Shown piece by piece: positions 1-64,000 of a stretch of DNA of 64,000 nucleotides. The translations under genes and the position numbers were made by a program. The notes under the pieces are model-generated. The model was not told the origin of the DNA. It ran no database searches and worked only from the letters and a program-made list of their open reading frames with translations. The DNA is taken from assembly GCA_018304465.1 (NCBI GenBank), contig JAGVWC010000010.1, positions 127,211 through 191,210 on the forward strand, in the 5' to 3' direction. Positions within the stretch are counted from its first letter, which is position 1. Each line of letters starts with the position of its first letter. This DNA is from Candidatus Iainarchaeum sp. (GTDB lineage: Archaea > Iainarchaeota > Iainarchaeia > Iainarchaeales > JAGVWC01).

Positions 1-1
1 T

Positions 2-1396
2 ATCCGCAAGCAACGTCTGGATATAATCGTCCAGTTTGTAAATGCTGATGGTTTGTTCGCGAATCAGTTTCGCGGATTTCGCGGCGCTGGCCTGGTCAAT
101 GTCCGAAAAACTGACGATTTTGTCAAACACGCTCGTGACGCGTTTGGACGGACAAATCGTGGGCAATACGTTTTTGACGATTTCCATCATGGTATCCTTG
201 GTGCGGTACAAGCGTTCGCGCATTTCCGAAAACATTCCCGTGACCGGATGATTCTGCAATCCGTGTTTTTTGTAATCGTCAATCACGTCGTCCATGATGC
301 TTTCGACCGACCGGTTCAAGGAAAGATACGTCGCGAACACCTGCAGTAAGTGCGGCAAATCCGCTTCGATATCGTGAATCCGCTGCCAGAGTTTCTTGTG
401 CGTGTTTACGTACATCCAAGAAATGATTCCGACTCCGATCGTGATTCCAAGCGTACTGGTCCAGATCTTGACGACGTTTTCAAACGAATACTCCTTGTTG
501 ATCACGAGGACTTGGGACAACGACAAAAAATGAAGAATCGTGGGAATCAAAAAAATTCCGACGATCACCACCGGAATCGCGTAAAAACTCGTGGGAATCC
601 GGCGGTAATCCGGGCTTCGGTCCAATTGAATCGCGCTGATCTGCACGCGGTTGGCCGCAAACTGCATCGCCATCATGAGCAGAATCGTCGGAAAAAAGAT
701 GTTGAAAATGAAAATAAGCATGGGCAACGTGATGAAATCCGGCATGAAAATCGAAATCATCGGGGTTAACATGAGCATCATGATCGGAAAAATGACGCCG
801 GCGCCGATCATGGTTTGCGTCTGGCTGGAGAGTTCTTCGGCGAACCGTTTTCCGCTTTGATGATACGCCACGATAATGGTTTCAATGACTTCCAGAATTA
901 TTTTTTCGCGTTCTTCCTTGGCGGAAAGCGTCGCGGTCTGAAGCAAACTCAAGCCTTTCACGAAATCGGGATTCACTTTTAACCAAATCGGAATGAAATC
1001 CTCGAATCCTTCTCCGATCGTCTTGTATTTTTTTCTTTGAATCCGCTCCAGCATTATTTCGAACTGGTCGTGCAACACGCCATGCAGATTCATGTTGGTT
1101 TGCTGGATCGCGTAATCGATCGACGTATCCAGCGAAATATAATTCGCGATTTCGAGGATTCCGACCAGCATTTCTTCCTTGTAATCGATGATGCGCTGGG
1201 CATAATACACGCTGGTAATGTACACGAATGCGGCCGCCATGATGACGACATCATAAAACAAAATCACCCAACCGATCAGCGGAATGCTGGAGAGCAAAAA
1301 CAGCATCAAGAAACCGAATAAACCGAATACCCCGCCAAAAATCAGGATTCCGGAAATGATGTCGCTGGAATTATACGGGCACGCGATCAATTCCAT
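2..1396 (-). CDS. Type IV pilus/archaellum assembly polytopic membrane protein (FlaJ/TadC-like), partial; runs off the window edge
   Basis: Not in the supplied ORF track, presumably because it has no in-window stop. Reverse-strand ATG at 1396 gives MELIACPYNSSDIISGILIFGGVFGLFGFLMLFLLSSIPLIGWVI..., and hand translation down to nt 2 has no stops (...EQTISIYKLDDYIQTLLAD). Multiple hydrophobic helices; sits directly downstream of the FlaI/TadA-like ATPase as in Tad/archaellum operons. Confidence 0.5.
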   Translation of the reverse strand, partial: MELIACPYNSSDIISGILIFGGVFGLFGFLMLFLLSSIPLIGWVILFYDVVIMAAAFVYITSVYYAQRIIDYKEEMLVGILEIANYISLDTSIDYAIQQTNMNLHGVLHDQFEIMLERIQRKKYKTIGEGFEDFIPIWLKVNPDFVKGLSLLQTATLSAKEEREKIILEVIETIIVAYHQSGKRFAEELSSQTQTMIGAGVIFPIMMLMLTPMISIFMPDFITLPMLIFIFNIFFPTILLMMAMQFAANRVQISAIQLDRSPDYRRIPTSFYAIPVVIVGIFLIPTILHFLSLSQVLVINKEYSFENVVKIWTSTLGITIGVGIISWMYVNTHKKLWQRIHDIEADLPHLLQVFATYLSLNRSVESIMDDVIDDYKKHGLQNHPVTGMFSEMRERLYRTKDTMMEIVKNVLPTICPSKRVTSVFDKIVSFSDIDQASAAKSAKLIREQTISIYKLDDYIQTLLAD

Positions 1397-1484
1397 TTTT
1401 TCGTCAATGGATTTTAATCTCGGGAAAAAATTATTCTGGCGGCCGAGTTTGTAAATGGCGTCAAACAACATGTCAATCCCGCCA

Positions 1485-3173
1485 TCAGCTCACTTTTAAC
1501 GCTTGCAGGTACTTTACGTACGCTTGCTTGAACTTTTCCTCGTTTTCCTTGTTTTCCAACGGATTCAATTCGTTGAACAACTGGGCAAACCCTATATTGC
1601 AGTGAACAATCGATTCGGATTCCAAAAAATTGCGTTCTTTTCCCAGTTCTTCGATGAGTTTTTTCTTGGACCACGCGCGTAGCTTCAAATCATCCATGAC
1701 GTTGTCATAATCACGATACCCTTTTGTGACTTCCAGAATATGCTTGATCAAAATGCTTTTTCCGCCCAGCAATTCCTTGGTGGGCTCCAATTGATCCGTT
1801 TTGGGGTTATACACCAATAAATCCTGGAAAACCGGTTCGGTTTCCCATTCCTTCAACACTTCCGTGACCTGCGTCACGCGCCGGACACGCTTTAACGTCG
1901 AAGGCGTCTTAATCTGCTTGACGATAATAATCAAATCCGTTGCTTTGAACGACCCGCGCGGAACATCCAAATCGTTCACGACACGATCATACACCCCATA
2001 TGGATTATCCGCGTGCACGGTTCCGGCAACGACATTGGACATCGCTCCGACCCGCATGGCTTCGTACAACACGGTTGCTTCTTTGGATCGGATTTCTCCG
2101 ACAATCAACACCGAGTCACCCAACCGCAAACTGGTCCGCAATCCTTTATCGTACGGAATTTCCATGCTTTCGGCCACCAACGCGGATTTTACTTTAAGCG
2201 AAACCAAATCGTAGCCCAGGCTTTGATAGGCTTCGATCGGCAATTCCTGCGTGTCTTCGATTGTAATGATCCGGTATTTGGGCAAAATCTCAAGCAACAG
2301 CGAACCCAGCAACGCGGTTTTTCCGCTTCCGCGCGGACCGGCAATCAAAAACGTGCGGCCATGCGTGATCGCAAGATCCATCAAACCCGCAAACCAATCG
2401 TTTAACGCGAGATTATCCATAAACAACGGCAACGTCCACGGTTTTTCGCGATGAACACGAATCGAATAACCGGTTCCAAAAATCGAAAACGGTTCGCGAA
2501 TCGCGGCGACACGGGCTTTTCGTTTCTCGACCTGGATTTCTCCGTCGAGCTGCGGCTGGCTTTTATTCAATGGCCGGCCGGTTTTGATTTTTAACGCGGT
2601 TGAAAGATAATTCAAAAAATCCTGAGTCGGATAAATGTTCGTAGTGCATTCGTCGAATTCCTCGTGAATGATCCGCATCGGCGTCTGGAATTCTGGCGGA
2701 TTGATGTTGATTTCCTGGATCGCGGGATCCGCAAGCAAATAATCCAAAATACCGAATTTCTTGATCCAGGTGTCGAGCATCTTGTTGGACAAGTCTTTTC
2801 CCTCGTACTTGTTGAACAATTCGAACAAATCCTCGAATTTCTGGTTCAAATCCGGAATCTCGATCTTGTACGTGGGTTGCACGGAATCCTTGGGTTTTAG
2901 GATCCGCACGGTCGCGTCCTTGATTTCGTATTTTTTCGCGAGTTTTCCAAATGCCGGCGCCAACACCACGTCGACGAAAAACGGAATGATCACGAATTCG
3001 TTGGTTTTACGGTAATGAATCTTGGTAAAGGTTTTGTTCTGGAACACGATCACATCGGTTTCGTCGGACAACGGAAACAACGGCGGAGAACTCGGACACT
3101 TGAATTTGCATTTCGGATGAGTAGAATCGCTAAAACCGTCACATCCGATACAATGAATGGTTTTGACTTCCAT
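1485..3173 (-). CDS. Type II/IV secretion system ATPase (FlaI/PilB/TadA/VirB11 family) with N-terminal Cys4 zinc-ribbon
   Basis: Walker A LIAGPRGSGKTALLGSLL, followed by an Asp/His-box-like region (IITIEDTQEL...). N-terminus HCIGCDG...KCKFKC suggests a zinc ribbon. 562 aa. Confidence 0.85.
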   Translation of the reverse strand: MEVKTIHCIGCDGFSDSTHPKCKFKCPSSPPLFPLSDETDVIVFQNKTFTKIHYRKTNEFVIIPFFVDVVLAPAFGKLAKKYEIKDATVRILKPKDSVQPTYKIEIPDLNQKFEDLFELFNKYEGKDLSNKMLDTWIKKFGILDYLLADPAIQEININPPEFQTPMRIIHEEFDECTTNIYPTQDFLNYLSTALKIKTGRPLNKSQPQLDGEIQVEKRKARVAAIREPFSIFGTGYSIRVHREKPWTLPLFMDNLALNDWFAGLMDLAITHGRTFLIAGPRGSGKTALLGSLLLEILPKYRIITIEDTQELPIEAYQSLGYDLVSLKVKSALVAESMEIPYDKGLRTSLRLGDSVLIVGEIRSKEATVLYEAMRVGAMSNVVAGTVHADNPYGVYDRVVNDLDVPRGSFKATDLIIIVKQIKTPSTLKRVRRVTQVTEVLKEWETEPVFQDLLVYNPKTDQLEPTKELLGGKSILIKHILEVTKGYRDYDNVMDDLKLRAWSKKKLIEELGKERNFLESESIVHCNIGFAQLFNELNPLENKENEEKFKQAYVKYLQALKVS

Positions 3174-3194
3174 TCCAACACCAATGCCTCAATC

Positions 3195-3866
3195 TCACGA
3201 TCTGCCGATCAAGCGATTGAAAAAATTCTTGATCTTGTCGCCGACGCCTTCTTTTTTCTTGGGCAACTCGGCATTCGGACCGTAGGGAGAAACAACTTGG
3301 GGTTGGTTAGGCACCGACATCCGCTCGAAACCCCTTCCCTTGGCGGCCTCATCTTCCTTGACTGTTCCGCGTAACTGCTGGACTTGGCTTTGGAACATCA
3401 ACGACGCGTTCGAATGCGAAATTTCTTCCAGCGTCTTGATGCGGGTCTCGAGATTCTTCATGATATCCACCATGTTCAAGAACACGTCCCGGGTTTTGTT
3501 GTTGTTGAAGGTTTCGAACATGGTTTCAATATTTTTCATCCGCTCGTTCATCAAGAGCATTTGCTTTAGGGACCCTTTTTCATCCAACTCTTTTTTCATG
3601 ACATCCTGGTCTTTTCGGATGTCTTTAAGCACGGTGCCGTAAATCTTGGTTTTCGAAACCTGAATCTTGAATTCGCGCTCTATGTTGTCGAGGCGCTCCA
3701 TCGTGTCCTCGGCTTCGCTCATCGGCAAGCCGACCGACACCACTTTTTCCAATCGATCCAGTTTTCCGCTGATCAAATTCAGTTGACCCTGCACATACCG
3801 GTCACGTTCCAGCATTTTTTCCGGTAATTTTTGTGGATTCCAAAGTTCGGAAATTTCCATTCCCAC
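3195..3866 (-). CDS. Hypothetical coiled-coil protein, first gene of the pilus/archaellum-like operon
   Basis: 223 aa rich in heptad-like E/K/L/M segments. Same strand as, and 22 nt upstream of, the secretion ATPase. Confidence 0.45.
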   Translation of the reverse strand: MGMEISELWNPQKLPEKMLERDRYVQGQLNLISGKLDRLEKVVSVGLPMSEAEDTMERLDNIEREFKIQVSKTKIYGTVLKDIRKDQDVMKKELDEKGSLKQMLLMNERMKNIETMFETFNNNKTRDVFLNMVDIMKNLETRIKTLEEISHSNASLMFQSQVQQLRGTVKEDEAAKGRGFERMSVPNQPQVVSPYGPNAELPKKKEGVGDKIKNFFNRLIGRS

Positions 3867-3951
3867 ACCCCATCATAAATGTATAAATGACACGCCGCCA
3901 ATATATAAACTTTCCTGGATGGCGTTCGCTCCGAGCAAGAGGAAAAGAAAA

Positions 3952-4554
3952 TCATTTTTTGAAAAAACCGGCTTTGCGGGCGTTTTCAACTTCGGTCATG
4001 ATCGCGTCCAACACCTGCACCGGCGAAAGCCGCGTGGTGTCCAAGACCACGTGAAACGGCGACAAATCGCCAAACTCAAAACCGTATAATTTCCGATAAA
4101 TTTCCCGGGTATTCGACTCTTTTTTTTGAACCGCCAACCGCACTTCTTTAACGGGTTTTTGATCCCGCTCCGCGATTCTTCCAAGACGCGTCGCGTCTTC
4201 CACGCCGAGCCACACCTTAAAGCCTTTTTTCGACAAATACGGCATGGTCCACGAATCCATCACCACATCGCCGTCGTCAATAATCGAAAGCAACAATTGA
4301 TCCAGTTTCCGATCCAAACCGCCTTGGGCCAAACGCGCCTGGTTGAATGTATCCGATTCTTTCGATTCCCAAAACCCTGTCTGCATTTTCGTTTTGTACA
4401 CGTCGATATCCGAAGCATTTTTTTGCTTTAACTGGCGCAACACATCCGACGTGTGCACCACCCGCAACGAAAGTTTTTCCGAAAGCAGGTCCACCAACGT
4501 CGATTTTCCGCTGCCTGCAAGCCCACACACCAAAATCACGATTTTTTCGGACAT
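3952..4554 (-). CDS. P-loop nucleoside-monophosphate kinase (archaeal cytidylate-kinase-like)
   Basis: N-terminal Walker A VCGLAGSGKSTL; ~200 aa, typical of archaeal Cmk/adenylate-kinase-like proteins. Confidence 0.5.
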   Translation of the reverse strand: MSEKIVILVCGLAGSGKSTLVDLLSEKLSLRVVHTSDVLRQLKQKNASDIDVYKTKMQTGFWESKESDTFNQARLAQGGLDRKLDQLLLSIIDDGDVVMDSWTMPYLSKKGFKVWLGVEDATRLGRIAERDQKPVKEVRLAVQKKESNTREIYRKLYGFEFGDLSPFHVVLDTTRLSPVQVLDAIMTEVENARKAGFFKK

Positions 4555-4619
4555 ACCAATACCACGAACAAAAAAAAATAAAAACGTTTCAATTCGAAAA
4601 AAAAGGAATATTCGCCGAT

Positions 4620-7460
4620 TCAGGGAACGTATTCGTACGCGCCGACGTCGGAAACGCTTCCGCGAGTGGAACCGGATTGATCGACCGGAAGAAGCGGGGA
4701 CGCGATCCGGTCCCGCAGGACGGATGTGCCAATCGGCCGGCCGAACGAATCGATTCCCGGATCTCCGATGAAATTCGGGATACCCGGAGTGATCGTCGGT
4801 CCCCCGCCGCTGGGAACGTTGTCCGTGAACGCATACGCGTTATTGGCCCATTTGTTGAAATCGAGGTGACCCAAATCGATCAAGGGCCCAAGGAACAGAT
4901 TTCCCATTCCGCTGGTGCGGCCCATCGGAAGGTTCCGGATCCAGATCAGGTCCGAATCGAAGGTATTGTTCCACCAAACGAGCTGGCTTGTCGGAATCGC
5001 CCAACTGAACAGATTGCCGTAGTTGTTTGGATTCATGTAGGATTTCCGAAAATAATTGTTCACGAACGCGGCGCCGGTGGACTGCGGGCAGGTCTCGAAG
5101 CCGTCGGTCCACATCACCTGGTACCGCGCGTTGGTGATCCGGTTGTTATAAACGATCACGTTGTCGCCGATGCTGCAGGGCGAACCGGATCCCGGACCCC
5201 ACCACTGGAGTCCGTCCGAATGATCCTCGGTCCAAAGCGTCGCGTTGATCGGCCCGTCGGACTGGTTCCACACCCGTCCACGGCCGTTCGAGCAGTCGTT
5301 GGGAAGAATCCGAATCGCGTCTTCGGATATTTTCCCGCCGACCTTGCAATTGTCCATGGACCAGGAACTTCCGGTGTAGACCCGATCGCGCGATGCCCAG
5401 TTGTAGTCGCGAAAAGCGCCTGTTTTCTCGATCACGAAATTGTGGTCGCTGGGATGACCATAAGCGGTATACGTGGCGTTGGTCAGGTCCGCTATGTTGG
5501 GATTCAAGTCATCGGCTTGCGAATTGATGATCAACGCGGTCTGCCGGAACGCGTCCGCTCCGATGCGATCGATTTTCACGTTGCGGGCCAATTTCGCCCC
5601 TGAAACCGCGTAGTCGACCGCAAAGAAAGTCGAGTTGGTGTAATACGCCGGATTAACCACCAGATAACCCGCTTGAACGAACCGCCCCGGCCCCACGAGG
5701 TTGGAATCATCCACCCACACCTGCGCATTGGGAACATGCGCCACATAAACCGCAAAGTCGTTCGTTCCGGTGCTCTTCAAGGTGAGTCCGGTGACTTTAA
5801 GCAACCGCACCTCGGGCGTCCCCCCGTTTCCGTGCGAAAGAATCGTGGTGTCTTTCGCTCCGCTGACAGCCGTCGTGACCGTCACCCACTCGTTTGTCAC
5901 CGGGATTTCCCCCGCGATTCCGCCCTTGGACATCGAGTGAATCCCTGGATTTAACCGCACGATTCCGCTGTCGGCATTGTTCCCGTTTCCTGCGGCCAGC
6001 CTCCACTTCCGGATCGAATCGATGGCTCTGCCGATGGTCTTGAACGGTTTCGCGGAATCGTTGACAGCGCCGGTCGAGTCGTTTCCGGCCAGATCCACCC
6101 AGGCCTGCGCCTGCGGCAGGGTTCCCTTCGGGTTCACGACAAAAATCAAGGCATCCAATCCGAGGTTTCCTCCCCCGGTGCTTTGATCCCGGATACCGCC
6201 GTCTTTTCCTACCACTTTCGCTTCCACGGAAATGACCCCGTCGGATGAAAATTCAGAAACGGAGAGCGAAACCCAATATTCCCACACGCCAGTCTGCGGA
6301 TTCAGCGTCATGGAGGTTGCGGTCTTGGTTCCGCCGGAATACCCCTGGCCGGAAACGGCGAATTCGACTTTTTGTATCCCGGGTATTGAGAACGCGACCA
6401 CGCCCAGATTCAACGTTTCGCCCGGATTGATCCGCTGAAAAGGCACCACGTCCCAGCGCGCGATCGGGACCAAGGCGGCCTGCATGCTACAGTTAGAAAT
6501 ATTGAAATCCTGGCAATTCGAACCGCAGGACAGAAGACCCGATACGAATCCTTCGGTTTGGCACGTTCGGGAATCAAGATCCCATCCGTCGCACTTTTCG
6601 CCCCCTTCCTTTACATTATCACCGCAGACCGGCATGGACAACGATGCGCACAAAGAAGCGTTGAAATCCGAACAATTCGACAAACAAGAAAGCGACCCGG
6701 ATTGGAATCCTCTCGATGCGCAGGTTTGATTGTTCAGATCGGAGCCGTCACATTTCTCATTTCCTTCACGAATGTTGTTTCCGCAAACCGGCGACGGATT
6801 CGAAACGCAACCGGACACGTTGAAATCGGCACAGCTTGAAACGCACGACAACGATCCTGACAAAAAGCCCTTGCTTTGGCAGGATTGCCCCGCAAGATCG
6901 CTTCCGTCGCAGGCTTCGGTCCCCTCCTTGCGGTTGTTTCCGCACACTGGATTCGGCGGGCAAGCGCCACAATCGCTTGGACAAGCGGAACAAGACTCGT
7001 TTCTGCTGCAGTTACGATCCCCGCAAAACGGGCGGGTCACGTTGCAATCGTCGGAACAAGACGCGATGGTTTCGCCGATTCGAGCATTGCAAAAACCATC
7101 CTTGATGCACGGTCCGGACTCGATTTTGCAATCCATCGGACAATTCGAAGCGTTTTCTTTCGGATCACATTTACCGTTGTTGTTACACATGGGCACGGGG
7201 CAGTCCTTTCGACAGGAATTGTAATTCTCCCCGATTTCTGCCTCGCATTCTCCGTTCTCGTTGCAGGCAAAACAATCCAGCAGGCAAGTGAAATAGTTCT
7301 CGCCGGTTTCGCATACCGTGTTCCCGCAGATCGGTTCGTCGGGATCAATAAAAGGCTCGCCGGAAAAAAACCAACCGGATCCCGCATAGATCAGTAAACC
7401 TAAAATCAAAATCCCGATCAGAATCGCTACGCCCGTCGAGAAACCAAGATTTCTGAGCAT
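4620..7460 (-). CDS. Large secreted/anchored surface protein: N-terminal TM/signal, three tandem ~50-aa cysteine-rich repeats, C-terminal right-handed beta-helix (pectate-lyase-like) domain
   Basis: N-terminal VAILIGILILGLLIY. Repeats PVCGNNRKEGTEACDGSDL..C..G..SGSLSC.S.C.DFN.S.C occur three times. C-terminal part has NNRITNA-type beta-helix rungs and is Gly/Asn/Thr rich. 946 aa. Confidence 0.75.
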   Translation of the reverse strand: MLRNLGFSTGVAILIGILILGLLIYAGSGWFFSGEPFIDPDEPICGNTVCETGENYFTCLLDCFACNENGECEAEIGENYNSCRKDCPVPMCNNNGKCDPKENASNCPMDCKIESGPCIKDGFCNARIGETIASCSDDCNVTRPFCGDRNCSRNESCSACPSDCGACPPNPVCGNNRKEGTEACDGSDLAGQSCQSKGFLSGSLSCVSSCADFNVSGCVSNPSPVCGNNIREGNEKCDGSDLNNQTCASRGFQSGSLSCLSNCSDFNASLCASLSMPVCGDNVKEGGEKCDGWDLDSRTCQTEGFVSGLLSCGSNCQDFNISNCSMQAALVPIARWDVVPFQRINPGETLNLGVVAFSIPGIQKVEFAVSGQGYSGGTKTATSMTLNPQTGVWEYWVSLSVSEFSSDGVISVEAKVVGKDGGIRDQSTGGGNLGLDALIFVVNPKGTLPQAQAWVDLAGNDSTGAVNDSAKPFKTIGRAIDSIRKWRLAAGNGNNADSGIVRLNPGIHSMSKGGIAGEIPVTNEWVTVTTAVSGAKDTTILSHGNGGTPEVRLLKVTGLTLKSTGTNDFAVYVAHVPNAQVWVDDSNLVGPGRFVQAGYLVVNPAYYTNSTFFAVDYAVSGAKLARNVKIDRIGADAFRQTALIINSQADDLNPNIADLTNATYTAYGHPSDHNFVIEKTGAFRDYNWASRDRVYTGSSWSMDNCKVGGKISEDAIRILPNDCSNGRGRVWNQSDGPINATLWTEDHSDGLQWWGPGSGSPCSIGDNVIVYNNRITNARYQVMWTDGFETCPQSTGAAFVNNYFRKSYMNPNNYGNLFSWAIPTSQLVWWNNTFDSDLIWIRNLPMGRTSGMGNLFLGPLIDLGHLDFNKWANNAYAFTDNVPSGGGPTITPGIPNFIGDPGIDSFGRPIGTSVLRDRIASPLLPVDQSGSTRGSVSDVGAYEYVP

Positions 7461-7511
7461 ACCCAGATTAAGAAATCGGAATTAAAAAGGCTTTCTTCGA
7501 CAGAAAGACAT

Positions 7512-8297
7512 TCATGCCACGCGCACGAGTTTGCCGGTTTTTTTGGCCTGGTGAAAACCCCACATGGTTACCGCATACCCGATTCCAAACCAAACCACCG
7601 ACAACACCAACAACGCGACCCAATCCACGGAACCCATTCCCACCGTGGACTTCAAGAGATTAAACGCATGCGTGCTTGGAAGCAACAACGCAACCGCTTG
7701 CACGGGACCCGGCAGCACCGACACGGGATAATACGCGCCTGAAATCAACACGAACACGTCCGCCATCGAAAACGAAAGCGGAAACGCCTCCGACTGAAAC
7801 AAAAACAACAATCCCAACGTGATCATACCCAGCGACAAACCGAAAACAAACAAAGCCAACGCCGCGATCAGGAAAATTCCAATATCCGGAACCACGAACC
7901 CGTACAAAAAAAACGTGAGGACATAATACATCAAAAACACGATCACGAATTTGAGAAACCCCGAAACCGCGGCGCCTGCCACCATTTCAATCGGACGAAT
8001 CGGCGTAATGAACAAATGCGTCAACGAATTCGACCAGAATTCTTCCTGATAATTATTCGCGACTTCGAATTGGGCATGATACACGGCCCGCCAACCCATG
8101 ACCCCCAAAACGACCAAGGTAACGAGACGCGGATCGTTTCCCACAAACGAAACGAACAACGTCAAGGAAAACAACAAAATCAACGGCCACACCGTCACGT
8201 CAAACCAACGAAACGGATTCTTGAACAACAGTTTTCCGCCTTTGTACAACTGGCTGTACGCCCGCAACAAACCGCTATTCATCTTCTTCCTCTTCAA
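7512..8297 (-). CDS. ABC-2 family transporter permease
   Basis: 261 aa, six predicted TM helices; overlaps the upstream ABC ATPase gene by 23 nt (operon). Confidence 0.7.
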   Translation of the reverse strand: MKRKKMNSGLLRAYSQLYKGGKLLFKNPFRWFDVTVWPLILLFSLTLFVSFVGNDPRLVTLVVLGVMGWRAVYHAQFEVANNYQEEFWSNSLTHLFITPIRPIEMVAGAAVSGFLKFVIVFLMYYVLTFFLYGFVVPDIGIFLIAALALFVFGLSLGMITLGLLFLFQSEAFPLSFSMADVFVLISGAYYPVSVLPGPVQAVALLLPSTHAFNLLKSTVGMGSVDWVALLVLSVVWFGIGYAVTMWGFHQAKKTGKLVRVA

Positions 8298-9033
8298 GAT
8301 TTTTTTTCGTGAGTTTCAAAAACGTGTCTTCCAAAGACGCATGCGGTTTTCCGGCCATTTTTTTCAATTCCGAAACCGAACCCAGTGCCACGATTTTTCC
8401 GTCCGAAATCAATGCGATGCGATCGCATAACTGCTCGGCTTCCGCCATGTAATGTGTCGTCAGCAACACGGTAATGCCCTGGGATTTAAGCGAACTGACC
8501 AATTCGCGAATTCGAATCGCGGTTTCAACATCCAAACCCACCGTGGGCTCGTCCATCAGCAAGAGCTTGGGCTTGGACAACAAGGCTTTCGCGATGTAAA
8601 ACCGCTGGCGATAACCGCTCGAAAGCGTGTACGCCATTTGTTTTCTTTTTTCGACAAGATTCGTGACCAACAACGCTTCTTCGATCGCTTTTTCCCGGTC
8701 CTTGATCGGATACAAAAAACTGTAATAACGCAACAAGTCTTCGACCGTCAACCCATGCAGCAAACCCGCAAACCCCGTCACCAAATTCATTTGCGGAATC
8801 ACTTCGCTTCGCTGGGTTTGCACGTTTTTTCCAAACACCTCAACCGAGCCCGAATCCAATTCCAGCAAACCGCATAACGCCGAAATCAACGTGGTTTTTC
8901 CCGCGCCGTTTGGACCCAGCAAACCGAAAATTTCTCCCGATCGAATATCCAAGGAAACGTTTTCTAACGCGCGAATGACCCGGCCATGGTCCGAAAAAGA
9001 CTTGTTTGCGTTTGAAACCAAAACCGCGTTCAT
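8275..9033 (-). CDS. ABC transporter ATP-binding protein
   Basis: Walker A GLLGPNGAGKTTL, signature LSSGYRQR, Walker B LLLMDEPTVGLD. Confidence 0.9.
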   Translation of the reverse strand: MNAVLVSNANKSFSDHGRVIRALENVSLDIRSGEIFGLLGPNGAGKTTLISALCGLLELDSGSVEVFGKNVQTQRSEVIPQMNLVTGFAGLLHGLTVEDLLRYYSFLYPIKDREKAIEEALLVTNLVEKRKQMAYTLSSGYRQRFYIAKALLSKPKLLLMDEPTVGLDVETAIRIRELVSSLKSQGITVLLTTHYMAEAEQLCDRIALISDGKIVALGSVSELKKMAGKPHASLEDTFLKLTKKNLEEEEDE

Positions 9034-9084
9034 GAAAACAAAAAAGCCTCGAACAATTTAAAATAAGAACAAAAAAAAGGGATT

Positions 9085-10386
9085 TTATTTGATGTGCTTT
9101 TGTCCCCACGTATCCAACGCGGCCTGTAACTGCGGATGAAACCGCGCGTAATCCGAAAGCGAAACTTTTTCCATTGCCGCCGAAACCGCTTGTCTTGCCG
9201 CCAACGCGCCGTCATGACTGCCGTTCGGATGACCATGGATTCCGCCGCCAATCTGAATGCAAATCTCAGACCCCAACAGGTTCATGACTTCCGGAACGTT
9301 TCCGGGGTGCAGTCCGCCGCTTGAAACCGGGATCACGTCTTTCATTTTTCCCCAGTCCTGACCCAGCAACCGCAAAGACGAATTGGCTTTCACGATTTGT
9401 TTTTGCATGGCGTTTGAAATCGCGAGCACTTCGGGTTTTGTTCCCGCCAGTTTTCCGATTCCCGTTCCCACATGAATGTTATCGGCACCGATCAAACGAG
9501 CGCTTTTGGCAATCACGTACATGGAAACCCCGTGCCGCGGATTCCGCGTAAACGCCGAATGAAACGCGCGATGACAATACAACGCAAGCCCCAAATCATC
9601 GCATTCTTTCCGCAATCCTTGAACCGCGCTCCAGCCCGCCGTTAACAAATCCACCATCACATACGGATTGCCATACTCGGCCACCACGTGGGCGCGCTGG
9701 TACAATTCTTTTCCCGGCGCCGTCACGTTCAGCAAACACGCCTTGGCTTCGCCGGTCATTTTTTCGGCTTTTTCGGCTTCTTTCATACACCATTTCACGC
9801 GATCCGAAAACCGGTTAAACGGCTGGCTTGTGAGGTTTTCGTCGTCCTTTAACAAATCCACGCCGCCGCTCCACACGTCAAACCCGATTTTGGCGTGTTC
9901 TTTGGATGTCATTCCGATTTTTGGTTTTGGAACGCACGCAAGCAACGGCCGCTTTTTAATTTTCATTCGTTTTCGAACGCCTTTCATTCCAAACTGCGGA
10001 CCCGGAAAACTATTCAAGATTTTTGCCGGCCATTTCACGTCTTCCACACGAATGTTTTCAACCGCTTTCATGCCCATAATGTTTCCGGCAATGGCCGAAT
10101 AAATCTGGGAGATGTTTCCCGCTTCGAAATTATCCAACGGATACGCGACTTGAATAAAATTGCCTTGGATATCAAACACGGTGGCCGCGATTTTCTGCAC
10201 TTGCTTTAAACCAAGCCCTTTTACTTCGGTCCAGGTTCCCACGCTGGATTCTGCCGCAACCGCGCCTGCCGCACGTTTGATAGATTCGCCTTTCATCGGT
10301 TCGATGTAAAACAAACAAACCAATTCGTCTTTGCCGGGTTTGTGGGACAAATTCACGAAATTTTCATAGACTTCTTTGAACGCCAT
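9085..10386 (-). CDS. rbcL: Ribulose-1,5-bisphosphate carboxylase/oxygenase large subunit, form III (or II/III) type
   Basis: GGVDLLKDDENLTSQPF matches the RuBisCO GGLDFxKDDEN motif, and KxKxG (KPKIGM) is present. The track ORF begins at 10470, but the conserved N-terminus starts at MAFKEVYENFV (ATG at 10386), giving ~434 aa. Confidence 0.85.
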   Translation of the reverse strand: MAFKEVYENFVNLSHKPGKDELVCLFYIEPMKGESIKRAAGAVAAESSVGTWTEVKGLGLKQVQKIAATVFDIQGNFIQVAYPLDNFEAGNISQIYSAIAGNIMGMKAVENIRVEDVKWPAKILNSFPGPQFGMKGVRKRMKIKKRPLLACVPKPKIGMTSKEHAKIGFDVWSGGVDLLKDDENLTSQPFNRFSDRVKWCMKEAEKAEKMTGEAKACLLNVTAPGKELYQRAHVVAEYGNPYVMVDLLTAGWSAVQGLRKECDDLGLALYCHRAFHSAFTRNPRHGVSMYVIAKSARLIGADNIHVGTGIGKLAGTKPEVLAISNAMQKQIVKANSSLRLLGQDWGKMKDVIPVSSGGLHPGNVPEVMNLLGSEICIQIGGGIHGHPNGSHDGALAARQAVSAAMEKVSLSDYARFHPQLQAALDTWGQKHIK

Positions 10387-10466
10387 GCAAAAATAACACC
10401 CGCCAAAAATAAAAACGCTTCGGAAAACAAAACGCAGACCAAAAATCGCGCAGTATCCGAAAAAAA

Positions 10467-11258
10467 TCACGCGATAGAAACGAACGGAACGCTTTGGCGT
10501 CGAACCGCGATAAACGCCTCGACGTTACGCAAAAACTTCACGCCAAAATACAGCACCAGCCACACTCCGAAAATATTATGGATATTCATCAGCGAAGAAA
10601 TGCCAAACGCGAGAAAAACTGACGGAACAAACCACATTCCGTGACGCATAGCCCGCTCAGTCACGCGAGTGGATGTTCGGACGGAAGAAACCAATTGTAA
10701 AAATGCGAGCCCAATTGCCAGCCAATCCCTTAAAATCGCCCAAAAAAAAGGAATGTAAATCAGCGAAATCAGCAAAGCCACTACAGTGCTTAATGCGGGA
10801 GATTTTATCGACTGCAAAAAACCGCCGACAAATCCCAGGGCATGCACGAATAAAAACTCGTTTAGTAAAATCAAAAACATCAGCAATTCCAGGGAACTCG
10901 GAAGAAGATTATTCGCAAAAACCGAAATCACTCCAAGCAACACCAAAAACAAACTGTACGCATGCCCCCACAACAAAAGCGGAACCGGCGTCTTTTGAAT
11001 ATCCGGATACTCGGCAACAGGAATCTTTGACAACCACAAACCCGCCAGGACAAAAGGCAACAGAAAAAGCCACATGAAAACCGGAAACCCCTCACCCCCA
11101 TAAAAGCCCGAGGACTCCAAACCAATATTGCTTTGCCCCAAGACCGTCGCAAAGACTGAACAAAAACAAACAAAAAACACGATTTCCCGAAAACGCACAA
11201 GCATCCAACACATGATTCTTTTTATGCATAAAAACGTTTGGATTTCAAAAAACCCCAA
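10467..11258 (-). CDS. Hypothetical polytopic membrane protein
   Basis: 263-aa ORF with about 7 hydrophobic helices; no recognisable motif; start uncertain. Confidence 0.4.
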   Translation of the reverse strand: MGFFEIQTFLCIKRIMCWMLVRFREIVFFVCFCSVFATVLGQSNIGLESSGFYGGEGFPVFMWLFLLPFVLAGLWLSKIPVAEYPDIQKTPVPLLLWGHAYSLFLVLLGVISVFANNLLPSSLELLMFLILLNEFLFVHALGFVGGFLQSIKSPALSTVVALLISLIYIPFFWAILRDWLAIGLAFLQLVSSVRTSTRVTERAMRHGMWFVPSVFLAFGISSLMNIHNIFGVWLVLYFGVKFLRNVEAFIAVRRQSVPFVSIA

Positions 11259-11341
11259 AACGGGTAATTTGGGTATTTTTAAAAGCCTTTAGGGGGCAAA
11301 TAGTTCATGAAACCTTTTTCTTTTACTTTGGGGGAATTGAT

Positions 11342-12031
11342 TTGAAACTGCTTTTAGTCCGAAATGCCGAAACCTTGTGGAACAAGGAAAAACGCCTGCA
11401 CGGGTACCAAGACAGCCCGATGACGGAAACCGGCCAACAACAAATGAAAACGCTTGCAAGCATCCTGGAAAACGAATCCATCGACGTGGTGTATTCAAGC
11501 GATCTCGGACGCGCGATTGACACCGCCAAACAAATCGTTTCCCATCACCAGGAGCTTGAAATCCAAAAACGCAGGGAACTACGCGAACGAAGCCACGGAA
11601 TCGCCGAAGGAAAAACCCAACACGACGTATTCGAAGAATACCCCAAGCTCCAGCAAGAACGCCTCAAAAACAAATACACGTACAAGAACCCCAAAGGCGA
11701 AAGCTATATCGACGCCGAACAACGCTTGCGACCCTTTATCGAAGAACTCAAACAAAAACACTTTTCTCACACCGTGCTGCTCGTTAGCCACGCCGGAATC
11801 AACCGCATCATCATCGGCGTACTATCCGGTTTAACCCCGGATGAAACCATGGCCATCGACCAGCCGCACGACGTTGTATACGTCATCGACAACGCGGATA
11901 CCGCGCCGGAAATTTCACGAATGAACCAAACCGGGATCGAAAAAGGAATTCTTCGACGCGAACACCTCAAGAAACCGTCTTTTGAAGAAGAAGAATCCGA
12001 AAACGTGGAACTCGAAGACGACTGGGTCTAA
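11342..12031 (+). CDS. Histidine phosphatase superfamily (phosphoglycerate-mutase-like) protein with a non-canonical catalytic motif
   Basis: LLLVRNAETLWN aligns to the canonical LVRHGETxWN, with RHG replaced by RNA; the downstream SHAG (canonical SHG) is retained. Acidic C-terminal tail. Confidence 0.65.
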   Translation: MKLLLVRNAETLWNKEKRLHGYQDSPMTETGQQQMKTLASILENESIDVVYSSDLGRAIDTAKQIVSHHQELEIQKRRELRERSHGIAEGKTQHDVFEEYPKLQQERLKNKYTYKNPKGESYIDAEQRLRPFIEELKQKHFSHTVLLVSHAGINRIIIGVLSGLTPDETMAIDQPHDVVYVIDNADTAPEISRMNQTGIEKGILRREHLKKPSFEEEESENVELEDDWV

Positions 12032-12034
12032 ACC

Positions 12035-12997
12035 CTAAAACAACGGGCCCATTCCCGCGTTCACCCATTCTTCGAAAAAAAGCTCGACCACCAAAAAAAT
12101 AACGTACAACAACACCAGTCCCGCGCCTTCTTTTTTTCCGATTTGCGTCCGACTGGAAAACAACAACGCCACGAGCAAGAGCATCAGCACCATCCACGTG
12201 CCGGTCACGATTCCAAGCACCGGTTGCACCAGACGAATCGGAGAAACAATCGCGATCAAACCGATCGTCAACAAACAATCCGCGACCACGTTGCCGAACA
12301 CGTCCCCAAAACCAAGTTCTGCGTGCTCGGAACGCGCCGATTCCAACGCAAGCGAAAGTTCCGGAAGACACGTGCCGATCGCGACGATTGTTCCGACGAA
12401 AAAAACCGGCAACGCCAAGGCCACGCTCAAACCGTTCGCGGTTTCCGAAATCACCCCGCCCATCAACAGAATAATCAACAACAAAAAAAGAACCGCCAAC
12501 ACGTCGCTCCAAACCTCGGAACTGATCTTTTTTTCGCCATGAAGTTTCGAACCCGTTGAATGCAACACGAACCACACGTACAACAAAAACGCGCCCACCA
12601 AAATCACGCCGTCAAAACGCGAAATCTCACCGTCAAGCAACAGCAACACGGGCAACAGAACCGCCAAAAACATCATGCGAATCAAACCCGCGGTTTCCTT
12701 GTGCAACCGCAAACTCGCCGAAGACAACGCCACCAAACCCAGCACCAAACTCAAATCCGCGACGTTTGAACCAAAAACGATTCCAAGGCCCAATTGAGAA
12801 CTCTGACTCAAAGCGGACTCCAACCCGATCACAAGCTCGGGAATAATGGACACGCCGCCGACCACCAAAAAACTGATGGAAAACTCGGACAAACCGAAAT
12901 GCCGCGACAAATTCACAAGCCGGCGAATCATGCGCCGCGCGGTTTCGGACAACACCAAAAACGCGAGAAAAATCACGCCAAGTTCAACAAAAACCAT
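12035..12997 (-). CDS. Ca2+/cation antiporter (CaCA family, YrbG-like)
   Basis: Two alpha-repeat motifs, SIIPELVIGLESA and GTCLPELSLALESA; 10 TM helices. The track ORF starts at 13081, but that would overlap the Kef gene by 65 nt, so the ATG at 12997 (MVFVELGV...) is preferred. Confidence 0.75.
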   Translation of the reverse strand: MVFVELGVIFLAFLVLSETARRMIRRLVNLSRHFGLSEFSISFLVVGGVSIIPELVIGLESALSQSSQLGLGIVFGSNVADLSLVLGLVALSSASLRLHKETAGLIRMMFLAVLLPVLLLLDGEISRFDGVILVGAFLLYVWFVLHSTGSKLHGEKKISSEVWSDVLAVLFLLLIILLMGGVISETANGLSVALALPVFFVGTIVAIGTCLPELSLALESARSEHAELGFGDVFGNVVADCLLTIGLIAIVSPIRLVQPVLGIVTGTWMVLMLLLVALLFSSRTQIGKKEGAGLVLLYVIFLVVELFFEEWVNAGMGPLF

Positions 12998-13016
12998 GGT
13001 TTCACCGAAAAAAAAA

Positions 13017-14708
13017 TCAATTTTGTTTTGAAAGACCCAAAAAACGCTGTTCAAGCCCAAACGAAGGCTTTTCGCCGGCAAGCACCCGGCGGATTTCCTG
13101 CAAACAATAATTGCTCGCCATAACTTGCGGCAAAATCACGCGATCCGCGCCCGCGTCATACAACTCGATCGCTTCCGACAATTTGTGGGCGCGCGCAAAA
13201 ATCGTCAAACCCGAATTTCTTTTTCTTGCGAACATCACCATGTTCAACGCGGTGCGATGATCCGGAATCGTGACCACCAAAATCGCGGCTTTTTCGAACC
13301 CCACTTTGTCCAGCACAGTGACGTTGTTGCGGGAAGAATAAATCGACGGGATTTTCCGGCGAATCATTTTTTGCACGATGTCAGGATCCTGTTCGATCAC
13401 CAGTACTTTTTGGGTTTGAGCCACGGCGTCCACGATTTGCTCCCCAAAAACGCCCGCGCCCGCGACGATCACGTGATCAAACAACAATTCGTCGTGCGGC
13501 ACCTGCTGATACTCTTTGACGTTCCGCTCGAAAAAACCCATATGCGGTTTTAAGCCCTTGAAGTGCTTGACCAAGGCATCGTGCAATCGACGGTTTAAAC
13601 GAATCATGTACGGCGTCGCGATCATGGAAAGCAAAATCACCCACACCGCGGCATCAAACGTGGCCTGAGACAACTGCCCCAATTCCAAGCCTTGGCTTGC
13701 GATGATAAACGAAAACTCGGACGCCTGAAACAACGTCAAACCAATCGTCAAACCCGTCTGCAAACCGAATCCCTGAAAAAGCGAAATTCCGATAAAAATC
13801 AAGGGATTCAACAAAAACACAACCAAGAGCAACACGAAAAAAAGCGGGGTGAAGACGAGCGCTTTCATTTGCAGTCCCAAAGCGACGAAAAAAACCGTTC
13901 CGAATAAATCCCGGATATAATGCACGCTGTTTTGCGCTTCCAGGTTAAACGGAATCCTTCCCAATGCCAATCCACCGATAAACGCGCCGACCGCGAGCGG
14001 AAACGAAAGATGATTCGACAAAAAAATGAATACGAAACAACTCGAAATCGTGGTCAGAAAAAAAATCTCCTGACTCTTGGCGGCTTCGGTCGTTACCCGC
14101 GGAAACACCCATTTGGCGAGCACAAAACCTGTGGCCACAAGCAAAGCAAAACCGGACAACAATTGGAAAAAAACCGCCGGAGAAAAAATCGTCGAAGGAT
14201 TCGCAAGCAACGGCAGCAAAATCACCGCAAGCAAGTCCTGGACCAACGCGTAACCAATAATCATTTTTCCTTCCAACGAATTCAATTGCTTTGAATCCGT
14301 CAAAATCTTGATCGCGATCACGGAACTCGAAAACGCGACAATCAAACCCAAATACACGGATTCCAAAAAAGTCAATCCAAGCAACGGCAAACCGATTCCG
14401 ACAATCCCAGCCGTAATCAACACTTGCGCGACCCCGCCTAAAATAATCGGTTTTTTGAACCGCGTCAGTTTTGAAAAATCGATTTCCATTCCAATGGCAA
14501 ACAACAAAAACGCGATCCCTAACTCCGACAAAACCGAAATAACCGAATAATCACTGATCAGTTTCAAAGCCAGCGGACCAATAGCCAGACCCGCCAAAAT
14601 GTATCCAGCCAGCAAAGGCTGTTTAAGCTCGCGGGCGATAAAACCGAACAAGGTGCCGGCAACCAACACGAGTCCCAAATCGTATAACAAGGTCAATTCC
14701 TGGACCAT
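13017..14708 (-). CDS. Monovalent cation:proton antiporter (CPA2, Kef-type) fused to a C-terminal RCK/TrkA-N domain
   Basis: N-terminal Kef-like TM domain (MVQELTLLYDLGLVLVAGTLFG...), then a Rossmann GxGxxG segment VIVAGAGVFGEQIVDAV. Confidence 0.85.
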   Translation of the reverse strand: MVQELTLLYDLGLVLVAGTLFGFIARELKQPLLAGYILAGLAIGPLALKLISDYSVISVLSELGIAFLLFAIGMEIDFSKLTRFKKPIILGGVAQVLITAGIVGIGLPLLGLTFLESVYLGLIVAFSSSVIAIKILTDSKQLNSLEGKMIIGYALVQDLLAVILLPLLANPSTIFSPAVFFQLLSGFALLVATGFVLAKWVFPRVTTEAAKSQEIFFLTTISSCFVFIFLSNHLSFPLAVGAFIGGLALGRIPFNLEAQNSVHYIRDLFGTVFFVALGLQMKALVFTPLFFVLLLVVFLLNPLIFIGISLFQGFGLQTGLTIGLTLFQASEFSFIIASQGLELGQLSQATFDAAVWVILLSMIATPYMIRLNRRLHDALVKHFKGLKPHMGFFERNVKEYQQVPHDELLFDHVIVAGAGVFGEQIVDAVAQTQKVLVIEQDPDIVQKMIRRKIPSIYSSRNNVTVLDKVGFEKAAILVVTIPDHRTALNMVMFARKRNSGLTIFARAHKLSEAIELYDAGADRVILPQVMASNYCLQEIRRVLAGEKPSFGLEQRFLGLSKQN

Positions 14709-14745
14709 GATAAAGAAACAAAACCGGAATTATTAAAGATTTGGA

Positions 14746-16158
14746 TTACGACCCGGTTTTTTTCCACGTGGTTCCCTGGGACGTGTCCATTAATTCGATT
14801 CCCGCGTTTAACAATTGTTTTCGGATATCGTCGGCTTCCGACCATTTTTTTTGCTTTCGCATTTCCTCGCGTTTGCGAATCAAATCCAAAAGCTTCGGAT
14901 CCAAGGCGTCCGCTTGTTTTTTTTCGAAGGAAAACACACCTAATACGTTGTCGATGCGATGAAAACCGTCAAGAATCAGTTTGGCATCGCTTTCGCTTAA
15001 CCCGTTTTCTTCCAAAAGCAAATTCGTTTTCCGCACCAGTTCGTTCAATCCGACCAATGCTTTCGGCACGTTCAAATCGTCATCCAAACCCATTTCGAAT
15101 CTTTCAAGGGCATCCGAAATCATCTTCGGCACGTTCGGGTTTGATTTTTTGGAACCCGTAACCGAAAGAAGCCGCCGGATGGATTCGTTGATTTTTCCCA
15201 GTCGATCCTGGGTTTTTCTGACTTCTTCGAACGAAAAATTCGCGGTTTTCCGGTAATGATTCGAAATCAACACGAACCGAATTGCCATCGGATCAAACGA
15301 TTTGAGATCTTCGAGCGTGAAAAAATTTCCCTTGCTTTTGGACATTTTTTCGCCGTTCACGAGCAAATGCTTGGCGTGCAACCAATACTTGACAAACGGC
15401 CGGCCGGTCGCCGCTTCCGATTGCGCGATTTCGTTTTCATGATGCGGAAACATGTTGTCGATTCCACCGGTATGAATGTCAAACGACTCGCCCAGGAACT
15501 TCATCGACATCGCGGAGCACTCGATATGCCAACCGGGACGCCCTTTTCCAAGCGGCGTTTCCCAAAAAACGTTTCCGTCGGATTCGTCATACGCTTTCCA
15601 CAACGCGAAATCATGGGCTTCCTGTTTTTCATACTCGTCTTGCTTGACACGCGCGCCTTCCTTCAATTTTTTGATCTTGAATTTCGAGAGTTTACCATAC
15701 CCCGGAAACTCGGAAATCTTGAAATAAATGCTTTTGTCCGCGGCCCGATAGGCGAGACCTTCGTCGAGCAGTTTTTGCACGAGGCTGACCATTTCGGGAA
15801 CATGCTCTGTTGCGGAAGGATAAAAATTCGCCGGCACCACATTCAAGGTTTTTAAATTATGAAAAAAAACCGCTTTGTAACGCGCGGTAAAATCGTTTAA
15901 CGGAATTCCTTCGACGCGACTGCCCCGAATCGTCTTGTCATCCACATCCGTCAAGTTCATGACATGCGTGACTTTAAACCCCTTCAAACGCAAATACCGG
16001 ACCAGGATATCTTCCCATACGAACGTGCGAAAATTCCCGATGTGCGGCGCATTGTACACCGTCGGACCGCACGTATAAATCCCGACTTTTTTGTTTTCAA
16101 TCGGAGAAAACGTTTCCAGTTTTCGGGTAAGCGTATTGAAAAACGTAAGCATACCCAA
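14746..16158 (-). CDS. cysS: Cysteinyl-tRNA synthetase
   Basis: HIGH motif CGPTVYNAPHIGN, KMSKS motif KMSKSKGN, zinc-binding Cys, 470 aa. Confidence 0.9.
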   Translation of the reverse strand: MGMLTFFNTLTRKLETFSPIENKKVGIYTCGPTVYNAPHIGNFRTFVWEDILVRYLRLKGFKVTHVMNLTDVDDKTIRGSRVEGIPLNDFTARYKAVFFHNLKTLNVVPANFYPSATEHVPEMVSLVQKLLDEGLAYRAADKSIYFKISEFPGYGKLSKFKIKKLKEGARVKQDEYEKQEAHDFALWKAYDESDGNVFWETPLGKGRPGWHIECSAMSMKFLGESFDIHTGGIDNMFPHHENEIAQSEAATGRPFVKYWLHAKHLLVNGEKMSKSKGNFFTLEDLKSFDPMAIRFVLISNHYRKTANFSFEEVRKTQDRLGKINESIRRLLSVTGSKKSNPNVPKMISDALERFEMGLDDDLNVPKALVGLNELVRKTNLLLEENGLSESDAKLILDGFHRIDNVLGVFSFEKKQADALDPKLLDLIRKREEMRKQKKWSEADDIRKQLLNAGIELMDTSQGTTWKKTGS

Positions 16159-16171
16159 AACCCAACACCGA

Positions 16172-16204
16172 CAAAATAAAAAAGGGAAGCGGCAAAGCCG
16201 CCGT
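16172..16204 (-). terminator. Hairpin plus oligo-T terminator-like element downstream of the 16213..16539 gene
   Basis: Minus strand reads GGCGGCTTTGCCGC hairpin followed by TTCCCTTTTTTATTTT. Confidence 0.3.
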
Positions 16205-16212
16205 CAAAACAC

Positions 16213-16539
16213 TCAGATTCCTTCGGGAATAATCGGCGGCCGCTCGTCGGTTAACAAGGAATAATAGGCGTAAAACCGCAGGTTATAGACCATCGCCAAG
16301 GTCATCAGTCGCGAAAAAAGCGAAAACCGTTTTCCAAGCACCAACACGGAAAAAAACGTGACAATCCACGAAATTCCGGCAAGCACTTGCAATACCCAGG
16401 TTACAATGAGCAACGGAATCCAATACACCAATCGCACCAACAATTCCAGGCGCGACGCTTTTTCGATTGACTCGACTTTTAACGAAACCGAATGCAAAAC
16501 AGATTCCCCCTGATGCGCAAAGAAGGCATAAAAAGGCAT
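16213..16539 (-). CDS. Small hypothetical membrane protein
   Basis: 108 aa with three hydrophobic helices. Confidence 0.35.
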   Translation of the reverse strand: MPFYAFFAHQGESVLHSVSLKVESIEKASRLELLVRLVYWIPLLIVTWVLQVLAGISWIVTFFSVLVLGKRFSLFSRLMTLAMVYNLRFYAYYSLLTDERPPIIPEGI

Positions 16540-16557
16540 AAAAAAAGAATAAACGGA

Positions 16558-16761
16558 TTATTTATCCTTGGTTCCCCACCAAAACCGTTTGTCGTGCTTT
16601 TTTTCCGCGACTTCTTTTTCAATATCTTCTTTGGTTTGCCGTTCGCGCACCCCGTAAATATGGCTCATGCGTTCGGCGTCTTTGACGCTTTGGCAATCTT
16701 CACACAACCCGCTTTTCAAATTGCGTTTTTCACCGCATTTTTTACAAAAATCATAGACCAT
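16558..16761 (-). CDS. Small zinc-ribbon protein
   Basis: CKKCGEKRNLKSGLCEDC (CxxC...CxxC). The long track ORF (to 16935) is probably over-extended; the ATG at 16761 gives ~67 aa. Confidence 0.3.
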   Translation of the reverse strand: MVYDFCKKCGEKRNLKSGLCEDCQSVKDAERMSHIYGVRERQTKEDIEKEVAEKKHDKRFWWGTKDK

Positions 16762-16822
16762 GAACAAACACCTATACATTCTGGTCCAAGGCGAAATAAA
16801 AAGATATGGGTGAAAAAAAGCT

Positions 16823-17272
16823 TCAGCGCAGTTTTGGCACGTCTTTGGGCTTTGAAGGCGAATTGGAAGAAGACGATTTTGGCGCCAAAACCTCAAGCAA
16901 ACCGTTCTTAAACGAAATTTTCGCTTTTTGAGCATTCACGGGGTGCGGCAAAGGCACCTGGCGAAAAAACTGCTGGCTTGAAAACTCCGAATACACGACT
17001 TCATGGTCCGATTTCGTTTTTGCGGTTCTAACGTTTCCCCGAATCGAAACCGACTGATCCGAAAGCGACACCTTCAAATCCTTCTTGTCGATTCCAGGCA
17101 ATTCCGCATGAATACGAATCGCCAACGGTTCCTCCGAAATCGAAATCGCCGGAACCCGAAAATCCATTTTTTTCAAATCCGTCGGCAAAGGCAGCGAAAA
17201 CACGTCGCTTCCCGAAAGCCAGTTCCACGGCTTTTTTTTTCCGAACGGGTCCAGTTCAATCAAATCGCGCAA
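16823..17272 (-). CDS. Hsp20/alpha-crystallin family small heat-shock protein
   Basis: Alpha-crystallin domain with a G-x-L motif near the C-terminus (KNGLLEVLAPK); 149 aa. Confidence 0.8.
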   Translation of the reverse strand: MRDLIELDPFGKKKPWNWLSGSDVFSLPLPTDLKKMDFRVPAISISEEPLAIRIHAELPGIDKKDLKVSLSDQSVSIRGNVRTAKTKSDHEVVYSEFSSQQFFRQVPLPHPVNAQKAKISFKNGLLEVLAPKSSSSNSPSKPKDVPKLR

Positions 17273-17287
17273 AACTTTTTCACCAAC

Positions 17288-17932
17288 TCAGAAAGACACA
17301 ATGACCGCGGAAAGATTCAGCCAAATCAACAACGCGGCCGCCCACACGACCAGCTTGGTCAACAAACGGCTTTTTGGAAGCATGTCGGACACCAAAAAAA
17401 ACAAAATCAACAATGCAAGACCCGCAAGCAAAATTCCAAACGCAAACAAACCAAGCCCCCACGCCGGTGAAAAAGACGAGTTCGCCAACGCAACGGCCAA
17501 TTGTTTTCCCGCTTCCTCAGCAGACACCACGCCAGTCGCCATGGTTTTAACGGCGTCCAATACTTGCGAACCCAAACTCAAAACAAACACGATTCCAATC
17601 AAGGTCACGATCAAAGCCAACACCCAGATCAACGAAGCCGCCGAAAGAATACCCGAAAAACGCCCCGCGACTTCTTTTCCGCGCACCAAATACGCCAGAA
17701 TATAAATCACGATTCCAAGCACAATCCAGTTCGCCACGCCTTTAAAGAGGTTCACGACCACCAGCAAAAAATTGATTGGAAACCCAAGCAAAAGCATGAC
17801 CAAAAACGCGATCAAGGTCGGCAACAACACCAAAAAAAATCCAAGTCCCACATCGGGTTTGTCCAAACCGGACTGAACCGCTTTTAAGGGATGCAAAACA
17901 TTCAGTTCCATACAGATACCAAGTAGGCTCAT
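17288..17932 (-). CDS. Hypothetical polytopic membrane protein
   Basis: 214 aa, five to six TM helices. Confidence 0.45.
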   Translation of the reverse strand: MSLLGICMELNVLHPLKAVQSGLDKPDVGLGFFLVLLPTLIAFLVMLLLGFPINFLLVVVNLFKGVANWIVLGIVIYILAYLVRGKEVAGRFSGILSAASLIWVLALIVTLIGIVFVLSLGSQVLDAVKTMATGVVSAEEAGKQLAVALANSSFSPAWGLGLFAFGILLAGLALLILFFLVSDMLPKSRLLTKLVVWAAALLIWLNLSAVIVSF

Positions 17933-17968
17933 CCCATATATAAAGATATTTCGAATCCGAAAAAACGG

Positions 17969-18499
17969 TTATCGCGTTGGTTTTCGACGATTCAACAACC
18001 CGTCCCATCGCAAGGATTCAAGTTCCATTACGAGCTGGAAAAATTTTCCTGGATTTGACGACGCCTCCAAAAACAACGGACGCATTTCATGCAACTCGTT
18101 GCGAGCCCCGTCTTTTGAAGCCGTTTCCAGCCGGCCCACCAGCCGGTCCACTTCGGTTTTGAAACCGTTTCCATTAAGTGCGGCCGACAACAACCGCGTC
18201 TTGGCCTCCAACAACGGCTCTTTTTCGAGTATTTCTTTGGGCGGACGCTCGGCCCCCAAATACCATCCGTTATGCATCACCAAGCGCAAAAGCGGGGCAC
18301 CGAACCGATCTTCAAAAAACGCCAGCTGGTTCCGCGACAAAAAAAAACCGCGTTCCCGCGAAACCCGAAACCCGGATTTTCCATACGACGACTTGTGAAA
18401 AACCGGCTTTGGAAACGGATCATTGGGCCCGGTTTTTTTTCCGAACGAAAACGAGGAAACGGGTTTTCGAACAGGCTTTTTCATTACAACAAGAAACAA
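17969..18499 (-). CDS. Hypothetical protein
   Basis: 176-aa ORF with no recognisable motif. Confidence 0.35.
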   Translation of the reverse strand: MFLVVMKKPVRKPVSSFSFGKKTGPNDPFPKPVFHKSSYGKSGFRVSRERGFFLSRNQLAFFEDRFGAPLLRLVMHNGWYLGAERPPKEILEKEPLLEAKTRLLSAALNGNGFKTEVDRLVGRLETASKDGARNELHEMRPLFLEASSNPGKFFQLVMELESLRWDGLLNRRKPTR

Positions 18500-18567
18500 T
18501 TCTGAATATATTAAACTTGCGGTGCCCGACCCCCATTCTTAAAGTACCCTTTTGTTGTTGTATTGTC

Positions 18568-19002
18568 ATGACGACAAAGAAAAAAATCCGGGTGCTTGGT
18601 TTTGGCACTTTTGATTTGCTTCACGCCGGTCACTTGTCTTATTTGACCCAAGCCAAAAAACTCGGAGACGAATTATTCGTCATCGTGGCCCGCGACTCGA
18701 ACGTCAAACAATTCAAAGGATTTTTTCCCGTTCACAACGAAAAAACGCGGCTCGCCTTGGTGCAAAACCTTAAAATGGTGGACCACGCGACACTTGGCGA
18801 CAAAAAAGATTTTTTTTCCAAAATCAAAAAACTCGCACCCGCCGTCATCGCGCAAGGATACGATCAATGGCCCGGCAAAAAAGAACTTGAAAAAATGCTG
18901 GTCGAACACGCCATCCCCGCCAAAGTCGTGCGCATGAAACCATTCCGAAAAGAACACCACAAAACAACGATCATCAAAGAACGAATCAAACGGGAATATT
19001 GA
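18568..19002 (+). CDS. Cytidylyltransferase-family nucleotidyltransferase, probable archaeal FAD synthase (RibL-like)
   Basis: (H/T)xGH motif GTFDLLHAGH near the N-terminus, ~144 aa. The upstream part of the track ORF (18178-18567) is antisense to 17969..18499 and judged spurious. Confidence 0.7.
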   Translation: MTTKKKIRVLGFGTFDLLHAGHLSYLTQAKKLGDELFVIVARDSNVKQFKGFFPVHNEKTRLALVQNLKMVDHATLGDKKDFFSKIKKLAPAVIAQGYDQWPGKKELEKMLVEHAIPAKVVRMKPFRKEHHKTTIIKERIKREY

Positions 19003-19003
19003 C

Positions 19004-19708
19004 ATGCCAAAAAAAATAACCGCACGCAAGCGAAAACCGATTACCCTTATGGATCTCGGTAGCGGACCGACCGCGGATACGGGATGGGATCTCGCAGCCA
19101 ACCGGACAAACAGGCCCGTTTCGAAACACGGGCGATTTGTTTCGGTGGATCTTGAACGGATGTTGCCCGTGAACTCCCGAGGACAATTGTTTACCCAGCC
19201 GCATCATTCGTTCCATCAAACCGATGTATGGGACCATTTTCGGAAAACCCGCTCAAATAGCGTAAAAGTAATCCAAGACTCATACCTACTTGTTTTTTTT
19301 TTAGTCGAAAAAACCTTGTCCGATTCCAAAATGCCGCGAACAGAACACGTTAGTGTGGATTCAGAAAGATACCTAAAACAAGTCCATCGGATTCTGGTTC
19401 CAAACGGGCGTTTTACGATTTATCTCAACCCGATGTATGTCCCGACGGTTCGCAAAGCCCTTGAAAAAACCGGATTTCAGGTGCTGAGCGAAAAAACCCT
19501 CACAGAAGAAGAAATCATGAAAGGAAAATCCGAAACCGCCAAACGGAGACTGATCGAGGTTTCGCCACACCAGGATAGAATCGATGCCGAATTCGCCGCG
19601 AGGGAAAAATACGAAATTTTTTTCAATGCACTTGGACACCCAGGAATAATTGACGCAGAAAAAATTCGGAGAACCGTCCGAATCAACGCGAAAAAACCGG
19701 CACGATAA
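19004..19708 (+). CDS. Class I SAM-dependent methyltransferase
   Basis: Motif I LMDLGSGP; motif post-I/II ILVPNGRFTIY. Internal T11 homopolymer at 19288-19298 is a possible frameshift-prone site. Confidence 0.6.
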   Translation: MPKKITARKRKPITLMDLGSGPTADTGWDLAANRTNRPVSKHGRFVSVDLERMLPVNSRGQLFTQPHHSFHQTDVWDHFRKTRSNSVKVIQDSYLLVFFLVEKTLSDSKMPRTEHVSVDSERYLKQVHRILVPNGRFTIYLNPMYVPTVRKALEKTGFQVLSEKTLTEEEIMKGKSETAKRRLIEVSPHQDRIDAEFAAREKYEIFFNALGHPGIIDAEKIRRTVRINAKKPAR

Positions 19709-19722
19709 GGAAATTTTTCAAA

Positions 19723-20121
19723 TTATTTTCGAGAAAGATGCTTTTTCTTTTGGAATTTTTTCAGAAACGATTTTTCATTCATGTAACCGCGGCAGTTCAA
19801 AGCACCGCACGAACATTTTTCCAATTTATCCGAAATCAATTCATAATCCGCCGTAATTTCCTCGCTGGAAGAAATAGTTCGAACCGCGACGTAAAAAATT
19901 TTCCCGCCCCGAACCGACACTCGAACATTGTTGTCACAGGAATGATTCACAAATTTCGATTCGTTTCCATGGATTCCATCCAGATCATGATAGCGATCCA
20001 AATAGAAAATATAGGTGTCCAAGCCCGATTTTTCCCTGGCCTTGGCTTCTCGCTTATCGATTTTTTCACCCACGTACTCCATGATCACCGTTCCTTTTTT
20101 GATTTTTCGAAGCGCAAACAT
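19723..20121 (-). CDS. SET-domain protein (lysine methyltransferase-like)
   Basis: NHSCDNN (canonical NHSCxPN), EEITADY, and post-SET CSCGALNCRG. The long track ORF (to 20394) overlaps tRNA-Leu, so the start is reset to the ATG at 20121; GTG/TTG alternatives at about 20142-20160 would add VTTKPLFEVRDSPIAGKG. Confidence 0.7.
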   Translation of the reverse strand: MFALRKIKKGTVIMEYVGEKIDKREAKAREKSGLDTYIFYLDRYHDLDGIHGNESKFVNHSCDNNVRVSVRGGKIFYVAVRTISSSEEITADYELISDKLEKCSCGALNCRGYMNEKSFLKKFQKKKHLSRK

Positions 20122-20239
20122 TCCTTTTCCCGCAATCGGAGAATCGCGCACTTCAAACAATGGTTTTGTCGTCACAGGTACCGATACAAGCAATGGAATT
20201 GGGTTTAAAAATGAATCAACAAATATGAAAAAAAGGAAA

Positions 20240-20324
20240 ATGCAGGGAGGCGGAATCGAACCGCCGAACGCACTAAGCGAAAGGATCTTGAGTCCTTCGG
20301 GTTTGACCGCTCCCCAATCCCTGC
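20240..20324 (-). tRNA. tRNA-Leu (anticodon CAA), class II with long variable arm
   Basis: Minus strand GCAGGGA..AAGGA-CUCAAGA-UCCUU..long variable arm..GGCGG-UUCGAUU-CCGCC..UCCCUGC-A; no encoded CCA. Confidence 0.8.
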
Positions 20325-20360
20325 AGAGGAAATACAATCCGAATGTAACAATGAATTCAT

Positions 20361-21041
20361 TCAGGGCAAGGCATAAAAACCTTGTTTTAGCCATTGCTCG
20401 AACTTCGCCAAGTGCTTTGGACTTCGGGGTTCAAGGATAGCGAAAAACGCTTTGGTATTCTTTTTTCCATATAATTCCACTTTATATGAAGGGACTGGAT
20501 TTCTTTTCCTTGGCTTTCCAATAGTTAATCTAAAACAAAATCCGATCCGTTGAAGCCCTGCCTTAAGACCAAGCGCTAATTCAGGAGAAACAGTTGTAAA
20601 GAAAACTCTTGGCCGATGCCGGTGCGTTTTTTTCCATAATACGGAAGACTTGTTATACGATTTTTGAAAATTGATACACCCATCCGTATCGAATAATCCA
20701 CGTGCAAACGGAATAAACAGCTCAGAATTTGATAAAACAAAATCAGGTACTTTTGCTATACGGGCTTTTTTTCCTATTGGTGCCCCAGCAGCGATAAATT
20801 TTTCAATGATCTTTCTTTGACCAATCATCACCCCATACGTCCCCCAGTAAAGAAAATCTCTGGGAAAAACGTCAAAGTCAAGCGATTTTTTGAACAATTC
20901 TTTGATGCGACCCAGGTAATATTCTTTTTCATCTTTTGGATTCCCTGTAATCCACATGGTAATCCCCGTATTCCCACGGCTCATCCACCCATCACCAGTG
21001 AAAGCACCATACAGTTCCGCAAACTCGGGCGTGGTGTTCAT
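20361..21041 (-). CDS. Free-standing LAGLIDADG homing endonuclease (double-motif)
   Basis: Two LAGLIDADG motifs, LYGAFTGDGWMS and GLFDTDGCINF; ~227 aa from the ATG at 21041. Lies 36 nt upstream of tRNA-Leu on the same strand. Confidence 0.8.
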   Translation of the reverse strand: MNTTPEFAELYGAFTGDGWMSRGNTGITMWITGNPKDEKEYYLGRIKELFKKSLDFDVFPRDFLYWGTYGVMIGQRKIIEKFIAAGAPIGKKARIAKVPDFVLSNSELFIPFARGLFDTDGCINFQKSYNKSSVLWKKTHRHRPRVFFTTVSPELALGLKAGLQRIGFCFRLTIGKPRKRNPVPSYKVELYGKKNTKAFFAILEPRSPKHLAKFEQWLKQGFYALP

Positions 21042-21155
21042 GCTACAAAAAAAAGAAAAACCTGCAAAGAATGTTTGCACGCACGTCATTGCCGGTGAAT
21101 CGAAGCTGATTTCCCTAAAGTCGTTACATGCGCAAAATCCAAAAAAGTTGCTACA

Positions 21156-23030
21156 TTACACGCCGTTTTCTTCCACTTGCGTGGATTTCTGGTTTTTGTA
21201 CATTGAAATGATTTCTTTGACCGTGGTCGCGTCTTTTGGGGCTTTGTCAATTCGCAGTCTGATCAAACGCGGAAACCGCAACGCGAATCCTTCGTCGTCT
21301 TTTTGCACGACTCCCGCAGTGTGAACCGGGCTCTTGGTGATTTCGTCCGCGCGCACTTCGGCCACGAGCTTTGGTTCCACCCAAAAATCAGGTTCGAGAT
21401 TCGATTCCACGTTTTTTGGACGCGTTTTTACTTTCAGTTTCGAAAGCGTCGATTCCAAATCCGAAAGCATTTGTTCGGTCATGCCGGTACCGATTTTCGC
21501 GAGTGTTTCAAACCGATCCTTGTCCGGATTATACACGGCCGAAAGCAATCCGCCCAACCCGAACTGGGTTCGCTTACCTTGACCCACGAAATAACCCACG
21601 ATCACGACATCCACAGTATCCGACAACTCGCCTTTGTAGGAACGCTTGAGTTTGATCCACGCGAATTTTCTCGCGCCGGCGATGTACGGCGCGTTCAAAT
21701 CCTTGGCGATGATTCCTTCAAGTCCCTGCGAAACACTTTCGTCAAAAAACTTTTCCAAATCCTCGACTTTTTCGGTGATAATGCTTTTGGTAAGCGAAAT
21801 CCGCTCGCCGGACGCGATGATTTTGGACAATTCCGCGCGACGCTCGACAAACGGCAAAGGCATCAGGTTTTTTCCCTCCAAAAACATCAAGTCAAAACAA
21901 AACAAACGCAGCGGATACTCCGTGCTTTTTTCCGAGACGCCGTATTTTCGCTTGCGCTGAATCGTCACCTGGAACGGAAAAAACTCGCCGGTCTTGACAT
22001 TGAACGCGATGGCTTCGGCTTCGAAAATCGCGGCTTTGGCGATGATCTGGCTCTTGATCGCGTCCACGACTTCCGGAAACATAGCCGTCACGTTTTCGCT
22101 GTTTCGCGAAAAAATCGTGACTTTGTCCCCGCTTTTATGGCACTGCAACCGAAAACCATCGTACTTGGCTTCCACCGCGCACTTGCCCAGTTTTTCAATG
22201 ATTTCAGCAGCGGAAGGCAACCGTTCCGCAGCCGTGGGACGAATCGGAATCCCCGGAACGATCTCGATTGCCGCAAGCCCCGCAAGACCGTTTTCCTTGA
22301 GTTTTTCACTTATTTTTCCAAGATCCGGATACACGTTGTATTTTTCCTCGATCATTTCGCGGATCCGCATGCGAAAACGCCGGTCGCGTTCTTCGATCCA
22401 TTCTTCGGGTTTTTTGTCCTTGTTTACTTTCAGTTCGGATTCGATTTCCTTGGCTTGACGCGAAAAATCCTTCGGAAAATCCGCGACAAACACCAACGCC
22501 ATGGCATCCATGATCGTCGGATCGCCAAGCCCCAAGCGCAATTCTTCCAGGGGAATCCGAACAATGAATTTCGCTTCAAGCGGAGACGCCGAATTCAACA
22601 GTTCCGCGAGCAACTTGATTTTCGATTCCTGGCTTCCGGTTCCTTCGGCACGCGCGATTTTTAGCATGTTGTCGAACACTTTTTTCAACCCCAGTTCCTG
22701 CGAAAAAAAAGCCTGTTGTTTTCTTTTTTTCAAGACTTCCTGGCCAACAAGTCCAAGGTCGCCTAATTTTTTGTAGACCGCGTTGATTTCGGAAACGGGA
22801 AAACCGCTTACCTTGGCGATCGATTGCTCGACAAACCGCTCGCCCATTCCGATCTTGATTCCCGAAAAATCAGGACCCAATTTGCCCTGCAGCAAATACA
22901 CGAGTTCCGCGACTTCGCTTGCATCGGCAGAGGAAAACGCGTCGGACACCAGTTTCATGATTTCCAACCGACCGGATTTTTGTTCGATCGATTCGAAAAC
23001 CTTGGCCACCGAAAGAAACTTCATATTCAC
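21156..23030 (-). CDS. lig: ATP-dependent DNA ligase (archaeal/eukaryal type)
   Basis: Adenylation motif I KYDGFRLQ; EGIIAK and DGE-like motifs present; 624 aa. Confidence 0.9.
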   Translation of the reverse strand: MNMKFLSVAKVFESIEQKSGRLEIMKLVSDAFSSADASEVAELVYLLQGKLGPDFSGIKIGMGERFVEQSIAKVSGFPVSEINAVYKKLGDLGLVGQEVLKKRKQQAFFSQELGLKKVFDNMLKIARAEGTGSQESKIKLLAELLNSASPLEAKFIVRIPLEELRLGLGDPTIMDAMALVFVADFPKDFSRQAKEIESELKVNKDKKPEEWIEERDRRFRMRIREMIEEKYNVYPDLGKISEKLKENGLAGLAAIEIVPGIPIRPTAAERLPSAAEIIEKLGKCAVEAKYDGFRLQCHKSGDKVTIFSRNSENVTAMFPEVVDAIKSQIIAKAAIFEAEAIAFNVKTGEFFPFQVTIQRKRKYGVSEKSTEYPLRLFCFDLMFLEGKNLMPLPFVERRAELSKIIASGERISLTKSIITEKVEDLEKFFDESVSQGLEGIIAKDLNAPYIAGARKFAWIKLKRSYKGELSDTVDVVIVGYFVGQGKRTQFGLGGLLSAVYNPDKDRFETLAKIGTGMTEQMLSDLESTLSKLKVKTRPKNVESNLEPDFWVEPKLVAEVRADEITKSPVHTAGVVQKDDEGFALRFPRLIRLRIDKAPKDATTVKEIISMYKNQKSTQVEENGV

Positions 23031-23064
23031 CAGAATGGAAAAAAGTGGTTAAAATGCCTTTTGC

Positions 23065-23670
23065 CTACACCAAGCGCTTTTTTAGGCGAAAAACACGGTT
23101 TTTTTCCGTTATTTGGTAAAAAATCGTATTGTGAACCTTTAATCGATTCGTCTTTTCTCGGTCCAATCCAAGCAGACATTTTAACAGCAAACGCATCGTA
23201 TTGGCGTGCGTGACCACCACAATGGTTTCCAGACGACTCTTTTTTAGCTTTCGTACAAACGGCCGCACGCGTTTTTCGATTTCCCAATAATTCTCTCCGT
23301 GCAACGGCCGGACTTTGTAATGGTCTTTTCGCCAGTTTCCCACCACGCCCGGAAAACGCGTTTCGATTTCATCCCGGGGTTTTTTTTCCCACCAGCCAAA
23401 ATTCTGCTCGACCAACGCGGGATCAAAAACGATTTTTTTCGAATCAAAATCCAGTTTCTTGCAAAGAATCAGCGCCGTCTCGCGTGCCCGAAACGCGGGA
23501 CTTGCAAACACCCCGTCCACGCGACTGTTTTCTTTCCGAATGACTTTTCCGATCGCCGCGGAATCGCGTTTTCCTTTCAAGGTCAACACCGCATGAGCCC
23601 GACCCGAAAAACGCTCCGCGCGGTTTAAATCCGACTGCCCATGGCGCAAAATCCAAATCGTTTTAGACAA
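23065..23670 (-). CDS. Histidine phosphatase superfamily (phosphoglycerate mutase / alpha-ribazole phosphatase-like)
   Basis: Canonical N-terminal LRHGQSDLN and C-terminal VVTHANTMR motifs. Confidence 0.8.
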   Translation of the reverse strand: MSKTIWILRHGQSDLNRAERFSGRAHAVLTLKGKRDSAAIGKVIRKENSRVDGVFASPAFRARETALILCKKLDFDSKKIVFDPALVEQNFGWWEKKPRDEIETRFPGVVGNWRKDHYKVRPLHGENYWEIEKRVRPFVRKLKKSRLETIVVVTHANTMRLLLKCLLGLDREKTNRLKVHNTIFYQITEKNRVFRLKKRLV

Positions 23671-23676
23671 AACCCA

Positions 23677-24963
23677 TCACTCAATCAACAAAATATCCGA
23701 AAGCGAAGACGCGTGTCGGTTCTCGTTTTTGCGCACCACGCGATCAGAACCCATTCCGATTCCAAGGCCCGATACCCGAAACAAAATCGCTTCGGACGCG
23801 CGCGCGGAAACAACCGCGGTTTCTTCCAGTTTCCAACCTTTTTTTTTCAACCATTTTTTAAACCAACTCAGCAAACTTTCGTTGTCCAAACAGGAGTCCA
23901 CGGCAATGTAATCATCCAAAAGCAACCGATTTGCCAACGATTCCAAACGCGAAGATCCGCCGCCGCCAAGCAAAACCGTGTTAAACCTCCGCTGGCGAAG
24001 CTTTTCAAGGACTTCGGGCACGTTTTTTTTCGGTTCGTCGTTTTCCAACAAAACGCTTTCCGAAAACACGACGTTTTTGAACCGATCGGCCGTCAAACCC
24101 GATTTTTTCAACATGGTTTCAAGCACTTGCTCGGACGTCTTAGCCAATTCTTCCATGCTTCGCTCCTTGTGCACAAGCTCGCCCACATCCACTTCCGCGA
24201 CCCGTTTTCCGTGTCGAATCGCGTCAAGCAAAATCGCGACGTCGATTCCCCACTTGGTTTCAATCCGCAAAGCGGAAAGAAAACTTTTGCGGCAACAAAA
24301 CTGGCCGCTTAACGGCTGGTCAATCTGCGTTCCGGGAAACAAAAGATTCATCATCGGACGCGCGGCCAAAACCGTCAAACGCCCGCGTTTACGCGAAAAA
24401 CTCGCCTTGACCAAATCCGCCTGCTTGTGCAACACCGGCATCGCCAACGCATTGATTTTTTCCGTCGGAAAATTCGACAAATCCGCGTCCAAAAACAACA
24501 GCACGTCATTGGACGCGTTCTCGATTCCAGACTTGATCGCGCGTCCTTTTCCAAAATTTTTCGAATGCGTTACAACCCGAACCCGCTCGATTCCCGCGAC
24601 TTGGGCCGCGGTTCCATCCGTACTACCGTCATCCACGACAATCACCTCGTTGACAAACCGAGACGCAAGACTCGACAACACCACCCGCTTGATGGTTTTT
24701 GCCTCGTTTAACGCCGGAATCACCACCGTGACTTTTTCATGAATGAGCCAGTCGGATGACTTGAACACCGCGCGATTAATGCCTTCCAGCACCGACAACA
24801 AAGAATCCAAAAAACGATTCATAAAAAACCCCGCGAATGTAAGAAAGAAGCCAAAAACCATTAAAAAGACTCTCAAGCAAACAATCCCTAACAGCCTTTT
24901 GATTAATCGATCAAAAGCCTGGGGAAAAAACCGCTTTTTGGGATTTTCGCCAGCCTTTTTCAA
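23677..24963 (-). CDS. Family-2 glycosyltransferase (DPM1/GpgS-like) with N-terminal TM helix and an uncharacterised ~130-aa C-terminal domain
   Basis: VVIPALNEAKTI, DDGSTDGT and LFLDADL (DxD) motifs, followed by a C-terminal G-rich LLGGGGSSRL region. Start sits 10 nt from the divergent tRNA-Pro, so it may lie further downstream. Confidence 0.75.
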   Translation of the reverse strand: MKKAGENPKKRFFPQAFDRLIKRLLGIVCLRVFLMVFGFFLTFAGFFMNRFLDSLLSVLEGINRAVFKSSDWLIHEKVTVVIPALNEAKTIKRVVLSSLASRFVNEVIVVDDGSTDGTAAQVAGIERVRVVTHSKNFGKGRAIKSGIENASNDVLLFLDADLSNFPTEKINALAMPVLHKQADLVKASFSRKRGRLTVLAARPMMNLLFPGTQIDQPLSGQFCCRKSFLSALRIETKWGIDVAILLDAIRHGKRVAEVDVGELVHKERSMEELAKTSEQVLETMLKKSGLTADRFKNVVFSESVLLENDEPKKNVPEVLEKLRQRRFNTVLLGGGGSSRLESLANRLLLDDYIAVDSCLDNESLLSWFKKWLKKKGWKLEETAVVSARASEAILFRVSGLGIGMGSDRVVRKNENRHASSLSDILLIE

Positions 24964-24972
24964 AAAGGCTGT

Positions 24973-25090
24973 GGGGCTGTAGTCTAGCCTGGTAGGACTC
25001 GTGCTTTGGGACAGCTTTTTTGCTGCGGCAAAAAACCTGGGAAAAACTGCAAACCAGCACGAAACCTGAGTTCAAATCTCAGCAGCCCCA
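24973..25090 (+). tRNA. tRNA-Pro (anticodon UGG) with a ~45-nt intron in the anticodon loop
   Basis: GGGGCUG..GUCU/GGAC D-arm..CGUGC-UUUGGG-[intron]-A-GCACG..CUGAG-UUCAAAU-CUCAG-CAGCCCC-A. The 52 nt between the anticodon-stem halves imply an archaeal-type intron after position 37. Confidence 0.7.
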
Positions 25091-25136
25091 AAACAATATC
25101 CGGTTTTAAAACACTCGTACAAGCAAGTAATTGCAC

Positions 25137-25209
25137 GGGGCCGTAGTGTAGCTTGGTATCACTTGAGGCTGGGGGTCTCAAAACCCGAGTTCGAATCTCG
25201 GCGGTCCCA
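25137..25209 (+). tRNA. tRNA-Pro (anticodon GGG)
   Basis: GGGGCCG acceptor; anticodon arm UGAGG-CUGGGGG-UCUCA; T-arm CCGAG-UUCGAAU-CUCGG; 3' CGGUCCC-A. Confidence 0.75.
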
Positions 25210-25340
25210 AACATTTTTTTTCCGAAAAAAAGTCGCGAAAGATTTTTGTTTTCGCCCTTCTTTTTTAAAAAAACCGTTCGCAAACCTTTTTATCCACCAA
25301 CCCCCCACAAAAATGCGGATCGACAAAAAAAGGATTTTTT

Positions 25341-25898
25341 ATGGCCAAAATAAAACGAACACGCCCCCCAAAAAGGCAGACAAGAAAAAGCACCGGACCC
25401 AAAATGCCGACTCGCAGGTCAACGGAACACGAAATCCGAAGGATGCTTCGTCGAGCCGCGCCCCGCGGGACCAGGGCAGCCGAGATGAAAAGCAGACGAT
25501 TGGCTGAAAACCAAGCCATCGAACAAGGCCTTCACCAATTCTCAGCCGATCCGGTGATCGTTGCCATCCAAGAAAAAATCCAAAACCCCGACGTATTCAC
25601 CTTTGCATTTGGCGCACCTGAACTCAATCATATCGCGCTTGGACAACTAGACGAAAAAGAATACCGATACTTGGCTCAACAACACGGCGTCCGATTGAAA
25701 AAAGGACAATCCACCCCGTACCTGGACGGGCTAAAAGCCCAAACGCCTCACCAACCCGCCGCGACAAACGTGCCGGCACCCAAAGAAACCGCTTCGCGAC
25801 GCCCCGCGCGTTTCGCTCGAAAACCAAAACTCGAACAAAAACCCATATTCACGGTTTTTAAAGAAACGCGAACCCAAATAAAACAGAGAAAAACATGA
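25341..25898 (+). CDS. Hypothetical basic protein (Arg/Lys-rich N- and C-termini)
   Basis: 185 aa; stop overlaps the proS start (ATGA), suggesting translational coupling. No motif recognised. Confidence 0.35.
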   Translation: MAKIKRTRPPKRQTRKSTGPKMPTRRSTEHEIRRMLRRAAPRGTRAAEMKSRRLAENQAIEQGLHQFSADPVIVAIQEKIQNPDVFTFAFGAPELNHIALGQLDEKEYRYLAQQHGVRLKKGQSTPYLDGLKAQTPHQPAATNVPAPKETASRRPARFARKPKLEQKPIFTVFKETRTQIKQRKT

Positions 25899-27406
25899 AA
25901 CCCAACGACAAAAAAAACAAGACATCCGAGTCCAAAAACGTTCGCGAAGACAAAGTCATTTTTAATCTTGACAAAGAAACACAGTTTTCCGACTGGTTCA
26001 CCGAAATCATCAAAACCGCGGAACTCGCCGACTTGCGCTACAACATCAAAGGCTTTTTGGTTTTCCAACCGTGGTCGGTTCTTGCCATGGAAGCCATGTA
26101 TGATTATTTCGAACGCGACCTGCAAAAACGCGGACACAAACCCTACTGGTACCCCGCGTTGATTCCGAAATCCAATTTAACCCGCGAATCCGAACACGTC
26201 AAAGGATTCGTACCCGAAGTGTTCTGGGTCACGGAACATGGAAACAACGAAAAACTCGAAGAACCCTACGCGTTACGCCCCACGAGCGAAACCGCGTTTT
26301 ACCCGATGTTTAGCATCTGGGTCCGTTCCTACAAAGACCTCCCGTTTTTGACTTACCAGCGCGCACAGGTCTGGCGATACGAAACCAAAGCCACGCGCCC
26401 GTTTTTACGCAGCCGAGAATTCTACTGGATCGAAACCCACTGCGGATTCAAAAACGCCTCCGACGCGTACCAACACGTACTCGGCGACATGCAGACCACC
26501 GAACGCGTCATGCACCAGATATTCGGAATCCCGTTCATTTTTTTCCAGAGACCCCAATGGGACAAATTCGCCGGCGCCGACAACACGTTTGCCGCGGACA
26601 CGATCATGCCGGATGGAAAAATCATCCAGCAACCCTCAACCCACATGCTCGGAACCCATTTTGCCAAGGCATTCAACGAAAAATTCAACGACGAAAGCGG
26701 ACAAGAACAACTGGTATACAACACCTGTTACGGACCCGCCATCAGCCGCATGTTCGCTTCCGTGATTTCGTTTCACGGAGACAACAAAGGCCTGCGCTTC
26801 CCTTTCGAAATCGCCCCGGTGCAAGTCATTATCACGCCGATCGCGGCACACAAAAATCCTTCCGTTAACGCGAAAGCCCTGCAGCTGCGAAACCAATTAT
26901 TCGACACGGGTTTACGCGTCGAAGTGGATTCGTCCGACAAAATGCCGGGAGAAAAATTCTATTACTGGGAAATGAAAGGAGTCCCGATCCGAATCGAAAT
27001 CGGACCCAAAGAACTCGACAAAAACGTCGTCATGCTGTACCGGCGCGACACCGAAACCAAAACCGAAATCAAGGAAAAAGACTTGCTTAACGCCATCCAA
27101 AAAAACGCTTTCGAACTATCCGCAAATTTGCGAAAACAAGCGGATCAAAAATTCGAAAACGTGATCCGGGACGCCAAAGACCGCAAAGAACTCGAAAAAA
27201 TCGTGAACGACAGGGGATTTTGCCGATGCAACTTCTGTTCCATCAATTTGGACGGCGCCCGATGCGCGGAAACCGTCGAAAAAGAAATCGGAGCGACCGT
27301 ACGCGGAAAACGCATCGACAAAGACGAAAAACCCTTCGGCACCCGCGAATGCGTCATCTGCAAACAAGCCGCCGGCGTCGTAGTGTACATTGGAAAGCAA
27401 TATTAA
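25895..27406 (+). CDS. proS: Prolyl-tRNA synthetase, archaeal/eukaryotic type
   Basis: Class II core, C-terminal zinc-binding domain (CRCNFC...CVICK), and the conserved C-terminal Tyr (..GKQY). Confidence 0.9.
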   Translation: MKPNDKKNKTSESKNVREDKVIFNLDKETQFSDWFTEIIKTAELADLRYNIKGFLVFQPWSVLAMEAMYDYFERDLQKRGHKPYWYPALIPKSNLTRESEHVKGFVPEVFWVTEHGNNEKLEEPYALRPTSETAFYPMFSIWVRSYKDLPFLTYQRAQVWRYETKATRPFLRSREFYWIETHCGFKNASDAYQHVLGDMQTTERVMHQIFGIPFIFFQRPQWDKFAGADNTFAADTIMPDGKIIQQPSTHMLGTHFAKAFNEKFNDESGQEQLVYNTCYGPAISRMFASVISFHGDNKGLRFPFEIAPVQVIITPIAAHKNPSVNAKALQLRNQLFDTGLRVEVDSSDKMPGEKFYYWEMKGVPIRIEIGPKELDKNVVMLYRRDTETKTEIKEKDLLNAIQKNAFELSANLRKQADQKFENVIRDAKDRKELEKIVNDRGFCRCNFCSINLDGARCAETVEKEIGATVRGKRIDKDEKPFGTRECVICKQAAGVVVYIGKQY

Positions 27407-27428
27407 ACCTTTTTCAGTCTTTTTTTGC

Positions 27429-27881
27429 ATGGAAGAATTTTCCCGAACCTTTTCCGCAAGCGCTTACGTGGTCCACGACCAAAAAGTACTCTTGGTGCGC
27501 AACAAAAAACTCGATCTGTGGCTTGCGCCCGGCGGGCACCTGTTGCCAAACGAACTGCCACACATCGGGGCAAAACGCGAAGTCAAAGAAGAAACCGGAT
27601 TAGACATCCGGATTTTTCCAAGCGATGACGAAACTGACATTGACGGCGCAAGCGTCTTACCCAATCCACATCACGTCATCGTGTACAAAATGTGGCCCGG
27701 ACACGAAGTCATCAACATGACGTATTTCGCCAAGCCCGTTTCCGCGATTCTAAAACCAAACGAACGCGAAATCGCCGAGGCTAAATGGGCGGATATTACG
27801 GAACTCGAAAAAATGAATCTTCCAAAAAACACGAAAAAATTCGCGATCGAAGCAATCAAAACCGTTGATGAAAAACCATGA
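27429..27881 (+). CDS. NUDIX hydrolase
   Basis: Nudix box GGHLLPNELPHIGAKREVKEETGLD. The track ORF starts at 27390 overlapping proS; the ATG at 27429 is preferred. Confidence 0.8.
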   Translation: MEEFSRTFSASAYVVHDQKVLLVRNKKLDLWLAPGGHLLPNELPHIGAKREVKEETGLDIRIFPSDDETDIDGASVLPNPHHVIVYKMWPGHEVINMTYFAKPVSAILKPNEREIAEAKWADITELEKMNLPKNTKKFAIEAIKTVDEKP

Positions 27882-28552
27882 AATCCCTCAAAGCAGTCAT
27901 ATTCGATCTGGACGGAACCCTCGTCGACACCATTCCGTTTCACTCGCAATCGTTTTTTGAACTGTTTTCCGACTTAAATCACCCGGTTCCCATGCGGCGA
28001 ATCAGGCCCTTAATCCGCCATCCAACCGAAAAAATATTCGAAAAACTTCACGCGCGAAAACGACTCGGAATGGACATCGAAAAACTCCTGGAACTACGCC
28101 GGAAAAAATACTACGAACTCATCAGAGGAAAAAAAATCGTGTTTTCGGACGCGTATCCCGCGTTATTGGAACTGCACCGCTACAAAAAAGGAATCGCGAC
28201 CAACTCCAGCCGCCAAACGCTTGAAGCCTCCACCAACCAGAGACTCCTGCGGTTTTTCAAATCCACGATCACGTTTTCCGATGTCTTGCGCGCCAAGCCC
28301 AATCCCGAAATGCTCAACAAAATCAGCCGGAAACTCCGCGTAAAACCATCCGAATGCGCGTTTATCGGAGACTCGGTCATGGATATTCGAAGCGCCAAAA
28401 ATGCCGGCATGACATCCATCGGGCTTTATCGAAAAACAGGCGCGTCCACCCTGGCCGACCTACAAAAAGAAAAACCCGATTACTTGATCCGAAAACTCAC
28501 TACGCTTCCCAAAATATTTCGCGAATTAGATCACGCCAACAAAAGGCTTTGA
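27878..28552 (+). CDS. HAD-superfamily hydrolase (beta-phosphoglucomutase-like subfamily IA)
   Basis: Motif I VIFDLDGTLVDT; later GDSVMDIRSAKNAG (motif IV). Confidence 0.8.
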   Translation: MKSLKAVIFDLDGTLVDTIPFHSQSFFELFSDLNHPVPMRRIRPLIRHPTEKIFEKLHARKRLGMDIEKLLELRRKKYYELIRGKKIVFSDAYPALLELHRYKKGIATNSSRQTLEASTNQRLLRFFKSTITFSDVLRAKPNPEMLNKISRKLRVKPSECAFIGDSVMDIRSAKNAGMTSIGLYRKTGASTLADLQKEKPDYLIRKLTTLPKIFRELDHANKRL

Positions 28553-28993
28553 CGAAAAAACCAACCGCCAGTATTCCACTTCTTTTCCCTGAATCGTTTC
28601 CGACCAAATCGAATCAAACGAAAAACCGAATTCGGAATACAGTTTTTTGGCGGCAGCATTGTCATGCGCGACAATGAGAACAACCGATTCCACGCCGCGT
28701 TTCTTTAGTTCCGAAAGCGAAAATTCAAGCAACGTCCGCGCGAGTCCTTGTCGACGAAACCCCTGGGCCACCACAAGACCGTTCATCCGCACCGTCCACG
28801 ATTCGATCCATTCGAACTCGATGAAACCCGAAAACACGCCGTCAGAAACCGTTTTGTACAACAAAAAATCGGGGTTGGATAGTTTTGACTCAAACGGAAA
28901 CTTGTCCACGTCAAGATACGAAAACTCTTTTTTCACAAGTTCGTTGAGCACCGGAAGATCATTGGTGGAAACCGGGGCGATCCGCGGTTCCAT
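28526..28993 (-). CDS. GNAT family N-acetyltransferase
   Basis: Acetyl-CoA binding motif VVAQGFRRQGLARTLL; 155 aa. Confidence 0.75.
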   Translation of the reverse strand: MEPRIAPVSTNDLPVLNELVKKEFSYLDVDKFPFESKLSNPDFLLYKTVSDGVFSGFIEFEWIESWTVRMNGLVVAQGFRRQGLARTLLEFSLSELKKRGVESVVLIVAHDNAAAKKLYSEFGFSFDSIWSETIQGKEVEYWRLVFSSKPFVGVI

Positions 28994-28994
28994 G

Positions 28995-29669
28995 CTAAAC
29001 AGACCTCAAAAAATCCGTGATCTCGATCCCGCTAACCGCGCAACCCGCGAATTTAACGCTCCATAACGCGGCTTCAAGACCCTGCTTTGATTGCGACAGT
29101 TCGCCTTCGAACAATTTTTCCGAAAACGCCAACGCCAACAAGTCGCAGCTACGCACCACGGTAGGCCGCCCCAACAGATCCGAGAGTTTTTTTAATCGGC
29201 TGCTATCGGTTTGCACCTGACGGTCCATCCGCCGCGCGATCAAGGACTGCAAGCGATACGGATCCTCAAGCATCATCCGGCACGTACGCTCGTCAATCGC
29301 CAACGCGTCCGCATTAAGCGACTTGAATACCGCTAGGGCTTCCAGTTCTCCCGCCTGAAGCAACTGCAATGGCTTTTCATTGACAAAAAAAGAATTATTC
29401 GACAATTCCGCAAACTCCGCGTACAACGATCGAAGCGCGTCGCTTTGCGGAATCACTTCGATCCACCGGTCCATCACGGCTTGCTTTAACCGGACCGCGT
29501 TCAGTTCGAAGCGCCGGATCGATTCCGGATGATGCACCGCTTCCTCGAACACGGACTGCGGAATCACGAACCGCAAGCCATGCTGGTGATGCAAACGCTG
29601 CAAAATTTTCAAAAAACACTTTTCGGTAATCGAAATCAAAACGCTCGAATCAAACACGATCGTCGTCAT
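28995..29669 (-). CDS. PIN-domain protein (~225 aa, long C-terminal extension)
   Basis: N-terminus MTTIVFDSSVLI, then FEEAV and AIDERT acidic motifs. The track ORF starts at 29807; the ATG at 29669 is preferred because it overlaps the upstream gene's stop (ATGA). Confidence 0.55.
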   Translation of the reverse strand: MTTIVFDSSVLISITEKCFLKILQRLHHQHGLRFVIPQSVFEEAVHHPESIRRFELNAVRLKQAVMDRWIEVIPQSDALRSLYAEFAELSNNSFFVNEKPLQLLQAGELEALAVFKSLNADALAIDERTCRMMLEDPYRLQSLIARRMDRQVQTDSSRLKKLSDLLGRPTVVRSCDLLALAFSEKLFEGELSQSKQGLEAALWSVKFAGCAVSGIEITDFLRSV

Positions 29670-30229
29670 GGTTTTTTCTCCGCAAGCAATTCTTTCAACC
29701 GATCCACACGCTCGGAAATGTTTTTGAGCACGGGCGTTTCCTCGTGCATTTTCGTAAAACCAATATAATTGAACAACGCTTGCTTGTCGCAACAAGTCAA
29801 ACCGCACGCCTGGCTCAAACTCAGCCCCAGCGCGTACGCGGAACTCGCCTGTTTTACCCGCGCTTTCTCAATGAGGTTTTGCCAGTAATTTCCGAACTCA
29901 AAATCGACCTTGGCCACGGTCGAAACGACGCTGGAAAGTTTTTTCTCAAGCAAACCGAATTCATCGGAGCGGGCCAACGAAACCGCTTCGTTTATTTCGC
30001 GCAAAATCGAATCCGCAACGCGCGGCCAGTTTTTCGAACGCTGAAAATGCGCCTTGCTCAACAGCTTTCCAAGCGAATACGAAATCACGGCGATTTCGGC
30101 TTTTTTAGAATCGTTTTCAAACGCCGCCTGGGCAATCGCGTCGTTTGCGGCTTCGCGTAGCCCCAATTCGCTTTTGGCCAAAAAAGCCTTGGAAACACGC
30201 TCAAGCAGCAACACCATCGATTCGGTCAT
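29666..30229 (-). CDS. Hypothetical all-alpha protein, translationally coupled to the PIN-domain gene
   Basis: 187 aa, predicted helical, no motif; its stop overlaps the PIN gene start. Confidence 0.45.
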   Translation of the reverse strand: MTESMVLLLERVSKAFLAKSELGLREAANDAIAQAAFENDSKKAEIAVISYSLGKLLSKAHFQRSKNWPRVADSILREINEAVSLARSDEFGLLEKKLSSVVSTVAKVDFEFGNYWQNLIEKARVKQASSAYALGLSLSQACGLTCCDKQALFNYIGFTKMHEETPVLKNISERVDRLKELLAEKKP

Positions 30230-30315
30230 ATCAACACCAACGCGTTTGCAATATTAAAACCCGACGATTAAAATAAAACCGCGGATTTAAATACTTTGAT
30301 TTTTTACTATATATT

Positions 30316-31659
30316 ATGAAAAGATTCTCCTTGCTTTTCACGGTTTTAAGCCTGTTTGCCCTGCTATTCACCCCTGTGTTCGCGGCGTTTTCTTCCTCGG
30401 ACGCGGTGTTGTTTGTCACCGAAGAAAACCATTTCCTTGAAAAAACCGAAGACGTCGAACAACCCACCGTTGCCATCACGCACGGCAACATCAAATACTG
30501 GGTGCTGCCCGTGATCCGCGGAACCGACGTCGTCACGTTCATTCCGATTCACATCAACGAAAAAACCGTTTCGCAAAACCAAGCCGTCAACGAACAATTG
30601 TTTTCCACCGCGAATTTTCTGCGATCCTACCTCACCTACAAAAACAGTCTGGCAAGTCAGAACAAAAAATGGTTTTTGGGAAGCGACAACCAATTGATCA
30701 TTGAAAATCTTTCCACAAGCCTCAAAGACTCCGTGTACCGGCTCAACATCGTCAAATCCGAATTTCCCGAGGGAAGCGCCGACATTGCCAAAATGCAAAC
30801 GAACCTGAATTCGATGGCAAGTTCCGCAGCCACCTTGTCCCAATCGATTTTCGAATTCCTGCAAACCGAAAGCGAATTCGTTTCCGCACCCGACACGGGA
30901 AAAACCGCGGCCATCAAAGACCAGCAAGCCGCCACCACGGAATTATTGCTTTTACTTGAAACCCAGGCGCGCGAATACAAAAGCCAAGTCAGCGCCCTCA
31001 AATTGAAAATCTCAAACTCGAATCTTCCGGCGGACAAAAAAAACAATTTCACCAAACTCGTCGACCCACCCGAAGAACTTTACACCATCGGAAGCACCTC
31101 GATCGGAAACTGGGTGATTTTAAGCAACGAAGCGTTGGCGCAAGTCCAATCCATTTACACGAGTTCCAAATCCAAAACGTTTCTCGAAGACGCAAGCAAC
31201 GCGTTTACGGTTCGAAACAACCAGAACGCGACGTACGCGGTATTGTTCGGATTAGACAACGAACTCAAAACCAAAACTCCGTATCCGACCCTTGAAACCG
31301 CCATCAAAGACATCGCGTCCGAACAAAAAAAATCCACGTGGACCAACCAGGACCAGTTGCAGGAAGCCTACACGAACTGGCAAAACGCAAGCGAAGCCTA
31401 CGACAACAAACAATACGATCTGGCGAAAACCCTCGGACAAAAATCCAAAAAAGCCGTTTTACGCGTGATTGCGGACGGAACCGTCGAAATCGAACCCGAT
31501 CCGATCAATTGGGATCTCCTCATGAACGCGCTCATCGCAGGATTCATTCTGATTATTCTGTTGTATTTTGTCAAAAACCGGAACAAAATCATCGGTGCCA
31601 TCGCCCAACCCGCCCCCGAAGAAGGAGTCGACTTAAATGCCTGGAAACGCAACATGTAA
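30316..31659 (+). CDS. Hypothetical secreted, C-terminally membrane-anchored protein
   Basis: N-terminal signal peptide MKRFSLLFTVLSLFALLFTPVFAAFS; C-terminal TM LIAGFILIILLYFV followed by basic residues. Confidence 0.5.
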   Translation: MKRFSLLFTVLSLFALLFTPVFAAFSSSDAVLFVTEENHFLEKTEDVEQPTVAITHGNIKYWVLPVIRGTDVVTFIPIHINEKTVSQNQAVNEQLFSTANFLRSYLTYKNSLASQNKKWFLGSDNQLIIENLSTSLKDSVYRLNIVKSEFPEGSADIAKMQTNLNSMASSAATLSQSIFEFLQTESEFVSAPDTGKTAAIKDQQAATTELLLLLETQAREYKSQVSALKLKISNSNLPADKKNNFTKLVDPPEELYTIGSTSIGNWVILSNEALAQVQSIYTSSKSKTFLEDASNAFTVRNNQNATYAVLFGLDNELKTKTPYPTLETAIKDIASEQKKSTWTNQDQLQEAYTNWQNASEAYDNKQYDLAKTLGQKSKKAVLRVIADGTVEIEPDPINWDLLMNALIAGFILIILLYFVKNRNKIIGAIAQPAPEEGVDLNAWKRNM

Positions 31660-32488
31660 ACTGCTGGTTCTTTTTTTCGTCTTGCTCGCAACCAACGCGT
31701 TTGCGGATCTTGCGGTTAGCATCCAGCCCGCCGACGGAAACACCTTGTTTTATCCAAACGAAGTCCGAGAATACCAGGTGCTGGTCATCAACACCGGAAA
31801 CCAAGCCGAGATCGGAACCCGGTTCGAACTCAACACGTCCGAATCCCTGGTTCTCCTGGAAGAAAACAAGGAAACCGACAAAATCCAGTTCACGTTACCC
31901 GAAATCAAAAGCCGCGACCAAGTCACGGTTCCCATCCGGGTCAAGGCCCGCGACTTGCCTTCGGACCGCGCCATCATCAGCGTCAATTACGGACAAACCC
32001 AGTTCACGGGACTCTCCGCGGTACAACATGTCGTCCGACAACCCGGATTCCAAACCCACACATCCATCCAATCCACCACGATCGCGTTAAACGAAAACAA
32101 CAAAATCGAAGTCACGGCCCGAAACGACTCCAACAACCCCGTTGCCAACATTGTAATCCGGCCCGCGTTGGAACCCGCGCTACAACCCCTCTCCCCGCAC
32201 GTGTACACCCTGGACCAACTGGATGAAAACGAAGCCATCCCCCCCCAAACATTCGAATTCGTTCCCAAAGGAAACGTCCTTGGAAAATTCAACGCTGGTG
32301 TCATCATTGAATTCGACGACGAACAAGGCCACCACGTCATCGACCGCCGATACATCGTAAGCGTCGAAGACCGCTCGATTTCCCTCTTGCTTGCCCTCCT
32401 GCTCATCGGAGCGTTGGCGTACATTTTTTTCGCCAGCAAAGAAAAAGCAAAACCCGCGTCCGAACCAAGAAAAACCGAAAAAAAATAA
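31637..32488 (+). CDS. Hypothetical secreted, C-terminally anchored beta-rich protein
   Basis: Signal peptide LLVLFFVLLATNAFA; C-terminal TM LLLALLLIGALAYIFF plus a KK tail. Confidence 0.5.
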   Translation: MPGNATCKLLVLFFVLLATNAFADLAVSIQPADGNTLFYPNEVREYQVLVINTGNQAEIGTRFELNTSESLVLLEENKETDKIQFTLPEIKSRDQVTVPIRVKARDLPSDRAIISVNYGQTQFTGLSAVQHVVRQPGFQTHTSIQSTTIALNENNKIEVTARNDSNNPVANIVIRPALEPALQPLSPHVYTLDQLDENEAIPPQTFEFVPKGNVLGKFNAGVIIEFDDEQGHHVIDRRYIVSVEDRSISLLLALLLIGALAYIFFASKEKAKPASEPRKTEKK

Positions 32489-32622
32489 CACGATCGGTAA
32501 AACCCGTGTAAAACGGCGCTCATACCTAATAAATCGATTTTTAATATGTTTGAATAAACAAGTCATATTCTTAGGACCCTATCAACATCCATTCCACCCA
32601 CCGTTTTTTCGAGTGAAAACCA

Positions 32623-33345
32623 ATGGACAACGTCATCGAAGCAGTCAAAGTATCAAAAATATACGACATGGGCGAAATCAAAGTGACGGCGCTCAATGAC
32701 GTCAGCCTCATGATCAAACGCGGCGAATTCGTCTCAATCACGGGTCCCTCCGGAAGCGGAAAAACCACCTTGCTCGACATCCTCAGCGCATTGTCCCGCC
32801 CAAGCAAAGGCGAAGTCCTCATTAACGGAGACCCGATTTCGCAAATGACCGATTCCGAACTCGCCTTGGTCCGCGGCAAAACCATCGGATTCGTTTTTCA
32901 AAGCTTTAACCTGATTCCCCGACTCACCGCCCTAGAAAACGTCATGTTACCGCTATGGTTTCAGGGAATCGCGCCGAAAGAACGGATCGAACGCGGTGAA
33001 AAAATCCTTTCCGAAGTCGGACTGGAAGAACGCATGCACCACAAACCCAACGAGCTCTCCGGAGGACAACGCCAACGCGTCGCCATTGCCCGCGCGCTTG
33101 CAGTCGACCCCGACATCATCGTCGCCGACGAACCCACAGGAAACCTCGATTCGAATTCCGGCGCGCTCATATTGTCTTTAATCGACGAACTGCATCAGAA
33201 ACGCGGAAAAACAATTCTTATGGTCACGCACGAACGCTACGTCGCCGAACGCGCCGAACGCATCATTCATATTAAAGACGGAAAAATCGAACAAAGCGAA
33301 GCCGTCAAGAAAAAAACCCAAGAAATTCGGAGGAACTACAAATGA
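32623..33345 (+). CDS. ABC transporter ATP-binding protein (MacB/LolD-like)
   Basis: Walker A ITGPSGSGKTTLL, signature LSGGQRQRVAIARAL, Walker B IIVADEPTGNLD. Confidence 0.9.
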   Translation: MDNVIEAVKVSKIYDMGEIKVTALNDVSLMIKRGEFVSITGPSGSGKTTLLDILSALSRPSKGEVLINGDPISQMTDSELALVRGKTIGFVFQSFNLIPRLTALENVMLPLWFQGIAPKERIERGEKILSEVGLEERMHHKPNELSGGQRQRVAIARALAVDPDIIVADEPTGNLDSNSGALILSLIDELHQKRGKTILMVTHERYVAERAERIIHIKDGKIEQSEAVKKKTQEIRRNYK

Positions 33346-34565
33346 ACCAAAAACCCATCGCCATACTTGCGATCCTGCTGCTTTTAACCGTCAATGCCGC
33401 GGCAGGCGCAGTCCAGATCAGCACCGTTACCTACACTCCTGCACCCGCGGCACCCGGACAACTCATCACGGTATGGGTCACCCTCAAAAATAATTCCCAA
33501 AACATCGCGCAACAAGTCACGGTCGAACCCCAGCCAGCCTACCCGTTTACGTTAAGCGCGACCGGAAACAACATGCTTTCATTTGACGCCATCGCTCCGT
33601 TCCAAACCGTTACCGGCAAACTCGAAATCGAAATCGACAAACAAGCCTTGAACGGAACATACCCGCTTGAAATCCGAGCTGCGGAAACCGGCGGAATGGG
33701 AGGCGTTTCCTCCGTATTACAAATCCGAGTTATTTCATACAAACCCCAGATTGAACTGATCACCGCGGACTTGCCCAGCGTGGAAGCCGGACAAACCGTC
33801 AACACCATGATCACCATCAAAAACATCGGCAGCTCCGGCGCCATCAACGTATTGGTCGGAACATTCGACAACGCCGCAAGCACCACCACCAGCACGTTTC
33901 CGATCAAAAACATCGGACCCACCTTGATCTACGTGGACGCGCTGGGACCCAACGAAACCAAACAAATCCCGATGATGTTTGGCGTTGACCCTACGGCCGA
34001 ACAAAAAACCCATTTGGTTCCCATTACCATCAAATACCAGGACGAAAACCGCTCCGACTTTTCGGTCACCCGATACCTCGGAATGCGCGTGCAATCGGAC
34101 GCCGAACTCGACGCATACCTCACGTACGAAGACACCGCCAAACCGACTCCCGGCGCAACGACCGAAATCACCGTCAATCTCTTTAACCGCGGAGCCGCCA
34201 CGGCCCGAAACATCGTGGTGCAAGTGGAAGACAGCCCTTCCATCGACATTTTGTCCGAATCCAAAGTCTTCATCGGAACACTCGACCCGGACGACTTCGA
34301 TTCCTTCAAACTCAACGCGCATATCAAAAACGATTTGGCACCGGGAAAAACCTATCCGATTCGACTGCGGTTTGAATTCAAAAACCAGGACAACCAAACC
34401 CAAGTCATCCAAAAAGACCTCAACCTAAACGTATTCGACGCCAATCTCGCCAACGGCGGCACCCAAACCGGATTCCCATGGGATCTTGTGGTGATCGTCA
34501 TCGTACTGGCCGTGATCGGATATTTCGGATACAAACGGTTCTTTGGAAAAAAAACCGGCAAATAA
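33342..34565 (+). CDS. Extracellular beta-rich (CARDB/DUF11-like) protein with signal peptide and C-terminal TM anchor; putative periplasmic-type component of the MacB/FtsX locus
   Basis: Signal peptide IAILAILLLLTVNAAAGA; repeated Ig-like segments; C-terminal WDLVVIVIVLAVIGYFGY followed by a KRFFGKK tail. Confidence 0.55.
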   Translation: MNQKPIAILAILLLLTVNAAAGAVQISTVTYTPAPAAPGQLITVWVTLKNNSQNIAQQVTVEPQPAYPFTLSATGNNMLSFDAIAPFQTVTGKLEIEIDKQALNGTYPLEIRAAETGGMGGVSSVLQIRVISYKPQIELITADLPSVEAGQTVNTMITIKNIGSSGAINVLVGTFDNAASTTTSTFPIKNIGPTLIYVDALGPNETKQIPMMFGVDPTAEQKTHLVPITIKYQDENRSDFSVTRYLGMRVQSDAELDAYLTYEDTAKPTPGATTEITVNLFNRGAATARNIVVQVEDSPSIDILSESKVFIGTLDPDDFDSFKLNAHIKNDLAPGKTYPIRLRFEFKNQDNQTQVIQKDLNLNVFDANLANGGTQTGFPWDLVVIVIVLAVIGYFGYKRFFGKKTGK

Positions 34566-34586
34566 AATAAAAACGGAAAATCCATT

Positions 34587-35798
34587 ATGGATCTCGAAAT
34601 CCTAAGCGTCGCCATCAATAACCTGCGGCACCAAGGCCTGCGAAGCTACCTGACACTCCTTGGCGTAATCATCGGAATCGCCTCGATTTTCGCCTTGGTG
34701 TCGATCGGCGACGGACTCAACGCGTCCGTTACCGAACAATTCGAAAAACTCGGAAGCAACACGATTTTCATCGCTCCAGGCGGCACGTTTTCAAGCGGCA
34801 GCGGAAGCCCCACCGCCACGGTGACGTTCAAAGACAGCGACATTGCACGCCTTGAAAGTTATCCCGAAGTCAAAAACGTCATTCCTTTTTTTGCCACAAG
34901 CACGGTCGGAAAACACGGAAGCGACCAAACCACCATCAGCATTTTTTCGTACGATCCCGACAAATCCGAATCCCTTGAAGAAACCGGAACCATCGAAGTC
35001 CAGGAAGGACGCTTGTTCAACAACCAAGACGTGTTCGCCGCCATGGTCGGAGAACAATTCGCCGAAAAAGCGTTTTCGCGCGAAATCGGACTCAAAAACA
35101 TCATTGAAATCAACGGAAAAAAATACAAAATCGTCGGAATCCTAAAACCCTCCAGCCAAAACATCGGCGGCGGAGGCCCCGAAACCAACAACACCGTGTG
35201 GATACCTGAAAAAGGCGCCCGACAAACATTTCCGAATTACGCGTCCAACTTCATGTTCGCCCAAACCTTCAACAAAGACCAAGTCGCGTCCGCCAAAGAC
35301 AAAATCCAGCGCTACTTTGACCGCGTTTACGGAAAAGACCAAACCACCGTGCAAACCAGCGAACAATTACTGGACCAAATCAAACAATTCCTCGCGATCA
35401 TCTCCGGCACCCTCATCGTGATCGCGCTCATCTCCCTGATTGTGGGCGGCATCGGCATCATGAACGCCATGGTCATGACGGTCCTGGAACGCACCAAAGA
35501 AATCGGCACCATGAAAGCGCTTGGCGCCACCAACACCCGCATCATGACCTTATTCTTGCTGGAAGCAGGCCTCATCGGACTCGTCGGCGGATTACTCGGA
35601 AGCCTGCTTGGATTTCTCATCGGCCAAGGCATGTCCATTGCGGGTCAAGCCGCCGGCATCAATCTCCAAGCCGTGGCCACCCCGGAATTATTCCTGTTCG
35701 TGCTCGCGTTTTCAATTATTATCGGAATGATTTCCGGTGCCTACCCCGCCTGGCGCGCCTCCAAAATGGATCCCGTCGTCGCGTTGCGATACGAATAA
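34587..35798 (+). CDS. ABC transporter permease, FtsX/MacB-like with large extracytoplasmic domain
   Basis: N-terminal TM, ~250-aa periplasmic domain, C-terminal FtsX 3-TM bundle; ends ...KMDPVVALRYE, as does the paralog at 60605. Confidence 0.85.
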   Translation: MDLEILSVAINNLRHQGLRSYLTLLGVIIGIASIFALVSIGDGLNASVTEQFEKLGSNTIFIAPGGTFSSGSGSPTATVTFKDSDIARLESYPEVKNVIPFFATSTVGKHGSDQTTISIFSYDPDKSESLEETGTIEVQEGRLFNNQDVFAAMVGEQFAEKAFSREIGLKNIIEINGKKYKIVGILKPSSQNIGGGGPETNNTVWIPEKGARQTFPNYASNFMFAQTFNKDQVASAKDKIQRYFDRVYGKDQTTVQTSEQLLDQIKQFLAIISGTLIVIALISLIVGGIGIMNAMVMTVLERTKEIGTMKALGATNTRIMTLFLLEAGLIGLVGGLLGSLLGFLIGQGMSIAGQAAGINLQAVATPELFLFVLAFSIIIGMISGAYPAWRASKMDPVVALRYE

Positions 35799-35820
35799 CT
35801 TTTTAAAACCCGAAGAACCA

Positions 35821-36306
35821 ATGCATACACTCATGGCTTCCACACCGCTTCGAAAAATAAAATTCGGCGATCTTCCGCTTTCCGTTCAACACCAGATTAC
35901 TCCGATTCTGCAGCACCGCAAAGACACCCGAATCACCACCGCTGCTTTTGCGTTCATCAACACTGCCGCGCTTGGCCGCGCGTTTCTTCCCAGCACGCCC
36001 AAACCCGACGTGGTAGCGCACGTACTCGCCGAAGCCGTCGTATTAGGCGCAAGCCTCAAAGCCTTGCACCATCACAACGAACCCTTCGAACTCGAAAAAA
36101 AAGGAGTTTTTCACGCGCTTCGAACCACGGACGATCCGAACATCAAAACCCTACTGACCCAATTTCCATTCGTGATCGTTGCCCGAAACGGCGACTTGAT
36201 CGGAAAACGATTCAATCCCCGCATCGGATTCGTTCCCATCGGCCGGCGACGCATTCCAACCCGAGAACGCCCCGCCAAAACCCTTCGCCGAAAACTAAGA
36301 AAATAA
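35821..36306 (+). CDS. Hypothetical protein, paralog A of a tandem pair (conserved GKRFxPRIGFxPIGRRRIPTR motif and basic tail)
   Basis: FGDLP...DPNIKTLLTQFPFVIVARNGDLIGKRFNPRIGFVPIGRRRIPTRERP; ATG at 35821. Confidence 0.5.
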   Translation: MHTLMASTPLRKIKFGDLPLSVQHQITPILQHRKDTRITTAAFAFINTAALGRAFLPSTPKPDVVAHVLAEAVVLGASLKALHHHNEPFELEKKGVFHALRTTDDPNIKTLLTQFPFVIVARNGDLIGKRFNPRIGFVPIGRRRIPTRERPAKTLRRKLRK

Positions 36307-36334
36307 ATAGAACAAAGACCCACAGGTTTCAATC

Positions 36335-36856
36335 ATGAAAAAACCGAACAAGCTCTACTTCGAGGACCTGCCGCAGGACATCCGACAATCCATCCGAGAA
36401 ATCGTTTCCCACCGGAACCGAATCCGACACTTTACAGACGATTTTTTAGTTATCAGCGGAGTGGCCGGCGGCTTGCTGTACCTCAGCACCCGTTCGTTTC
36501 AAAACGGACATCCCACAACAGGAATCATTACCGGTATTGCCGCGTCAATTCCGGCTAAAATAGTCGGAACCGCCCTTGCGGACCATGAACAGGAACATTA
36601 CCGCGAAGCATTATCGCTCCAGCACCGATTAACTAATTCCACAGACCCGAACGTCCAAGCCTTGTGTCAGCGCTTCCCTTATATCATCGTGACCAATAGC
36701 TTTGATCTGGTCGGAAAACGATTCGCTCCACGCATCGGATTCATCCCCATTGGAAGACGCCGGATTCCGACTCGAAAACCAGTGCCAAAACCGAGGCTGC
36801 CCTTTCCACGAACAAGACGAAGAATCCGAAAACGGATCCAGAAACGATTCCATTGA
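36335..36856 (+). CDS. Hypothetical protein, paralog B of the tandem pair
   Basis: FEDLP...DPNVQALCQRFPYIIVTNSFDLVGKRFAPRIGFIPIGRRRIPTRKP followed by an Arg/Lys/Pro-rich tail. Confidence 0.5.
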   Translation: MKKPNKLYFEDLPQDIRQSIREIVSHRNRIRHFTDDFLVISGVAGGLLYLSTRSFQNGHPTTGIITGIAASIPAKIVGTALADHEQEHYREALSLQHRLTNSTDPNVQALCQRFPYIIVTNSFDLVGKRFAPRIGFIPIGRRRIPTRKPVPKPRLPFPRTRRRIRKRIQKRFH

Positions 36857-37046
36857 TAAAAAAAAAACAGTAAAAAAAAGTGCGGGCCCTCAGAGTTGAG
36901 TTATTTCGTCATCTTCCTTTCGGAATCCAAAGGTGTTAACGTCCGCATTCGGCCCGCATACAAATTCCCCCCAAACAGGTTTTTAACTGCATGCAAAGCC
37001 GCATTTTGAATATTCATACAATGCCAAGGAAAAGCGAAAAGGAACA

Positions 37047-37649
37047 TCAGTTTTCTTTTTTTTCGCTTGGAATCGCGACCGAAACCGACACCGGCACCTT
37101 GGGTGGTTTTCGGATTCCGAGCGTAATTTCGGTTTCTTTGGGATTTATTTTTTTCTTCCGGGCTTTTTTTCTGCGCTTGGGCTTTTTCTTCAACTGGTCT
37201 TTTGGAACGAATTCCAACAAGGTTCCATCCGGAATATCCAAACCGATTTTGGCCACGATCTCGACGCTTCCACGGCTACCGGACGACAAGCGCTGGGCTT
37301 TCTGCAAGCCTTCCTGAATCGCCTTGATCGAAATCAATTCTCCGTTATAGACCGCCACCATGCCTTTTTGCAAGACCCCGGACAAAACCTTGCCGTTTAC
37401 CACAAACAAAGGCAAGAGCTTAAACGACGTTGAAACCAAAAAACGGTTTTTTTGACCCGCCAGTGGAACCAACTGTTTTTTTTTCCGTTTTTGATCCGAC
37501 GAAACCGCGGTATTCAAATCCGATTCTTCAATCGCTTCTTCCAAAGGGGTTTTTTCGCCTTTTAACACCAAGGATTGCCTGATCTTTTCCTCGACTTCTT
37601 CCGGTGTATACCGATACTTAGGCCGTTTTAAAAAATCCAATAACCCCAT
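37047..37649 (-). CDS. Hypothetical protein with a possible EF-Tu-domain-2-like beta-barrel and Lys-rich C-terminus
   Basis: GKVLSGVLQKGMVAVYNGELISIKAIQ loosely resembles translation-factor beta-barrels; the ATG at 37649 is preferred over the 37736 start. Confidence 0.35.
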   Translation of the reverse strand: MGLLDFLKRPKYRYTPEEVEEKIRQSLVLKGEKTPLEEAIEESDLNTAVSSDQKRKKKQLVPLAGQKNRFLVSTSFKLLPLFVVNGKVLSGVLQKGMVAVYNGELISIKAIQEGLQKAQRLSSGSRGSVEIVAKIGLDIPDGTLLEFVPKDQLKKKPKRRKKARKKKINPKETEITLGIRKPPKVPVSVSVAIPSEKKEN

Positions 37650-37808
37650 CGAAGACCCATACAAAAAACAGTTCCGATCTATATAAACCAAACGGATCGA
37701 AGCGGAAAACGCCTTCCAAAACCCAAAAAAACCCAAAAAAACCGTTAAACCCCGTTTTTTTGAGAATCAAAGATCGAAATCGCAAAAAAAAGAGGTTCCG
37801 AGAACGAC

Positions 37809-38507
37809 TCATTTTCGGGCAAAAACGCATTTTTTTCTCAAAAAACAGGGTTCACACGCCGGCGTGACCCGGCAAAATTCTTTGGCATGACGAACAATCA
37901 ACGCGTGAAAATCCGAAAAAATTTCGGAGTCCGTCGGAACACCTTTCATCAAAAAGGATTGACACGCATCATAATCCATTGTTTTTCCGAACACCCGCTG
38001 CACCAACCGCCGCGAATACGCATCCACCACGAGCACGGAATGCCCCCCCGCGTACAACAGCATGGAATCCGCGGTTTCAGGACCGATGCCATGCAACGAA
38101 AGCAATTCTTTTCGAACGATTAACAACGGTCGCGACAACAAGCGTTCCACGGACCCGTGGTTTTTTTTGACGTGACCACAAAACCGTTTCAAGCGATCCG
38201 CTTTCTGATTGAAAAAACCCGCGGAACGAATCAAACCCCCTAATTTTTTCGAATTCATTGCCGACAACGCATCCAGATCCAACACCCGGCGACGCTTGAG
38301 ATTGGCCAAAGCTTTTTCGGCATTCGACCACGCGGCATTCTGGGTCAACATCGCCCCGACACAGATTTCAAGGCGCTGCGCCTCGGTCAACTCCAGCCGT
38401 TTCTTGTACGATGCCGGACCCAAGGGTTCATCCGAAACCGGCCACCAGCCTTGAGCACTAAACCGATGTTGCAGCAAACCAAACAAGGCAAACGAATCCA
38501 AAGACAT
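37809..38507 (-). CDS. HhH-GPD family DNA glycosylase (endonuclease III-like) with C-terminal 4Fe-4S Cys cluster
   Basis: HhH motif LLSLHGIGPETADSML; C-terminal Cys cluster C..ACEPCFLRKKC; ATG at 38507. Confidence 0.75.
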   Translation of the reverse strand: MSLDSFALFGLLQHRFSAQGWWPVSDEPLGPASYKKRLELTEAQRLEICVGAMLTQNAAWSNAEKALANLKRRRVLDLDALSAMNSKKLGGLIRSAGFFNQKADRLKRFCGHVKKNHGSVERLLSRPLLIVRKELLSLHGIGPETADSMLLYAGGHSVLVVDAYSRRLVQRVFGKTMDYDACQSFLMKGVPTDSEIFSDFHALIVRHAKEFCRVTPACEPCFLRKKCVFARK

Positions 38508-38541
38508 GCAAAAAAAAGAGTCGAAAAAAATAAATGACAAT

Positions 38542-39297
38542 CTATTCGAGCCGGATGCCGGTTTCCGTGATTTCAAACGGGTGCGCGAACAAATCGATTT
38601 TGGTCAAACGCATCTTCAAAATCGCAAGCGTTCTGCGAACCGCGGTTCCGACACTGCCGATTCGAAGCAACAAAATACCGTCGCACAAAAACTCGCTGAT
38701 GGTATCCCGCGTCAACCCGCCTTGATTTCCCGGGCTTTCCACGCGCTCGCTGGTCAAGAGAATCGTGGAATTCGATTGGCCCAAGGCCTTGAAAATGCTT
38801 TTCAAACGCAAACGGTTCATGTTCAACGGATCCATCGCAAATACCTTGGACTCTTCCTTAAACGAAAGATTCGACGGCGACACGGGATTAGAAGTAATCG
38901 AATCCAAGGAATCCAAACACACCACATCGTACTGTGAATTCTTCAGTTCCAAAAGCAAAAAATTCACGAGATTCGGATCATCCGCATCCAGGGACAAAAG
39001 CTTTAGGTTCTTGGCTTTTTTGGGATCCCAGCCAAACTGAATCATCTGGCTTTCGATCCGCGAACTATTCTGCTCCAGATTCAAATACAAGCATTTTTTT
39101 CCTTCCATCGCGTTAAAATACAGAATCTGGGAACACAAAATCGATTTTCCCACTCCCGGCGTACCCGCAACCAAAATCACGTGGCCTTTGGGAAAACCGC
39201 CTTGAATCAATTTGTCCATTCCAGGAACAAACGTTTTGACACGCTCAAAAGCATCCGGCACAAAAGCAACCCGTACCATACCTAACGCAAAACGCAT
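38542..39297 (-). CDS. KaiC/RadA-like RecA-superfamily ATPase (single domain)
   Basis: GGFPKGHVILVAGTPGVGKS Walker A in a KaiC-like context; Walker B VVCLDSLD; ~245 aa. Confidence 0.75.
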   Translation of the reverse strand: MRFALGMVRVAFVPDAFERVKTFVPGMDKLIQGGFPKGHVILVAGTPGVGKSILCSQILYFNAMEGKKCLYLNLEQNSSRIESQMIQFGWDPKKAKNLKLLSLDADDPNLVNFLLLELKNSQYDVVCLDSLDSITSNPVSPSNLSFKEESKVFAMDPLNMNRLRLKSIFKALGQSNSTILLTSERVESPGNQGGLTRDTISEFLCDGILLLRIGSVGTAVRRTLAILKMRLTKIDLFAHPFEITETGIRLE

Positions 39298-39392
39298 ATA
39301 TAAACAATGAGGTTGTTTGTTTCACCGGCAATGCACTCACTGCGGCGATGGATTAAACAGCTTCTTTTTCCCCAACTATTCCAGGGATACGG

Positions 39393-39632
39393 ATGGAGGA
39401 AAAAGAAAACATCATCACGCTGGTTTTGATGTCGATTCAAAAACTGGTTTTTCGCGACAAATTGGCAAGCACGTTCGTATTCACTGGCGTCATCCTGTTG
39501 CTAGGCGCGTTTTTTCTGGCGCGATCCGAAATCGGACAAAACATCGGCGCCACGTACATGATGATCACCGGATTGATGCTTGCATTGCTCGGCTTATACA
39601 GCCAACACCCAACCAAGAAAAACAAACGATAA
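39393..39632 (+). CDS. Small hypothetical membrane protein
   Basis: 79 aa with two hydrophobic helices. Confidence 0.3.
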   Translation: MEEKENIITLVLMSIQKLVFRDKLASTFVFTGVILLLGAFFLARSEIGQNIGATYMMITGLMLALLGLYSQHPTKKNKR

Positions 39633-39651
39633 AAAAAAGAGATGAATCGAC

Positions 39652-39885
39652 TTAGGAACACGAAACCACAATGTCGCTAAATCGCGATCCGTCGGGACAC
39701 CCCTGCGGAAGATCGCAATACTCGATATTGACGGTGCCCCACGGCTTGTCGGAGTCCCGGCAAATTCGAACCGCGGGATTTTCCTGCGTCGAATACACGT
39801 ATCCGAAGAAGCCGCCCAACACCAAACCGATCAGCAGCACCAAAACCAACAAAAAACGCACATCCATCATGTTGAAAAAAAGCAT
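39652..39885 (-). CDS. Small secreted/anchored Cys-containing protein
   Basis: MMDVRFLLVLVLLIGLVLGGFFGY followed by a Cys-containing soluble tail (CRDSD..YCDLPQGCPDG..SCS). The track ORF start at 40077 overlaps the opposite-strand gene, so an internal ATG (39885, or alternatively 39870) is preferred. Confidence 0.3.
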   Translation of the reverse strand: MLFFNMMDVRFLLVLVLLIGLVLGGFFGYVYSTQENPAVRICRDSDKPWGTVNIEYCDLPQGCPDGSRFSDIVVSCS

Positions 39886-39961
39886 CTTTAGGCTTTTAAT
39901 CGTATCGATGGAAAACAGCCACAAAAAACCATTTAAAATTGTTCGAATCCGAATATGAGCC

Positions 39962-40645
39962 ATGAACAATGCGGAATTAAACAAAAAAATGGTCCGCCAC
40001 AGCCGAACCCTTACGTACATTCTGGCCGCCTTTTTGCTGGTCGCGTTGTTTTTGAAGAATTCTGTTTCAAAAACCACGGATTATTCAAACCTTGCCAGTG
40101 AACTTGGAATCCTGTCGTTTATCTTCATCAGCCTGGCTTTAAGCGTCACCCCCATCCGAACCTTGTTTCCCGCGTTTGTGTTTAACGGCACGATTTTTTT
40201 TGCCCGACGCGCGATTGGAGTCTCAAGCTTTGCTTTTGCAGCCCTGCATTTTTCCCTGCAATTCGTTTTTTTCTTCGGAAGCAGTCTTGACGCCTTGTTT
40301 TTGTTTAACCAAAACGCGTCGAACGCGATTTTTTTCGGAATCGTTTCGGCCTTGATTTTGTTTTTCATGACGATTACGTCCACGGACTGGGCGGTTGCAA
40401 AACTCGGCAAAAACTGGTTTTTGCTTCACCGATTCGTTTACCTTGCGTACCCCCTGATCATTCTCCACGCGGTTCTCATCGGATCCGATTTCACACGGCT
40501 TTCATTTCTCTCAGGAGTGTTCCTGTTGGCGGCCGCGCTTACCATTATTTTGGAAGCCGCGCGACTGAACAAAACTCTTCGGCAAAAAACCATTTCCATC
40601 AACCCAAAACCCGAACCGGAAAAACCCCCAAAACGAAACCCATAA
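39962..40645 (+). CDS. Polytopic membrane protein, ferric-reductase-like TM domain (YedZ/MsrQ-like) candidate
   Basis: Six TM helices with conserved His in helices (ALHFSLQ, ILHAVLIG). Assignment is tentative. Confidence 0.4.
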   Translation: MNNAELNKKMVRHSRTLTYILAAFLLVALFLKNSVSKTTDYSNLASELGILSFIFISLALSVTPIRTLFPAFVFNGTIFFARRAIGVSSFAFAALHFSLQFVFFFGSSLDALFLFNQNASNAIFFGIVSALILFFMTITSTDWAVAKLGKNWFLLHRFVYLAYPLIILHAVLIGSDFTRLSFLSGVFLLAAALTIILEAARLNKTLRQKTISINPKPEPEKPPKRNP

Positions 40646-40658
40646 TAATCCGAAATAC

Positions 40659-41183
40659 GTGATCGATAGAATGACCAAAGCGAATTTTCAAATCGAGCGC
40701 GAACCCATCTGGGCTGGATGGTGCCCTATTCACAGCGGCGTTCCACCCGCGTTTGACGCCGGCGGATACGTGTGCACCAAATGCCGAAAAACGGTTTGCG
40801 CCGCCTGCATTTACACTACGAACATCGGCATCATCTGCCAAAACTGCGTTCGCACTTCCAAACACGCCGTCACCGAAGCCACGTCGCTTTATCCCCAACA
40901 AAAAATTTCCGACAAAGACCGCGTCGGAATCGCGCGAATCGAAATCCTGTTGTTTTTGGCCTTGACTGTGGTCGCGGCGGCTATTTCGGTGCTGAGCGTT
41001 TTTAACGAACCCAATCATTTTTTCGTAATACCCATTCTGTACGGCGCCATTGTGACACTCGTGATCGCGTACGCCGCGATGTTCATCAAAAATTACCTGG
41101 ATAAAACCAGGGCCAAGGAAATTTCGCTTACGTCGGACGAAAAAAAAGAACTCGAACGCTTGTCCAATCCGAAAAAGAAATGA
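40659..41183 (+). CDS. Zinc-ribbon plus 2-TM membrane protein
   Basis: Cys pairs WCPIH...CTKCRKTVCAACIYTTNIGIICQNC, then two TM helices and a charged C-terminus. Confidence 0.45.
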   Translation: MIDRMTKANFQIEREPIWAGWCPIHSGVPPAFDAGGYVCTKCRKTVCAACIYTTNIGIICQNCVRTSKHAVTEATSLYPQQKISDKDRVGIARIEILLFLALTVVAAAISVLSVFNEPNHFFVIPILYGAIVTLVIAYAAMFIKNYLDKTRAKEISLTSDEKKELERLSNPKKK

Positions 41184-41284
41184 TTTTCCGAAACTGACCG
41201 GCAAATCACCCCCGTTTTACCGGCAACACACCGCTTCCAAACCTTAAAAGCAACTCGCCGCGTTATCCCTATCCGGGGAAAACA

Positions 41285-41797
41285 ATGGACGAAAAAGAAC
41301 TGATTATTTATTCGAATCCAACGAACGCGAACGCCGCGCACTTCGCATTGATCAAAGCCATCGAAGACGCGCACCACGGATGCGTGTTGTTTGTCGACTG
41401 CATTAACGGGTTTGATCCGTACCAAGTGCTTAAACTCTGCGCAAACCCGCCGCAAGCGCGCCAGATTCTTCACAACGTGCTCGTGTCACGCCCGTTCACG
41501 TTTCATCAGTTCAAACGATTGCTTGACACCGAACTCGCATCCACGTTCGACCGGCACCAGGGACGCGCCGTCATTATTTTGGGTTACACCAATTTGTTTT
41601 TGGATTCCGATGTCGCGGAAGAAGAACGCCTCGCGGTGCTTGGCACCGCCACCAAAAAACTCCACAGCCTCGTGATCGAACACCCGTTGCCCGTCCAAGT
41701 CATGCTCTCCGAAAACGCGTATTCCGAACTCGTACGGGGGTGGCTGGATGGGGCGGACCGTACCGTCGTTTCGACAAGTCGTGGGAAACGAATATAG
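41285..41797 (+). CDS. Hypothetical protein, possibly a Walker-A-less RecA/KaiC-like fold
   Basis: A beta-loop-alpha-beta pattern (LIIYSNPTNANAAHFALIKAIEDAHHGCVLFVD) resembles the RecA core but lacks the GxxGxGKT loop. Speculative. Confidence 0.35.
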   Translation: MDEKELIIYSNPTNANAAHFALIKAIEDAHHGCVLFVDCINGFDPYQVLKLCANPPQARQILHNVLVSRPFTFHQFKRLLDTELASTFDRHQGRAVIILGYTNLFLDSDVAEEERLAVLGTATKKLHSLVIEHPLPVQVMLSENAYSELVRGWLDGADRTVVSTSRGKRI

Positions 41798-41983
41798 CAC
41801 ACTGGAAAAATACTGTAAAGCGCTGCGAAAACAAGACGGAGAACTACTTCGCGAATTGATTCTATCCGCACGCATGCACACGCACGCCGCCGGATACGCG
41901 GGCTTTCTGGATCCCATGCAAGCAATACTTCTCGGAATGCTGCTTGAACAAGAGAAAAAAATAAAAGAAATCGAAAAACGGAA

Positions 41984-42343
41984 ATGATTCAAGTGAACAT
42001 CGTTATTCACCGGAAACAAACCCGCTTAGATGGAAGCGCACACGATTTTTTGTTTACGACCGTATATGTCGATGTTTCGGAAAGAAATCCGCGCCTGGTG
42101 GACTTTAGCGTGTCCCAATTCCTTTTTCTTGACCAAAAACACGCGGTGATCCGCTTCGATTGTGCACACGGGTATCTGAATGTCCATCGTTTTTTTGAAT
42201 CAAAAACGAATCGCACGGATTACCAGGACCAAGTTCCAAGCGCCGAACTGTATGAGCAATGCAAAAAAGATATTCATTCAAATTGGACGGAATACCGGGA
42301 AAAATACCTAAAAAAATGGAAAACAAAACACCACTTTATATAA
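41984..42343 (+). CDS. Hypothetical protein, downstream member of an overlapping two-gene module
   Basis: 119 aa; start overlaps the stop of the 41748..41987 ORF (ATGA). Confidence 0.3.
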   Translation: MIQVNIVIHRKQTRLDGSAHDFLFTTVYVDVSERNPRLVDFSVSQFLFLDQKHAVIRFDCAHGYLNVHRFFESKTNRTDYQDQVPSAELYEQCKKDIHSNWTEYREKYLKKWKTKHHFI

Positions 42344-42359
42344 CATTAGGAGTTATATT

Positions 42360-42734
42360 ATGTGCGGGCTTGAAATGAAAAAAAAACTGACCATCAAAAT
42401 CGGCGGCGACATGGACGCGGACGACCGCGAACTATTAACCAATATCAAGAAAGCCCGCCGACCCTCGCACACCCTTTACCTGGACTCGATCGAGCAACTG
42501 CACGCGCTTTTATCCCCCAAAAAAATCCATATTCTCAAAAGCCTGCTCGAAAACGATGACAATCCAACGGTTTCAGAACTCGCCAAAAAAACAAACCGAA
42601 AACAAGAAGCCATCAGCCGCGACATCCACGACCTTTGCGACCGCAACCTGGTTCGCCTGGAAAAAAAAGGGCAGCGCGTGCATGCAAAAACAAATTACGA
42701 CAAAATCGTGATCGAAATCCCGCTTGCCCGCTAA
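42360..42734 (+). CDS. Winged-helix transcriptional regulator
   Basis: HTH segment TVSELAKKTNRKQEAISRDIHDLCDRNLV, then wing VRLEKKGQRVHAKTNYDKIV. Confidence 0.5.
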   Translation: MCGLEMKKKLTIKIGGDMDADDRELLTNIKKARRPSHTLYLDSIEQLHALLSPKKIHILKSLLENDDNPTVSELAKKTNRKQEAISRDIHDLCDRNLVRLEKKGQRVHAKTNYDKIVIEIPLAR

Positions 42735-42769
42735 ACCGATTTAAAAACTCTTGTTGGGAATATCACGGT

Positions 42770-43606
42770 ATGCCAAAAGTCCTTATTACAGGGGCCAGCA
42801 GTTATGTCGGAGCCCGCTTGTATGCCGATCTTCGGAAAAAATTCGACGTCACCGGAACGTACCATTCGACCCCGCTGTTTCCAGAGCTTGTCAAACTGGA
42901 TGTCACCAATTCCGGCGAAGTCCAGGAAACGGTTTTCAGGCTAAAACCGGATTTTGTCGTGCATGTTGCCGCGAATCCTTCCGCAAAATGGTGCGAAGAA
43001 AACCCGACACTTGCCAAAAAACTCAACGAAGACGGAACCCAGAACGTGGTCGATGCGGCAAATCGAATCCACGCGAAAGTCATTTACATGTCTTCGGTTG
43101 CCGCCAAAAAGCCGTCCAGCCTATATGGAAAAACAAAAGGCGAAGGCGAAAAAATCGCTGTCCAAACCAAAGCAGGATACGTTATTCTGCGCCCATCGCT
43201 TATCATCGGATTCAGCCCGAACACGGTAAACGACCGCGCATACAACCGCTTGCTCAAAAACATCATGGAAAAAACCCCCGCAGTTTACGACACGTCGTGG
43301 AAATTCCGGCCCACTTGGATCGGACACATTTCCGAGATCATCGAAAAAGTGATCGACCGCAACATCACCGGTGAAACGATTCCCATTCTGGTTCCGACAT
43401 TAAAATCTCGGTTCGACATCGCAAAAGACCTTCTTACGGCGTTTGGCATTCAGGCAGCCCCAAAAGACCTTAACGACACAACTCCAGCCGACTCCGAAGA
43501 TCTGGACAAGCTCCGCCAATTGGATCTTCCCCAGTATACGTACCCAGAGATCCTTGAAAAGATAATCCGCGAAACAAAAGACTATCTCCAAAGTATCCGA
43601 TCGTAA
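42770..43606 (+). CDS. NAD(P)-dependent epimerase/dehydratase family protein (dTDP-4-dehydrorhamnose reductase RmlD-like)
   Basis: N-terminal Rossmann KVLITGASSYVGARL; YxxxK-type region (SLYGKTK); ATG at 42770. Confidence 0.7.
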   Translation: MPKVLITGASSYVGARLYADLRKKFDVTGTYHSTPLFPELVKLDVTNSGEVQETVFRLKPDFVVHVAANPSAKWCEENPTLAKKLNEDGTQNVVDAANRIHAKVIYMSSVAAKKPSSLYGKTKGEGEKIAVQTKAGYVILRPSLIIGFSPNTVNDRAYNRLLKNIMEKTPAVYDTSWKFRPTWIGHISEIIEKVIDRNITGETIPILVPTLKSRFDIAKDLLTAFGIQAAPKDLNDTTPADSEDLDKLRQLDLPQYTYPEILEKIIRETKDYLQSIRS

Positions 43607-43678
43607 CGAATACATTTCACCGGCAATCCACCCTCTTTTCGTTAAAGAACCCCCGCTAACCTTTTCGTACGGAATCCC

Positions 43679-45928
43679 ATGCACGGCACTTTAATCGATG
43701 TTTTTTCGGACAAAAACGAACTCGTCCTCTGGATCCGGTACGGAACCCAGAATCTGTTCCTGAGGGACGCCTACAAACCCGTTTTTTTCATCCAAAGCCG
43801 CGAACACGACTTGATTTCGATCGCCGACACCATTTCAACCGAATTTCCAGGCGACGACTATGTCATCCGGCTCGTGAAAAAACGGGATTTTGACACGAAC
43901 CGATTGCAAGACGCCTTGCAAGTGCAAGTCAAAGATTTTCGAAAACGAAGCAAACTCGTTCGGTTTTTGAACACCGAATACCAATTCGAATCCAATCTGT
44001 TTCATGCCGACCTATCCGTGGAACAACTATACTTGTTCGAAAAAAACCTCCGGCCATTGCAAGACGTGGAATTCGGCGTGCAAGGCAAACGAATATGGTT
44101 TTTGCAGCCCTTAAAATTCCAGGCATTCACCGACGAGTTTCCCGCTTTTACCCACGTAACCGTGGAAGCGATTCCGAAAGGCGACGTACGGCAAACCAAC
44201 GAAATCGCGCTTGAAGCGATGCGTTTAGACGAACAATTTTTCCGCGGAAGCGAAGACGAAATTCTTTTGCAATTCAAGAATGCGTACGAAAAAAAAGATC
44301 CTGACATCGTGCTGTCTGTTTCCGGAAACAAATGGATGCTCGAATATGTCAAACAACGCTTTCTTTTTCACCGGATTCCGTTCGAATGGGGCCGGTTTTC
44401 CGACAAAGCCGGCGGAAAACCCAGTTCGTATTTTTCCTACGGACAAATCATTCGCCGGGACCTCAGCCATTTTTTGTGCGGACGACTGCACATCGACACC
44501 AGCGGTTTTCATTTCAAGGAATGCGGACTCGACGGCGTGCTCGAAATGGCGTACACCACGGCGATGCCCGTGCAAAAAGCCGGCTTCAAAAGCTCCGGTT
44601 CGTGCATTTCGAATTTGCAGTTGTTTTACGCCTACCAGCAAGGATACCTGATTCCCGACCGGAAAAACCAGGTGGAAAAATTCGACTCGGGCTGGCACTT
44701 GTTTGAAGTCGACAAAGGCGGCATGGTATTCGAACCCAGAATCGGATTGCACGAAAACGTCGTCGAGCTCGATTTTTCCAGTTTGTATCCCTCGATCATG
44801 GTCGAACACAATATTTCACCCGAAACCGTGTTATGCCATTGCTGCGACAACGACGTGGTGCCCGAATGTCATTACAACATCTGCGAAAAACGCCGCGGAC
44901 TGATTCCGATCGTACTCAAACCCGTGCTGGAAAGACGATTGTACTTCAAGCGCATGAAAAGCATGACGAAAGGAAAAGAACGCGAAACCTACAAACAAAA
45001 AGCCAACGCCCTCAAATGGCTGCTCGTAACATCGTTTGGCTATACGGGATACAAAAACGCGCGTTTTGGACGCATCGAATGCCACGAAGCCATTTGCGCG
45101 TATTCGCGCGAAAAACTCCTTTCCGCCGCCCGAATATGCGAAGACGCCGGTTTTGAAGTACTGCACGCCATCGTGGATTCCGTCTACATAACCAAGCCCG
45201 GATTTTCGCTTGACGACCTCTCCGCACTGATCAACACCATCACCGAAAAAACCCGGGTCGAAATCGTTCTTGAAGGAATATTCAATTGGATCGTGTTCGT
45301 TCCGTCTCGACGCGATCACCGCATCGCCACCCCCACCCGTTTTTACGGAGTATACCAAAACGGGGAAGCCAAGCTCCGCGGACTCGAAATCCGGCGACGC
45401 GATTCCCCCACCGCCATTAAAAAAATGCAATCCGAACAAATCGCGATTCTTTCCAAAGCGACCGACAAAACCTTGTTTGAAAAACAAATTCCCAAAGTCA
45501 AGCGCAAAATGAAAGAATGGATCCAAAAACTCCACAACGGCTTGATCCCCTTCGAAGAACTCGTGATCACCAAACGCGTGTCAAAACCGCTTTCGAAATA
45601 CCGCGGCACCAACGCCCAAAAAACCGTGTTGACGCAACTGGCCCGCCGCGGAATCGAAATACACCCCGGGGAAAAAATACGTTTTCTTTATACCAAAACC
45701 GATTCGTCACAACCCGAAAAACGCGTCACGGCGTATTCAAACCAAACGCCGCCGGTTACGGTCGATCACAAAAAATACGAAGAATTATTCGTCAACGCGA
45801 CGTGGGAATTACTGCATTTTAACGGAACCAAAAAAGAAGAATTATTCGAAACGCTTTTTGACCAACAACAGACAAAACTCAACGCGTTTTCAGAAACGAA
45901 ACCCGCGAAAATGAGCCGACATGGATAA
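43679..45928 (+). CDS. polB: Family B DNA polymerase, with apparently degenerate exonuclease motifs
   Basis: Motif A DFSSLYPSIM, motif-B-like K..LLVTSFGYTGY, motif-C region HAIVDSVY; 749 aa. Confidence 0.85.
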   Translation: MHGTLIDVFSDKNELVLWIRYGTQNLFLRDAYKPVFFIQSREHDLISIADTISTEFPGDDYVIRLVKKRDFDTNRLQDALQVQVKDFRKRSKLVRFLNTEYQFESNLFHADLSVEQLYLFEKNLRPLQDVEFGVQGKRIWFLQPLKFQAFTDEFPAFTHVTVEAIPKGDVRQTNEIALEAMRLDEQFFRGSEDEILLQFKNAYEKKDPDIVLSVSGNKWMLEYVKQRFLFHRIPFEWGRFSDKAGGKPSSYFSYGQIIRRDLSHFLCGRLHIDTSGFHFKECGLDGVLEMAYTTAMPVQKAGFKSSGSCISNLQLFYAYQQGYLIPDRKNQVEKFDSGWHLFEVDKGGMVFEPRIGLHENVVELDFSSLYPSIMVEHNISPETVLCHCCDNDVVPECHYNICEKRRGLIPIVLKPVLERRLYFKRMKSMTKGKERETYKQKANALKWLLVTSFGYTGYKNARFGRIECHEAICAYSREKLLSAARICEDAGFEVLHAIVDSVYITKPGFSLDDLSALINTITEKTRVEIVLEGIFNWIVFVPSRRDHRIATPTRFYGVYQNGEAKLRGLEIRRRDSPTAIKKMQSEQIAILSKATDKTLFEKQIPKVKRKMKEWIQKLHNGLIPFEELVITKRVSKPLSKYRGTNAQKTVLTQLARRGIEIHPGEKIRFLYTKTDSSQPEKRVTAYSNQTPPVTVDHKKYEELFVNATWELLHFNGTKKEELFETLFDQQQTKLNAFSETKPAKMSRHG

Positions 45929-46248
45929 CGGTCGGTTTCCACAAAGCCCCAACAATTCGCTCATTTTTTTCACCCATCACCGGTTACCAACAATAGGAAA
46001 TGAACCCCCTACTATTTGTTTTGGAATGCGTTTTTGGAGGGGAAAAAAAACCAAAAACAAGCACCGAAAACATTTAAAAAACAATTATAAGTTAATTATA
46101 GTTCTGGTGAAGTGCTTGAAAAACGACTCTTCGCGCATCGAACTATATTTTTTCATCACATTGGTCGCCATGCTCATCGTCGCCTTTTCCGCGCAATCCA
46201 AAACCCAAAACGGCTCCTTTAAAGAAAATATCGAATCCAATTCACTCC

Positions 46249-47529
46249 ATGAACCACTGGTGGGAAATTCCGAAACACCAAACCAGCCGCAACAACCAAT
46301 TGTGGATTGCGAACCAAAAAGCGACGCGACTCGCGAAACAATTCCAAACACCGTTATTTGTCTACAACGCAAATCGAATCCGTGAAAATTACCGGCGTCT
46401 CTGCGAAGCGTTTGACGCCACTGGGGCGCCGTATTCCATTCATTACGCCATGAAAGCGAACCCGCATCCCGCGATTCTTGCGCTTCTTCGAAAACTCGGC
46501 GCAAGAATCGACGCGGTTTCCCCAAACGAAGTGCGACTGGCCAAACAAACCGGGTTTTCACCCGAAAAAATTTTTTTCACCGGAACCAGCGTCAGCAACG
46601 ACGACTTGACCGAATTAATCGCATCCGGCGTCCTGATCAATATCGATTCGTTTTCTCAGATGCGTCGCCTGACCGAAAAAAAATTCGACGGAAACGCGTC
46701 GATTCGATGGAACCCCGGAACTGGCGCGGGAATCCACGACCACACCATCACCGGAGGAAAATTCATCAAATTCGGAATCCCCGAAAAATTCATCCTCAAA
46801 GCGTTTCAAACCGCGCGAACAAACGGCCTTTGTGTCGTGGGCCTTCATCAGCACATCGGCTCCGGTTGGCTTGGAAACGACGTTCAAAAATTCCTTAAAA
46901 CCGTCGAAAAAACGATTTCGGTCGGGAAAAAAGCCGAAAAAATCCTTTCAAAACCCCTTGAATTTATCGACTTTGGCGGCGGCCCCGGCATCCGGTACCA
47001 AGAAAAACAAACCGATTTCCCCATTGAAAAATACGCGCAAGGCATCGCAAACGCCATGAAAAAAAACAGCTTGAATTGCCCCGTCGTGATCGAACCCGGA
47101 CGATTCATCGTTGGCGACGCCGGAATTCTGCTGACCGAAGTCAACACAGTGGAAACCAAAAACATTCCCGTGATCGGAGTCAACGCGGGATTCAACGCAT
47201 TGATTCGTCCGGCGTTTTACGGCGCGTACCACGAAATCGTCAACGCGAACCGCCTGCACACCCCCGTTAAAGTGGCCAGTATGGTGGCAGGAAACCTCTG
47301 TGAAAGCGGAGACGTCTTTAACACCGACAAGTATTCTCTTCGAAAACTCCCCAAAACCCGCGAAGGCGACATCTTAGCCATCTTAAACGCCGGCGCCTAC
47401 GGGCGGGCCATGGCCTCCAATTACAACCTGCGCGAACGCCCCGCAGAAATCCTGATCGACGAAAAAAAAACCCGCGTGATCACGCGCAAAGAAACATTCC
47501 GACAACTCATTCAAAACCAAAAACCCTAA
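46249..47529 (+). CDS. PLP-dependent group IV decarboxylase (diaminopimelate / ornithine / carboxynorspermidine decarboxylase family)
   Basis: YAMKANPHPAILALL (PLP-binding Lys), an EPGR-like motif (EPGRFIVGDAG), and a C-terminal beta-sandwich domain. Confidence 0.8.
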   Translation: MNHWWEIPKHQTSRNNQLWIANQKATRLAKQFQTPLFVYNANRIRENYRRLCEAFDATGAPYSIHYAMKANPHPAILALLRKLGARIDAVSPNEVRLAKQTGFSPEKIFFTGTSVSNDDLTELIASGVLINIDSFSQMRRLTEKKFDGNASIRWNPGTGAGIHDHTITGGKFIKFGIPEKFILKAFQTARTNGLCVVGLHQHIGSGWLGNDVQKFLKTVEKTISVGKKAEKILSKPLEFIDFGGGPGIRYQEKQTDFPIEKYAQGIANAMKKNSLNCPVVIEPGRFIVGDAGILLTEVNTVETKNIPVIGVNAGFNALIRPAFYGAYHEIVNANRLHTPVKVASMVAGNLCESGDVFNTDKYSLRKLPKTREGDILAILNAGAYGRAMASNYNLRERPAEILIDEKKTRVITRKETFRQLIQNQKP

Positions 47530-47561
47530 AAGCGAACTTTTTTATTACGAAACCGCGTGTA

Positions 47562-48284
47562 ATGGATATGCAACGATTTTTGGCGCTCATATTATTTGGA
47601 ACGCTGTTATTTGGCTGCGTTTCCAACTCGTCGCTTTCCGCCCCCGACCAGTCTCCGCCCACGCTACGCGCGATTTTACGCAACACGCTAAATGTCACGG
47701 ATTATTCCATGCTACCCGAACACGCCGTAAACGAGACTGTGCAAATCAACGAAATTGAAATCAAACCGTTGCGCATTGAAACGTTTTTTTCAGAGGAATC
47801 CCAGATCACAACCGCAGTCGAAAACAAACCCGAAACAGAATCCAGTGAAATGCGACTCGTGCTGGTCGTCCTCAAACTCACCAATCATTCGAACACGGTT
47901 TATTCCTTTGACCCCGCATCATGGGTGGTCACACCCAACGCATTTTCGTTTGAATCCAATGAAGCACCCGAAAACCGGTTTTTGGAATCAAAAGGACCGA
48001 TACGCCCAAACGAAACCAAAAAATTCGTTTTTTTCATCCGACAACCCACCGCGGGTCCGGCGAACATCGTTTTTTCATTGAACCCCACGGCTTCGAACCC
48101 TTCCCCCGAACCGACAATTGTCAAATACGGCTTTTGGCTTCCGACCGAATACACGTTTCTTTCGGTTGAAAAACTATTCGAAGAAAGCTGCAAAAAAAAC
48201 GCGGAAAACACCCGCGGATGCCAGGTATTCAAAAACACGTTTGGAAACGAATGCGCGGACGGACAAATCCGACGCGCCTGCTGA
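47562..48284 (+). CDS. Hypothetical secreted (lipoprotein-like) protein
   Basis: Signal peptide with LFGC lipobox-like motif MDMQRFLALILFGTLLFGCVSNSS. Confidence 0.45.
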   Translation: MDMQRFLALILFGTLLFGCVSNSSLSAPDQSPPTLRAILRNTLNVTDYSMLPEHAVNETVQINEIEIKPLRIETFFSEESQITTAVENKPETESSEMRLVLVVLKLTNHSNTVYSFDPASWVVTPNAFSFESNEAPENRFLESKGPIRPNETKKFVFFIRQPTAGPANIVFSLNPTASNPSPEPTIVKYGFWLPTEYTFLSVEKLFEESCKKNAENTRGCQVFKNTFGNECADGQIRRAC

Positions 48285-48333
48285 ATTTTCGCCACCTCAA
48301 GCTTTTTTAATCCCCGTTTCCTTTTATTAGCAC

Positions 48334-48810
48334 ATGCCCAAATTGCGCGTCGGAATATTTTCGTTTACCGGAGACGAAGGCTGCGTCATTACTTTTTTGG
48401 AAATACTAAACACCAAGTTTTTCGAATGGATCGAAAAAGTAGATTTCGTCAATGTCCGCGTCCTCCAAAAAAAAGTCTCGATGGAAAACATTGACGTTGC
48501 GTTCGTGGAAGGCGCGATTTCAACCGAAAAAGAAGTCGCCAAACTCAAGGAAATCCGCCAAAACAGCAAAAAAGTCGTGGCGATCGGAAGTTGCGCCATC
48601 AGCGGAGCCCCCAGCAACCACCGCAACCTATTTGACGAAAAAACCCGGCTTGAAATCCTTCCGATTCTCGAGCGATTTCATCACCGCGAAAAAGTCGTTC
48701 CGCTTTCAAACCTCATCCTTGTCGACGACCAGGTTCCGGGGTGTCCGATCATCGAGGAAAAATTCATCGAAGTCATGGAAAAATACGTCAAAGAAATGGG
48801 AGGAAACTAA
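48334..48810 (+). CDS. [NiFe]-hydrogenase small subunit, short HoxY/delta-like form (proximal 4Fe-4S only)
   Basis: Cys ligands GDEGCV, GSCAISG and PGCP; 158 aa. Confidence 0.75.
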   Translation: MPKLRVGIFSFTGDEGCVITFLEILNTKFFEWIEKVDFVNVRVLQKKVSMENIDVAFVEGAISTEKEVAKLKEIRQNSKKVVAIGSCAISGAPSNHRNLFDEKTRLEILPILERFHHREKVVPLSNLILVDDQVPGCPIIEEKFIEVMEKYVKEMGGN

Positions 48811-50112
48811 ATGTCCCACACGCACGATTTAGACATCACGATTGACCAAATATCCAAAATCGAAGGACACGCCGAAATCTCGGTTACGGTCCGAAACGGC
48901 GAAGTCACCGACGTCAAACTCAAAATCAACGAAAACAAACGATTTTACACGCAAGCCGTCCGCGGAAAACCCTTCGTTTCCGTTCCCCAACTCGTCAGCC
49001 GCATTTGCGGCACGTGTTCGGTTGCCCACCTCAACGGTTCCATCATGGCGCTCGAAAACGGACTTGGACTTTCGCCTTCTCCGCAAGACCAACTGCTTCG
49101 CGAACTCTCCATGCACGGCCTCATGGTCCGCGATCACGCCATGCACCTGTATTTTTTCTGCCTGCCAGATGAAATGAACGCCGATTCCGTCATGGAACTC
49201 GCCAAAACCAATCACGACCTCGTGCACGAAGCGTTTCACGTCAAAGGCGCCGGAAACGCGCTTTCCCGCCTGGTGCTTGGACGCGCGGTCCACGGATTAT
49301 TCGCCCAAGTCGGCTACTACTCCCAAACTCCAAGCAAAGAACAGATTAACGAAGTGATCAAAGAACTCAAAGAAAACCGAGACGCCGCCTTGCGATTATG
49401 CGAAATATTTTATAATTCCAAATTCGAATTCGAACGCACCACCAATTTCGTTTCCTTGGTCGGAGAACGCTTTGATTACCTCACAGGAGAAATCCATTCG
49501 AGTTTGGGACTCTGCATTTCGCCTCAAATGTACCGAAAACACCTTGATCACGTCGTCAAGCCGTATTCCCAAGCGTCCGCGTACGCACTGGAAGGAAAAG
49601 ACTACATGACCGGCGCGTTACCGCGACTCAACATGATCAAAGACAAACTGCATCCCGACACCCAAAAATCCTGCCACGAATACCTTAAGGTATTCCCCTC
49701 CAAAAACATTTTCCACAACAACCTGGCGCAAGCCATCGAAATCGTTCATGGCATCGACCGATCCGTCGAAATACTCGAAACCAACGAATTCAAAGCCGAT
49801 ACCAAACCCGCATTGATACCCAAAAAATCCGACGGCATCGGATTGTTGGAAGCCCCCCGCGGAAACCTGTATTACTTGTTGTCCACCGACGAACAAGGAC
49901 ACGTCACGTTTGCCGACATCATCACCCCCAGTTCCCAAAACCAAATCAACATGGAAAACGACTTGCGCAAACTCATCAGAGGAAACCTCGACAAAAGCCG
50001 CGAAGAAATCGAATTCGAAATGGAAAAACTCATCCGCGCATACGATCCCTGTTTTTCCTGCGCGAGCCACTTTCTGAAAGTCAAATGGAACGGACAAAAA
50101 CCGGCGAAATAA
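48811..50112 (+). CDS. [NiFe]-hydrogenase large subunit (groups 1-3 type, cytoplasmic group-3-like)
   Basis: N-terminal L1 motif RICGTCSVAH; C-terminal L2 motif DPCFSCASH followed by a short cleavable extension. Confidence 0.85.
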   Translation: MSHTHDLDITIDQISKIEGHAEISVTVRNGEVTDVKLKINENKRFYTQAVRGKPFVSVPQLVSRICGTCSVAHLNGSIMALENGLGLSPSPQDQLLRELSMHGLMVRDHAMHLYFFCLPDEMNADSVMELAKTNHDLVHEAFHVKGAGNALSRLVLGRAVHGLFAQVGYYSQTPSKEQINEVIKELKENRDAALRLCEIFYNSKFEFERTTNFVSLVGERFDYLTGEIHSSLGLCISPQMYRKHLDHVVKPYSQASAYALEGKDYMTGALPRLNMIKDKLHPDTQKSCHEYLKVFPSKNIFHNNLAQAIEIVHGIDRSVEILETNEFKADTKPALIPKKSDGIGLLEAPRGNLYYLLSTDEQGHVTFADIITPSSQNQINMENDLRKLIRGNLDKSREEIEFEMEKLIRAYDPCFSCASHFLKVKWNGQKPAK

Positions 50113-50130
50113 ATGTCCAATCCGGGGACG

Positions 50131-50523
50131 TTAAGCCCGTTCCATCGCTTCAATCACCGGAACGATTTCGGAAAACGCTTTTTTGGCGGGGTATGTCATC
50201 GGGATCCCGATGATGTTAACGGTTTTCAACAACCCCATCGCTTTCAATAGTTTCAAACTCTGACCCAAATCAAAATCGTGCATGGAAAACCGTTTCGTGT
50301 TCTCGAACGAATCGATATCCGTCAACACCGATACTTTTTCAATTCCTTCCACAGCGTCCAGAATCGTCAAATCCGAGCCTTCTTTTTCGAGGTCTTCGAC
50401 CGCGTCAAACTCGACAAACGCGATTGTTGGAAACCGTTTTCGAAGAAGCGGCAAAATTTTCAAAGCAATTGAATCTTCCGCGACCAACGGGTTTCCAAAC
50501 ACCAAAATCCGCACTGTTCCCAC
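50131..50523 (-). CDS. Hydrogenase maturation endopeptidase (HycI/HoxW-like)
   Basis: 130 aa, N-terminal VRILVFGNPLVAEDSIALKIL, typical of the small hydrogenase proteases; convergent with the large subunit gene. Confidence 0.65.
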   Translation of the reverse strand: MGTVRILVFGNPLVAEDSIALKILPLLRKRFPTIAFVEFDAVEDLEKEGSDLTILDAVEGIEKVSVLTDIDSFENTKRFSMHDFDLGQSLKLLKAMGLLKTVNIIGIPMTYPAKKAFSEIVPVIEAMERA

Positions 50524-50577
50524 TGAAAGGGATTACGCGGCATCGGTTTAAAAAACAAACGAGCTTTTTTCTATCGA

Positions 50578-51501
50578 ATGGCCGGACCCAATCCCCGACT
50601 AGGCACCCTCCTTGTTTTGATTACCGCGTTATCCAGCGGAATCGCGATTTTTCTCAACAAATACTCGATCGCAAGCTTTGACAACGCCTTCGTGTTCACG
50701 TTCCTCAAAAACGCATTGGTCGCCGCCGTACTGCTGGGATTTATTTTTCTTTTCCATAAACGAAAAACCCTCGAATCAATGCGGCTCAAAGAATGGGGCG
50801 CGTTGATTTTAATCGGGTTGATCGGAGGCGCCGCCGCGTTCGCGATTTATTTTTACGCGCTCAAAACCGCCAATGGTCTTGCCGCGGGACTTTTGCACAA
50901 AACCCTTTTCGTTTGGGCAGGCGCACTCGCCGTGATCGCGCTCAAGGAAAAAATCGACAAACGATTCCTCGTTGCCGCCGGACTCATCGTTACTGGCAAC
51001 CTGTTGCTTTTTAGCGGAAACCTGTCATTTGGATTATCCGAAGGATTGATACTCGTCGCGGTATTGCTTTGGGCCGTTGAAAACATGCTGGCCAAACGAC
51101 TCCTCAATCAAAATCAACACCTGGACGGTTTAACAGTGGGCTTTGGACGCATGTTTTTCGGAGCCTTGTTTTTGTTTGGATTACTGGTTTTTACCGGTGA
51201 CGTTTCCGGAATCGGTTCGCTTTCCTTTGACCACTGGCAATGGATCGCCCTCACCGGCCTTTTTTTGGTGGTCTACGTGGCCACGTATTACGTGGGACTC
51301 GAACACATTCCATTGCATCAAGCCGCCGCGTTATTGGCGTTCGGACAACCCGTGACCGCAGTACTCACGTTTTTTTTCGTGGGAAAAACGCCGCTCCTGC
51401 CTGAAGCCGTCGGATTATTGCTTTTAGTGCTGGGCACGCTTTTTATCGCATTGGCTTCTTTTTGGAACCAATCCCACTCCCAACCGGTGCTGGCCGGGTG
51501 A
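50578..51501 (+). CDS. EamA/DMT-family transporter
   Basis: 307 aa, ten TM helices arranged as two EamA-like repeats. Confidence 0.7.
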   Translation: MAGPNPRLGTLLVLITALSSGIAIFLNKYSIASFDNAFVFTFLKNALVAAVLLGFIFLFHKRKTLESMRLKEWGALILIGLIGGAAAFAIYFYALKTANGLAAGLLHKTLFVWAGALAVIALKEKIDKRFLVAAGLIVTGNLLLFSGNLSFGLSEGLILVAVLLWAVENMLAKRLLNQNQHLDGLTVGFGRMFFGALFLFGLLVFTGDVSGIGSLSFDHWQWIALTGLFLVVYVATYYVGLEHIPLHQAAALLAFGQPVTAVLTFFFVGKTPLLPEAVGLLLLVLGTLFIALASFWNQSHSQPVLAG

Positions 51502-51505
51502 GCCG

Positions 51506-52231
51506 TTGCAGGGAATCGAATTACTGGTTCGCCATTCGTTTGCCCCTAACCGGTTGCATTATTGCGGAGACGACGATTATTCAAGCCGCATCCAGCAGTT
51601 TATCCAAAGCCGCGATCCCACGCTTGGACAAACCCTCAAAAAAGAGTACACGACGTTTCGAGCCGCTTTCGGATACGTTAAAACCATTGCCGAATCGGTT
51701 CAAAAAAACCCGTTTGATTTCGAAGTCGCGGAAGCCTACTGGATCGGAAACGCGTTACTGGACCACGTTTCCTCCGACATCCTTTCGAAATTGTTCTTAA
51801 CCCGTTTTTCAGCGGGAGAATACCTGGGAAGCGAACTTGCCGCGGAAATGGCCGCCCAACTTCCAGCCAAAATCTATCCGCATCATTCGTTTCACGTGCT
51901 ATACCTGCATTTTTTGAGCGGCAAAGTCCCCGTCACACTGCCCAACATCAACCATTGCCTGATTTTGCCCGCAAAAGTGCTGGATGTATCCCCCGGAAAA
52001 CTGACGGTGGAAAAAAAGCCATTTGAAATTCATAACGGCGATTTTCGGATTGGAAAACCCGTTCACCAGGAAATAGACCGGTTTTTTTCCGATCCCATAC
52101 AAACCGGGGATTGGGTTTCGGTCCACTGGAACACGTATTGCATGACGCTTACCCCCCTTCAAAAAGAAAACTTGGAAAAATACACCGCGGCCAATTTGGC
52201 TTTGCTTAACGCCGCTTCGATTTTTTCTTAA
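51506..52231 (+). CDS. Hypothetical protein
   Basis: 241 aa, no motif recognised; its 3' end overlaps the convergent HypC gene by ~26 nt. Confidence 0.35.
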   Translation: MQGIELLVRHSFAPNRLHYCGDDDYSSRIQQFIQSRDPTLGQTLKKEYTTFRAAFGYVKTIAESVQKNPFDFEVAEAYWIGNALLDHVSSDILSKLFLTRFSAGEYLGSELAAEMAAQLPAKIYPHHSFHVLYLHFLSGKVPVTLPNINHCLILPAKVLDVSPGKLTVEKKPFEIHNGDFRIGKPVHQEIDRFFSDPIQTGDWVSVHWNTYCMTLTPLQKENLEKYTAANLALLNAASIFS

Positions 52232-52430
52232 TTCGCCCCGACAAAATCGTCGCCATTTCTTTTGCCGCTTTTTCTTCCAATCGCTCGACCACGCTGTTCT
52301 GCCACACCAGGACAAAATCGCCTTTCTTGGCTGCCACCGTGTTCAGTACTTTTCGACGCACCCGGCCGATTCGAACCACGGCAAAAACGTCGTCCAGTTC
52401 CTCGATTTTTCCCGGAATCCCAAGGCACAT
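52206..52430 (-). CDS. hypC: Hydrogenase assembly chaperone HypC/HupF
   Basis: Begins MCLGIPGKI (canonical MC(L/I)(A/G)IP); ~75 aa from the ATG at 52430; the track ORF is over-extended. Confidence 0.6.
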   Translation of the reverse strand: MCLGIPGKIEELDDVFAVVRIGRVRRKVLNTVAAKKGDFVLVWQNSVVERLEEKAAKEMATILSGRIKKKSKRR

Positions 52431-52713
52431 GCACACACAACAACCACGATAGAGAATAAAAAATCGGCGCACCAAAGCGAAAAAAAGCGCATAGGTTTAA
52501 AATGAGTTTTTATAATTCAATTATAGATTACGTTTTTTTCACCGAAGGAACCCAATATGCAGACCAAAAACACGAACCACAAAGTCGTTCACTTGCGTCT
52601 CGAACCGTTTTTTTTTCAATTCACCAGTATCCCGGGGGAAATCACCAAACAAACGACCGTTGGCCAAAAAGCCGAACGAAACAAAACAAACACAAAGGAG
52701 GAGGAAAAAACGA

Positions 52714-54336
52714 ATGAATCAAACTCATTTACCCACTAAAATCAATGTTCGGATCGCCATCCTGTTCATGGTGTTCATCACCATTGCCGGAGCCACCCAC
52801 GCCGCCGGCACCTCGATGCAGATCACCACGTTCAACGAAGGAACTGAAGAAAACGGCTGGATCCAAATACAGGGACCGGCAGACGGCATTTCGGTCGACA
52901 CACACCCAGCCCACGTCGACGACGGAAGCGGGATCAAACTGGCTTCAAGCAACGAAACCCCCACCCGCGCCGTCAAAACGCTTTCAACACCGCTTGATTT
53001 AAGCAATTATCAGTCGCTTTATCTGGAATTCTACGCGGACAAAAACGAAAATCAGGTTCAAAAAGTCGGAGTCCAATTCGTCGACACCATCCACGGACAC
53101 GCTTTTTTCCACTGCGTTTACCTCACAAGCCCCGTTAATCCAGGAAACACGCGGATGAAGCAAACCGTCATGAAAGAAGACTGTTCAAGCATCGTTCAAA
53201 ACGGAGAAAGCCCCAACTGGAACAGCATCACCCAAATCCGTGTTCTTGCCACCGCGCGGCAAGGACAAAGCGTCCACGTGACATTCGATCGCTTGTCGGC
53301 TTACAAAAATCTCTTGACCCGCGGAAAAATCCTGCTGTCCTTTGACGACGGATACAAAAGCCATAACACCGCAGCACTACCCATCCTGAACAAAAACAAC
53401 CTGAAAGGAACCTCATACGTCATCATGCACGGATCCTCGTCGATTGGAACCGGAAAAAACTACATGACGACAGAACAAGTCCAGGAACTGTACGACGCGG
53501 GATGGGACATCGGAAGCCACGCGTCGCCGTCGCTTACCCGACTGGATCCGGATGCAGCCGCGGAACTGGTCAAAGAAACCGTCGAACGCATTGACGCCAA
53601 TGGTTGGACCCGCGCCTCAGAGCACTTTGCGTATCCGCGCGGAGAATACTCGCAAGACCTGATCGACCGGTTAAAACCCTATATCTCCACAGGCAGAACC
53701 GTTGAAGACGATCCAAACCCGGCGTCGTTCCCAAACCCTTACGCGATCAACGCGTGGTCCATCGACTCCACCGACAGCGTGGACTCGCTCAAGCAATGGG
53801 TTGACCGCTGCGCCGCGAACAAAGACGCCTGTATCCTGACGTTTCACAACCTCGTGGACACACCGGGAAACATCAAGGAATACAACAAAGCGGATTTCGA
53901 AAAATTCGCGGAATACGTGGCGTTGCTGGACCAGGAAAACACGGCGGATATCGTAACGATCTCGCAATTATACCAAACCCACCACGCATTAACCACGGTG
54001 GACCCGACCGTCCAGTATGAAGGAAGCAAATGGGGAAAAGTCATGCGAAACAACGGCCGGCCCATGCGCGTCGAAAGCCGCGTATACCGGTTCAACCAAA
54101 ACCGTATCATCCTCGCGAACTATGAAGCCGCCACGTTCAACGGAAACGTAACGTTATACCATTCCCGGTTCGACTGCGGAACGCTTCGGGAACTGCGATA
54201 CACGAGCCAAACCGGAAAATACCAGAAAACCTACGGAGTAGGCGAGTTTTCGTGTAACGCGGAACAAGGCAAACTCGTATTTCAAGTGAACGGAATTGAA
54301 CCCGGCGAAAACAATCTGGTTTACCTGGTCCGGTAA
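52714..54336 (+). CDS. Secreted polysaccharide deacetylase (NodB-domain) protein with N-terminal beta-rich domain
   Basis: Signal/TM VRIAILFMVFITIAGATHA; NodB motif LLSFDDGYKSH...GWDIGSH. The ATG at 52714 is preceded by GGAGGAGG. Confidence 0.7.
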   Translation: MNQTHLPTKINVRIAILFMVFITIAGATHAAGTSMQITTFNEGTEENGWIQIQGPADGISVDTHPAHVDDGSGIKLASSNETPTRAVKTLSTPLDLSNYQSLYLEFYADKNENQVQKVGVQFVDTIHGHAFFHCVYLTSPVNPGNTRMKQTVMKEDCSSIVQNGESPNWNSITQIRVLATARQGQSVHVTFDRLSAYKNLLTRGKILLSFDDGYKSHNTAALPILNKNNLKGTSYVIMHGSSSIGTGKNYMTTEQVQELYDAGWDIGSHASPSLTRLDPDAAAELVKETVERIDANGWTRASEHFAYPRGEYSQDLIDRLKPYISTGRTVEDDPNPASFPNPYAINAWSIDSTDSVDSLKQWVDRCAANKDACILTFHNLVDTPGNIKEYNKADFEKFAEYVALLDQENTADIVTISQLYQTHHALTTVDPTVQYEGSKWGKVMRNNGRPMRVESRVYRFNQNRIILANYEAATFNGNVTLYHSRFDCGTLRELRYTSQTGKYQKTYGVGEFSCNAEQGKLVFQVNGIEPGENNLVYLVR

Positions 54337-54434
54337 CGGAAAAAAAACCCTTTCGGGGGAACTATTTCTTTTTTTAACGAAAGTCAAATCCGAGCATACC
54401 TATAAATTCGGATTTTCTCTTTTTTTTATCCGTT

Positions 54435-55493
54435 ATGATCGAATGGAAAGACGAAATCCAAAACGCGAATTGGATCAAACAGTTTTCCGGCCACTGGAGC
54501 ATCCTGTCCTGCCATTATTTCACGGAAGCCTACGCCCTTGCTAACCTTCACCGCTTTGGCGTGAATATTCCGCGGTTTTTGTGCATGGTAAAACAAGGAA
54601 ACGCCACGGGTTACATTGACAAAAACGATCTGGACTACTTTGGCCAGGCGCTTAGTCATCGCATCGAACACAACCCGCATGAATCCGAAGAATGGAGCAA
54701 AGAACTCCGGCAACACACCGACCAACTCAATTCTTTTTTTTCTCAATTCGAGACAAAAAAAATAACTCCCGCCGACTACTTTGAATTGTGGACCCGCGCC
54801 TACCCGTTCATAGCGTTAAATTCCGCCATCAAACGAACCCAAGACTACCTGCCGCAGCCCCTAAGCGAAAAAATACTGCCGTTTTTTTCCGAGACCCGAA
54901 AATATTCCCAAACGATTTACACCAACATCGAGTTTTTTCTGGAAAAATGGGCGCAGCAAGAAAGCAAACCCTCGCATTACCCGGCAGAATTGCTTTTATG
55001 CATGTCCAAATTCGAAGCCGAAGAATACCTGCATCACCACGCCTTGCCCCAGCTACCGCTTTTAAAAGAACGCGCCAAAGCCTGCGCCGTACTGTACACC
55101 AAACACGAACACACCGCCATCGAGTATCCCGAATTATGGGAAGTCGAAAAAAAACTGGCACCGCCGCATTTGGAAGAATCTTTTTCGGGCCAAATCGCCC
55201 AACCCGGAAAAGTCACGGGAAACGCAAAAATAAGCCTGGATCCCCACGCCAAAAACGATTTTTCAACCGGCGACATTCTCGTGACGCAAATGACCCGTCC
55301 CGAATACATGCCTTTCATCCGAAAAGCAAGCGCCATTGTCACGGACGGGAACACGCGACCAGCACACTCAAAACAGGCGACCGGATCGAAGTGGACGCCG
55401 ATGCCGGGATCATCCGACGACTGTCTGTTGACCGAACCAAAAAAAACTAGATGCTCGTGCGGTCAAACAAGGTTCCCGCGATTCCGAACATGA
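54435..55493 (+). CDS. PEP-utilizing-enzyme mobile-domain protein (PEP synthase / rifampicin-phosphotransferase-like C-terminus); 3' end apparently frameshifted or deleted
   Basis: GKVTGNAKI...GDILVTQMTRPEYMPFIRKASAIVTDGNT matches the PEP-utilizers mobile domain. The expected terminal ...LKTGDRIEVDADAGIIRRL is in another frame (track ORF 54788..55450), and the SHAAIVARE-like segment appears absent. Confidence 0.45.
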   Translation: MIEWKDEIQNANWIKQFSGHWSILSCHYFTEAYALANLHRFGVNIPRFLCMVKQGNATGYIDKNDLDYFGQALSHRIEHNPHESEEWSKELRQHTDQLNSFFSQFETKKITPADYFELWTRAYPFIALNSAIKRTQDYLPQPLSEKILPFFSETRKYSQTIYTNIEFFLEKWAQQESKPSHYPAELLLCMSKFEAEEYLHHHALPQLPLLKERAKACAVLYTKHEHTAIEYPELWEVEKKLAPPHLEESFSGQIAQPGKVTGNAKISLDPHAKNDFSTGDILVTQMTRPEYMPFIRKASAIVTDGNTRPAHSKQATGSKWTPMPGSSDDCLLTEPKKTRCSCGQTRFPRFRT

Positions 55494-56196
55494 TGACCAA
55501 TCCCACCAAAAGCACCGCGAAATTCAACGCCAAGGAATTAACCCCGACCCCGATAATCAATCCCCTTAATGCGTCCACGGCATAACTCACCGGATTAAAC
55601 AAACTGAGGGTTTGAAGCCAACCCGGCATTTTATCCAGCGGAAACAAGGCATTGGAAAGAAAAAACAGGGGAAAAATAACCAGGTTCACGATCAACTGGA
55701 ACGTCTCGACTTCCGTAATCACGGACGCCAAACCGATTCCGATCGAAACAATCAACGCCGAAAAAACAATCATGACCAGCAACGCAAGAAAAATCTCGAA
55801 CAAACCCGGAGACGCAAGCCCCAACAGCACCCCGATGATCAGAATCACGAACCCCTGCAACACCGAAGTCGTGGCGCCGCCCAACGCCCGGCCGATCACG
55901 ATCGAAAAACGGCTGGTTGGAGCCACCAACAGTTCTTTCAGGTATCCCAATTCGCGATCCCAAATAATCGAAACCCCTGAAAAAACCGAATTGAACAAAA
56001 TCGTCATTCCGATGATTCCGGGAAGAATAAAAGACTGGTAATCAAACTCAGGAACCAACCCTCCGATTCCCGCGCCAAGCGCAAACAAGAAAAACAAGGG
56101 CATGGCGAGGCTTCCGATAATCCGCGACTTCGAATTCGTAAACCGCTTGGTTTCCCGCAACCACACCGCATAAATTTTTCCCGCTTCAATGGCCAT
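55447..56196 (-). CDS. ABC-2 family transporter permease
   Basis: 249 aa, six TM helices; overlaps the upstream ATPase gene by 11 nt. Confidence 0.75.
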   Translation of the reverse strand: MAIEAGKIYAVWLRETKRFTNSKSRIIGSLAMPLFFLFALGAGIGGLVPEFDYQSFILPGIIGMTILFNSVFSGVSIIWDRELGYLKELLVAPTSRFSIVIGRALGGATTSVLQGFVILIIGVLLGLASPGLFEIFLALLVMIVFSALIVSIGIGLASVITEVETFQLIVNLVIFPLFFLSNALFPLDKMPGWLQTLSLFNPVSYAVDALRGLIIGVGVNSLALNFAVLLVGLVIMFGIAGTLFDRTSI

Positions 56197-57169
56197 GGTT
56201 CATCCTCCGCTGAAATTCATTCGGCCCGGGTCGCTCGTCCCGAATCTGCTCGCCTGTTAGTTTCAAGAAAACATCTTCAAGACTCGGCGTGTGAAGCTCG
56301 ATGTTTTCGATCACGACCCCGCTTTTTTCGGCCAAAGAAACGACTTTGGCAATCAACGTGCTTCCGTTTTGGACTTCGACCAAAACCGCACGGTCCAAAA
56401 TCCTTCCGTGCGAGCCGATTTTTTGTTTTTCAAGAATCGAAAGCATTTTTTTCGAATCCGAAGTCTTAAGCGAAAGCACCTGGCCGCCGATAAGGGATTT
56501 AAGTTTTTGCGGAGTATCCAACGCCACGATTTTTCCACGGTCGATAATCGCGATCCGGTCACATAACGCGTCCGCTTCTTCCAGATAATGGGTCGACAAC
56601 ACGATCGTGATCCGCTGTTCCCGCAGCTTTTCGATGTATTTCCACATGTGCCGCCGGGTCTGGGCGTCAAGACCCAACGTGGGTTCGTCCAAAAAAAGAA
56701 TCTGCGGCTGATGCATCAATCCCCGCGCGATTTCAAGTCTTCGCCGCATTCCCCCTGAAAACGTCTTCACCAATTTTTGTTCCCAGTCCGCCAACTCCAC
56801 CAACTGCAAGACTTCCTTTATTTTTTGTTTTCGATCTCCGGACGACATGCCGTACAACCGGCCGTGAATGTCCAGATTATCATACGCCGTCAAGCGGTTA
56901 TCCAATGTCTGGTCCTGAAAAACAATCCCGATGCTTTTACGCACTTTTTCCGAGTCCGTGATAATGTCAAACCCGTTAATAATCGCGGTTCCCGACGTCG
57001 GCGGAAGAATCGTCGTCAACATGAAATCCGTCGTGCTTTTTCCAGCGCCGTTAGGACCAAGAAAACCGAATAATTCCCCTTTTTTAACCGAAAAATTAAT
57101 GTGATCCACGGCCGTGAAATTCCCGAATTTTTTGGTCAAATCCTTGACCACAATCGCGTCATCCGTCAC
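56186..57169 (-). CDS. ABC transporter ATP-binding protein (with C-terminal extension)
   Basis: Walker A FLGPNGAGKSTT, signature FSGGMRRRLEIARGL, Walker B LFLDEPTLGLD. Confidence 0.9.
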   Translation of the reverse strand: MTDDAIVVKDLTKKFGNFTAVDHINFSVKKGELFGFLGPNGAGKSTTDFMLTTILPPTSGTAIINGFDIITDSEKVRKSIGIVFQDQTLDNRLTAYDNLDIHGRLYGMSSGDRKQKIKEVLQLVELADWEQKLVKTFSGGMRRRLEIARGLMHQPQILFLDEPTLGLDAQTRRHMWKYIEKLREQRITIVLSTHYLEEADALCDRIAIIDRGKIVALDTPQKLKSLIGGQVLSLKTSDSKKMLSILEKQKIGSHGRILDRAVLVEVQNGSTLIAKVVSLAEKSGVVIENIELHTPSLEDVFLKLTGEQIRDERPGPNEFQRRMNHGH

Positions 57170-57692
57170 GATTTTCCCTTCCGTTTTTTTCTTTTTTTTC
57201 CTGTAACGCCATTCGAATGTTGTCCCCGATAAACGGGTTTCGCGACATGTAAAGCGCCATTTCTTCCAATAAAGACGCCAACTGTTCCGTTTTTTCTTCC
57301 CCCAATTTTCCGAGGCTTACCACCAGCAAATCCTTCGCATCCACAAACGGAATTTTCTTGTTCAGTCTTTTGCCTTTCGGAGTCAAGGACAACGGAGCTC
57401 TTCGACGATCCGATGGATCCGCGTTCCGCTTCACCAAACCGCTTTTCTCAAGCGAATCCACCACTGGAATGAGAGTGGCAGACGCAAGCATCAAATGATG
57501 CCCCAGATCCGACAAGGTCATTTGATGATGCGAAAGAATCTGCACCACCACGGCGCCAAGCGGAGTAACGCCCAGTTTTCCGTCGTTTAAGCGCTTTTCA
57601 AAATCCCTGCGGGCCAGTTTGATTAAAACCGCCGAAAGCGCTTTGATGCGATACGCCTGATCCTCAAACGAACTGGAAGCCATACAAATCAA
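57159..57692 (-). CDS. MarR-family transcriptional regulator
   Basis: Winged HTH MTLSDLGHHLMLASATLIPVVDSLEKSGLVKRNADPSDRRR; first gene of the ABC-2 operon. Confidence 0.75.
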   Translation of the reverse strand: MICMASSSFEDQAYRIKALSAVLIKLARRDFEKRLNDGKLGVTPLGAVVVQILSHHQMTLSDLGHHLMLASATLIPVVDSLEKSGLVKRNADPSDRRRAPLSLTPKGKRLNKKIPFVDAKDLLVVSLGKLGEEKTEQLASLLEEMALYMSRNPFIGDNIRMALQEKKEKNGRENRDG

Positions 57693-57755
57693 ATGATTAG
57701 GATACTAATCATTAGGCACCAAACACTATTAAAATCCCTCTTCGAAACGAAAAAA

Positions 57756-58364
57756 CTATTCAAAAACTTCTTTTTTCAGAATAATTTTGTTAGTCAAGCC
57801 GTATTTGTGTTTTTCGAGCACACCTTTCGCTGCCAACTTGTTCACCGTACGATGAATTTGAACCTTAGATAACCCAGTATCCTTCGCCAGACGCGATTGG
57901 GTTGATTCAAACCCGGATTGCTTTAGCGTCTGGATAACAGACCGTTCATCCGGAAGTAGAAGATTATCGGTTGTTTCTTCCCTAATTTTTTTGATTTCTT
58001 TTTCCCTTGTGATTTTCCAAATCGTCAAACCCGCGGCAAACGCAACAATTCCTCCGATTAACTGGAAAAGGGGAGAAGGAGAAAAGATTTCAACATCCAG
58101 ATCACGCGGCGGTCTAAAGCCCGCGGAAATTCCGATTTGAATCAGCCGGTTCGCGTCACTGTTCAGGTCACGAACAAACATCGTTGGCCGAAAATCGGAA
58201 CGCCAAACCGAACGAGAAACATGATCCGCGAACAAAAATAAGGAATATCCTGAAAAAAGAAAACACGCCAGCATAACCAGTACATACGTTTTCTGCCAAG
58301 ACCAGAGCGTTTTCGGCACAGTCATATTACAATTAGTTTCATGAACATAATAAAAAGGTTTCAA
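57756..58364 (-). CDS. Membrane-anchored winged-helix regulator (2 TM + C-terminal HTH)
   Basis: TM helices VLVMLACFLFSGYSLFLF and LIGGIVAFAAGLTIW; C-terminal HTH LSKVQIHRTVNKLAAKGVLEK. Divergent from the second MacB/FtsX locus. Confidence 0.5.
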   Translation of the reverse strand: MKPFYYVHETNCNMTVPKTLWSWQKTYVLVMLACFLFSGYSLFLFADHVSRSVWRSDFRPTMFVRDLNSDANRLIQIGISAGFRPPRDLDVEIFSPSPLFQLIGGIVAFAAGLTIWKITREKEIKKIREETTDNLLLPDERSVIQTLKQSGFESTQSRLAKDTGLSKVQIHRTVNKLAAKGVLEKHKYGLTNKIILKKEVFE

Positions 58365-58431
58365 GTCGTTTCAAACAGAGTTAATAATGGTTTCATCGCA
58401 TTCTTTTCGAAACCAAATGGACACCGAAAAT

Positions 58432-59142
58432 ATGACCCGCTGTATCTTGCAACTTGAAAAAGTATCTAAAACATACCAAATGGACGAAGTCCAAGTCCAA
58501 GCCCTAAAAAAAATAGATTTAACTGTCAACGAAGGAGAGTTCGTCGCGATTATCGGCGCGTCCGGATCCGGAAAATCCACTTTACTCAACATGATCGGAA
58601 TACTCGATTCCCCGACCTCAGGAACGATCCGAATCGACGGAAGAGATATTACTCATTTGGACGAATCTCATGTCGCCCGCATCCGAGGAAAAAAAATTGG
58701 ATTCGTATTCCAGGCATTCAACTTGTCTCCCACCCTTAACGTATTCGAAAACATCGCGCTTCCGATGCGCATACACGAGTTTTCCGAACAAGACATTCGC
58801 CAAAAAGTAAACCAATTGATTCAACTCGTCGGATTGGATTCGCGAAAAAACCATCTCCCCACCCAATTGTCCGGCGGAGAACGCCAACGCGTCGCCATTG
58901 CCCGTGCATTGTCCACGGAACCAGCACTTGTTTTAGCGGACGAACCCACAGGAAACCTAGACACCAAAACAAGCAAGGAAATCATCGCATTATTTGAAAC
59001 CTTAAACCAAAGCCAAGGAAAAACAATCGTTCTTGTAACTCATGAACCCAACATTGCCCAACACTGCCACCGCATCGTGACCGTCAGGGACGGAACAATT
59101 ATTTCAGACAAAACCAATCGACAAAGGAGGAAAACAAAATGA
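58432..59142 (+). CDS. ABC transporter ATP-binding protein (MacB/LolD-like), paralog of 32623..33345
   Basis: Walker A IIGASGSGKSTLL, LSGGERQRVAIARAL, LADEPTGNLD. The track ORF starts at 58387; the ATG at 58432 matches the paralog's N-terminal length. Confidence 0.85.
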   Translation: MTRCILQLEKVSKTYQMDEVQVQALKKIDLTVNEGEFVAIIGASGSGKSTLLNMIGILDSPTSGTIRIDGRDITHLDESHVARIRGKKIGFVFQAFNLSPTLNVFENIALPMRIHEFSEQDIRQKVNQLIQLVGLDSRKNHLPTQLSGGERQRVAIARALSTEPALVLADEPTGNLDTKTSKEIIALFETLNQSQGKTIVLVTHEPNIAQHCHRIVTVRDGTIISDKTNRQRRKTK

Positions 59143-60608
59143 ATCAAACAAAACTATTCCTGGTCCTGGGAACACTGTACCTGCTTGTAGCCGTGTTTCC
59201 AACCGTCATCGCACAAAGCACCGCGCGAGACGTCGTTTACCTGGGCAACGTGACCGGAACAAGTTTTCTTCCGTCCACGATTTACGCAGGGGACATTGTC
59301 AGCATCGCCGTCAACATCCAAAACCGCGGACTTGTCGTTTCAATCCGAGATCTAAACGCAAGCATCGGAATCGGAAACCAATTCGAGCCCATTCAACTCG
59401 TTGACACGGCCCAAGAAATCCAACCGCAAGCCACTCAAACCGTGGTATTCAAATTCCGAGTCAAACCCGAGACTGTTCCCGGATACTACCCTATTCAACT
59501 CAATCTCGCTTACCATCGAAACGACCAAAGCGATCAAACCACGACTCAAACCCAAACACTCCAAGTTCCGGTTTCAAAAACCGGAAAAAACATCGAAATT
59601 AGCGTGCAACCCAGCGTCATAAACCCCGCAAGCCAAACCCAACTCAATTTTTACATCAAAAATGCCGGAAGCACACCCATTTCAAATATTTCCCTTGCAT
59701 GGACCGAAGCAAACAGTTTGATTCTACCCATCGGAACGGACAATATCAAATACCTCGAGATGCTAGACAGCCAAGCAACCGAAACGATTTCATTCCTGGT
59801 GACCGCCGACCCCAACATCACCACCGGCGTCTACCCGCTTGAAATCACGCTCACCTACACTGACACCAATGGAACCAAAACCCAAACATCCCAAGTAGGC
59901 ATTATCATCGGAGGCGGAACCGACTTCGAAGTCAGTGCCGACACACTCTCCAGCGGAACGCTTTCAGTAAGCGTCGCCAATATCGGAAGCAATAATGCCA
60001 GCGCCGTGGTCGTCAAAATTCCGCATCAACCCAATATTTTCGTAAGCGGAAGCAATACTTCAATCCTCGGAAACCTCAACAAAGGAGACTACACCATCGC
60101 GAATTTTACGGTTTCCACCACCGGACTCGATCAAAACCGGGCCAGTAGCAGAGTCCAAACAAGCGGCCAACCCATCATCCGAACGGGACAAACGAATTCC
60201 GTGGAACCAACTCGTGTCCGAGATTTGAACGCAAACCAAAGGCAAATCATAATCCAAATCGATTACACCGACACGACAGGCACCCGCCAAACCGTTGAAA
60301 AAACCGTGCTTTTGTTCCAAACAACGACCAGTGGAACCGGCGACATCCAAATCCAACGTCAAAACCCCCTTGGACTGATATCATGGGCGATAGCGATTAT
60401 TTTGGCCGGCGGCACCTTGGTGTTCTGGAGATTTAAAGCATCCCAAATCCCCTTCCAAAAACTCATTGTCCCGCTCGGCATCATCACCCTCATGTTTTTG
60501 GTCATCATCTTCGGGTTTAACGCCAGCGTGGAATACAGTATCGGAGCCGGAGCAGTTTCCCTTGCCGGACTCGCCTGGTTCTTTAACAAAAACCGGGGAA
60601 AACCATGA
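59139..60608 (+). CDS. Extracellular beta-rich (CARDB/DUF11-like) protein with signal peptide and C-terminal TM anchor, paralogous in architecture to 33342..34565
   Basis: Signal peptide LFLVLGTLYLLVAVFPTVIA; Thr/Gln-rich Ig-like repeats; C-terminal TM segments. Confidence 0.55.
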   Translation: MNQTKLFLVLGTLYLLVAVFPTVIAQSTARDVVYLGNVTGTSFLPSTIYAGDIVSIAVNIQNRGLVVSIRDLNASIGIGNQFEPIQLVDTAQEIQPQATQTVVFKFRVKPETVPGYYPIQLNLAYHRNDQSDQTTTQTQTLQVPVSKTGKNIEISVQPSVINPASQTQLNFYIKNAGSTPISNISLAWTEANSLILPIGTDNIKYLEMLDSQATETISFLVTADPNITTGVYPLEITLTYTDTNGTKTQTSQVGIIIGGGTDFEVSADTLSSGTLSVSVANIGSNNASAVVVKIPHQPNIFVSGSNTSILGNLNKGDYTIANFTVSTTGLDQNRASSRVQTSGQPIIRTGQTNSVEPTRVRDLNANQRQIIIQIDYTDTTGTRQTVEKTVLLFQTTTSGTGDIQIQRQNPLGLISWAIAIILAGGTLVFWRFKASQIPFQKLIVPLGIITLMFLVIIFGFNASVEYSIGAGAVSLAGLAWFFNKNRGKP

Positions 60609-61903
60609 AACTGCGAGACTCTTTCAAGCTTTCGGTCAACAGCATTCTGCATCGAAAACTCAGATCCTGGCTCACGTTGCTCGGGATCATCATCGGAGTC
60701 GCGGCCGTGGTTTCGATTGTTTCAATTGGAGACGGCGCTCAAGCCCAAGTCAATGAACGACTCTCCGGATTCGGCGCTGACATTCTGACGGTAAGCGCAG
60801 GATCCACCCGAACCCAAGGATTCGGAGGAATTGTCCGCGGCGGAGGACCTGGAAGTGGAGGCGAAATCATCATCCGATCGAGAACGGAGACCGGAAGCCA
60901 AACCGAAAAGGAACCAGTTCTTACCCTTGTTGATGTTCGAATGCTCCGGGGAAATTCCAACGTTCTTGCCGTCAACCCGATTGTTTCCGGCCGAGAAGAA
61001 CTCGCTTTCCTAGCCGAAAAAACAAACACCAGCATCCAAGGCGTTAACCCCAACGCGTGGAAAACCACCTCCAATATTGAACTTGCTTCCGGACGGCTAC
61101 TTACTTCAAGCGATTCGAGCGCGATCGTTATCAGCGACCGACTCGCAAATTCCACTTTCAAACAACCGTTAACGCTCGGACGCACCGTGACCATCAACGA
61201 AAAATCGTTCACGATCGTGGGAATACTCAAAGCCACCAGCAGCGGAAGCGCATTCGGAGGCAGCGGAGACTCGACCGCATACATGAATTACACCAGCGCA
61301 TGGGACGTTACCGATGTCAACCGGGATACGTTTTCCTCCATCCAAGTAAAAGTATCCGATCCAAACCAAATCGATCAAATTGTCGCTGAACTCACTCAAA
61401 CCCTCCAGTTATCCCGCAAAGTCACGGAGCGAAACCAAGATTTTAGCATCACCTCCGCCAAAGCGATCCAAGAACAAATCTCAAGCGTTACCCAAACCCT
61501 AACATTATTTCTGGGCGCGATTGCCATGGTTTCTTTATTAGTTGGCGCGATTGGAATCGCCAACAGTATGTTCACGTCCGTACTCGAAAAAACCAGGGAA
61601 ATCGGGATCATGAAAGCACTGGGCGCCACCAACAATGAAATCTTACGCCTGTTTTTAATCGAGTCAGGATTATTCGGCTTCGTTGGCGGTACCATCGGCG
61701 CCATCGTGGGGACAATCGTTTCGCTTGGATTCAATATGCTTGGCGCACGATTACTTGGGATGGGAACCACGGTCACAATGATCACGCCGCAATTAATCTT
61801 TGCAGCAATTGTGTTATCCACTTTCATCGGAGTCGTTTCCGGCCTCATGCCTGCGCGAGCGGCTTCAAAATTAAGACCGATCGAAGCACTTCGATACGAA
61901 TAA
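60605..61903 (+). CDS. ABC transporter permease, FtsX/MacB-like with extracytoplasmic domain, paralog of 34587..35798
   Basis: Same architecture as the paralog and the same C-terminal ...PIEALRYE ending. Confidence 0.85.
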   Translation: MKLRDSFKLSVNSILHRKLRSWLTLLGIIIGVAAVVSIVSIGDGAQAQVNERLSGFGADILTVSAGSTRTQGFGGIVRGGGPGSGGEIIIRSRTETGSQTEKEPVLTLVDVRMLRGNSNVLAVNPIVSGREELAFLAEKTNTSIQGVNPNAWKTTSNIELASGRLLTSSDSSAIVISDRLANSTFKQPLTLGRTVTINEKSFTIVGILKATSSGSAFGGSGDSTAYMNYTSAWDVTDVNRDTFSSIQVKVSDPNQIDQIVAELTQTLQLSRKVTERNQDFSITSAKAIQEQISSVTQTLTLFLGAIAMVSLLVGAIGIANSMFTSVLEKTREIGIMKALGATNNEILRLFLIESGLFGFVGGTIGAIVGTIVSLGFNMLGARLLGMGTTVTMITPQLIFAAIVLSTFIGVVSGLMPARAASKLRPIEALRYE

Positions 61904-61965
61904 ATCGAAGCGACCGGTAAACCAATAGCTTTATATTCGGTTAAACGTTATTATTTTCGATTAAA

Positions 61966-62316
61966 ATGGGCCGAAGAACACTTGCAGTCGGGAAACAAAT
62001 CAGTCGACGCGTACCGTTTGGAAGAGCGCCGGCAACACCAAAGCCTTCAAAAGGAAAACTAATTTCAGAAAACAGCGGGGTAAAAACCAATATCCCGTCC
62101 CAAGTGACCAGGGAAATCAACGCATTGTATGCCAGTTCCGGAAAATGGTCCCATCCGGCGTCAATTGTCGCGGACCGACTCATTGCGATCTGCGTCACTC
62201 ACGGCGTTCCGCTTGAAACAATCAAAACGCATTTTCTCCGGCGCGTCAGCGATGCCGCGGTCCTCACTGCGCTCACCAAAAGAATCCAAGCGCTTGAACG
62301 AACCAAAAAGAAATGA
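61966..62316 (+). CDS. Hypothetical protein
   Basis: 116-aa ORF, no motif recognised. Confidence 0.3.
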   Translation: MGRRTLAVGKQISRRVPFGRAPATPKPSKGKLISENSGVKTNIPSQVTREINALYASSGKWSHPASIVADRLIAICVTHGVPLETIKTHFLRRVSDAAVLTALTKRIQALERTKKK

Positions 62317-62560
62317 AATTTCCCCTTTCATTTCGATCCCCCCACCCCGACGAATTGCACTTCAAATTTTTCACTCCCCGCAAACGATGCGCCTTAGCGT
62401 TTAACCACGGGCATTTTGATCATTGAATCATTATTTTCGCTGCCGCCGGCAAAAAAATAAAGAAAACACAAAAAAAAAGCAGCGGACACGGAGCGGCAAA
62501 AGCAAACCGGTTTTTGTAAACCCAAACCTTTTTATTCTACCACTTCCGAATAAAATTGAA

Positions 62561-63406
62561 ATGAATCGGGAAACTATCTTTTTCGCGTTGATTTTTTCAG
62601 CTGCCTTGCTTTTTGGTTGCGTTACCCTCAATGACGGGTTTCCAAGGAGCGGGTTTGGCGACTTAAACGCGCCTCCGATGTACATTGACCCCGTCATGTT
62701 CGATCCCAACCGCGATCCCCAGTTGAACGCGCCGAATCCAAACCTCGGTGGCCTCCCAAGCTGCGATACGATCATGAGCGCGCAAGACCGCGAAGTATGC
62801 TACAGAAATTACGCCAAAGAACACAACCAACCCGAATTATGCGAACAATTATGGGAACAATACAACGACTGTTACACCGGCATGGCGTTTTCCACGTACG
62901 ACCGAAAATACTGCGACAAAATCAAGTACAATCAGGATTACAAGGACATGTGCTATCTGGGAATGGCCAAGCACGCCAAAGACCTTTCCCTGTGTGCCAG
63001 TATCCAGACGCCGTCCATCAAACAACAATGCGGAAACGACAATACGCCACCCGAAATTCCAACCGACGCGAATCCAAATCCCACCTTACCGGCTTCGGAT
63101 CAATGCAGTGTCCTAAGCGATTCCCTGCTCCATGACATGTGCTATGTTGGAATGGCCAGCGATACCAAAAACCCGTTGCTATGCGAAAAAATCTTCTTAT
63201 CCGAAAACAAAGACACCTGCTACGGCGCAATCGCATCCGCAAAACAAAACGCCTCCTACTGCACATATGTTCAAAATTTACAAAAAAGACCGTACTGTTA
63301 TACCCAAGTTGCCATTGAAACCAACGACCCCGGCGTCTGTAACGGGATTCAAGGATATCCGGACATGATCGACCTCTGCAAAGACGCTGTCGCACAAAAC
63401 CAATAA
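62561..63406 (+). CDS. Secreted (lipoprotein-like) protein built of ~20-aa C-Y-x(n)-C cysteine-pair repeats
   Basis: Signal MNRETIFFALIFSAALLFGCVT with lipobox-like LFGC; repeats EVCYRNYAKEHNQPELC, DMCYLGMAKHAKDLSLC, DMCYVGMASDTKNPLLC, DTCYGAIASAKQNASYC, PYCYTQVAIETNDPGVC. Confidence 0.5.
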   Translation: MNRETIFFALIFSAALLFGCVTLNDGFPRSGFGDLNAPPMYIDPVMFDPNRDPQLNAPNPNLGGLPSCDTIMSAQDREVCYRNYAKEHNQPELCEQLWEQYNDCYTGMAFSTYDRKYCDKIKYNQDYKDMCYLGMAKHAKDLSLCASIQTPSIKQQCGNDNTPPEIPTDANPNPTLPASDQCSVLSDSLLHDMCYVGMASDTKNPLLCEKIFLSENKDTCYGAIASAKQNASYCTYVQNLQKRPYCYTQVAIETNDPGVCNGIQGYPDMIDLCKDAVAQNQ

Positions 63407-63794
63407 AAAAGTTAAGAAGCACGCCACTAGTGCATCAGACTGATTTCAGTAAAAAAAAATGAAACAAGTAAAAACCGATTAATCAGGACACGCCCTACAG
63501 AAACGAGTATAGACTATCTGTTTTTCGTCAATCCTAGTCTTTCTCGGTTTCTTCGGTCGTGGTTATTTTTGAGACTGTACGCCCATCCGAATCTTTTTCC
63601 GTAGTGGTTTCTTTTCTTGTCAGCTTGTGTTTTCCGAATTCGGTTTCACTACTGGTTTCGGCCGTTTCTCTCGTCGTCCACGTTTTTCTTCCGAAAATAG
63701 TTCCAAGGAATCCCATGCCATCACTTCCGAAATATTTATGCACGCGAGGGTTTAACCACAGATGTTTAGACCCCGTTTGAAAACACTAAATAAG

Positions 63795-63830
63795 TCATAT
63801 AATGATATATTTTATATTATCGAGATATAC
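63795..63830 (+). promoter_or_regulatory. AT-rich archaeal-type promoter candidate (TATA-like TTTTATATT) upstream of the small ORF starting at 63877
   Basis: ATATAATGATATATTTTATATTATCG in a 100-bp AT-rich intergenic stretch. Confidence 0.3.
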
Positions 63831-63876
63831 GGTGTGTTATTATAGTGTTCCGCATACAATACTACTGGATAAAGGT

Positions 63877-64000
63877 ATGGCAGCAGAATTATTCGTCGGA
63901 CCGGCATTGACTCTTCTTTCCGTCGCCTTATTGATCATCGTGGCGTGGAAACTTGGAAAAGGACTGGTTTTGCTGTTAATCAACAGCGTCGTGGGAATGA
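63877..64000 (+). CDS. Small hydrophobic protein, partial (continues beyond the window)
   Basis: MAAELFVGPALTLLSVALLIIVAWKLGKGLVLLLINSVVGM... with no stop before the window end. Confidence 0.25.
   Translation, partial: MAAELFVGPALTLLSVALLIIVAWKLGKGLVLLLINSVVGM

What the first reader, a model, noticed from the sequence alone, without database searches (positions are those of the whole stretch)
20240..21041. Free-standing double-motif LAGLIDADG homing endonuclease abutting tRNA-Leu, downstream of the DNA ligase gene
A 227-aa ORF carries both LAGLIDADG motifs (LYGAFTGDGWMS and GLFDTDGCINF) yet is not inside an intron or intein. It ends 36 nt before the 5' end of an intact tRNA-Leu(CAA) on the same strand. 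Archaeal LAGLIDADG enzymes are usually intron- or intein-encoded, so a free-standing copy next to a tRNA gene (tRNA genes are frequent integration and homing targets) suggests a mobile-element remnant or a domesticated endonuclease.
Basis: seen in the sequence. Interest (0 to 1): 0.55.

Follow-up and report, generated by a model that had tools for sequence, protein, structure and literature searches.

The report
Homing endonuclease gene shadowing tRNA-Leu
An intact "selfish" DNA-cutting enzyme gene sits just upstream of the leucine tRNA gene of this tiny (DPANN) archaeon, and it belongs to a large family, which I could not find described, whose branches each sit next to one particular tRNA gene and are swapped laterally between genomes.

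Summary
Window 20364-21041(-) encodes a 226-aa single-chain, two-motif LAGLIDADG protein (Pfam LAGLIDADG_3; AF2 pLDDT 90.8; fold matches I-Tsp061I/I-DmoI/intein endonucleases). It is neither in an intron nor an intein. It ends 36 nt before an intact tRNA-Leu(CAA) (20241-20324, -) and lies downstream of an ATP-dependent DNA ligase.

The adjacency is not chance. In 7 of 8 independent loci carrying 46-64%-identical homologues the same tRNA follows, despite different flanking genes. More widely, 41 of 69 metagenomic relatives (27-50% identity) have a same-strand tRNA gene within about 100 nt (0.66 expected), and endonuclease clades track tRNA identity: Leu-CAA, Leu-UAA, Arg-UCG, Gly-UCC and others.

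The gene is dispensable and mobile:
- Many related genomes have the same upstream gene abutting the tRNA with no endonuclease.
- The closest syntenic relative keeps only a 22-codon relic.
- One allele carries a premature stop.
- Two genomes with 97-100% identical flanks (flank dS 0.02-0.2) carry endonuclease alleles only 66% identical (dS about 2), with a 27-nt relic of the displaced tRNA.

Most likely it is an active or recently active free-standing homing endonuclease gene that targets the tRNA-Leu(CAA) locus. No cleavage has been shown. It is a new variant of a known kind.

The parts
20361..21041 (-). Free-standing single-chain LAGLIDADG homing endonuclease gene (226 aa plus stop)
   Evidence: ORF; Pfam LAGLIDADG_3; 26 homologues, all about 220 aa; AF2 pLDDT 90.8 with two alpha-beta-beta-alpha-beta-beta-alpha halves; Foldseek hits to I-Tsp061I, I-DmoI and intein endonucleases
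20979..21014 (-). LAGLIDADG motif 1 (LYGAFTGDGWMS); putative catalytic Asp17 = 20991-20993
   Evidence: G16-D17-G18 invariant in 23 of 23 homologues
20667..20699 (-). LAGLIDADG motif 2 (GLFDTDGCINF); putative catalytic Asp120 = 20682-20684
   Evidence: D118-T119-D120-G121 invariant in 23 of 23
20373..20384 (-). C-terminal codons QGFY = CAAGGTTTTTAT, conserved at DNA level; candidate TATA-like box for the downstream tRNA (inference)
   Evidence: The same DNA is present in all Iain-type loci but one and persists after the premature stop in L006 and in the relics of L211 and L038. It lies about 27-40 nt from the tRNA 5' end in most loci, but 47 nt in this window
20325..20360 (-). 36-nt spacer between the endonuclease stop codon and the tRNA
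20241..20324 (-). tRNA-Leu(CAA), intact, intron-less, followed by a T-run
   Evidence: ARAGORN; Rfam 51.8 bits; T-run
21042..21155 (-). 114-nt spacer between the ligase stop and the endonuclease start; this spacer plus about 200 endonuclease codons are missing in the sister lineage L211
21156..23030 (-). ATP-dependent DNA ligase (context gene, not part of the element)
   Evidence: Pfam DNA_ligase_A_N/M/C; synteny with L211 and L212
37047..37736 (-). Homologue of the hypothetical 'up_' gene that elsewhere lies immediately upstream of the endonuclease-tRNA-Leu pair (or of the tRNA alone); here 17 kb away
   Evidence: tblastn E 5e-26; ORF; no Pfam family

Best explanation
Window 20364-21041(-) is an intact free-standing homing endonuclease gene (HEG) of the single-chain, two-domain LAGLIDADG type. 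It belongs to a large family, so far seen in DPANN archaea, whose members sit directly next to tRNA genes, usually immediately 5' and co-oriented. Each clade is tied to one tRNA species; the window's clade is tied to tRNA-Leu(CAA).

Proposed mechanism, by analogy with 'intronless homing' of phage free-standing endonucleases (inferred, not shown): the enzyme recognises a long site in or next to the tRNA-Leu(CAA) gene of genomes that lack it or that carry a different allele. It makes a double-strand break. Recombinational repair from incoming HEG-bearing DNA then copies the HEG, and often part or all of the neighbouring tRNA gene, into the recipient.

The element then follows the usual homing cycle of invasion, fixation, decay and loss. 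The window shows the intact stage. The 3' end of the gene probably carries or abuts the tRNA promoter. That would explain why deletions leave a 3' relic and would favour retention of the gene.

Shown: fold and motifs, free-standing status, conserved tRNA linkage, clade-tRNA correspondence, presence/absence/relic states, purifying selection, lateral allele replacement. Inferred: nuclease activity, target inside the tRNA gene, promoter embedding.
For: Enzyme identity: Pfam LAGLIDADG_3 above cut-off. Both motif Asp residues are invariant in 23 homologues. AF2 pLDDT 90.8. Foldseek hits: TliVMA intein endonuclease E 2.9e-11, I-Tsp061I TM 0.72/0.78, I-DmoI, I-AniI, PI-PfuI.

Free-standing status: own ATG and stop, and intergenic spacers of 114 and 36 nt. 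Homologues are all about 220 aa, as are 1184 clusters at E<=1e-10, nearly all 200-270 aa.

Linkage to the tRNA: tRNA-Leu(CAA) follows the gene in the window, L007, L008, L010, L006 and L009, although flanking genes differ. In L005 an IS66 transposase interrupts right after the stop. A 34-38%-identical clade in Pacearchaeota/Woesearchaeota also abuts tRNA-Leu(CAA). Family-wide, 41 of 69 loci have a same-strand tRNA against 0.66 expected, plus 3 multi-intron same-strand and 5 convergent cases. Endonuclease clades map to tRNA identity. The nearest-neighbour same-tRNA fraction is 0.72, against a maximum of 0.43 in 2000 permutations.

Dispensable and cycling: 18 of 18 Iainarchaeum-labelled genomes sampled have tRNA-Leu(CAA) without the gene. 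The conserved up_ gene ends 22-142 nt from the tRNA in 10 HEG-less loci. L211 (ligase 75% identical, same synteny) keeps only codons 201-222. Further relics occur in L086 and L062. L006 has a premature stop.

Selection: dN/dS 0.09-0.14.

Lateral replacement: L006 and L007 flanks are 97-100% identical, but the 3' end of the up_ gene plus the HEG plus the 5' part of the tRNA are only 46-80% identical. The left boundary is graded. The right boundary is abrupt, inside the resident tRNA at about nt 59, leaving a 27-nt relic. The proteins are 66% identical. dS is 2.08 for the HEG against 0.02-0.20 for flanking genes; L005 against L006/L007 gives 1.8-2.2 against 0.5-0.9.

Promoter idea. In phage T4, promoters embedded in HEGs are argued to favour their retention (PMC2988022).
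Against: No biochemical evidence of cleavage, and no target site has been defined. No position in tRNA-Leu(CAA) cleanly distinguishes HEG-bearing from HEG-less alleles, so self-immunity is unexplained for the intron-less tRNA in the window.

Simple homing does not predict the nearly constant position and orientation (5', same strand, 0-90 nt). The clade-tRNA correspondence would also arise from vertical co-inheritance of a linked pair.

Only one near-identical genome pair (L006/L007) documents replacement, and ordinary recombination could in principle produce it. Strong purifying selection and many conserved blocks outside the LAGLIDADG motifs are also compatible with a host function.

The TATA-like box is 47 nt from the tRNA in this window, further than in most loci. 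No close relatives were found on viral contigs that could act as vectors.
Confidence: 0.72

Rival explanations
1. Domesticated LAGLIDADG protein with a host function tied to the neighbouring tRNA gene. Examples would be a sequence-specific DNA-binding regulator of tRNA transcription, or an RNA-binding helper for processing the pre-tRNA or its introns (maturase-like). Under this reading it is co-transcribed with the tRNA and inherited vertically.
For: Constant position and orientation immediately 5' of the tRNA. Low dN/dS. Extensive conserved blocks outside the catalytic motifs, such as GNPKDEKEYY, YWGTYG and KSYNKNASKWQK. Single copy in the window. HEG-adjacent tRNAs are intron-rich: 20/41 against 15/87, p = 5e-4. 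WhiA, a domesticated LAGLIDADG regulator, is among the structural hits.
Against: The gene is absent at the orthologous site in most related genomes, where the same tRNA is intact. It was deleted to a 22-codon relic in the nearest syntenic relative. It is pseudogenised or fragmented in L006, L062 and L086. Both catalytic Asp are invariant, whereas WhiA-type domestication is, from general knowledge, associated with loss of catalytic residues and gain of an HTH domain. Allele dS is far above flank dS, which indicates lateral replacement. The tRNA in the window has no intron to process.
Confidence: 0.13
2. A fixed, now functionless passenger. The gene was once a homing element but has no remaining targets in its population. 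It is merely awaiting decay, and the tRNA adjacency is a historical scar only.
For: Decay stages are seen elsewhere. No empty-site allele of the window's own species was recovered; 15 contigs carry the identical protein.
Against: The ORF is full length, with every invariant family residue retained. Long-term dN/dS is about 0.1. Lateral replacement has been recent in a sister group.
Confidence: 0.1
3. Cargo or remnant of a larger integrative element (virus or plasmid) that used the tRNA-Leu gene as its attachment site.
For: tRNA genes are classical integration sites (general knowledge). A tyrosine-recombinase gene lies 5 kb upstream in L009. L006 carries a partial tRNA duplicate.
Against: There is no integrase and no repeat of the tRNA 3' end in the window. 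Neighbouring genes are housekeeping and syntenic with L211. The gene lies 5' of the tRNA, whereas integrases usually target the 3' part of a tRNA gene (general knowledge). The conserved unit across loci is only the endonuclease gene plus the tRNA. Viral contigs hold only 23-30%-identical relatives.
Confidence: 0.04

Closest known systems
Phage T4 SegB and the other seg/mob free-standing homing endonucleases ('intronless homing')
   Same: A free-standing endonuclease gene inserted in an intergenic space next to tRNA genes. SegB lies between tRNA-Arg and tRNA-Ile and drives preferential inheritance of the tRNA region (PMC2988022 table 1 and PMC2330249 abstract). Shared features are presence/absence between relatives, co-conversion of flanking DNA, and promoters embedded in or near the HEG that favour its retention.
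   Different: SegB is a GIY-YIG enzyme in a phage genome and spreads during co-infection. Here the enzyme is a LAGLIDADG protein in archaeal chromosomes. It belongs to a radiating family with a separate clade per tRNA species, and its position is nearly fixed at the 5' side of the tRNA in the same orientation. The route of DNA entry is unknown.
Archaeal intron-encoded LAGLIDADG endonucleases I-DmoI and I-Tsp061I (rRNA introns)
   Same: Archaeal, single-chain, two-motif LAGLIDADG fold. They are among the best structural matches: 2dch TM 0.72/0.78, and many I-DmoI chains.
   Different: Only 14-16% sequence identity. Those enzymes are encoded inside rRNA introns and cut the intron-less rDNA. This gene is not inside any intron, and no rRNA gene is nearby.
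Intein-encoded LAGLIDADG endonucleases (TliVMA intein, PI-PfuI, PI-SceI; Pfam LAGLIDADG_3)
   Same: The same Pfam family and the top Foldseek hit (7qsu, E 2.9e-11, 21% identity).
   Different: No Hint/splicing domains and no host extein. The protein is a stand-alone 226-aa ORF with its own start and stop.
F-CphI and the ORF-less psbA intron of cyanophage S-PM2 ('collaborative homing')
   Same: A free-standing endonuclease gene lies next to a gene whose intron can interrupt the enzyme's target (PMC6083498; PMC2988022 section 16). Here many HEG-adjacent tRNAs carry introns: L006, L009, L132, L133, L143 and 20 of 41 family-wide.
   Different: The window's tRNA has no intron. The introns here are archaeal tRNA introns rather than group I introns, and whether they interrupt the target is untested. 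The enzyme family also differs (Endo VII-like against LAGLIDADG).
WhiA (bacterial domesticated LAGLIDADG transcription factor)
   Same: A free-standing two-domain LAGLIDADG fold; 8dy9_I is a structural hit.
   Different: From general knowledge, WhiA lacks the catalytic acidic residues and has a C-terminal HTH domain. This protein keeps both Asp residues and has no extra domain. Its distribution is also sporadic rather than universal.

Membership tests
LAGLIDADG homing endonuclease, single-chain two-motif type | Two LAGLIDADG motifs in one polypeptide | tested here: met
   LYGAFTGDGWMS and GLFDTDGCINF; conserved in 23 of 23 homologues
LAGLIDADG homing endonuclease, single-chain two-motif type | Profile match above the curated threshold | tested here: met
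   PF14528 LAGLIDADG_3, 36.2 bits against a 22.5-bit cut-off, on the C-terminal half only. NCBIfam has no curated family for it
LAGLIDADG homing endonuclease, single-chain two-motif type | Pseudo-dimeric alpha-beta-beta-alpha-beta-beta-alpha x2 fold | tested here: met
   AF2 pLDDT 90.8, with the secondary-structure order matching; Foldseek probability 1.00 to I-Tsp061I, I-DmoI, I-AniI and PI-PfuI
LAGLIDADG homing endonuclease, single-chain two-motif type | Acidic catalytic residue at the end of each LAGLIDADG helix | tested here: met
   D17 and D120 invariant
LAGLIDADG homing endonuclease, single-chain two-motif type | Site-specific cleavage of a long DNA target | not testable with these tools
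   Needs protein expression and a cleavage assay
Free-standing HEG / intronless homing | Not embedded in an intron or intein | tested here: met
   Own ATG and stop with spacers of 114 and 36 nt; no Hint domain; no split RNA gene around it
Free-standing HEG / intronless homing | Presence/absence polymorphism at an orthologous intergenic site | tested here: met
   The up_ gene abuts tRNA-Leu directly in 10 loci, against up_-HEG-tRNA in L005-L008 and L010; relic in L211
Free-standing HEG / intronless homing | Lateral (non-vertical) transmission with co-conversion of flanks | tested here: met
   L006/L007 mosaic; HEG dS 2.08 against flank dS 0.02-0.20. This rests on a single clear pair plus L005
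Free-standing HEG / intronless homing | The enzyme cleaves the HEG-less allele near its own insertion site | not testable with these tools
   Only an indirect hint: the replacement boundary lies inside the resident tRNA in L006
Intein-encoded endonuclease | Flanking Hint/splicing blocks in-frame within a host protein | tested here: not met
   No intein domains; stand-alone ORF
Archaeal intron-encoded endonuclease | ORF lies inside an intron of an rRNA or tRNA gene | tested here: not met
   The tRNA-Leu is complete and lies downstream; there is no rRNA in the window
tRNA-targeting integrative element | Integrase plus direct repeat of the tRNA end bounding an island | tested here: not met
   No repeats; housekeeping synteny
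Domesticated LAGLIDADG (WhiA-like) | Loss of catalytic residues, an added DNA-binding domain, and universal presence in the lineage | tested here: not met
   Catalytic Asp retained; no extra domain; sporadic distribution

The most novel reading that the evidence does not exclude
The endonuclease gene and its tRNA form a co-mobile cassette in an arms race. Each endonuclease lineage cuts the 'naked' version of one tRNA gene, and the incoming cassette brings a resistant tRNA allele, often one interrupted by an intron. If so, these elements would drive both tRNA gene replacement and the spread and odd placement of tRNA introns in DPANN and other archaea. That would be a chromosomal, archaeal form of 'collaborative homing'. 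It would also give a concrete agent for the old proposal that tRNA introns and split tRNA genes protect against mobile elements (that proposal is from general knowledge, not a paper read here). In addition, the tRNA promoter embedded in the 3' end of the endonuclease gene would make the element hard to delete.
Probability: 0.22. Interest if true: 0.85.

Novelty: new variant of a known kind. Interest (0 to 1): 0.66.

Why it matters
Homing endonucleases in archaea are known from rRNA introns and inteins. Free-standing 'intronless homing' is essentially a phage phenomenon. This locus points to a large set of chromosomal, free-standing LAGLIDADG genes: 1184 sequence clusters at E<=1e-10. Each lineage is attached to one tRNA gene, and in one case there is direct evidence of lateral allele replacement. 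If the enzymes do cut tRNA genes, three things follow:
- They would be a previously unrecognised force shaping tRNA gene content, tRNA introns and local gene order in DPANN archaea.
- They would provide a natural library of compact meganucleases with different specificities of about 20 bp against highly conserved sequences.
- They would give a testable link between selfish endonucleases and the origin or maintenance of archaeal tRNA introns.

For annotation, the result warns that these ORFs, now labelled 'hypothetical' or 'intein/homing endonuclease', are a coherent family. It also shows that tRNA finders often miss the multi-intron tRNAs beside them.

Tried and rejected
- Sequence search of PDB with the single protein gave only spurious weak hits (Cif hydrolase, E about 0.01). 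Only the fold search was informative.
- Rfam at gathering threshold with default filters missed the window's own tRNA-Leu and most intron-containing tRNAs next to relatives. I relied on ARAGORN, one Rfam E-value scan and my own T-arm/acceptor heuristic. The count of adjacent tRNAs is therefore a lower bound. Some ARAGORN identities for intron-bearing tRNAs are wrong, for example 'SeC(tca)' where the tRNA is Leu(CAA).
- A search for target-site duplications or direct repeats around the gene in the window found only short chance repeats.
- I looked for a second family member in the 64-kb window and found none.
- I looked for positions in tRNA-Leu(CAA) that distinguish HEG-bearing from HEG-less alleles. 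There was no fixed difference, only a frequency shift at anticodon-stem pair 29:43 that is confounded by phylogeny.
- Viral contigs as a possible vector held only 23-30%-identical relatives.
- I searched for further near-identical locus pairs like L006/L007 among 227 loci and found none that were informative. Several loci are duplicates of one contig: L137=L139, L145-147, L192/194/195 and L138/L155.
- Literature searches for tRNA-flanking free-standing LAGLIDADG genes in DPANN or archaea found nothing. The library lacks most subscription papers, so this absence is not proof.
- The idea that the endonuclease gene lies inside a split tRNA or an intron was rejected for the window, because the tRNA is contiguous and complete.
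Full report
**1. What is in the window**

On the minus strand an ORF runs from ATG 21041 to a stop at 20361-20363 and encodes 226 aa. A longer in-frame ATG at 21089 would give 242 aa. It contains LYGAFTGDGWMS (20979-21014) and GLFDTDGCINF (20667-20699). Pfam LAGLIDADG_3 matches the C-terminal half above its cut-off, 36.2 against 22.5 bits.

Directly downstream on the same strand is tRNA-Leu(CAA). ARAGORN places it at 20240-20325. The Rfam tRNA model places it at 20241-20324 with 51.8 bits. Upstream, 114 nt away, is a complete ATP-dependent DNA ligase at 21156-23030. There is no Hint or intein domain, no rRNA, and no interrupted RNA gene around the ORF.

**2. The protein**

A database search found the identical protein annotated in a Candidatus Diapherotrites (DPANN) MAG. 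It also found 25 relatives at 46-64% identity, all about 220 aa. In an alignment of 23 sequences, G16-D17-G18 and D118-T119-D120-G121 are invariant. So are many other positions, including GNPKDEKEYY, YWGTYG, KSYNKNASKWQK and a C-terminal QGFY.

AlphaFold2 on that alignment gives pLDDT 90.8 with two alpha-beta-beta-alpha-beta-beta-alpha halves. Foldseek against PDB returns the TliVMA intein endonuclease (E 2.9e-11), archaeal intron-encoded I-Tsp061I (TM 0.72/0.78), I-DmoI, I-AniI, PI-PfuI, PI-SceI and also WhiA. It is therefore a bona fide single-chain LAGLIDADG fold with both catalytic acidic residues in place. A profile search of 1.84 billion representatives gave 3492 hits at E<=1e-3 and 1184 at E<=1e-10. 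Almost all are 200-270 aa, which means free-standing. NCBIfam has no curated model for the family.

**3. The link to tRNA-Leu(CAA) is conserved although the neighbourhood is not**

I looked up the contigs of seven relatives.
- L007, L008 and L010 have tRNA-Leu(CAA) 15-50 nt after the stop.
- L006 and L009 have an intron-containing tRNA-Leu(CAA) there.
- In L005 an IS66-family transposase gene (PF03050, E 5e-9) starts right after the stop and the contig ends.
- One locus could not be read.

The flanking genes differ. In the window they are the ligase and a SET-domain gene. In L005-L007 they are HMG-CoA reductase, a ferric reductase and an acetyltransferase. In L008-L010 they are heavy-metal ATPase, RimK and MATCAP genes. 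A small hypothetical 'up_' gene lies just upstream of the endonuclease in L005-L008 and L010. In the window its homologue is 17 kb away, at 37047-37736. The tightest unit is therefore endonuclease gene plus tRNA.

**4. The gene is dispensable and shows every stage of the homing-element cycle**

Of these, 107 have at least 850 nt upstream of the tRNA.
- Only three carry an intact relative directly upstream, at 34-38% identity: L020 and L104 (Pacearchaeota) and L110 (Woesearchaeota).
- None of 18 Iainarchaeum-labelled loci carries one.
- In ten loci the up_ gene ends 22-142 nt before the tRNA, leaving no room for the endonuclease. These are clean empty sites.

The closest relative by ligase identity (75%) is L211. 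It has the window's gene order (ProRS, GT2, His_Phos, ligase, then CTP_transf and CysRS). Between the ligase stop and tRNA-Leu(CAA), however, it holds only a 22-codon relic, SPKHINKFNQWLKQGF*. The relic is 68% identical to residues 201-222 of the window protein (E 1.6e-7). L212 (ligase 72% identical) has an unrelated ORF in that position. Further relics or fragments lie upstream of the tRNA in L086 and L062. L043 holds a C-terminal piece cut by the contig end, and L038 holds a possible mini-relic. L006 has a TGG-to-TAG stop 10 codons early. Where the gene is intact it is under purifying selection, with dN/dS 0.09-0.14.

**5. Direct evidence of lateral replacement**

L006 and L007 are 97-100% identical on both sides. 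From the 3' end of the up_ gene, through the endonuclease gene, and into the tRNA, identity drops to 46-80%. The two endonucleases are 66% identical. Synonymous divergence is 2.08 for the endonuclease gene, against 0.02, 0.14 and 0.20 for three flanking genes. L005 against L006/L007 gives 1.8-2.2 against 0.5-0.9. The alleles are therefore far older than the split of their host genomes.

The left boundary of the divergent tract is graded, as expected for homologous exchange. The right boundary is abrupt. L006 carries a complete foreign, intron-containing tRNA-Leu(CAA) and a T-run. These are followed by the last 27 nt of the L007-type tRNA. A break in the resident tRNA gene, repaired from a foreign cassette, is the simplest reading. 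It is one case, however, and ordinary recombination cannot be excluded.

**6. The window's gene is one member of a much larger tRNA-associated family**

A metagenome scan with the alignment kept 80 loci encoding full-length relatives at 27-50% identity. ARAGORN finds a same-strand tRNA gene starting within -60..+120 nt of the match end in 41 of 69 loci that have enough sequence. The expectation from tRNA density in the same loci is 0.66. My own heuristic adds three multi-intron same-strand tRNAs and five convergent ones. Inspection by eye suggests more. A few loci are duplicates of one contig.

In a neighbour-joining tree the clades follow the identity of the adjacent tRNA:
- two Leu(CAA) clades, Iainarchaeota-type and Pace/Woese-type;
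- a Leu(UAA) clade;
- an Arg(UCG) clade;
- a Gly(UCC) clade;
- a clade next to a multi-intron Met-like tRNA;
- a clade with a tRNA about 230-290 nt upstream;
- scattered His, Thr, Ser, Gln, Asn, Tyr, Trp and Cys cases.

The most similar non-duplicate relative has the same tRNA label in 72% of cases. The maximum in 2000 label permutations was 43%. Vertical co-inheritance contributes to this figure. Even so, the many different tRNA partners, all with the same geometry, require repeated relocation to tRNA genes.

In the Pace/Woese-type loci the ORF runs up to or into the tRNA gene. In L020, L104 and L110 the stop codon is the tRNA's own U8-A9-G10. Viral contigs hold only 23-30%-identical relatives.

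**7. How it most likely works**

The best-supported model is intronless homing, as established for the free-standing seg and mob endonucleases of phage T4. T4 SegB sits between tRNA genes and drives preferential inheritance of the tRNA region (PMC2988022 table 1; PMC2330249). A homing gene must lie close to its cleavage site. The only feature shared by all loci of a clade is the tRNA gene. The target is therefore inferred to lie in or beside that tRNA gene. tRNA genes are ideal conserved targets.

A second inference concerns the tRNA promoter. The C-terminal codons CAAGGTTTTTAT are conserved at the DNA level. They persist after the premature stop in L006 and in the relics of L211 and L038. In most loci they lie about 27-40 nt from the tRNA 5' end. 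L132 lacks them and instead has a TTTTATTAAAA box in the spacer at about -30. Since L211 lost everything upstream of the relic but must still express its tRNA, the promoter probably lies in the retained 120 nt. In T4, promoters embedded in such genes are thought to protect them from deletion (PMC2988022 section 9). In the window itself the box is 47 nt away, so this point is weaker here.

**8. Open problems and rivals**

No position in the tRNA distinguishes bearing from non-bearing alleles, so self-immunity is unexplained for the intron-less tRNA of the window. The fixed 5', co-oriented geometry is not predicted by homing alone.

Endonuclease-adjacent tRNAs carry introns more often than other tRNAs in DPANN loci: 20/41 against 15/87, Fisher p = 5e-4 with the same detector. 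This fits an intron-as-immunity ('collaborative homing') scenario (PMC6083498) but does not prove it.

A domesticated host function is the main rival. It is disfavoured by the sporadic distribution, the relics, the retained catalytic residues and the excess dS. An integrative-element origin is not supported: there is no integrase and there are no att repeats, and the surrounding synteny is housekeeping.

**9. Novelty**

Six literature searches found no description of free-standing LAGLIDADG genes flanking tRNA genes in archaea. The library misses most subscription journals, so this is a provisional negative. I rate the finding as a new variant of a known kind. The enzyme family and the homing logic are known. 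New are the chromosomal archaeal setting, the systematic one-clade-per-tRNA association, the overlap with the tRNA gene or its promoter, and the replacement of the cassette.

Noticed in passing
window 24973-25090 (+) and 25137-25209 (+): Rfam finds a 118-nt, evidently intron-containing tRNA (52.8 bits) 46 nt upstream of tRNA-Pro(GGG). ARAGORN in default mode missed it. Its identity and intron position were not determined.
   Followed up: no
window 19723-20394 (-): The mechanical 223-aa ORF overlaps the tRNA-Leu gene. The SET domain starts at residue 89, so the real SET-domain gene probably starts at the internal Met (MFALRK..., about 20130). This SET gene is absent from the otherwise syntenic L211.
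   Followed up: partly
P0233 and P0240 (homologues of the window ligase): Some Diapherotrites DNA ligases are about 960 aa and carry LAGLIDADG_3 plus intein domains. The ligase gene next door is thus itself an intein target in other lineages; the window's ligase has none.
   Followed up: no
L005 6704-7141 (-): An IS66-family transposase (PF03050, E 5e-9) is inserted immediately after the endonuclease stop codon, exactly where the tRNA is expected. The contig ends inside it.
   Followed up: yes
L157, L168, L171, L201, L150, L163 (downstream of the endonuclease ORF): The tRNAs next to several family members have two or more introns, some in the T-arm or D-arm. Both ARAGORN and Rfam at gathering threshold miss them.
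   Followed up: partly
L020, L104, L110, L138, L143, L155: In the Pace/Woese-type clade the endonuclease ORF overlaps the tRNA gene by 10-51 nt. In three loci the stop codon is the tRNA's conserved U8-A9-G10.
   Followed up: partly
L120 (Iainarchaeum, genome contig JAFGGZ010000054.1): A tRNA-Leu(CAA) with an intron at a non-canonical position, between the D-arm and the anticodon stem, with no endonuclease gene upstream.
   Followed up: no
L026 2914-3518 versus L108: Two 95%-identical archaeal contigs differ by an indel of about 600 nt roughly 1 kb from their tRNA-Leu(CAA). The content of the extra segment was not examined.
   Followed up: no
window 37047-37736 (-): The conserved hypothetical 'up_' gene has no Pfam family. 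It is syntenic with tRNA-Leu(CAA) across many DPANN genomes but is displaced 17 kb in this genome, which implies a rearrangement with a breakpoint just 5' of the endonuclease gene.
   Followed up: partly

Follow-up and report, generated by a model that had tools for sequence, protein, structure and literature searches.

The UPF0175 family (COG2886, PF03683) has been described as an antitoxin of the helix–turn–helix (HTH) type that accompanies PIN genes (PMC2701414) and is reported to occur exclusively with COG2405 (PMC5499597), the DUF3368 family (PF11848). Canonical UPF0175 proteins have 72–92 residues and canonical DUF3368 proteins 150–164, and the canonical examples of this predicted type II toxin–antitoxin (TA) pair used below are plasmid-borne, with one lying beside an integrase. 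Two other kinds of PIN protein bear comparison with the system described below. HARP (PIN_5, the Aq_880-like protein-only RNase P) is a PIN protein of about 200 residues with helical additions and a housekeeping role in RNA processing, and an origin from a TA toxin has been proposed for it (PMC6380272). PDC-S70 is a candidate single-gene defence system consisting of a PIN nuclease; it is reported to be predominantly archaeal and the PDCs to be enriched in DPANN, and PDC-S70 itself is without experimental validation (PMC12988326).

The locus considered here lies in a stretch of 64,000 nucleotides from Candidatus Iainarchaeum sp. (contig JAGVWC010000010.1), referred to throughout as the window. 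It comprises a PIN-domain gene and, upstream, a gene for what we term the partner protein. A first-pass annotation had read the two as a translationally coupled pair encoding proteins much larger than classical VapB and VapC, and had suggested a non-canonical PIN nuclease system acting in defence, in RNA processing or in a TA-like manner. The size comparison and the general label are both correct. Because both proteins give profile–profile matches to the canonical families, we assign the pair on its sequences to a divergent, enlarged UPF0175–DUF3368 (COG2886–COG2405) module. The kind of module is known; what is new is the added domains and the core-genome lifestyle, and a literature search found no paper describing the enlarged family. 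Our preferred reading, to which we give a probability of about one in two, is that the pair is a domesticated, vertically inherited and apparently single-copy core operon of the Iainarchaeota (Diapherotrites) and Micrarchaeota, derived from a UPF0175–DUF3368 TA module.

Homology of both proteins to the UPF0175–DUF3368 pair

Profile comparison of the two ORFs, suggested as a check in the first-pass annotation, was made with hhalign against four PGAP-annotated UPF0175/DUF3368 pairs from cyanobacterial and Fervidibacter plasmids. The PIN protein has the Rossmann-like alpha/beta/alpha fold of a PIN domain, and its family aligns with canonical DUF3368/COG2405 at 96.9% (E 1.4e-10) over 149 columns, with query residues 3–220 matched to template positions 2–153 of 160. 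An HMM built from the four canonical DUF3368 proteins matches 178 of 186 PIN-family members and, in the six-frame translation of the window, only the PIN ORF (E 8e-5). The relationship is recovered by profile–profile comparison and not by the curated Pfam models: in hmmscan searches of current Pfam-A, neither the window protein nor any of 119 family members matched PF11848 at E<=1. The PF11848 (DUF3368) labels that are precomputed in the protein database for nearly all members, some of which carry PF26425 (PIN_halo), are therefore not reproduced at the HMM–sequence level. Sequence searches of Pfam, NCBIfam and the PDB with the window PIN protein gave nothing significant, leaving the PADLOC PDC-S70 models (E 1.3e-7 on residues 3–133) as its one match in a curated library.

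The PIN protein is longer than its canonical relatives (224 against 150–164 residues), and the first-pass annotation had placed the additional length in a C-terminal extension of about 90 residues. This was mistaken. Since hhalign aligns the canonical proteins end to end with residues 3–220, the C-terminal helices belong to the DUF3368 family; a C-terminal helical hairpin is common to both, as are the motifs D...E...GExE...(I/L/V)D(D/E)(R/K)xxR. The extra length of about 65 residues is internal, in conserved insertions at the invariant IRRFELNAVR helix region, in the segment before GExE and in a two-helix insert. The last of these is the largest; it follows the DERTxR helix and precedes the final strand of the PIN fold, and its helices span residues 137–148 and 156–166 in the AF2 model.

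The acidic metal-binding site is fully conserved. Among 186 distinct PIN-family sequences, with about 180–185 aligned per position and identities down to about 31%, residues D7, E43, E108, D126, E127, E135, R131, R173, S174 and G209 are 100% conserved, C18, C210 and K206 are 99% conserved, and position E110 is 96% acidic. The acidic residues align with the canonical motifs VSDT, VYxE, GEAEAI and ID(D/E)R. Predicted secondary structure and the motif alignment suggest that D7, E43, E108 and D126 are the four canonical PIN acidic positions. The first-pass annotation had singled out the FEEA and AIDERT motifs; D7 and E108, also candidates for catalysis, had been overlooked. Full conservation of the acidic residues in the alignment points to strong purifying selection on the nuclease site. 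The two highly conserved cysteines, C18 (29618–29616) and C210 (29042–29040), are far apart in sequence and could be joined in a disulfide, bind a metal as a pair or belong to an interface.

The partner protein is all-alpha, as had been proposed for this ORF of 187 residues, with ten helices in the AF2 model (pLDDT 77.6). Its layout is that of an N-terminal helical bundle (residues ~1–115), a UPF0175-type HTH (117–162), a conserved loop (Y-I-G-x-T-K-x-H-D/E-E, with T159-H162-E164 invariant) and a C-terminal helix. Residues 117–162 match canonical UPF0175/COG2886 in hhalign at 94% (E 1.4e-7). PF03683 is matched by 37 of 113 partner-family members (best E 6e-6), at about residues 138–166, while the next commonest Pfam family is matched by seven. 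In a profile search the partner family comprised 691 clusters (50% identity), with proteins almost always of about 185 residues. The window protein itself gave nothing significant in sequence searches of Pfam, NCBIfam and the PDB, and fold comparison of its model returned no informative structural neighbour; PDB profile searches with the family alignments produced only chance or low-complexity helical matches. As judged from the alignments, the novelty of the partner is the N-terminal helical bundle of about 115 residues, which is absent from canonical UPF0175.

In these respects the pair differs from VapBC, in which both proteins are much smaller: the PIN protein has no significant PF01850 match, and the HTH of the partner is of the UPF0175 type and not RHH, AbrB or Phd. 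The core-genome behaviour described below is a further difference. The PIN protein has neither a match to PF08745 or COG1458 nor the HARP-type helical insertion, and HARP, considered as an analogy, is the nearest conceptual precedent for domestication without being a homologue at family level. The first-pass annotation had allowed that the upstream ORF might belong to a housekeeping family and the PIN protein to a Nob1-like rRNA-processing type, with no conserved pairing. Neither gene shows such a match, and the PIN protein has no zinc ribbon (CxxC...CxxC) following the PIN domain as in Nob1.

Organization of the locus

The features of the locus are listed in Table 1. The ATG of the PIN gene (29669–29667) and the TGA of the partner gene (29668–29666) share the tetranucleotide ATGA, and the resulting PIN protein begins MTTIVFDSS. 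A longer reading of 270 residues, initiated at GTG, was rejected as an artefact of ORF extension because every homologue begins at ATG. The window carries one copy each of the partner and PIN genes, and the GC content of the locus is ordinary compared with the rest of the window.

Table 1. Features of the partner–PIN locus; positions are those of the 64,000-nucleotide window.
Feature	Position	Strand	Basis or description
Partner gene, 187 aa	29666..30229	(-)	ORF; AF2 all-alpha model; family search; Pfam; hhalign
PIN-domain nuclease gene, 224 aa	28995..29669	(-)	Divergent DUF3368/COG2405 type; internal insertions; intact acidic site
UPF0175-like helix–turn–helix segment, partner residues 117–162	29744..29881	(-)	hhalign region; Pfam match positions in relatives
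ATGA start/stop overlap, partner/PIN	29666..29669	(-)	Read from sequence
Two-helix PIN insertion, ~residues 136–166	29172..29264	(-)	hhalign gap versus canonical DUF3368; AF2 helices
GNAT acetyltransferase, 155 aa, RimI / N-terminal acetyltransferase-like	28526..28993	(-)	Pfam, NCBIfam and PDB matches
Candidate archaeal TATA box TTTTAATATT	30250..30259	(-)	Sequence; 21–30 nt 5' of partner ATG

Adjacent co-directional genes that overlap or lie close together, with the antitoxin homologue upstream, are exactly the architecture of a type II TA system, and both the gene order and the 4-nt overlap are those of the plasmid-borne pairs. That both genes are homologous to those of the canonical pair, that the catalytic residues are intact and that the upstream gene encodes an HTH likewise agrees with a functional chromosomal type II TA of the UPF0175–DUF3368 kind, fixed and vertically inherited in reduced genomes. 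The PIN protein would then be a growth-arresting RNase and the partner would neutralise it and repress the operon, with loss of the partner under stress freeing the toxin. We regard this explanation as a serious rival, though less likely than domestication. A simple antidote would have no need of the conserved 115-residue domain of the partner, and no conserved operator palindrome was found upstream of the partner across related loci, where only a TATA/BRE-like element recurs. The earlier description of the pair as TA-like thus holds for ancestry and architecture (UPF0175 HTH, DUF3368 PIN, gene order and 4-nt overlap); it does not extend to the behaviour of a mobile TA or defence system.

The recurrent element is AAAGGATTAAATA-like; in many related loci it sits 25–35 nt ahead of the partner ORF (21–35 nt with the window included). 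From its sequence and position, the candidate TATA box of Table 1 may be the promoter element of an operon transcript that is leaderless or has a short leader. In the window, the 86-nt intergenic region between the divergent genes also contains an imperfect palindrome, TAAAACCGCGG/CCGCGGATTTA, with 11-nt arms (30274–30289), 45–60 nt upstream of the partner start, which could be an operator.

That the genes lie on the minus strand, and that a third gene encoding a GNAT acetyltransferase is present, had been overlooked in the first-pass annotation. Only 1 nt separates the PIN stop codon from the ATG of the GNAT gene, for which reason the partner, PIN and GNAT genes look like a closely packed three-gene operon. 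The GNAT protein matches Pfam Acetyltransf_1 (E 1.2e-14); in NCBIfam its best match is rimI, below the family cutoff. A TacT/AtaT-like (tRNA-acetylating) toxin was considered and rejected, the best PDB matches being RimI, Naa30 and Ard1. The gene ends convergently with that of a HAD hydrolase (27878–28552, +), the two 3' ends overlapping by 27 nt (28526–28552), which leaves no room for separate terminators.

The window neighbours of the pair are a prolyl-tRNA synthetase (ProRS), NUDIX, HAD, GNAT and an ABC transporter. They are housekeeping genes and do not constitute a defence island; no defence or mobile-element genes are present among them, and XPF is absent from the window. Divergent from the partner gene are two overlapping genes (30316–31659, + and 31637–32488, +) for proteins of 447 and 283 residues. 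The ends of these proteins resemble signal peptides or transmembrane segments, neither protein matches a Pfam family, and the two may represent a surface-protein module conserved in DPANN. In the window they are followed by a set of ABC transporter genes of the MacB/FtsX type (32623–35798).

Some further observations concern the window at large. Immediately upstream of the ProRS gene (25895–27406) are a 118-nt tRNA identified by Rfam (24973–25090, +) and, adjoining it, tRNA-Pro(GGG) (25137–25209, +). The former was missed by ARAGORN, probably because it contains an intron; conversely, the tRNA-Leu(CAA) reported by ARAGORN at 20240–20325 (-) is absent from the Rfam list at the gathering threshold. 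The Rfam scan of the window returned tRNAs only; neither RNase P RNA nor any other informative RNA was found close to the locus. Throughout positions 1–64000 the GC skew is strongly negative (-0.05 to -0.22), whatever the strand of the genes, and the cumulative curve is monotonic with no switch point.

Conserved pairing in a housekeeping, non-mobile context

The profile search returned at least 446 PIN clusters of 220–235 residues, and a PIN relative is encoded in at least 525 GTDB species genomes. Those clusters that carry a name derive from Diapherotrites/Iainarchaeum, Micrarchaeota or unclassified 'archaeon' bins, and a PIN protein identical to that of the window is on deposit for a MAG of Candidatus Diapherotrites (Iainarchaeota, DPANN). 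Each of the best 80 of the at least 525 loci belongs to a different assembly. The labels of these assemblies are Iainarchaeota, Micrarchaeota or unclassified archaeon, except for four otherwise-labelled bins that are evidently mis-binned, and so these best 80 loci are confined to two DPANN phyla, a point of difference from canonical UPF0175–DUF3368 pairs.

Co-occurrence of the two genes in other genomes, another check proposed at the outset, is pronounced: the partner is present in 84 of 86 loci and lies directly upstream of the PIN gene in 76. In a set of 80 loci the commonest spacing is -4 nt (23 loci, 20 of them with ATGA), the overlap read directly in the window; the spacing lies between -20 and +15 nt in 57 of the 80, and in five the genes are 383–3233 nt apart. 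In-frame partner–PIN fusions with short linkers occur in four separate clusters at 50% identity, P0215 (410 aa), P0226 (429 aa), P0274 (380 aa) and P0138, which ends after about 67 PIN residues. The fusions are rare, being found in four of 150 listed clusters out of 691, and could include assembly frameshifts. Both fused forms and genes separated by 0.4–3.2 kb are hard to reconcile with the labile antidote of a functional TA system.

Pairwise distances of the PIN and partner proteins are strongly correlated (r = 0.84), a co-evolution that would be expected of a TA pair as well. The mean pairwise distance is 0.55 for PIN against 0.46 for ProRS in the same loci; PIN divergence is only modestly above that of ProRS, and its conservation is near that of ProRS. 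Such conservation is atypical of TA systems, and so is the retention of a single syntenic position among housekeeping genes in two phyla and at least 525 species. The patchy, multi-copy and mobile-associated distribution typical of TA genes is not seen in the best 80 of the at least 525 loci, where the pattern is one locus per assembly.

The gene neighbourhood is itself conserved. GNAT directly follows PIN (+1) in 56 of 86 loci, and ProRS is present in 50 of 86, in the Iainarchaeota convergently after GNAT. The two secreted or membrane proteins encoded divergently upstream are conserved in 43 and 28 of the 86 loci, and a Drg-type GTPase, a SpoU methylase and a DNA ligase recur near the Iainarchaeota loci. 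In the Micrarchaeota (loci L068, L071–L078, L080 and L083–L085, at about positions 4630–5440) the gene following PIN is a short XPF (ERCC4 + HhH2, ~232 residues), at position +1 in 11 loci and +2 in three; at +1 it is co-directional with PIN, at a spacing of -32 to +63 nt, and often overlaps or abuts the PIN stop.

This synteny also bears on the suggestion that the PIN gene is an antiviral defence gene of the PDC-S70 type, possibly acting by abortive infection. The PADLOC PDC-S70 models do match the N-terminal 130 or so residues of the PIN protein (~1–133) with E values of 1.3e-7 to 3e-6, a partial match covering profile positions 2–105 of 162, and the archaeal bias of PDC-S70 and the DPANN enrichment of the PDCs fit the organisms concerned (PMC12988326). 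Nevertheless, we consider a defence role very improbable. PDC-S70 is a candidate single-gene system that has itself not been validated, whereas the enlarged pair belongs to a conserved operon of two or three genes in a context without a defence island, and invariant synteny with one locus per assembly is the opposite of how defence genes behave. Searches of viral contigs (IMG/VR), plasmids (PLSDB) and phages (INPHARED) recovered no relative, although this silence is weak evidence because DPANN viruses and plasmids are poorly represented there. The defence reading put forward in the first-pass annotation, like that of a mobile TA, therefore fits poorly with the conserved housekeeping setting, the 80 assemblies represented by the best 80 loci and the lack of matches in those collections.

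A proposed domesticated nuclease and its substrate

One syntenic housekeeping locus shared by two phyla, strong conservation, lineage-specific additions to both proteins, fusions and occasional unlinking of the genes lead us to favour a domesticated cellular nuclease over a mobile toxin or a defence gene. We propose that the partner, the PIN protein and the RimI-like GNAT are probably transcribed from the TATA-like promoter upstream of the partner gene and translationally coupled. The partner and PIN proteins would form a stable complex, a suggestion that the in-frame fusions in four clusters support at the level of sequence, and the PIN subunit would be an active Mg2+-dependent endonuclease. 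The partner would serve as a nucleic-acid-binding, specificity or regulatory subunit and not as a labile antidote, acting through its HTH, the invariant loop T159-H162-E164 and the helical bundle gained at its N terminus.

As to the substrate, the hints from the neighbourhood disagree, with translation genes in one phylum and XPF and DNA ligase in the other. PIN proteins of the VapC group are RNases. Since the Iainarchaeota neighbours are related to translation and PINs of this clade cleave RNA, we favour by analogy an RNA substrate, in the processing or quality control of tRNA, rRNA or mRNA. DNA is a live alternative because XPF lies directly downstream in the Micrarchaeota. DNA flap nucleases are among the members of the PIN-like superfamily (Matelska 2017, PMC5499597), the HTH of the partner is of a DNA-binding type, and an ATP-dependent DNA ligase is encoded within a few genes in 14 loci. 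Taken with the position of XPF, these observations would suit a DNA-directed replication or repair nuclease in which the partner targets PIN to DNA structures, cooperating in the Micrarchaeota with the short ERCC4–HhH2 protein. We judge this unlikely as an account of the pair as a whole.

Within the domestication reading, we suggest tentatively, as something possible and short of probable, that the Iainarchaeota and Micrarchaeota inherited from their common ancestor a UPF0175–DUF3368 TA module already exapted as a two-subunit PIN endonuclease, specific to this lineage and essential, which now carries out a core step of nucleic-acid processing. The step might be a cleavage in RNA maturation or quality control that falls to a different enzyme in other archaea, or repair with XPF. 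Such an enzyme would add to HARP a second, independent instance of a TA toxin recruited for housekeeping, here with its antitoxin retained and enlarged as a functional subunit.

There is a consequence for surveys of defence genes. Because the PADLOC PDC-S70 models match what appears to be a syntenic core PIN gene with an E value of about 1e-7, censuses of PIN-type candidate defence systems in DPANN (PMC12988326) may in part be counting a housekeeping gene.

If domestication is correct, the pair is a clear genomic example of how archaea with reduced genomes have made a conserved enzyme complex out of a TA module while keeping the antitoxin, in elaborated form, as one of its subunits. It would also define an unannotated family of protein pairs that Pfam has missed, with the PIN protein in at least 525 species genomes and about 690 partner clusters at 50% identity, and would offer biochemists a concrete target in organisms about whose machinery for processing RNA and DNA little is known.

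Follow-up and report, generated by a model that had tools for sequence, protein, structure and literature searches.

The archaeal family-B polymerase PolB2 is encoded in a published operon, iRadA-PPB2-PolB2 (Makarova et al. 2014, PMC4104785; Timinskas et al. 2025, PMC11791011). Its small member, PPB2, can be recognized by an N-terminal MGRT arm that is conserved in the family and places Arg at residues 3 and 9 (PMC11791011). A second system of interest here is TumE-TumA (DUF6516/PF20126), a validated translation-targeting toxin-antitoxin (TA) system (Durairaj et al. 2023, PMC10584680). We analyzed a 64,000-nt stretch of DNA from Candidatus Iainarchaeum sp. (the window), with emphasis on a block of short genes just upstream of a PolB2 gene. 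Overall, these are known systems in a rare arrangement. The block is in all likelihood composite, made up of a PolB2 operon with an inserted TumE/TumA-like TA cassette and an epimerase gene, plus unlinked membrane genes upstream.

PolB2 and its two partners

The components of the operon lie on one strand:

41285..41797, plus strand: iRadA, 170 aa, inactive Rad51/RadA homolog encoded in the PolB2 operon (by phmmer, profile and alignment)
41748..41987, plus strand: PPB2 (arCOG07300 / DUF8156), 79 aa, small helical PolB2 partner (precomputed match to PF26485)
43679..45928, plus strand: PolB2, family-B polymerase whose active site is non-canonical (aligned to plasmid PolB homologs at ~1e-85 to 1e-89)

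Judged by its sequence, the product of 41285-41797 is a catalytically inactive Rad51/RadA homolog, a minimal form of iRadA. In phmmer, its 30 best matches among the 61 ORFs that immediately precede PPB2 at other PolB2 loci had E values of 8.6e-15 to 1.6e-7, and matching ORFs occupy this position in >30 PolB2 loci. P45, R69, F71, T72 and Q75, the residues invariant in the family, are all kept in the A5 alignment. The A5 profile, which includes the window protein, matches structures of RadA, Rad51 and DMC1 at 6.6e-18, and 14/14 A5 members match Pfam Rad51 at E ≤ 0.1, the window protein alone giving an E of 0.088. An earlier note on this DNA had described a RecA-like protein of 170 aa without a Walker A loop, and this description holds well. 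Where RadA has GEFGSGKTQL, the window protein has SNPTNANAAH and begins ~10 residues earlier; the N-terminal segment/helical domain is absent. A single-sequence AF2 model was poor (pLDDT 44.5), and nothing in it beyond an alternating beta/alpha pattern agrees with a RecA-like fold. The protein is among the shortest in a set of 62, in which 230–290 aa is typical, and short forms of 181 and 192 aa occur in compact operons. In 13/13 aligned homologs, a conserved Gln is seen in a C-terminal tail of the Q-x-x-L/M-x-x-F/W/Y type, and the window protein ends before it. A C-terminal PCNA-binding motif is a frequent, not obligatory, feature of the iRadA family.

PPB2 begins with MGRTVPSFR, so that the MGRT arm, R3 and R9 are all present. 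An HMM built from four haloarchaeal homologs identified the ORF among 739 decoy ORFs (2.6e-17) and aligned with it over its full length from M1. With 79 aa, this family homolog fits the expectation of a small protein of ~80–110 aa, and its fold would be helical as in the family. PPB2 matches were also found by tblastn in 45 haloarchaeal plasmids. Of the two starts considered in the earlier note (41748 and 41874), the longer one (41748) is correct, because homologs align from residue 1 of the MGRT arm. The resulting ORF overlaps the 3' end of iRadA by 50 nt.

In PolB2, motif C reads HAIVDS, with IVD replacing DxD, and the consensus in 78 PolB2 sequences (window included) is HGIVDS. Motifs A and C are kept as in relatives. 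The exonuclease DxE is absent at the aligned ExoI position (FTHVTVEAIP), the one exonuclease motif inspected, in a region that is variable in relatives. The C-terminus carries a PIP-like sequence, QTKLNAF. A search for the D(K/R) loop motif that contacts PPB2 turned up SDK at residues ∼240–242, at an alignment column without conservation among the 78 sequences. The best relatives of this polymerase share 30–40% identity with it, and all have PPB2 upstream. Within the population, one variant has a 21-nt in-frame deletion in PolB2.

Of 80 related loci, 69 have PPB2 directly upstream of PolB2, always in the same orientation, and in 4/4 haloarchaeal plasmid loci examined a PPB2 homolog is flanked by an iRadA-like gene on one side and a type B polymerase gene on the other. 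Homology and synteny thus identify iRadA, PPB2 and PolB2 of the window as the three components of an archaeal PolB2 'mutasome'. As in the Sulfolobus Dpo2 / PolB2-PPB2-iRadA system, the three families share one order and one strand, PPB2 carries the MGRT arm, iRadA is without the ATPase site and N-terminal domain, Ile replaces the initial Asp of the DxD motif in PolB2, the exonuclease domain is degenerate, and just one of the two larger subunits bears a PIP-like motif. Unlike the known system, this one is found in a DPANN (Diapherotrites) host, its 170-aa iRadA is without the C-terminal Q-x-x-L-x-x-F tail, and its PPB2 and PolB2 genes are separated by three foreign genes (1.7 kb). If built like Sulfolobus Dpo2 and the published models, the complex would contain PolB2, PPB2 and iRadA in a 1:3:1 ratio, with a single subunit of the PPB2 trimer inserting its N-terminal MGRT arm between PolB2 and iRadA. 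Such a complex may perform DNA-damage-induced translesion synthesis and mutagenesis, in this case with the PCNA-binding-like motif (QTKLNAF) on PolB2 rather than on the shortened iRadA.

Genes inserted between PPB2 and PolB2

The median distance from PPB2 to PolB2 is ~33 bp in the 69 loci, compared to 1.7 kb in the window. Genes are interspersed between the two in 2/69 other loci, and papers on the operon call such interspersion rare (PMC4104785, PMC11791011). In the window, the gap contains three genes:

41984..42343, plus strand: DUF7718 protein, 119 aa, candidate TumE-like toxin (PF24839, 2.1e-11)
42360..42734, plus strand: HVO_A0114-family winged-helix (wHTH) protein, 124 aa, candidate TumA-like antitoxin/autorepressor (PF25212, 1e-13)
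42770..43606, plus strand: RmlD/NAD-dependent epimerase-like sugar-nucleotide enzyme, 278 aa (PF04321, 4.3e-24; PF01370, 6.3e-19)

The DUF7718-wHTH cassette and the epimerase gene are inserted at the PPB2/PolB2 junction. We found neither DUF7718, nor TumE, nor a strong HVO_A0114 match in any of the 80 other PolB2 loci (one fragment, L037, weakly matches the wHTH profile, with an E of 4e-4), and therefore the cassette is not part of the operon.

PPB2 and DUF7718 share an ATGA stop/start overlap (41984-41987), and the wHTH gene begins 16 nt downstream of DUF7718. The earlier note had recognized a TA-like two-gene module in the overlapping ORFs. The overlap is there, but it joins PPB2 to DUF7718, while the pair that recurs elsewhere is DUF7718 and the wHTH gene, the latter having been correctly called a wHTH regulator. 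In four unrelated neighbourhoods (the window, L013, L014 and L019), an HVO_A0114 wHTH gene comes after DUF7718, and in P0074 the two are fused in one protein. In every context examined, a partner gene directly follows DUF7718; DUF5647 takes this place in bacteria and a 45-aa gene does so in haloarchaea. On 5/5 haloarchaeal plasmids, TumE (PF20126) is likewise followed by an HVO_A0114 wHTH gene. Neighbouring genes in the cassette loci examined include PIN, HEPN/NTase, Uma2 and RelE.

From these patterns, we infer that DUF7718 and the wHTH protein constitute a TumE/TumA-like type II TA module. Like TumE, DUF7718 is a small alpha+beta protein of ~100–120 aa with the signature R-[YF]-D-x-x-H-G…H-x-H and with no PDB relatives; in the window protein, the family motif comprises D59-x-x-H62-G…H68 and N100-W101. 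The cassettes are also alike in being tightly coupled two-gene units with interchangeable partners and a patchy distribution in archaea and bacteria, and archaeal TumE genes have the same HVO_A0114 wHTH partner. A comparison of DUF7718 with TumE by hhalign gave a probability of 48.5% and an E value of 1.8e-4 over 24 columns only, those of RyDxAHG…HxH, and the motif is visible in both alignments. Pfam TumE was matched by 1 of 53 DUF7718 family members (at 1e-3), and the window protein did not match the TumE models (PF20126, NCBIfam TumE). DUF7718 differs from TumE in constituting a separate Pfam family, known here from its sequence and predicted fold. The AF2 model (pLDDT 95.6) has six strands and one long C-terminal helix; for TumE, a fold of seven strands with two helices has been reported. 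The toxin-first gene order also sets this cassette apart from most published TumE-TumA clusters (PMC10584680).

In the mechanism that we envisage, DUF7718 would act as a toxin through its D-x-x-H-G…H-x-H motif, possibly as a translation-blocking RNase, and the wHTH protein would serve both as its antitoxin and as a transcriptional autorepressor. The ATGA overlap would tie translation of DUF7718 to that of PPB2; given this coupling, the cassette and the operon probably share a transcript.

A Thermoplasmata PolB2 operon (L074) has a VapBC cassette at the PPB2/PolB2 junction. As in the window, the first gene of a TA cassette is joined to the end of PPB2, although in frame rather than by an ATGA overlap. 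The TA family is also different, with the VapB antitoxin first and then the PIN toxin, and there is no epimerase gene.

The upstream genes and the extent of the block

Upstream of iRadA are four further genes of the block, preceded by a KaiC-like ATPase gene:

38542..39297, minus strand: single-domain KaiC/RadA-superfamily ATPase with an intact P-loop (Pfam KaiC PF06745, 1.5e-39); context gene only
39393..39632, plus strand: 79-aa protein, two TM helices predicted from hydropathy (23-47 and 51-69)
39652..39885, minus strand: 77-aa ORF with an N-terminal hydrophobic anchor (hydropathy 1-33) and a 4-Cys tail
39962..40645, plus strand: MsrQ/YedZ-like ferric-reductase-type membrane protein, 227 aa, ∼6 TM segments (Ferric_reduct PF01794, 4.1e-10)
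40671..41183, plus strand: 170-aa protein with an N-terminal Zn-binding domain, predicted from Cys/His spacing, and two TM helices (83-114 and 114-140)

The earlier note had counted at least seven short ORFs in this region. We find eight genes in 39393-42734, in agreement with gene calls made independently on public contigs from this population (all contigs bearing the region are >99.1% identical to one another; a search for a sibling genome found none). In a six-frame codon-usage test, the annotated frame ranked top for all block genes except the 77-aa minus-strand ORF. This ORF is the weakest gene call of the block, with 77 aa on most contigs and 90 aa on one, and had no family matches in domain and profile searches. 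For the 79-aa protein, which is also called in public assemblies, no informative homologs were found.

The two small membrane/secreted proteins, the ferric-reductase-like protein, the double zinc-site protein and the KaiC-like neighbour had all been anticipated in the earlier note, and each is borne out by the features listed above. The 227-aa protein is probably a haem-b protein. It matches the transmembrane domain of MsrQ/YedZ ferric-reductase-like haem-b proteins over its full length, with His96, His156 and His169 within or adjoining TM segments. Unlike MsrQ proper, it scores below the equivalog cut-off (NF003831, 2.3e-16, under the NCBIfam cut-off) and has no adjacent MsrP-like partner gene. 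In the product of 40671..41183, eight Cys/His ligands (C18-x2-H21, C35-x2-C38, C43-x2-C46 and C56-x2-C59) are predicted to make up two Zn sites; its only matches, to B-box, were sub-threshold, and the codon test was positive. For the ATPase at 38542..39297, NCBIfam KaiC-type models matched below cut-off. The four upstream genes are lineage-specific membrane genes without a detectable link to the PolB2 operon or the TA-like cassette.

Alternative readings and implications

The earlier note had taken the whole block (39.3-42.7 kb) for an accessory, defence or signalling island. An accessory TA-like cassette is indeed present, but acquisition of the entire block as a single unit strikes us as highly improbable. 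Its many short genes lie mostly on one strand, iRadA, PPB2 and the wHTH protein match PHROG families, and DUF7718 has the lowest codon-usage score in the block, all of which might be expected of an island. Against this, iRadA and PPB2 belong to an operon conserved across archaea and, as conserved partners of PolB2, therefore have an assignable role in DNA-damage tolerance (PMC4104785, PMC11791011). Furthermore, base composition is unremarkable, the flanking genes are chromosomal housekeeping genes, and we saw no integrase, tRNA or repeat marking a boundary of the block. PADLOC (PADLOC-DB 2.0) detected no defence system among the block proteins, its only matches being those of the wHTH protein to Csa3/CasR, at the level of the generic HTH, and weak ones of the KaiC-like protein through its P-loop.

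Two other explanations concern the operon itself, and we regard both as unlikely. One is that the PolB2 system is decaying, the operon having been split and iRadA being a leftover that has ceased to function with PolB2. The shortness of iRadA, the 1.7-kb insertion and the population variant with a deletion in PolB2 are in line with this. However, the iRadA, PPB2 and PolB2 ORFs are intact with normal codon scores, the family-invariant residues of iRadA, the MGRT arm, R3 and R9 of PPB2 and motifs A and C of PolB2 are retained, and comparably short iRadA forms exist in compact operons. The other is that DUF7718 and the wHTH protein, rather than being a selfish TA pair, serve as a dedicated regulator or sensor of the operon, in the place held by lexA or orc1/cdc6 elsewhere. 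The pair lies inside the operon and is translationally coupled to PPB2, PolB2 neighbourhoods are enriched for regulators (PMC11791011), and L074 has VapB-PIN at the same junction. Yet the pair also occurs in neighbourhoods without PolB2 and in 0/80 other PolB2 loci, and two TA insertions in 70 operons may be due to chance, because TA modules are abundant. A related and similarly doubtful idea is that such junction cassettes (DUF7718-wHTH here, VapBC in L074), far from being chance passengers, are tied translationally to PPB2 and gate or report expression of the mutagenic polymerase. If so, toxin activation would be linked to damage-induced mutagenesis in archaea. As a separate part of this speculative picture, DUF7718 would represent a new archaeal and bacterial TumE branch with at least three interchangeable partner types.

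We favor a PolB2 operon into which a TA-like cassette and an epimerase gene have been inserted. One lesson of the locus is that a stop/start overlap alone can mislead, as the overlapping PPB2 and DUF7718 genes belong to different systems. Three hypothetical proteins of a DPANN genome can now be named iRadA, PPB2 and PolB2, and it follows that this reduced Diapherotrites genome probably keeps a translesion/mutagenesis polymerase complex. DUF7718 is a candidate for a new branch within the superfamily of TumE toxins, and HVO_A0114 winged-helix proteins emerge as a regular partner of TumE-type genes in archaea.

Gene content of the region and its upstream genes

The window belongs to a Candidatus Diapherotrites (Iainarchaeum) MAG from aquifer metagenomes. 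The proteins of this region have identical counterparts at NCBI under locus tags J4215_03830 to 03875. Nine genes lie between the KaiC-like ATPase and the family-B polymerase, all but one of them on the plus strand. The features considered here are:

38542-39297, minus strand: KaiC-like ATPase (PF06745, 1.5e-39)
39393-41183: four upstream genes
41285-41797, plus strand: iRadA, the second of two 170-aa proteins
41748-41987, plus strand: PPB2, 79 aa
41984-42343, plus strand: DUF7718 protein (PF24839, 2.1e-11), in the PPB2-PolB2 gap
42360-42734, plus strand: HVO_A0114 winged-helix (wHTH) protein, in the PPB2-PolB2 gap
42770-43606, plus strand: RmlD-like epimerase, in the PPB2-PolB2 gap
43679-45928, plus strand: family-B polymerase (PolB2)

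Independent gene calls on more than 10 public contigs agree with these gene models. The contigs carrying the region are >99.1% identical to the window and represent one population; they confirm the sequence and are uninformative about conservation between species. In a codon-usage log-odds test trained on 17 long ORFs of the window, the annotated frame ranked first of six for every gene of the block except the 77-aa minus-strand ORF, for which it was not clearly the top frame. The same test ruled out long overlapping alternative ORFs.

The earlier note described this stretch as an island of small uncharacterised genes of accessory, defence or signalling type, and for the upstream genes its descriptions hold. 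The upstream 79-aa protein has two hydrophobic segments, and the 77-aa ORF encodes four Cys as well as an N-terminal anchor; the note had called such proteins membrane-bound or secreted. The 227-aa protein, likened to ferric reductases, matches Ferric_reduct and, below the cut-off, MsrQ. In the first 170-aa protein, read as a double zinc ribbon with two TM helices, a CxxH and three CxxC pairs precede two TM helices. No informative homologs were found for three of these four genes, and no link of any of the four to the PolB2 operon or to the downstream cassette was detected.

Further upstream, an HhH-GPD DNA glycosylase (3-methyladenine glycosylase/Nth-like; 37809-38507, minus strand) adjoins the KaiC-like ATPase gene, 2.8 kb upstream of iRadA, in a possible DNA-repair neighbourhood. 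Two tandem paralogs at 35737-36306 and 36335-36856 (189 and 173 aa) have in common a C-terminal motif, GKRFxPRIGFxPIGRRRIPTR, and both lack Pfam matches.

The iRadA, PPB2 and PolB2 genes

The 170-aa protein at 41285-41797 had been read as a RecA/KaiC core without a Walker A loop, and this reading proved accurate: the protein is iRadA, with no GKT where it aligns to the RadA P-loop. It matches ORFs located directly upstream of PPB2 in PolB2 loci (phmmer E values of 8.6e-15 to ∼1e-7). A word-indexed search returned a single fragment; homologs were taken instead from PolB2-anchored loci. When the window protein was aligned with 13 of these, all family-invariant residues (P45, R69, F71, T72 and Q75) were found to be kept, falling in the blocks D-G-G-N-x-x-D-P-Y and S-R-A-F-T-x-Y-Q. 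All 14 members matched Pfam Rad51 at E ≤ 0.1, and the alignment profile matched structures of RadA, Rad51 and DMC1, down to 6.6e-18. A PDB sequence search with the lone sequence was empty, and its single-sequence AF2 model (pLDDT 44.5) was too poor for structure search.

The window iRadA is a minimal form, lacking an N-terminal segment of ∼40 residues as well as the C-terminal tail of its homologs. That tail, of the Q-x-x-L/M-x-x-F/W/Y type, has a conserved Gln in 13/13 aligned homologs and is where a PCNA-binding-type motif has been reported (PMC11791011). Usually only one of iRadA and PolB2 carries such a motif (PMC11791011). The window PolB2 ends in QTKLNAF, a PIP-like Q-x-x-L-x-x-F motif (45880-45900), so that a tail-less iRadA beside this polymerase would agree with the published one-of-two pattern. 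The polymerase is of PolB2 type. Its DxD position reads HAIVDS (HGIVDS in the consensus of 78 relatives), the DxE at the ExoI position is absent, and no reliable position was found for the D(K/R) loop motif. A population variant, L004, has a 21-nt in-frame deletion relative to window positions 44065-44085, in the N-terminal degenerate-exonuclease part of PolB2.

The 79-aa gene at 41748-41987, annotated publicly as DUF8156, is PPB2. Makarova et al. 2014 (PMC4104785) tied arCOG07300, a small alpha-helical protein, to PolB2 and inactivated RadA; Timinskas et al. 2025 (PMC11791011) named it PPB2 and defined it by an N-terminal MGRT arm with Arg3/Arg9. The window protein starts with MGRTVPSFR. It has homologs on 45 haloarchaeal plasmids, aligned from residue 1 (tblastn). 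Four plasmid loci were inspected, and each has the homolog flanked by a hypothetical gene of 230-320 aa on one side and a "type B DNA-directed DNA polymerase" on the other. A profile of these four homologs retrieved the window ORF from among 739 decoy ORFs at 2.6e-17, with the alignment starting at MGRT. Phages gave zero tblastn matches to PPB2 or iRadA. Just before the PPB2 start, inside the 3' end of iRadA, lies a G-rich Shine-Dalgarno-like stretch, GGGGGTGG (41731-41747), which supports internal initiation at 41748.

Interruption of the PPB2-PolB2 junction

PolB2 as a single query found no relatives in genome_contigs or metagenome_contigs. An alignment of the window and plasmid polymerases, used as the query against GTDB species representatives, yielded 80 PolB2-type loci. 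PPB2 was detected in 69 of these, in every case upstream of the polymerase on the same strand, at a median distance of ∼33 bp, compared to 1.7 kb in the window. An insertion at this junction is otherwise seen in just two of those 69 loci, both from Thermoplasmata archaea. In clean282 (L086:5489-6823), an opposite-strand MFS transporter gene separates PPB2 and PolB2 by 1.7 kb. In SMAG_U8329 (L074:5985-6882), the PPB2 ORF has a VapB antitoxin domain in frame with it and a PIN toxin comes next, which makes an independent second case of TA insertion at the PPB2/PolB2 junction. No DUF7718, TumE or strong HVO_A0114 match was found in the 80 loci; one fragment (L037) gave a weak match to the wHTH profile (E 4e-4).

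From iRadA to PolB2, the window genes overlap by 50 and 4 nt and are then spaced by gaps of 16, 35 and 72 nt. These overlaps and short spacers suggest that the genes may be co-transcribed. TATA-like, A/T-rich boxes lie ahead of both the epimerase start and the PolB2 start.

The DUF7718-wHTH cassette and its possible likeness to TumE-TumA

The earlier note paired the genes on either side of the ATGA at 41984-41987 as a two-gene module. The stop/start overlap is real; the pairing is wrong, as PPB2 ends one system and DUF7718 starts another. The 124-aa wHTH protein does belong to a winged-helix family, HVO_A0114, though it is the partner of DUF7718 and not the separate regulator proposed. Elsewhere, an HVO_A0114 wHTH gene lies 0-32 nt downstream of DUF7718 in a further Diapherotrites MAG, an Altiarchaeota MAG and the closest relative (54% identity). 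These three neighbourhoods are otherwise unrelated, and none has a PPB2-like ORF upstream of DUF7718. The DUF8156 protein as a third TA component was rejected on this absence and on its identity as PPB2.

A word-indexed search with DUF7718 gave two matches; homologs were taken instead from an exhaustive search (62 representatives) and from tblastn against plasmids. A profile search reached 126 clusters from archaea (Diapherotrites, Altiarchaeota) and diverse bacteria, and one DUF7718-wHTH fusion protein was found. Bacterial members are followed by DUF5647, and these pairs lie amid HEPN/NTase, Uma2 and DUF2281 genes (L015-L018, MAG contigs). Haloarchaeal plasmids show a third partner type, a 45-aa gene overlapping DUF7718 by 4 nt (L111:1881-2479, Halorussus; L112:1968-2476, Haloferax). 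DUF7718 has the lowest codon-usage score in the block (0.09 versus 0.16-0.45), which is compatible with recent acquisition, although the gene is short.

The family conserves D59, H62-G63, H68 and N100-W101. The AF2 model of the window protein (pLDDT 95.6) has six antiparallel strands plus a C-terminal helix of 30 residues, and neither PDB nor viral structures gave it an informative match, as was the case for TumE; a PDB sequence search gave just three matches, all at chance level (best E 0.018). Experiments have validated TumE-TumA as a TA superfamily that targets translation and has diverse antitoxins (PMC10584680). In 5/5 haloarchaeal plasmids examined (L012, L023-L026), an HVO_A0114 wHTH gene (97-101 bits) comes directly after the TumE gene. 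Four of the TumE copies are full-length (PF20126, 1e-10 to 2e-15); the fifth (L012) is truncated to 75 aa and annotated DUF6516. Haloarchaeal TumE conserves R-Y-D-N-x-H…H-E-x-H, and hhalign aligned the DUF7718 and TumE motifs, but with only 48% probability (E 1.8e-4). One DUF7718 member matches Pfam TumE at 1e-3. DUF7718 is a candidate new relative of the TumE family, and we infer that DUF7718-wHTH is a self-contained, mobile, TA-like cassette, putatively working like TumE-TumA.

PADLOC, run on the proteins, returned zero defence systems, contrary to the defence reading of the block. What the earlier note observed is confirmed, and its reading of the region holds in part. The best description is a known operon for DNA-damage tolerance, interrupted in a rare way and carrying what may be a new relative of a known TA family.

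Follow-up and report, generated by a model that had tools for sequence, protein, structure and literature searches.

A PolB2-type DNA polymerase gene linked to iRadA and PPB2 in a Diapherotrites archaeon: a probable translesion polymerase

A family B DNA polymerase gene whose exonuclease and polymerase motifs look degenerate raises the question of what kind of enzyme, if any, it encodes. We addressed this question for a gene of a Candidatus Diapherotrites (DPANN) archaeon, located at 43679..45928 on the plus strand of the window (the whole stretch of 64,000 nucleotides that was analysed). The original prediction, in which neither the PolB2 family nor the partner genes iRadA and PPB2 were recognised, had offered two readings: a replicative polymerase relying on a separate exonuclease, or an inactivated paralogue. 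We propose instead that the degenerate motifs should be read neither as pseudogenisation nor as the mark of an unusual replicase. The protein is very probably a polymerase of the PolB2 (Dpo2-type) group and the catalytic subunit of an iRadA–PPB2–PolB2 translesion "mutasome". PolB2 is an active translesion family, whose description dates from 2008, its functional characterisation from 2020–2022 and the analysis of its partner proteins from 2025; current understanding is unchanged by this locus. What the locus adds is an example from the Diapherotrites with a minimal iRadA, a PIP-like tail on the polymerase and an interrupted operon, three features that could help to show what the mutasome can do without.

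The open reading frame is real: it encodes 749 residues, and the identical gene is called on 10 contigs in public assemblies. Sequence searches indicate that its similarity to family B polymerases is far above chance, with matches to Pfam DNA_pol_B (E = 1.4e-37) and to PolB structures in the PDB (E = 4e-48 when searched as a single sequence, 2.5e-92 as a family profile). Single-sequence matches to PolB3 and PolB1 structures reach significance in the polymerase domain alone (E = 4e-48), and the Pfam exo1 domain scores 13.7 bits, below its gathering threshold of 23. The AF2 model (pLDDT 89, pTM 0.85) contains the N-terminal, exonuclease-like, palm, fingers and thumb domains of the family B fold, and superposes over its full length on the KOD, 9N and Pab polymerases (TM ~0.75, Foldseek). 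The PolB fold of the protein is complete; its exonuclease lobe is vestigial and lacks an active site.

The polymerase motifs were examined in a family alignment of 36 sequences, with 34–49% identity to the window's PolB2. Motif A, DFSSLYPSIM (residues 365–374; 44771..44800, plus strand), is canonical, as had been predicted; it includes the catalytic Asp (D365) and the steric gate (Y370), and D365, S368, Y370, P371 and M374 are invariant (36/36). Motif B, KWLLVTSFGY (residues 446–455; 45014..45043, plus strand), aligns to KILANSLYG and keeps its Lys as K446, with F453 at the Tyr position. Its Asn is indeed replaced, but by V450 and not, as first proposed, by T451. K446, W447, F453 and G454 are present in all 36 sequences and V450 in 35 of them. 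The stretch KW.LVTSFG counts, with HxxxD and D(K/R), as a PolB2 signature. Motif C is HAIVDS (residues 496–501; 45164..45181, plus strand). Aligned to YSDTDG, it carries I498 at the first Asp position and retains the second Asp as D500, which bears out the earlier description of HAIVDSVY as non-canonical. All 36 sequences have H496 and D500, and none has Asp in the first-Asp column, where I, L, Y or M stands instead. An invariant His, a missing first Asp and a retained second Asp constitute the HxxxD motif C published as the PolB2 signature (PMC8764526, PMC7544198). Both Asp metal ligands (D365 and D500) are retained, as are K446, the Lys that binds the triphosphate, and Y370, the Tyr of the steric gate. 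As judged from the alignment, the invariance of D365, Y370, K446, H496 and D500 is purifying selection on catalytic residues, and the motif deviations are the normal published signature of the archaeal and bacterial PolB2 (Dpo2) family rather than decay.

The exonuclease active site has been lost. A weak pairwise HMMER alignment to P. abyssi PolB places the Exo I equivalent, with low confidence, at L145-K-F-Q148 (44111..44122, plus strand), where the D-I-E of Exo I falls on K146-F-Q148 and DxE is absent; the 36-sequence family alignment contains no conserved acidic column at Exo I. The segment FTHVTVEAI (residues 157–165), previously taken for Exo I, is aligned by HMMER to the β-strand that follows it. 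Neither placement supplies acidic residues, so the conclusion that the Asp is lost stands, although the placement itself is probably wrong. HMMER and the family alignment locate the Exo II remnant at residues 207–224 (DPDIVLSVSGNKWMLEYV; 44297..44350, plus strand). Within it, SGNKWMLEYV (residues 215–224) aligns to NGDNFDFPYL of the Thermococcales PolB and is degenerate as described, with S215 at the Asn position and M220 at that of the catalytic Asp; most family members have L, A or I in this last column, and Asp stands there in only 3 of the 36. The segment of Exo III has also been shortened: where Pab PolB has ~84 residues (270–353), the profile has ~38 positions. In the helix that remains in this region, F277xxxE281 is conserved and might be a vestige of YxxxD.

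The same pattern (Exo I unconserved, Exo II mutated and Exo III missing) has been reported for the B2 and G2 groups (PMC7544198), and exonuclease activity was undetectable in characterised members of the family (PMC8764526). The replicative PolB3 and PolB1 enzymes of archaea (KOD, Pfu, P. abyssi and Sso Dpo1) resemble the window protein in overall fold (TM ~0.75), in motif A and in the Lys of motif B, but their Exo DxE, NxxxFD and YxxxD and their motif C YxDTD are intact, whereas in the window's PolB2 each of these, and KxxxNSxYG of motif B, deviates. Profile and pairwise alignments recover no intact exonuclease motif and no DTD motif C. The suggestion of a proofreading-deficient PolB was thus well founded, and a PolB2 without proofreading is supported by the residues present at these positions.

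Relatives of the protein point to the same family. The named PolB2 of Haloferax volcanii, HVO_A0065 (PMC7776575), encoded on pHV4, is 30% identical over residues 29–722 (E = 3e-85) and shares all signatures; DRGG/DKGG, DFSSLYP, ALKW.LV..FGY and H.IVDS are identical or near-identical in the two proteins. Measured by sequence, identity to any characterised PolB2 is low. A scan of a genome collection returned 80 loci with PolB2 relatives, none from Sulfolobales and none above ~42% best-segment identity. A rough distance-based neighbour-joining (NJ) tree, midpoint-rooted and with no B1/B3 outgroup, contains one bacterial clade among archaeal PolB2s and puts the window protein in an archaeal subclade beside Altiarchaeota and Micrarchaeota. 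The bacterial G2 operons (LexA–iRadA–PPB2–PolB2) have the same three-gene order and motif set, with a PolB identity of 34–37%, but they form their own clade, are LexA-linked and lack a PIP-like tail; they are reported to use β-clamp motifs instead (PMC11791011). Among the homologues, LexA lies upstream in one bacterial locus and SRAP nearby in one Altiarchaeota locus, contexts that reproduce the published PolB2 operon.

The experimentally characterised archaeal translesion extender polymerase is Sulfolobus/Saccharolobus Dpo2 (PMC8764526). Compared by its published description, Dpo2 resembles the window protein in its HxxxD with an invariant His, in a D(K/R) ~150 residues upstream, in the loss of the exonuclease active site and in its linkage to radA-like and arCOG07300/PPB2 genes. 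It differs in size, being called the smallest PolB2 known by its authors; the window protein is much larger and has a full-size, well-folded N-terminal and exonuclease-like lobe, a PIP-like tail and a DPANN host.

Upstream of the polymerase gene, two partner genes occupy the same strand in the published order. The first (41285..41797, plus strand) encodes iRadA, an inactivated RadA/Rad51 homologue of 170 residues that lacks the N-terminal domain and amounts to a minimal core; most homologues have 220–280 residues. A profile built from this protein and 13 proteins encoded upstream of PolB2 genes matches P. furiosus RadA (4a6p; E = 1.9e-14), in an alignment that begins past the Walker A position, and the protein scores 110 bits (E = 4e-33) against a profile from which the window sequence was left out. 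The direct Pfam Rad51 match has an E value of 0.088. At the P-loop position the protein has NPTNANAAH, with no GK[ST], versus GxxGxGKT, and Gly occupies the Walker B Asp position (VIILG). These active-site losses on a RadA core without an N-terminal domain are what identify iRadA. Its single-sequence AF2 model is uninformative (pLDDT 44.5). The second gene, PPB2 (arCOG07300; 41748..41987, plus strand), overlaps the 3′ end of iRadA by 50 nucleotides and encodes a small helical protein of 79 residues. A scan of this protein against local Pfam and NCBIfam gave only noise, and precomputed annotation carries a match to PF26485 (DUF8156). Its N terminus, MGRTVPSFR, has the MGRT arm, including Arg3 and Arg9, that was described for PPB2 (PMC11791011). 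A leave-one-out profile recovers it with 92 bits (E = 1e-27), and it matches the pHV4 PPB2 of H. volcanii with E = 2e-11. PPB2 homologues lie directly upstream of PolB at 62 of the 70 loci with enough upstream sequence.

Here, three genes separate PPB2 from PolB2. They encode a DUF7718 protein (41984..42343, plus strand; 119 residues; PF24839, E = 2e-11), whose start overlaps the PPB2 stop by 4 nucleotides; a winged-helix transcription regulator of the HVO_A0114/ArsR/MarR type (42360..42734, plus strand; 124 residues; PF25212, E = 1e-13; NCBIfam ArsR/SmtB, E = 1e-9); and an RmlD-like NAD-dependent epimerase/reductase (42770..43606, plus strand; 278 residues; RmlD_sub_bind, E = 2e-24; Epimerase, E = 4e-19). 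The last of these lies directly upstream of the polymerase gene, as originally observed; the DNA ligase said to be close by is at 21156..23030 on the minus strand, ~20 kb away. The DUF7718 gene is present in the PolB2 operon at none of 83 other loci, and the winged-helix and RmlD-like genes were not found at the other PolB2 loci compared. Published PolB2 operons are rarely interspersed with other genes (PMC11791011). Judged by these comparisons, the three genes are a lineage-specific insertion of ~1.7 kb of unrelated genes, most likely with no role in the polymerase. The H. volcanii locus also has an upstream iRadA-like gene and a PPB2 that starts with MGRT, and is also interrupted between PPB2 and PolB2, but its inserted gene is TnpB, its iRadA has 279 residues and its PolB2 lacks a PIP-like tail.

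The polymerase itself carries a candidate docking site for iRadA and PPB2. Upstream of motif A (44681..44716, plus strand), F335-D-S-G338, a Rad51-type FxxA/G motif in the predicted iRadA-binding loop, is followed by D345-K346, the group-specific D(K/R) motif, which is predicted to contact the PPB2 arm; both roles follow published AlphaFold models of the complex (PMC11791011). Conservation is high (E333, D345 and K/R346, 36/36; F335 and A/G338, 35/36), and the loop has lower pLDDT (66–73) in the AF2 model. D(K/R) and the IxD of motif C are 153 residues apart here, versus 148 in S. islandicus Dpo2 (PMC11791011).

At the other end of the protein, the disordered C-terminal tail (pLDDT < 50) contains QTKLNAFS (residues 731–738; 45869..45892, plus strand), a PIP-like, candidate PCNA-binding motif. 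Of the 16 nearest rows of the alignment (the query counted), 11 have Q..L..[FYW] within their final 32 residues, as does the sequence P0040, versus 0 of the 19 other rows. This tail is conserved in the archaeal subclade that holds the window's PolB2.

Together, these features suggest how the complex may work. By homology to Sulfolobus Dpo2, the window protein is most likely an exonuclease-free translesion extender polymerase: it would polymerise DNA without proofreading and would be specialised for extending mismatched or lesion-opposed primer ends. Mismatch and lesion extension, activity without a 3′–5′ exonuclease and induction by DNA damage are known only for Sulfolobales Dpo2 (PMC8764526, PMC7390963). 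Going by the published complex models, a PPB2 trimer and iRadA would bind PolB2 through the FxxG...DK loop; the PolB2:iRadA:PPB2(3) heteropentamer in which that trimer stands is an in silico result (PMC11791011). The QTKLNAF tail probably tethers PolB2 to PCNA, and the complex would be brought to the clamp by this tail of the polymerase itself, because the shortened iRadA here has no such motif. Functional analogues are the E. coli Pol V mutasome (UmuD'2C–RecA), which is likewise exonuclease-free, translesion and multi-subunit with a RecA-family protein, but Y-family and not homologous, and the eukaryotic Pol ζ, an exonuclease-free, multi-subunit B-family extender of mismatches and lesions whose accessory subunits differ.

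The shortened iRadA and the inserted genes also lend themselves to a reading in which the PolB2 mutasome of this lineage has been rewired, or in which, separately, PolB2 is the sole B-family polymerase of this reduced genome, with a role beyond translesion synthesis; we regard this as unlikely. Rewiring may have pared iRadA to a 170-residue core without a clamp motif, the polymerase itself bearing the putative PCNA-binding tail. The winged-helix regulator, inserted together with DUF7718 and the RmlD-like enzyme, might replace damage control of the Orc1-2/LexA type or couple expression to another signal.

PolD is generally the replicase of archaea outside Crenarchaeota. That PolB2 is instead the main replicase of a reduced DPANN genome, with no intrinsic proofreading and possibly with an exonuclease in trans, is quite improbable. 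The host is a DPANN archaeon, the polymerase has its own PIP-like tail, no other polymerase is found among the window's ten largest open reading frames or the genes around the operon (64 kb being visible), and 58 of 628 B2-encoding genomes have no PolB other than B2 (PMC7544198). Against this, iRadA and PPB2 accompany the gene, as they do in mutasome operons that are damage-inducible; this context argues against the replicative enzyme with a separate exonuclease first envisaged, which nothing here supports (PMC11791011). Dpo2, where characterised, acts distributively and can be dispensed with (PMC8764526), and H. volcanii tolerates deletion of polB2 (PMC7776575).

A catalytically dead paralogue with a structural or regulatory role is very improbable. 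Inactivation of the family was proposed by Rogozin et al. in 2008 (PMC2527604), and the losses that speak for it are present here: the first Asp of motif C, the Asn and Tyr of motif B and all exonuclease catalytic residues. However, D365, D500, K446 and Y370 are invariant across homologues of ~35% identity, which is hard to explain without catalysis. Moreover, Sulfolobus Dpo2, robust with the same HxxxD, incorporates nucleotides as efficiently as the replicase Dpo1, overturning the 2008 view and with it the suggestion of an inactivated paralogue (PMC8764526).

That a provirus or other mobile element carries this polymerase (in the manner of casposon, pipolin or protein-primed PolBs), and that it is not a host repair gene, was rejected as extremely improbable. 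Three unrelated genes do interrupt the operon, the DUF7718 segment is lower in GC (0.40–0.43 versus 0.47–0.55 in the flanks) and the copy in H. volcanii lies on a megaplasmid, beside TnpB and IS elements. However, the hallmarks of such elements (Cas1, integrase, terminal repeats and a terminal-protein gene) are all absent around the operon, the flanks are housekeeping (diaminopimelate/ornithine-type decarboxylase, hydrogenase, tRNA synthetases and DNA ligase), the same gene arrangement recurs on 10 contigs and the sequence signatures are those of PolB2 and not of pPolB or piPolB.

Between 40.6 and 46.4 kb, counts of sigma-70 promoters and intrinsic terminators were not above those in shuffled sequences, in a model that is not applicable to archaea. 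By eye, TATA-like sequences are seen ~40 nucleotides upstream of iRadA (TTAAAA) and ~35 nucleotides 5′ of PolB2 (TTAAAG).

The window, from a DPANN archaeon, encodes a further, well-supported member of the already known PolB2 family together with its mutasome partners (iRadA and PPB2). The gene is a 749-aa open reading frame (43679..45928, + strand), and an identical gene is called on 10 contigs in public metagenome assemblies. Pfam DNA_pol_B matches residues 309–681 (E 1.4e-37), and the Pfam exonuclease domain model scores 13.7 bits, under the threshold of 23. Pairwise HMMER alignment with Thermococcales PolB structures gave the motif equivalences. Motif A (DFSSLYPSIM) is canonical; K446-WLLVTSFG pairs with motif B K-ILANSLYG, placing V450 at the Asn position and F453 at the Tyr position; H496-AIVDS pairs with motif C YSDTDG, I498 replacing the first Asp while the second, D500, is retained; and SGNKWMLEYV faces Exo II NGDNFDFPYL. 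Together with the family profile aligned to Pyrococcus abyssi PolB, these alignments bear out the motif deviations of the original prediction with small corrections: FTHVTVEAI, read there as Exo I, is more probably the next strand, Exo I D-I-E falling opposite K146-F-Q148.

About 84 residues of P. abyssi PolB (270–353), which we take to be the location of Exo III, face only about 38 positions of the family profile. A single helix replaces this region, with a conserved F277-x-x-x-E281 (F in 36/36 sequences, E in 35/36; window 44507..44521) that may be what is left of YxxxD, although published accounts have Exo III entirely missing. An AlphaFold2 model computed from the 36-sequence PolB2 alignment is confident (mean pLDDT 89, pTM 0.85) and superposes over its full length on the KOD, 9°N and P. 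abyssi polymerases (TM ~0.75), so the exonuclease lobe is predicted to keep its fold while having no active site.

Homologues number thousands in the protein database; the 36 aligned share 34–49% identity with the query. D365, S368, Y370, P371, K446, W447, F453, G454, H496 and D500 are invariant among them, V450 is kept in 35/36, and the column of the first motif C Asp holds I, L, Y or M, never Asp. In PolB2, YxDTD is mutated into HxxxD (PMC8764526). The D(K/R) motif is D345-K346 (D and K/R each in 36/36), 153 residues from the motif C IxD, compared with 148 in Saccharolobus islandicus Dpo2 (253-DK-254, 401-IID-403; PMC11791011). A tblastn search of annotated plasmids matched haloarchaeal genes labelled 'type B DNA-directed DNA polymerase', including one on Haloferax volcanii pHV4. 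That gene, HVO_A0065, belongs to the PolB2 group and lies near a radA-like gene (PMC7776575); its product shares 30% identity with residues 29–722 of the window protein (E 3e-85), and the two have DRGG, DFSSLYP, ALKWILVACFGY and HGIVDS in common. Judged by sequence, the deviations are those published as characteristic of PolB2 and of G2, its bacterial offshoot, and are not decay. The polymerase centre of two Asp, Lys and Tyr is intact and strongly conserved, and all exonuclease catalytic residues are lost.

A conserved iRadA–PPB2–PolB2 operon has been described by Timinskas et al. 2025 (PMC11791011), and both partner genes lie upstream of the window PolB2 on the same strand. The first, iRadA (41285..41797, +), encodes 170 aa. 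Its direct Rad51 match is weak (E 0.088); a profile built from it and 13 proteins upstream of other PolB2 genes matches Pyrococcus furiosus RadA (E 1.9e-14). With NPTNANAAH in place of the P-loop and Gly in place of the Walker B Asp, it is an inactivated ATPase core lacking the N-terminal domain. PPB2 (41748..41987, +; 79 aa) has a precomputed PF26485/DUF8156 match, and its N terminus, MGRTVPSFR, is the MGRT arm known from the literature, Arg3 and Arg9 included. Profiles made without the window sequences score iRadA at 110 bits and PPB2 at 92 bits; these sets were gathered by tblastn with the window proteins, the independent evidence being position beside PolB2 genes. PPB2 homologues lie directly upstream of PolB in 62 of the 70 loci with enough upstream sequence. 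Gene contexts of the homologues match the published operon: 154 aa–DUF8156–PolB in the closest relative, 151 aa–DUF8156–PolB with SRAP nearby in an Altiarchaeota MAG, and LexA–217 aa–DUF8156–PolB on a bacterial contig.

Both partners are present with contact motifs. PolB2 has been modelled to bind iRadA through a Rad51-type oligomerisation-like motif (PMC11791011). Just upstream of DK, the family carries E-x-F-K-T-A (E 36/36, F 35/36, A/G 35/36), and the window version, E333-K-F-D-S-G338, is the predicted iRadA contact. The disordered C-terminal tail holds QTKLNAFS (731–738). Of the 16 nearest rows of the alignment, the query counted among them, 11 have Q..L..[FYW] within the last 32 residues, as does row P0040; none of the other 19 has it, among them all bacterially labelled sequences. 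A clamp-binding motif is published as lying on either PolB2 or iRadA, rarely both; the shortened window iRadA has none, and the putative motif on PolB2 would agree with that pattern.

By homology, the protein would, like Sulfolobus Dpo2 (PMC8764526, PMC7390963), polymerise without proofreading and extend primer ends that are mismatched or lie opposite lesions. The family-wide Asn-to-Val and Tyr-to-Phe changes in motif B could plausibly loosen the contacts that surround the nascent base pair. The working form would be a PolB2–iRadA–PPB2(3) complex, for which the published evidence is in silico only (PMC11791011), and PolB2 would be recruited to PCNA through its own tail. With 64 kb of the genome in view, a sole replicase without proofreading is a less probable reading: the operon context speaks against it, as do the distributive action and dispensability of Dpo2. 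A dead PolB paralog is unlikely, since the catalytic residues are invariant and Dpo2 has measured activity. No hallmark supports a mobile-element polymerase. The original prediction was right that proofreading is absent, the exonuclease residues being lost, and missed the PolB2 family and its established function.

Three genes (41984..43606) sit between PPB2 and PolB2, inside the operon: a DUF7718 gene (41984..42343, +) that shares its first 4 nt with the end of PPB2, a winged-helix regulator of the HVO_A0114/ArsR type (42360..42734, +) and an RmlD-like reductase (42770..43606, +). None of them occurs in any of the 83 other PolB2 loci examined. GC content is lower in the DUF7718 segment (0.40–0.43). 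Because gaps are 16–72 nt and all genes lie on one strand, co-transcription of the interrupted operon is possible. The H. volcanii operon (NC_013966.1 57789..62551) is likewise split at the PPB2–PolB2 junction, in that case by a gene for TnpB (RNA-guided endonuclease family), and insertions may recur at this site.

The window is archaeal, as its ATP-dependent DNA ligase, RuBisCO large subunit, ProRS with a ProRS-C_1 domain and probable intron-containing tRNA indicate; the ProRS matches a protein of a Ca. Diapherotrites MAG at 100% identity. In a rough, midpoint-rooted NJ tree, the window PolB2 and uncultured relatives (48–50% identity) adjoin Altiarchaeota and Micrarchaeota sequences, and a single bacterial clade lies among archaeal PolB2s. 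No GTDB species representative exceeds ~42% best-segment identity to it.

The ligase (21156..23030, −; all three domains), originally described as close to the polymerase, is ~20 kb away on the other strand and therefore not functionally linked by position. An HhH-GPD DNA glycosylase (37809..38507, −) and a 251-aa KaiC/AAA_25 RecA-superfamily ATPase (38542..39297, −), 2–3 kb upstream of iRadA on the opposite strand, may form a small DNA-repair neighbourhood. Just after the PolB2 locus come [NiFe] hydrogenase small and large subunits (48334..50112, +, and nearby), with a HypC-family gene downstream. The RuBisCO homologue of this DPANN genome (9085..10470, −; Pfam E 2e-84) is probably form III, of the nucleotide-salvage pathway. 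For a 945-aa open reading frame (4620..7460, −), Pfam gives no match at E ≤ 1e-5. An Rfam tRNA match missed by ARAGORN (24973..25090, +; 118 nt, ~45 nt over a standard tRNA) is probably an intron-containing archaeal tRNA, and tRNA-Pro(GGG) (25137..25209) adjoins it. Whatever the gene orientation, GC skew is negative in every 2-kb bin of 1..64000 (−0.05 to −0.22) and AT skew is mostly positive, which suggests either a strong strand bias or that the entire window belongs to a single replichore.
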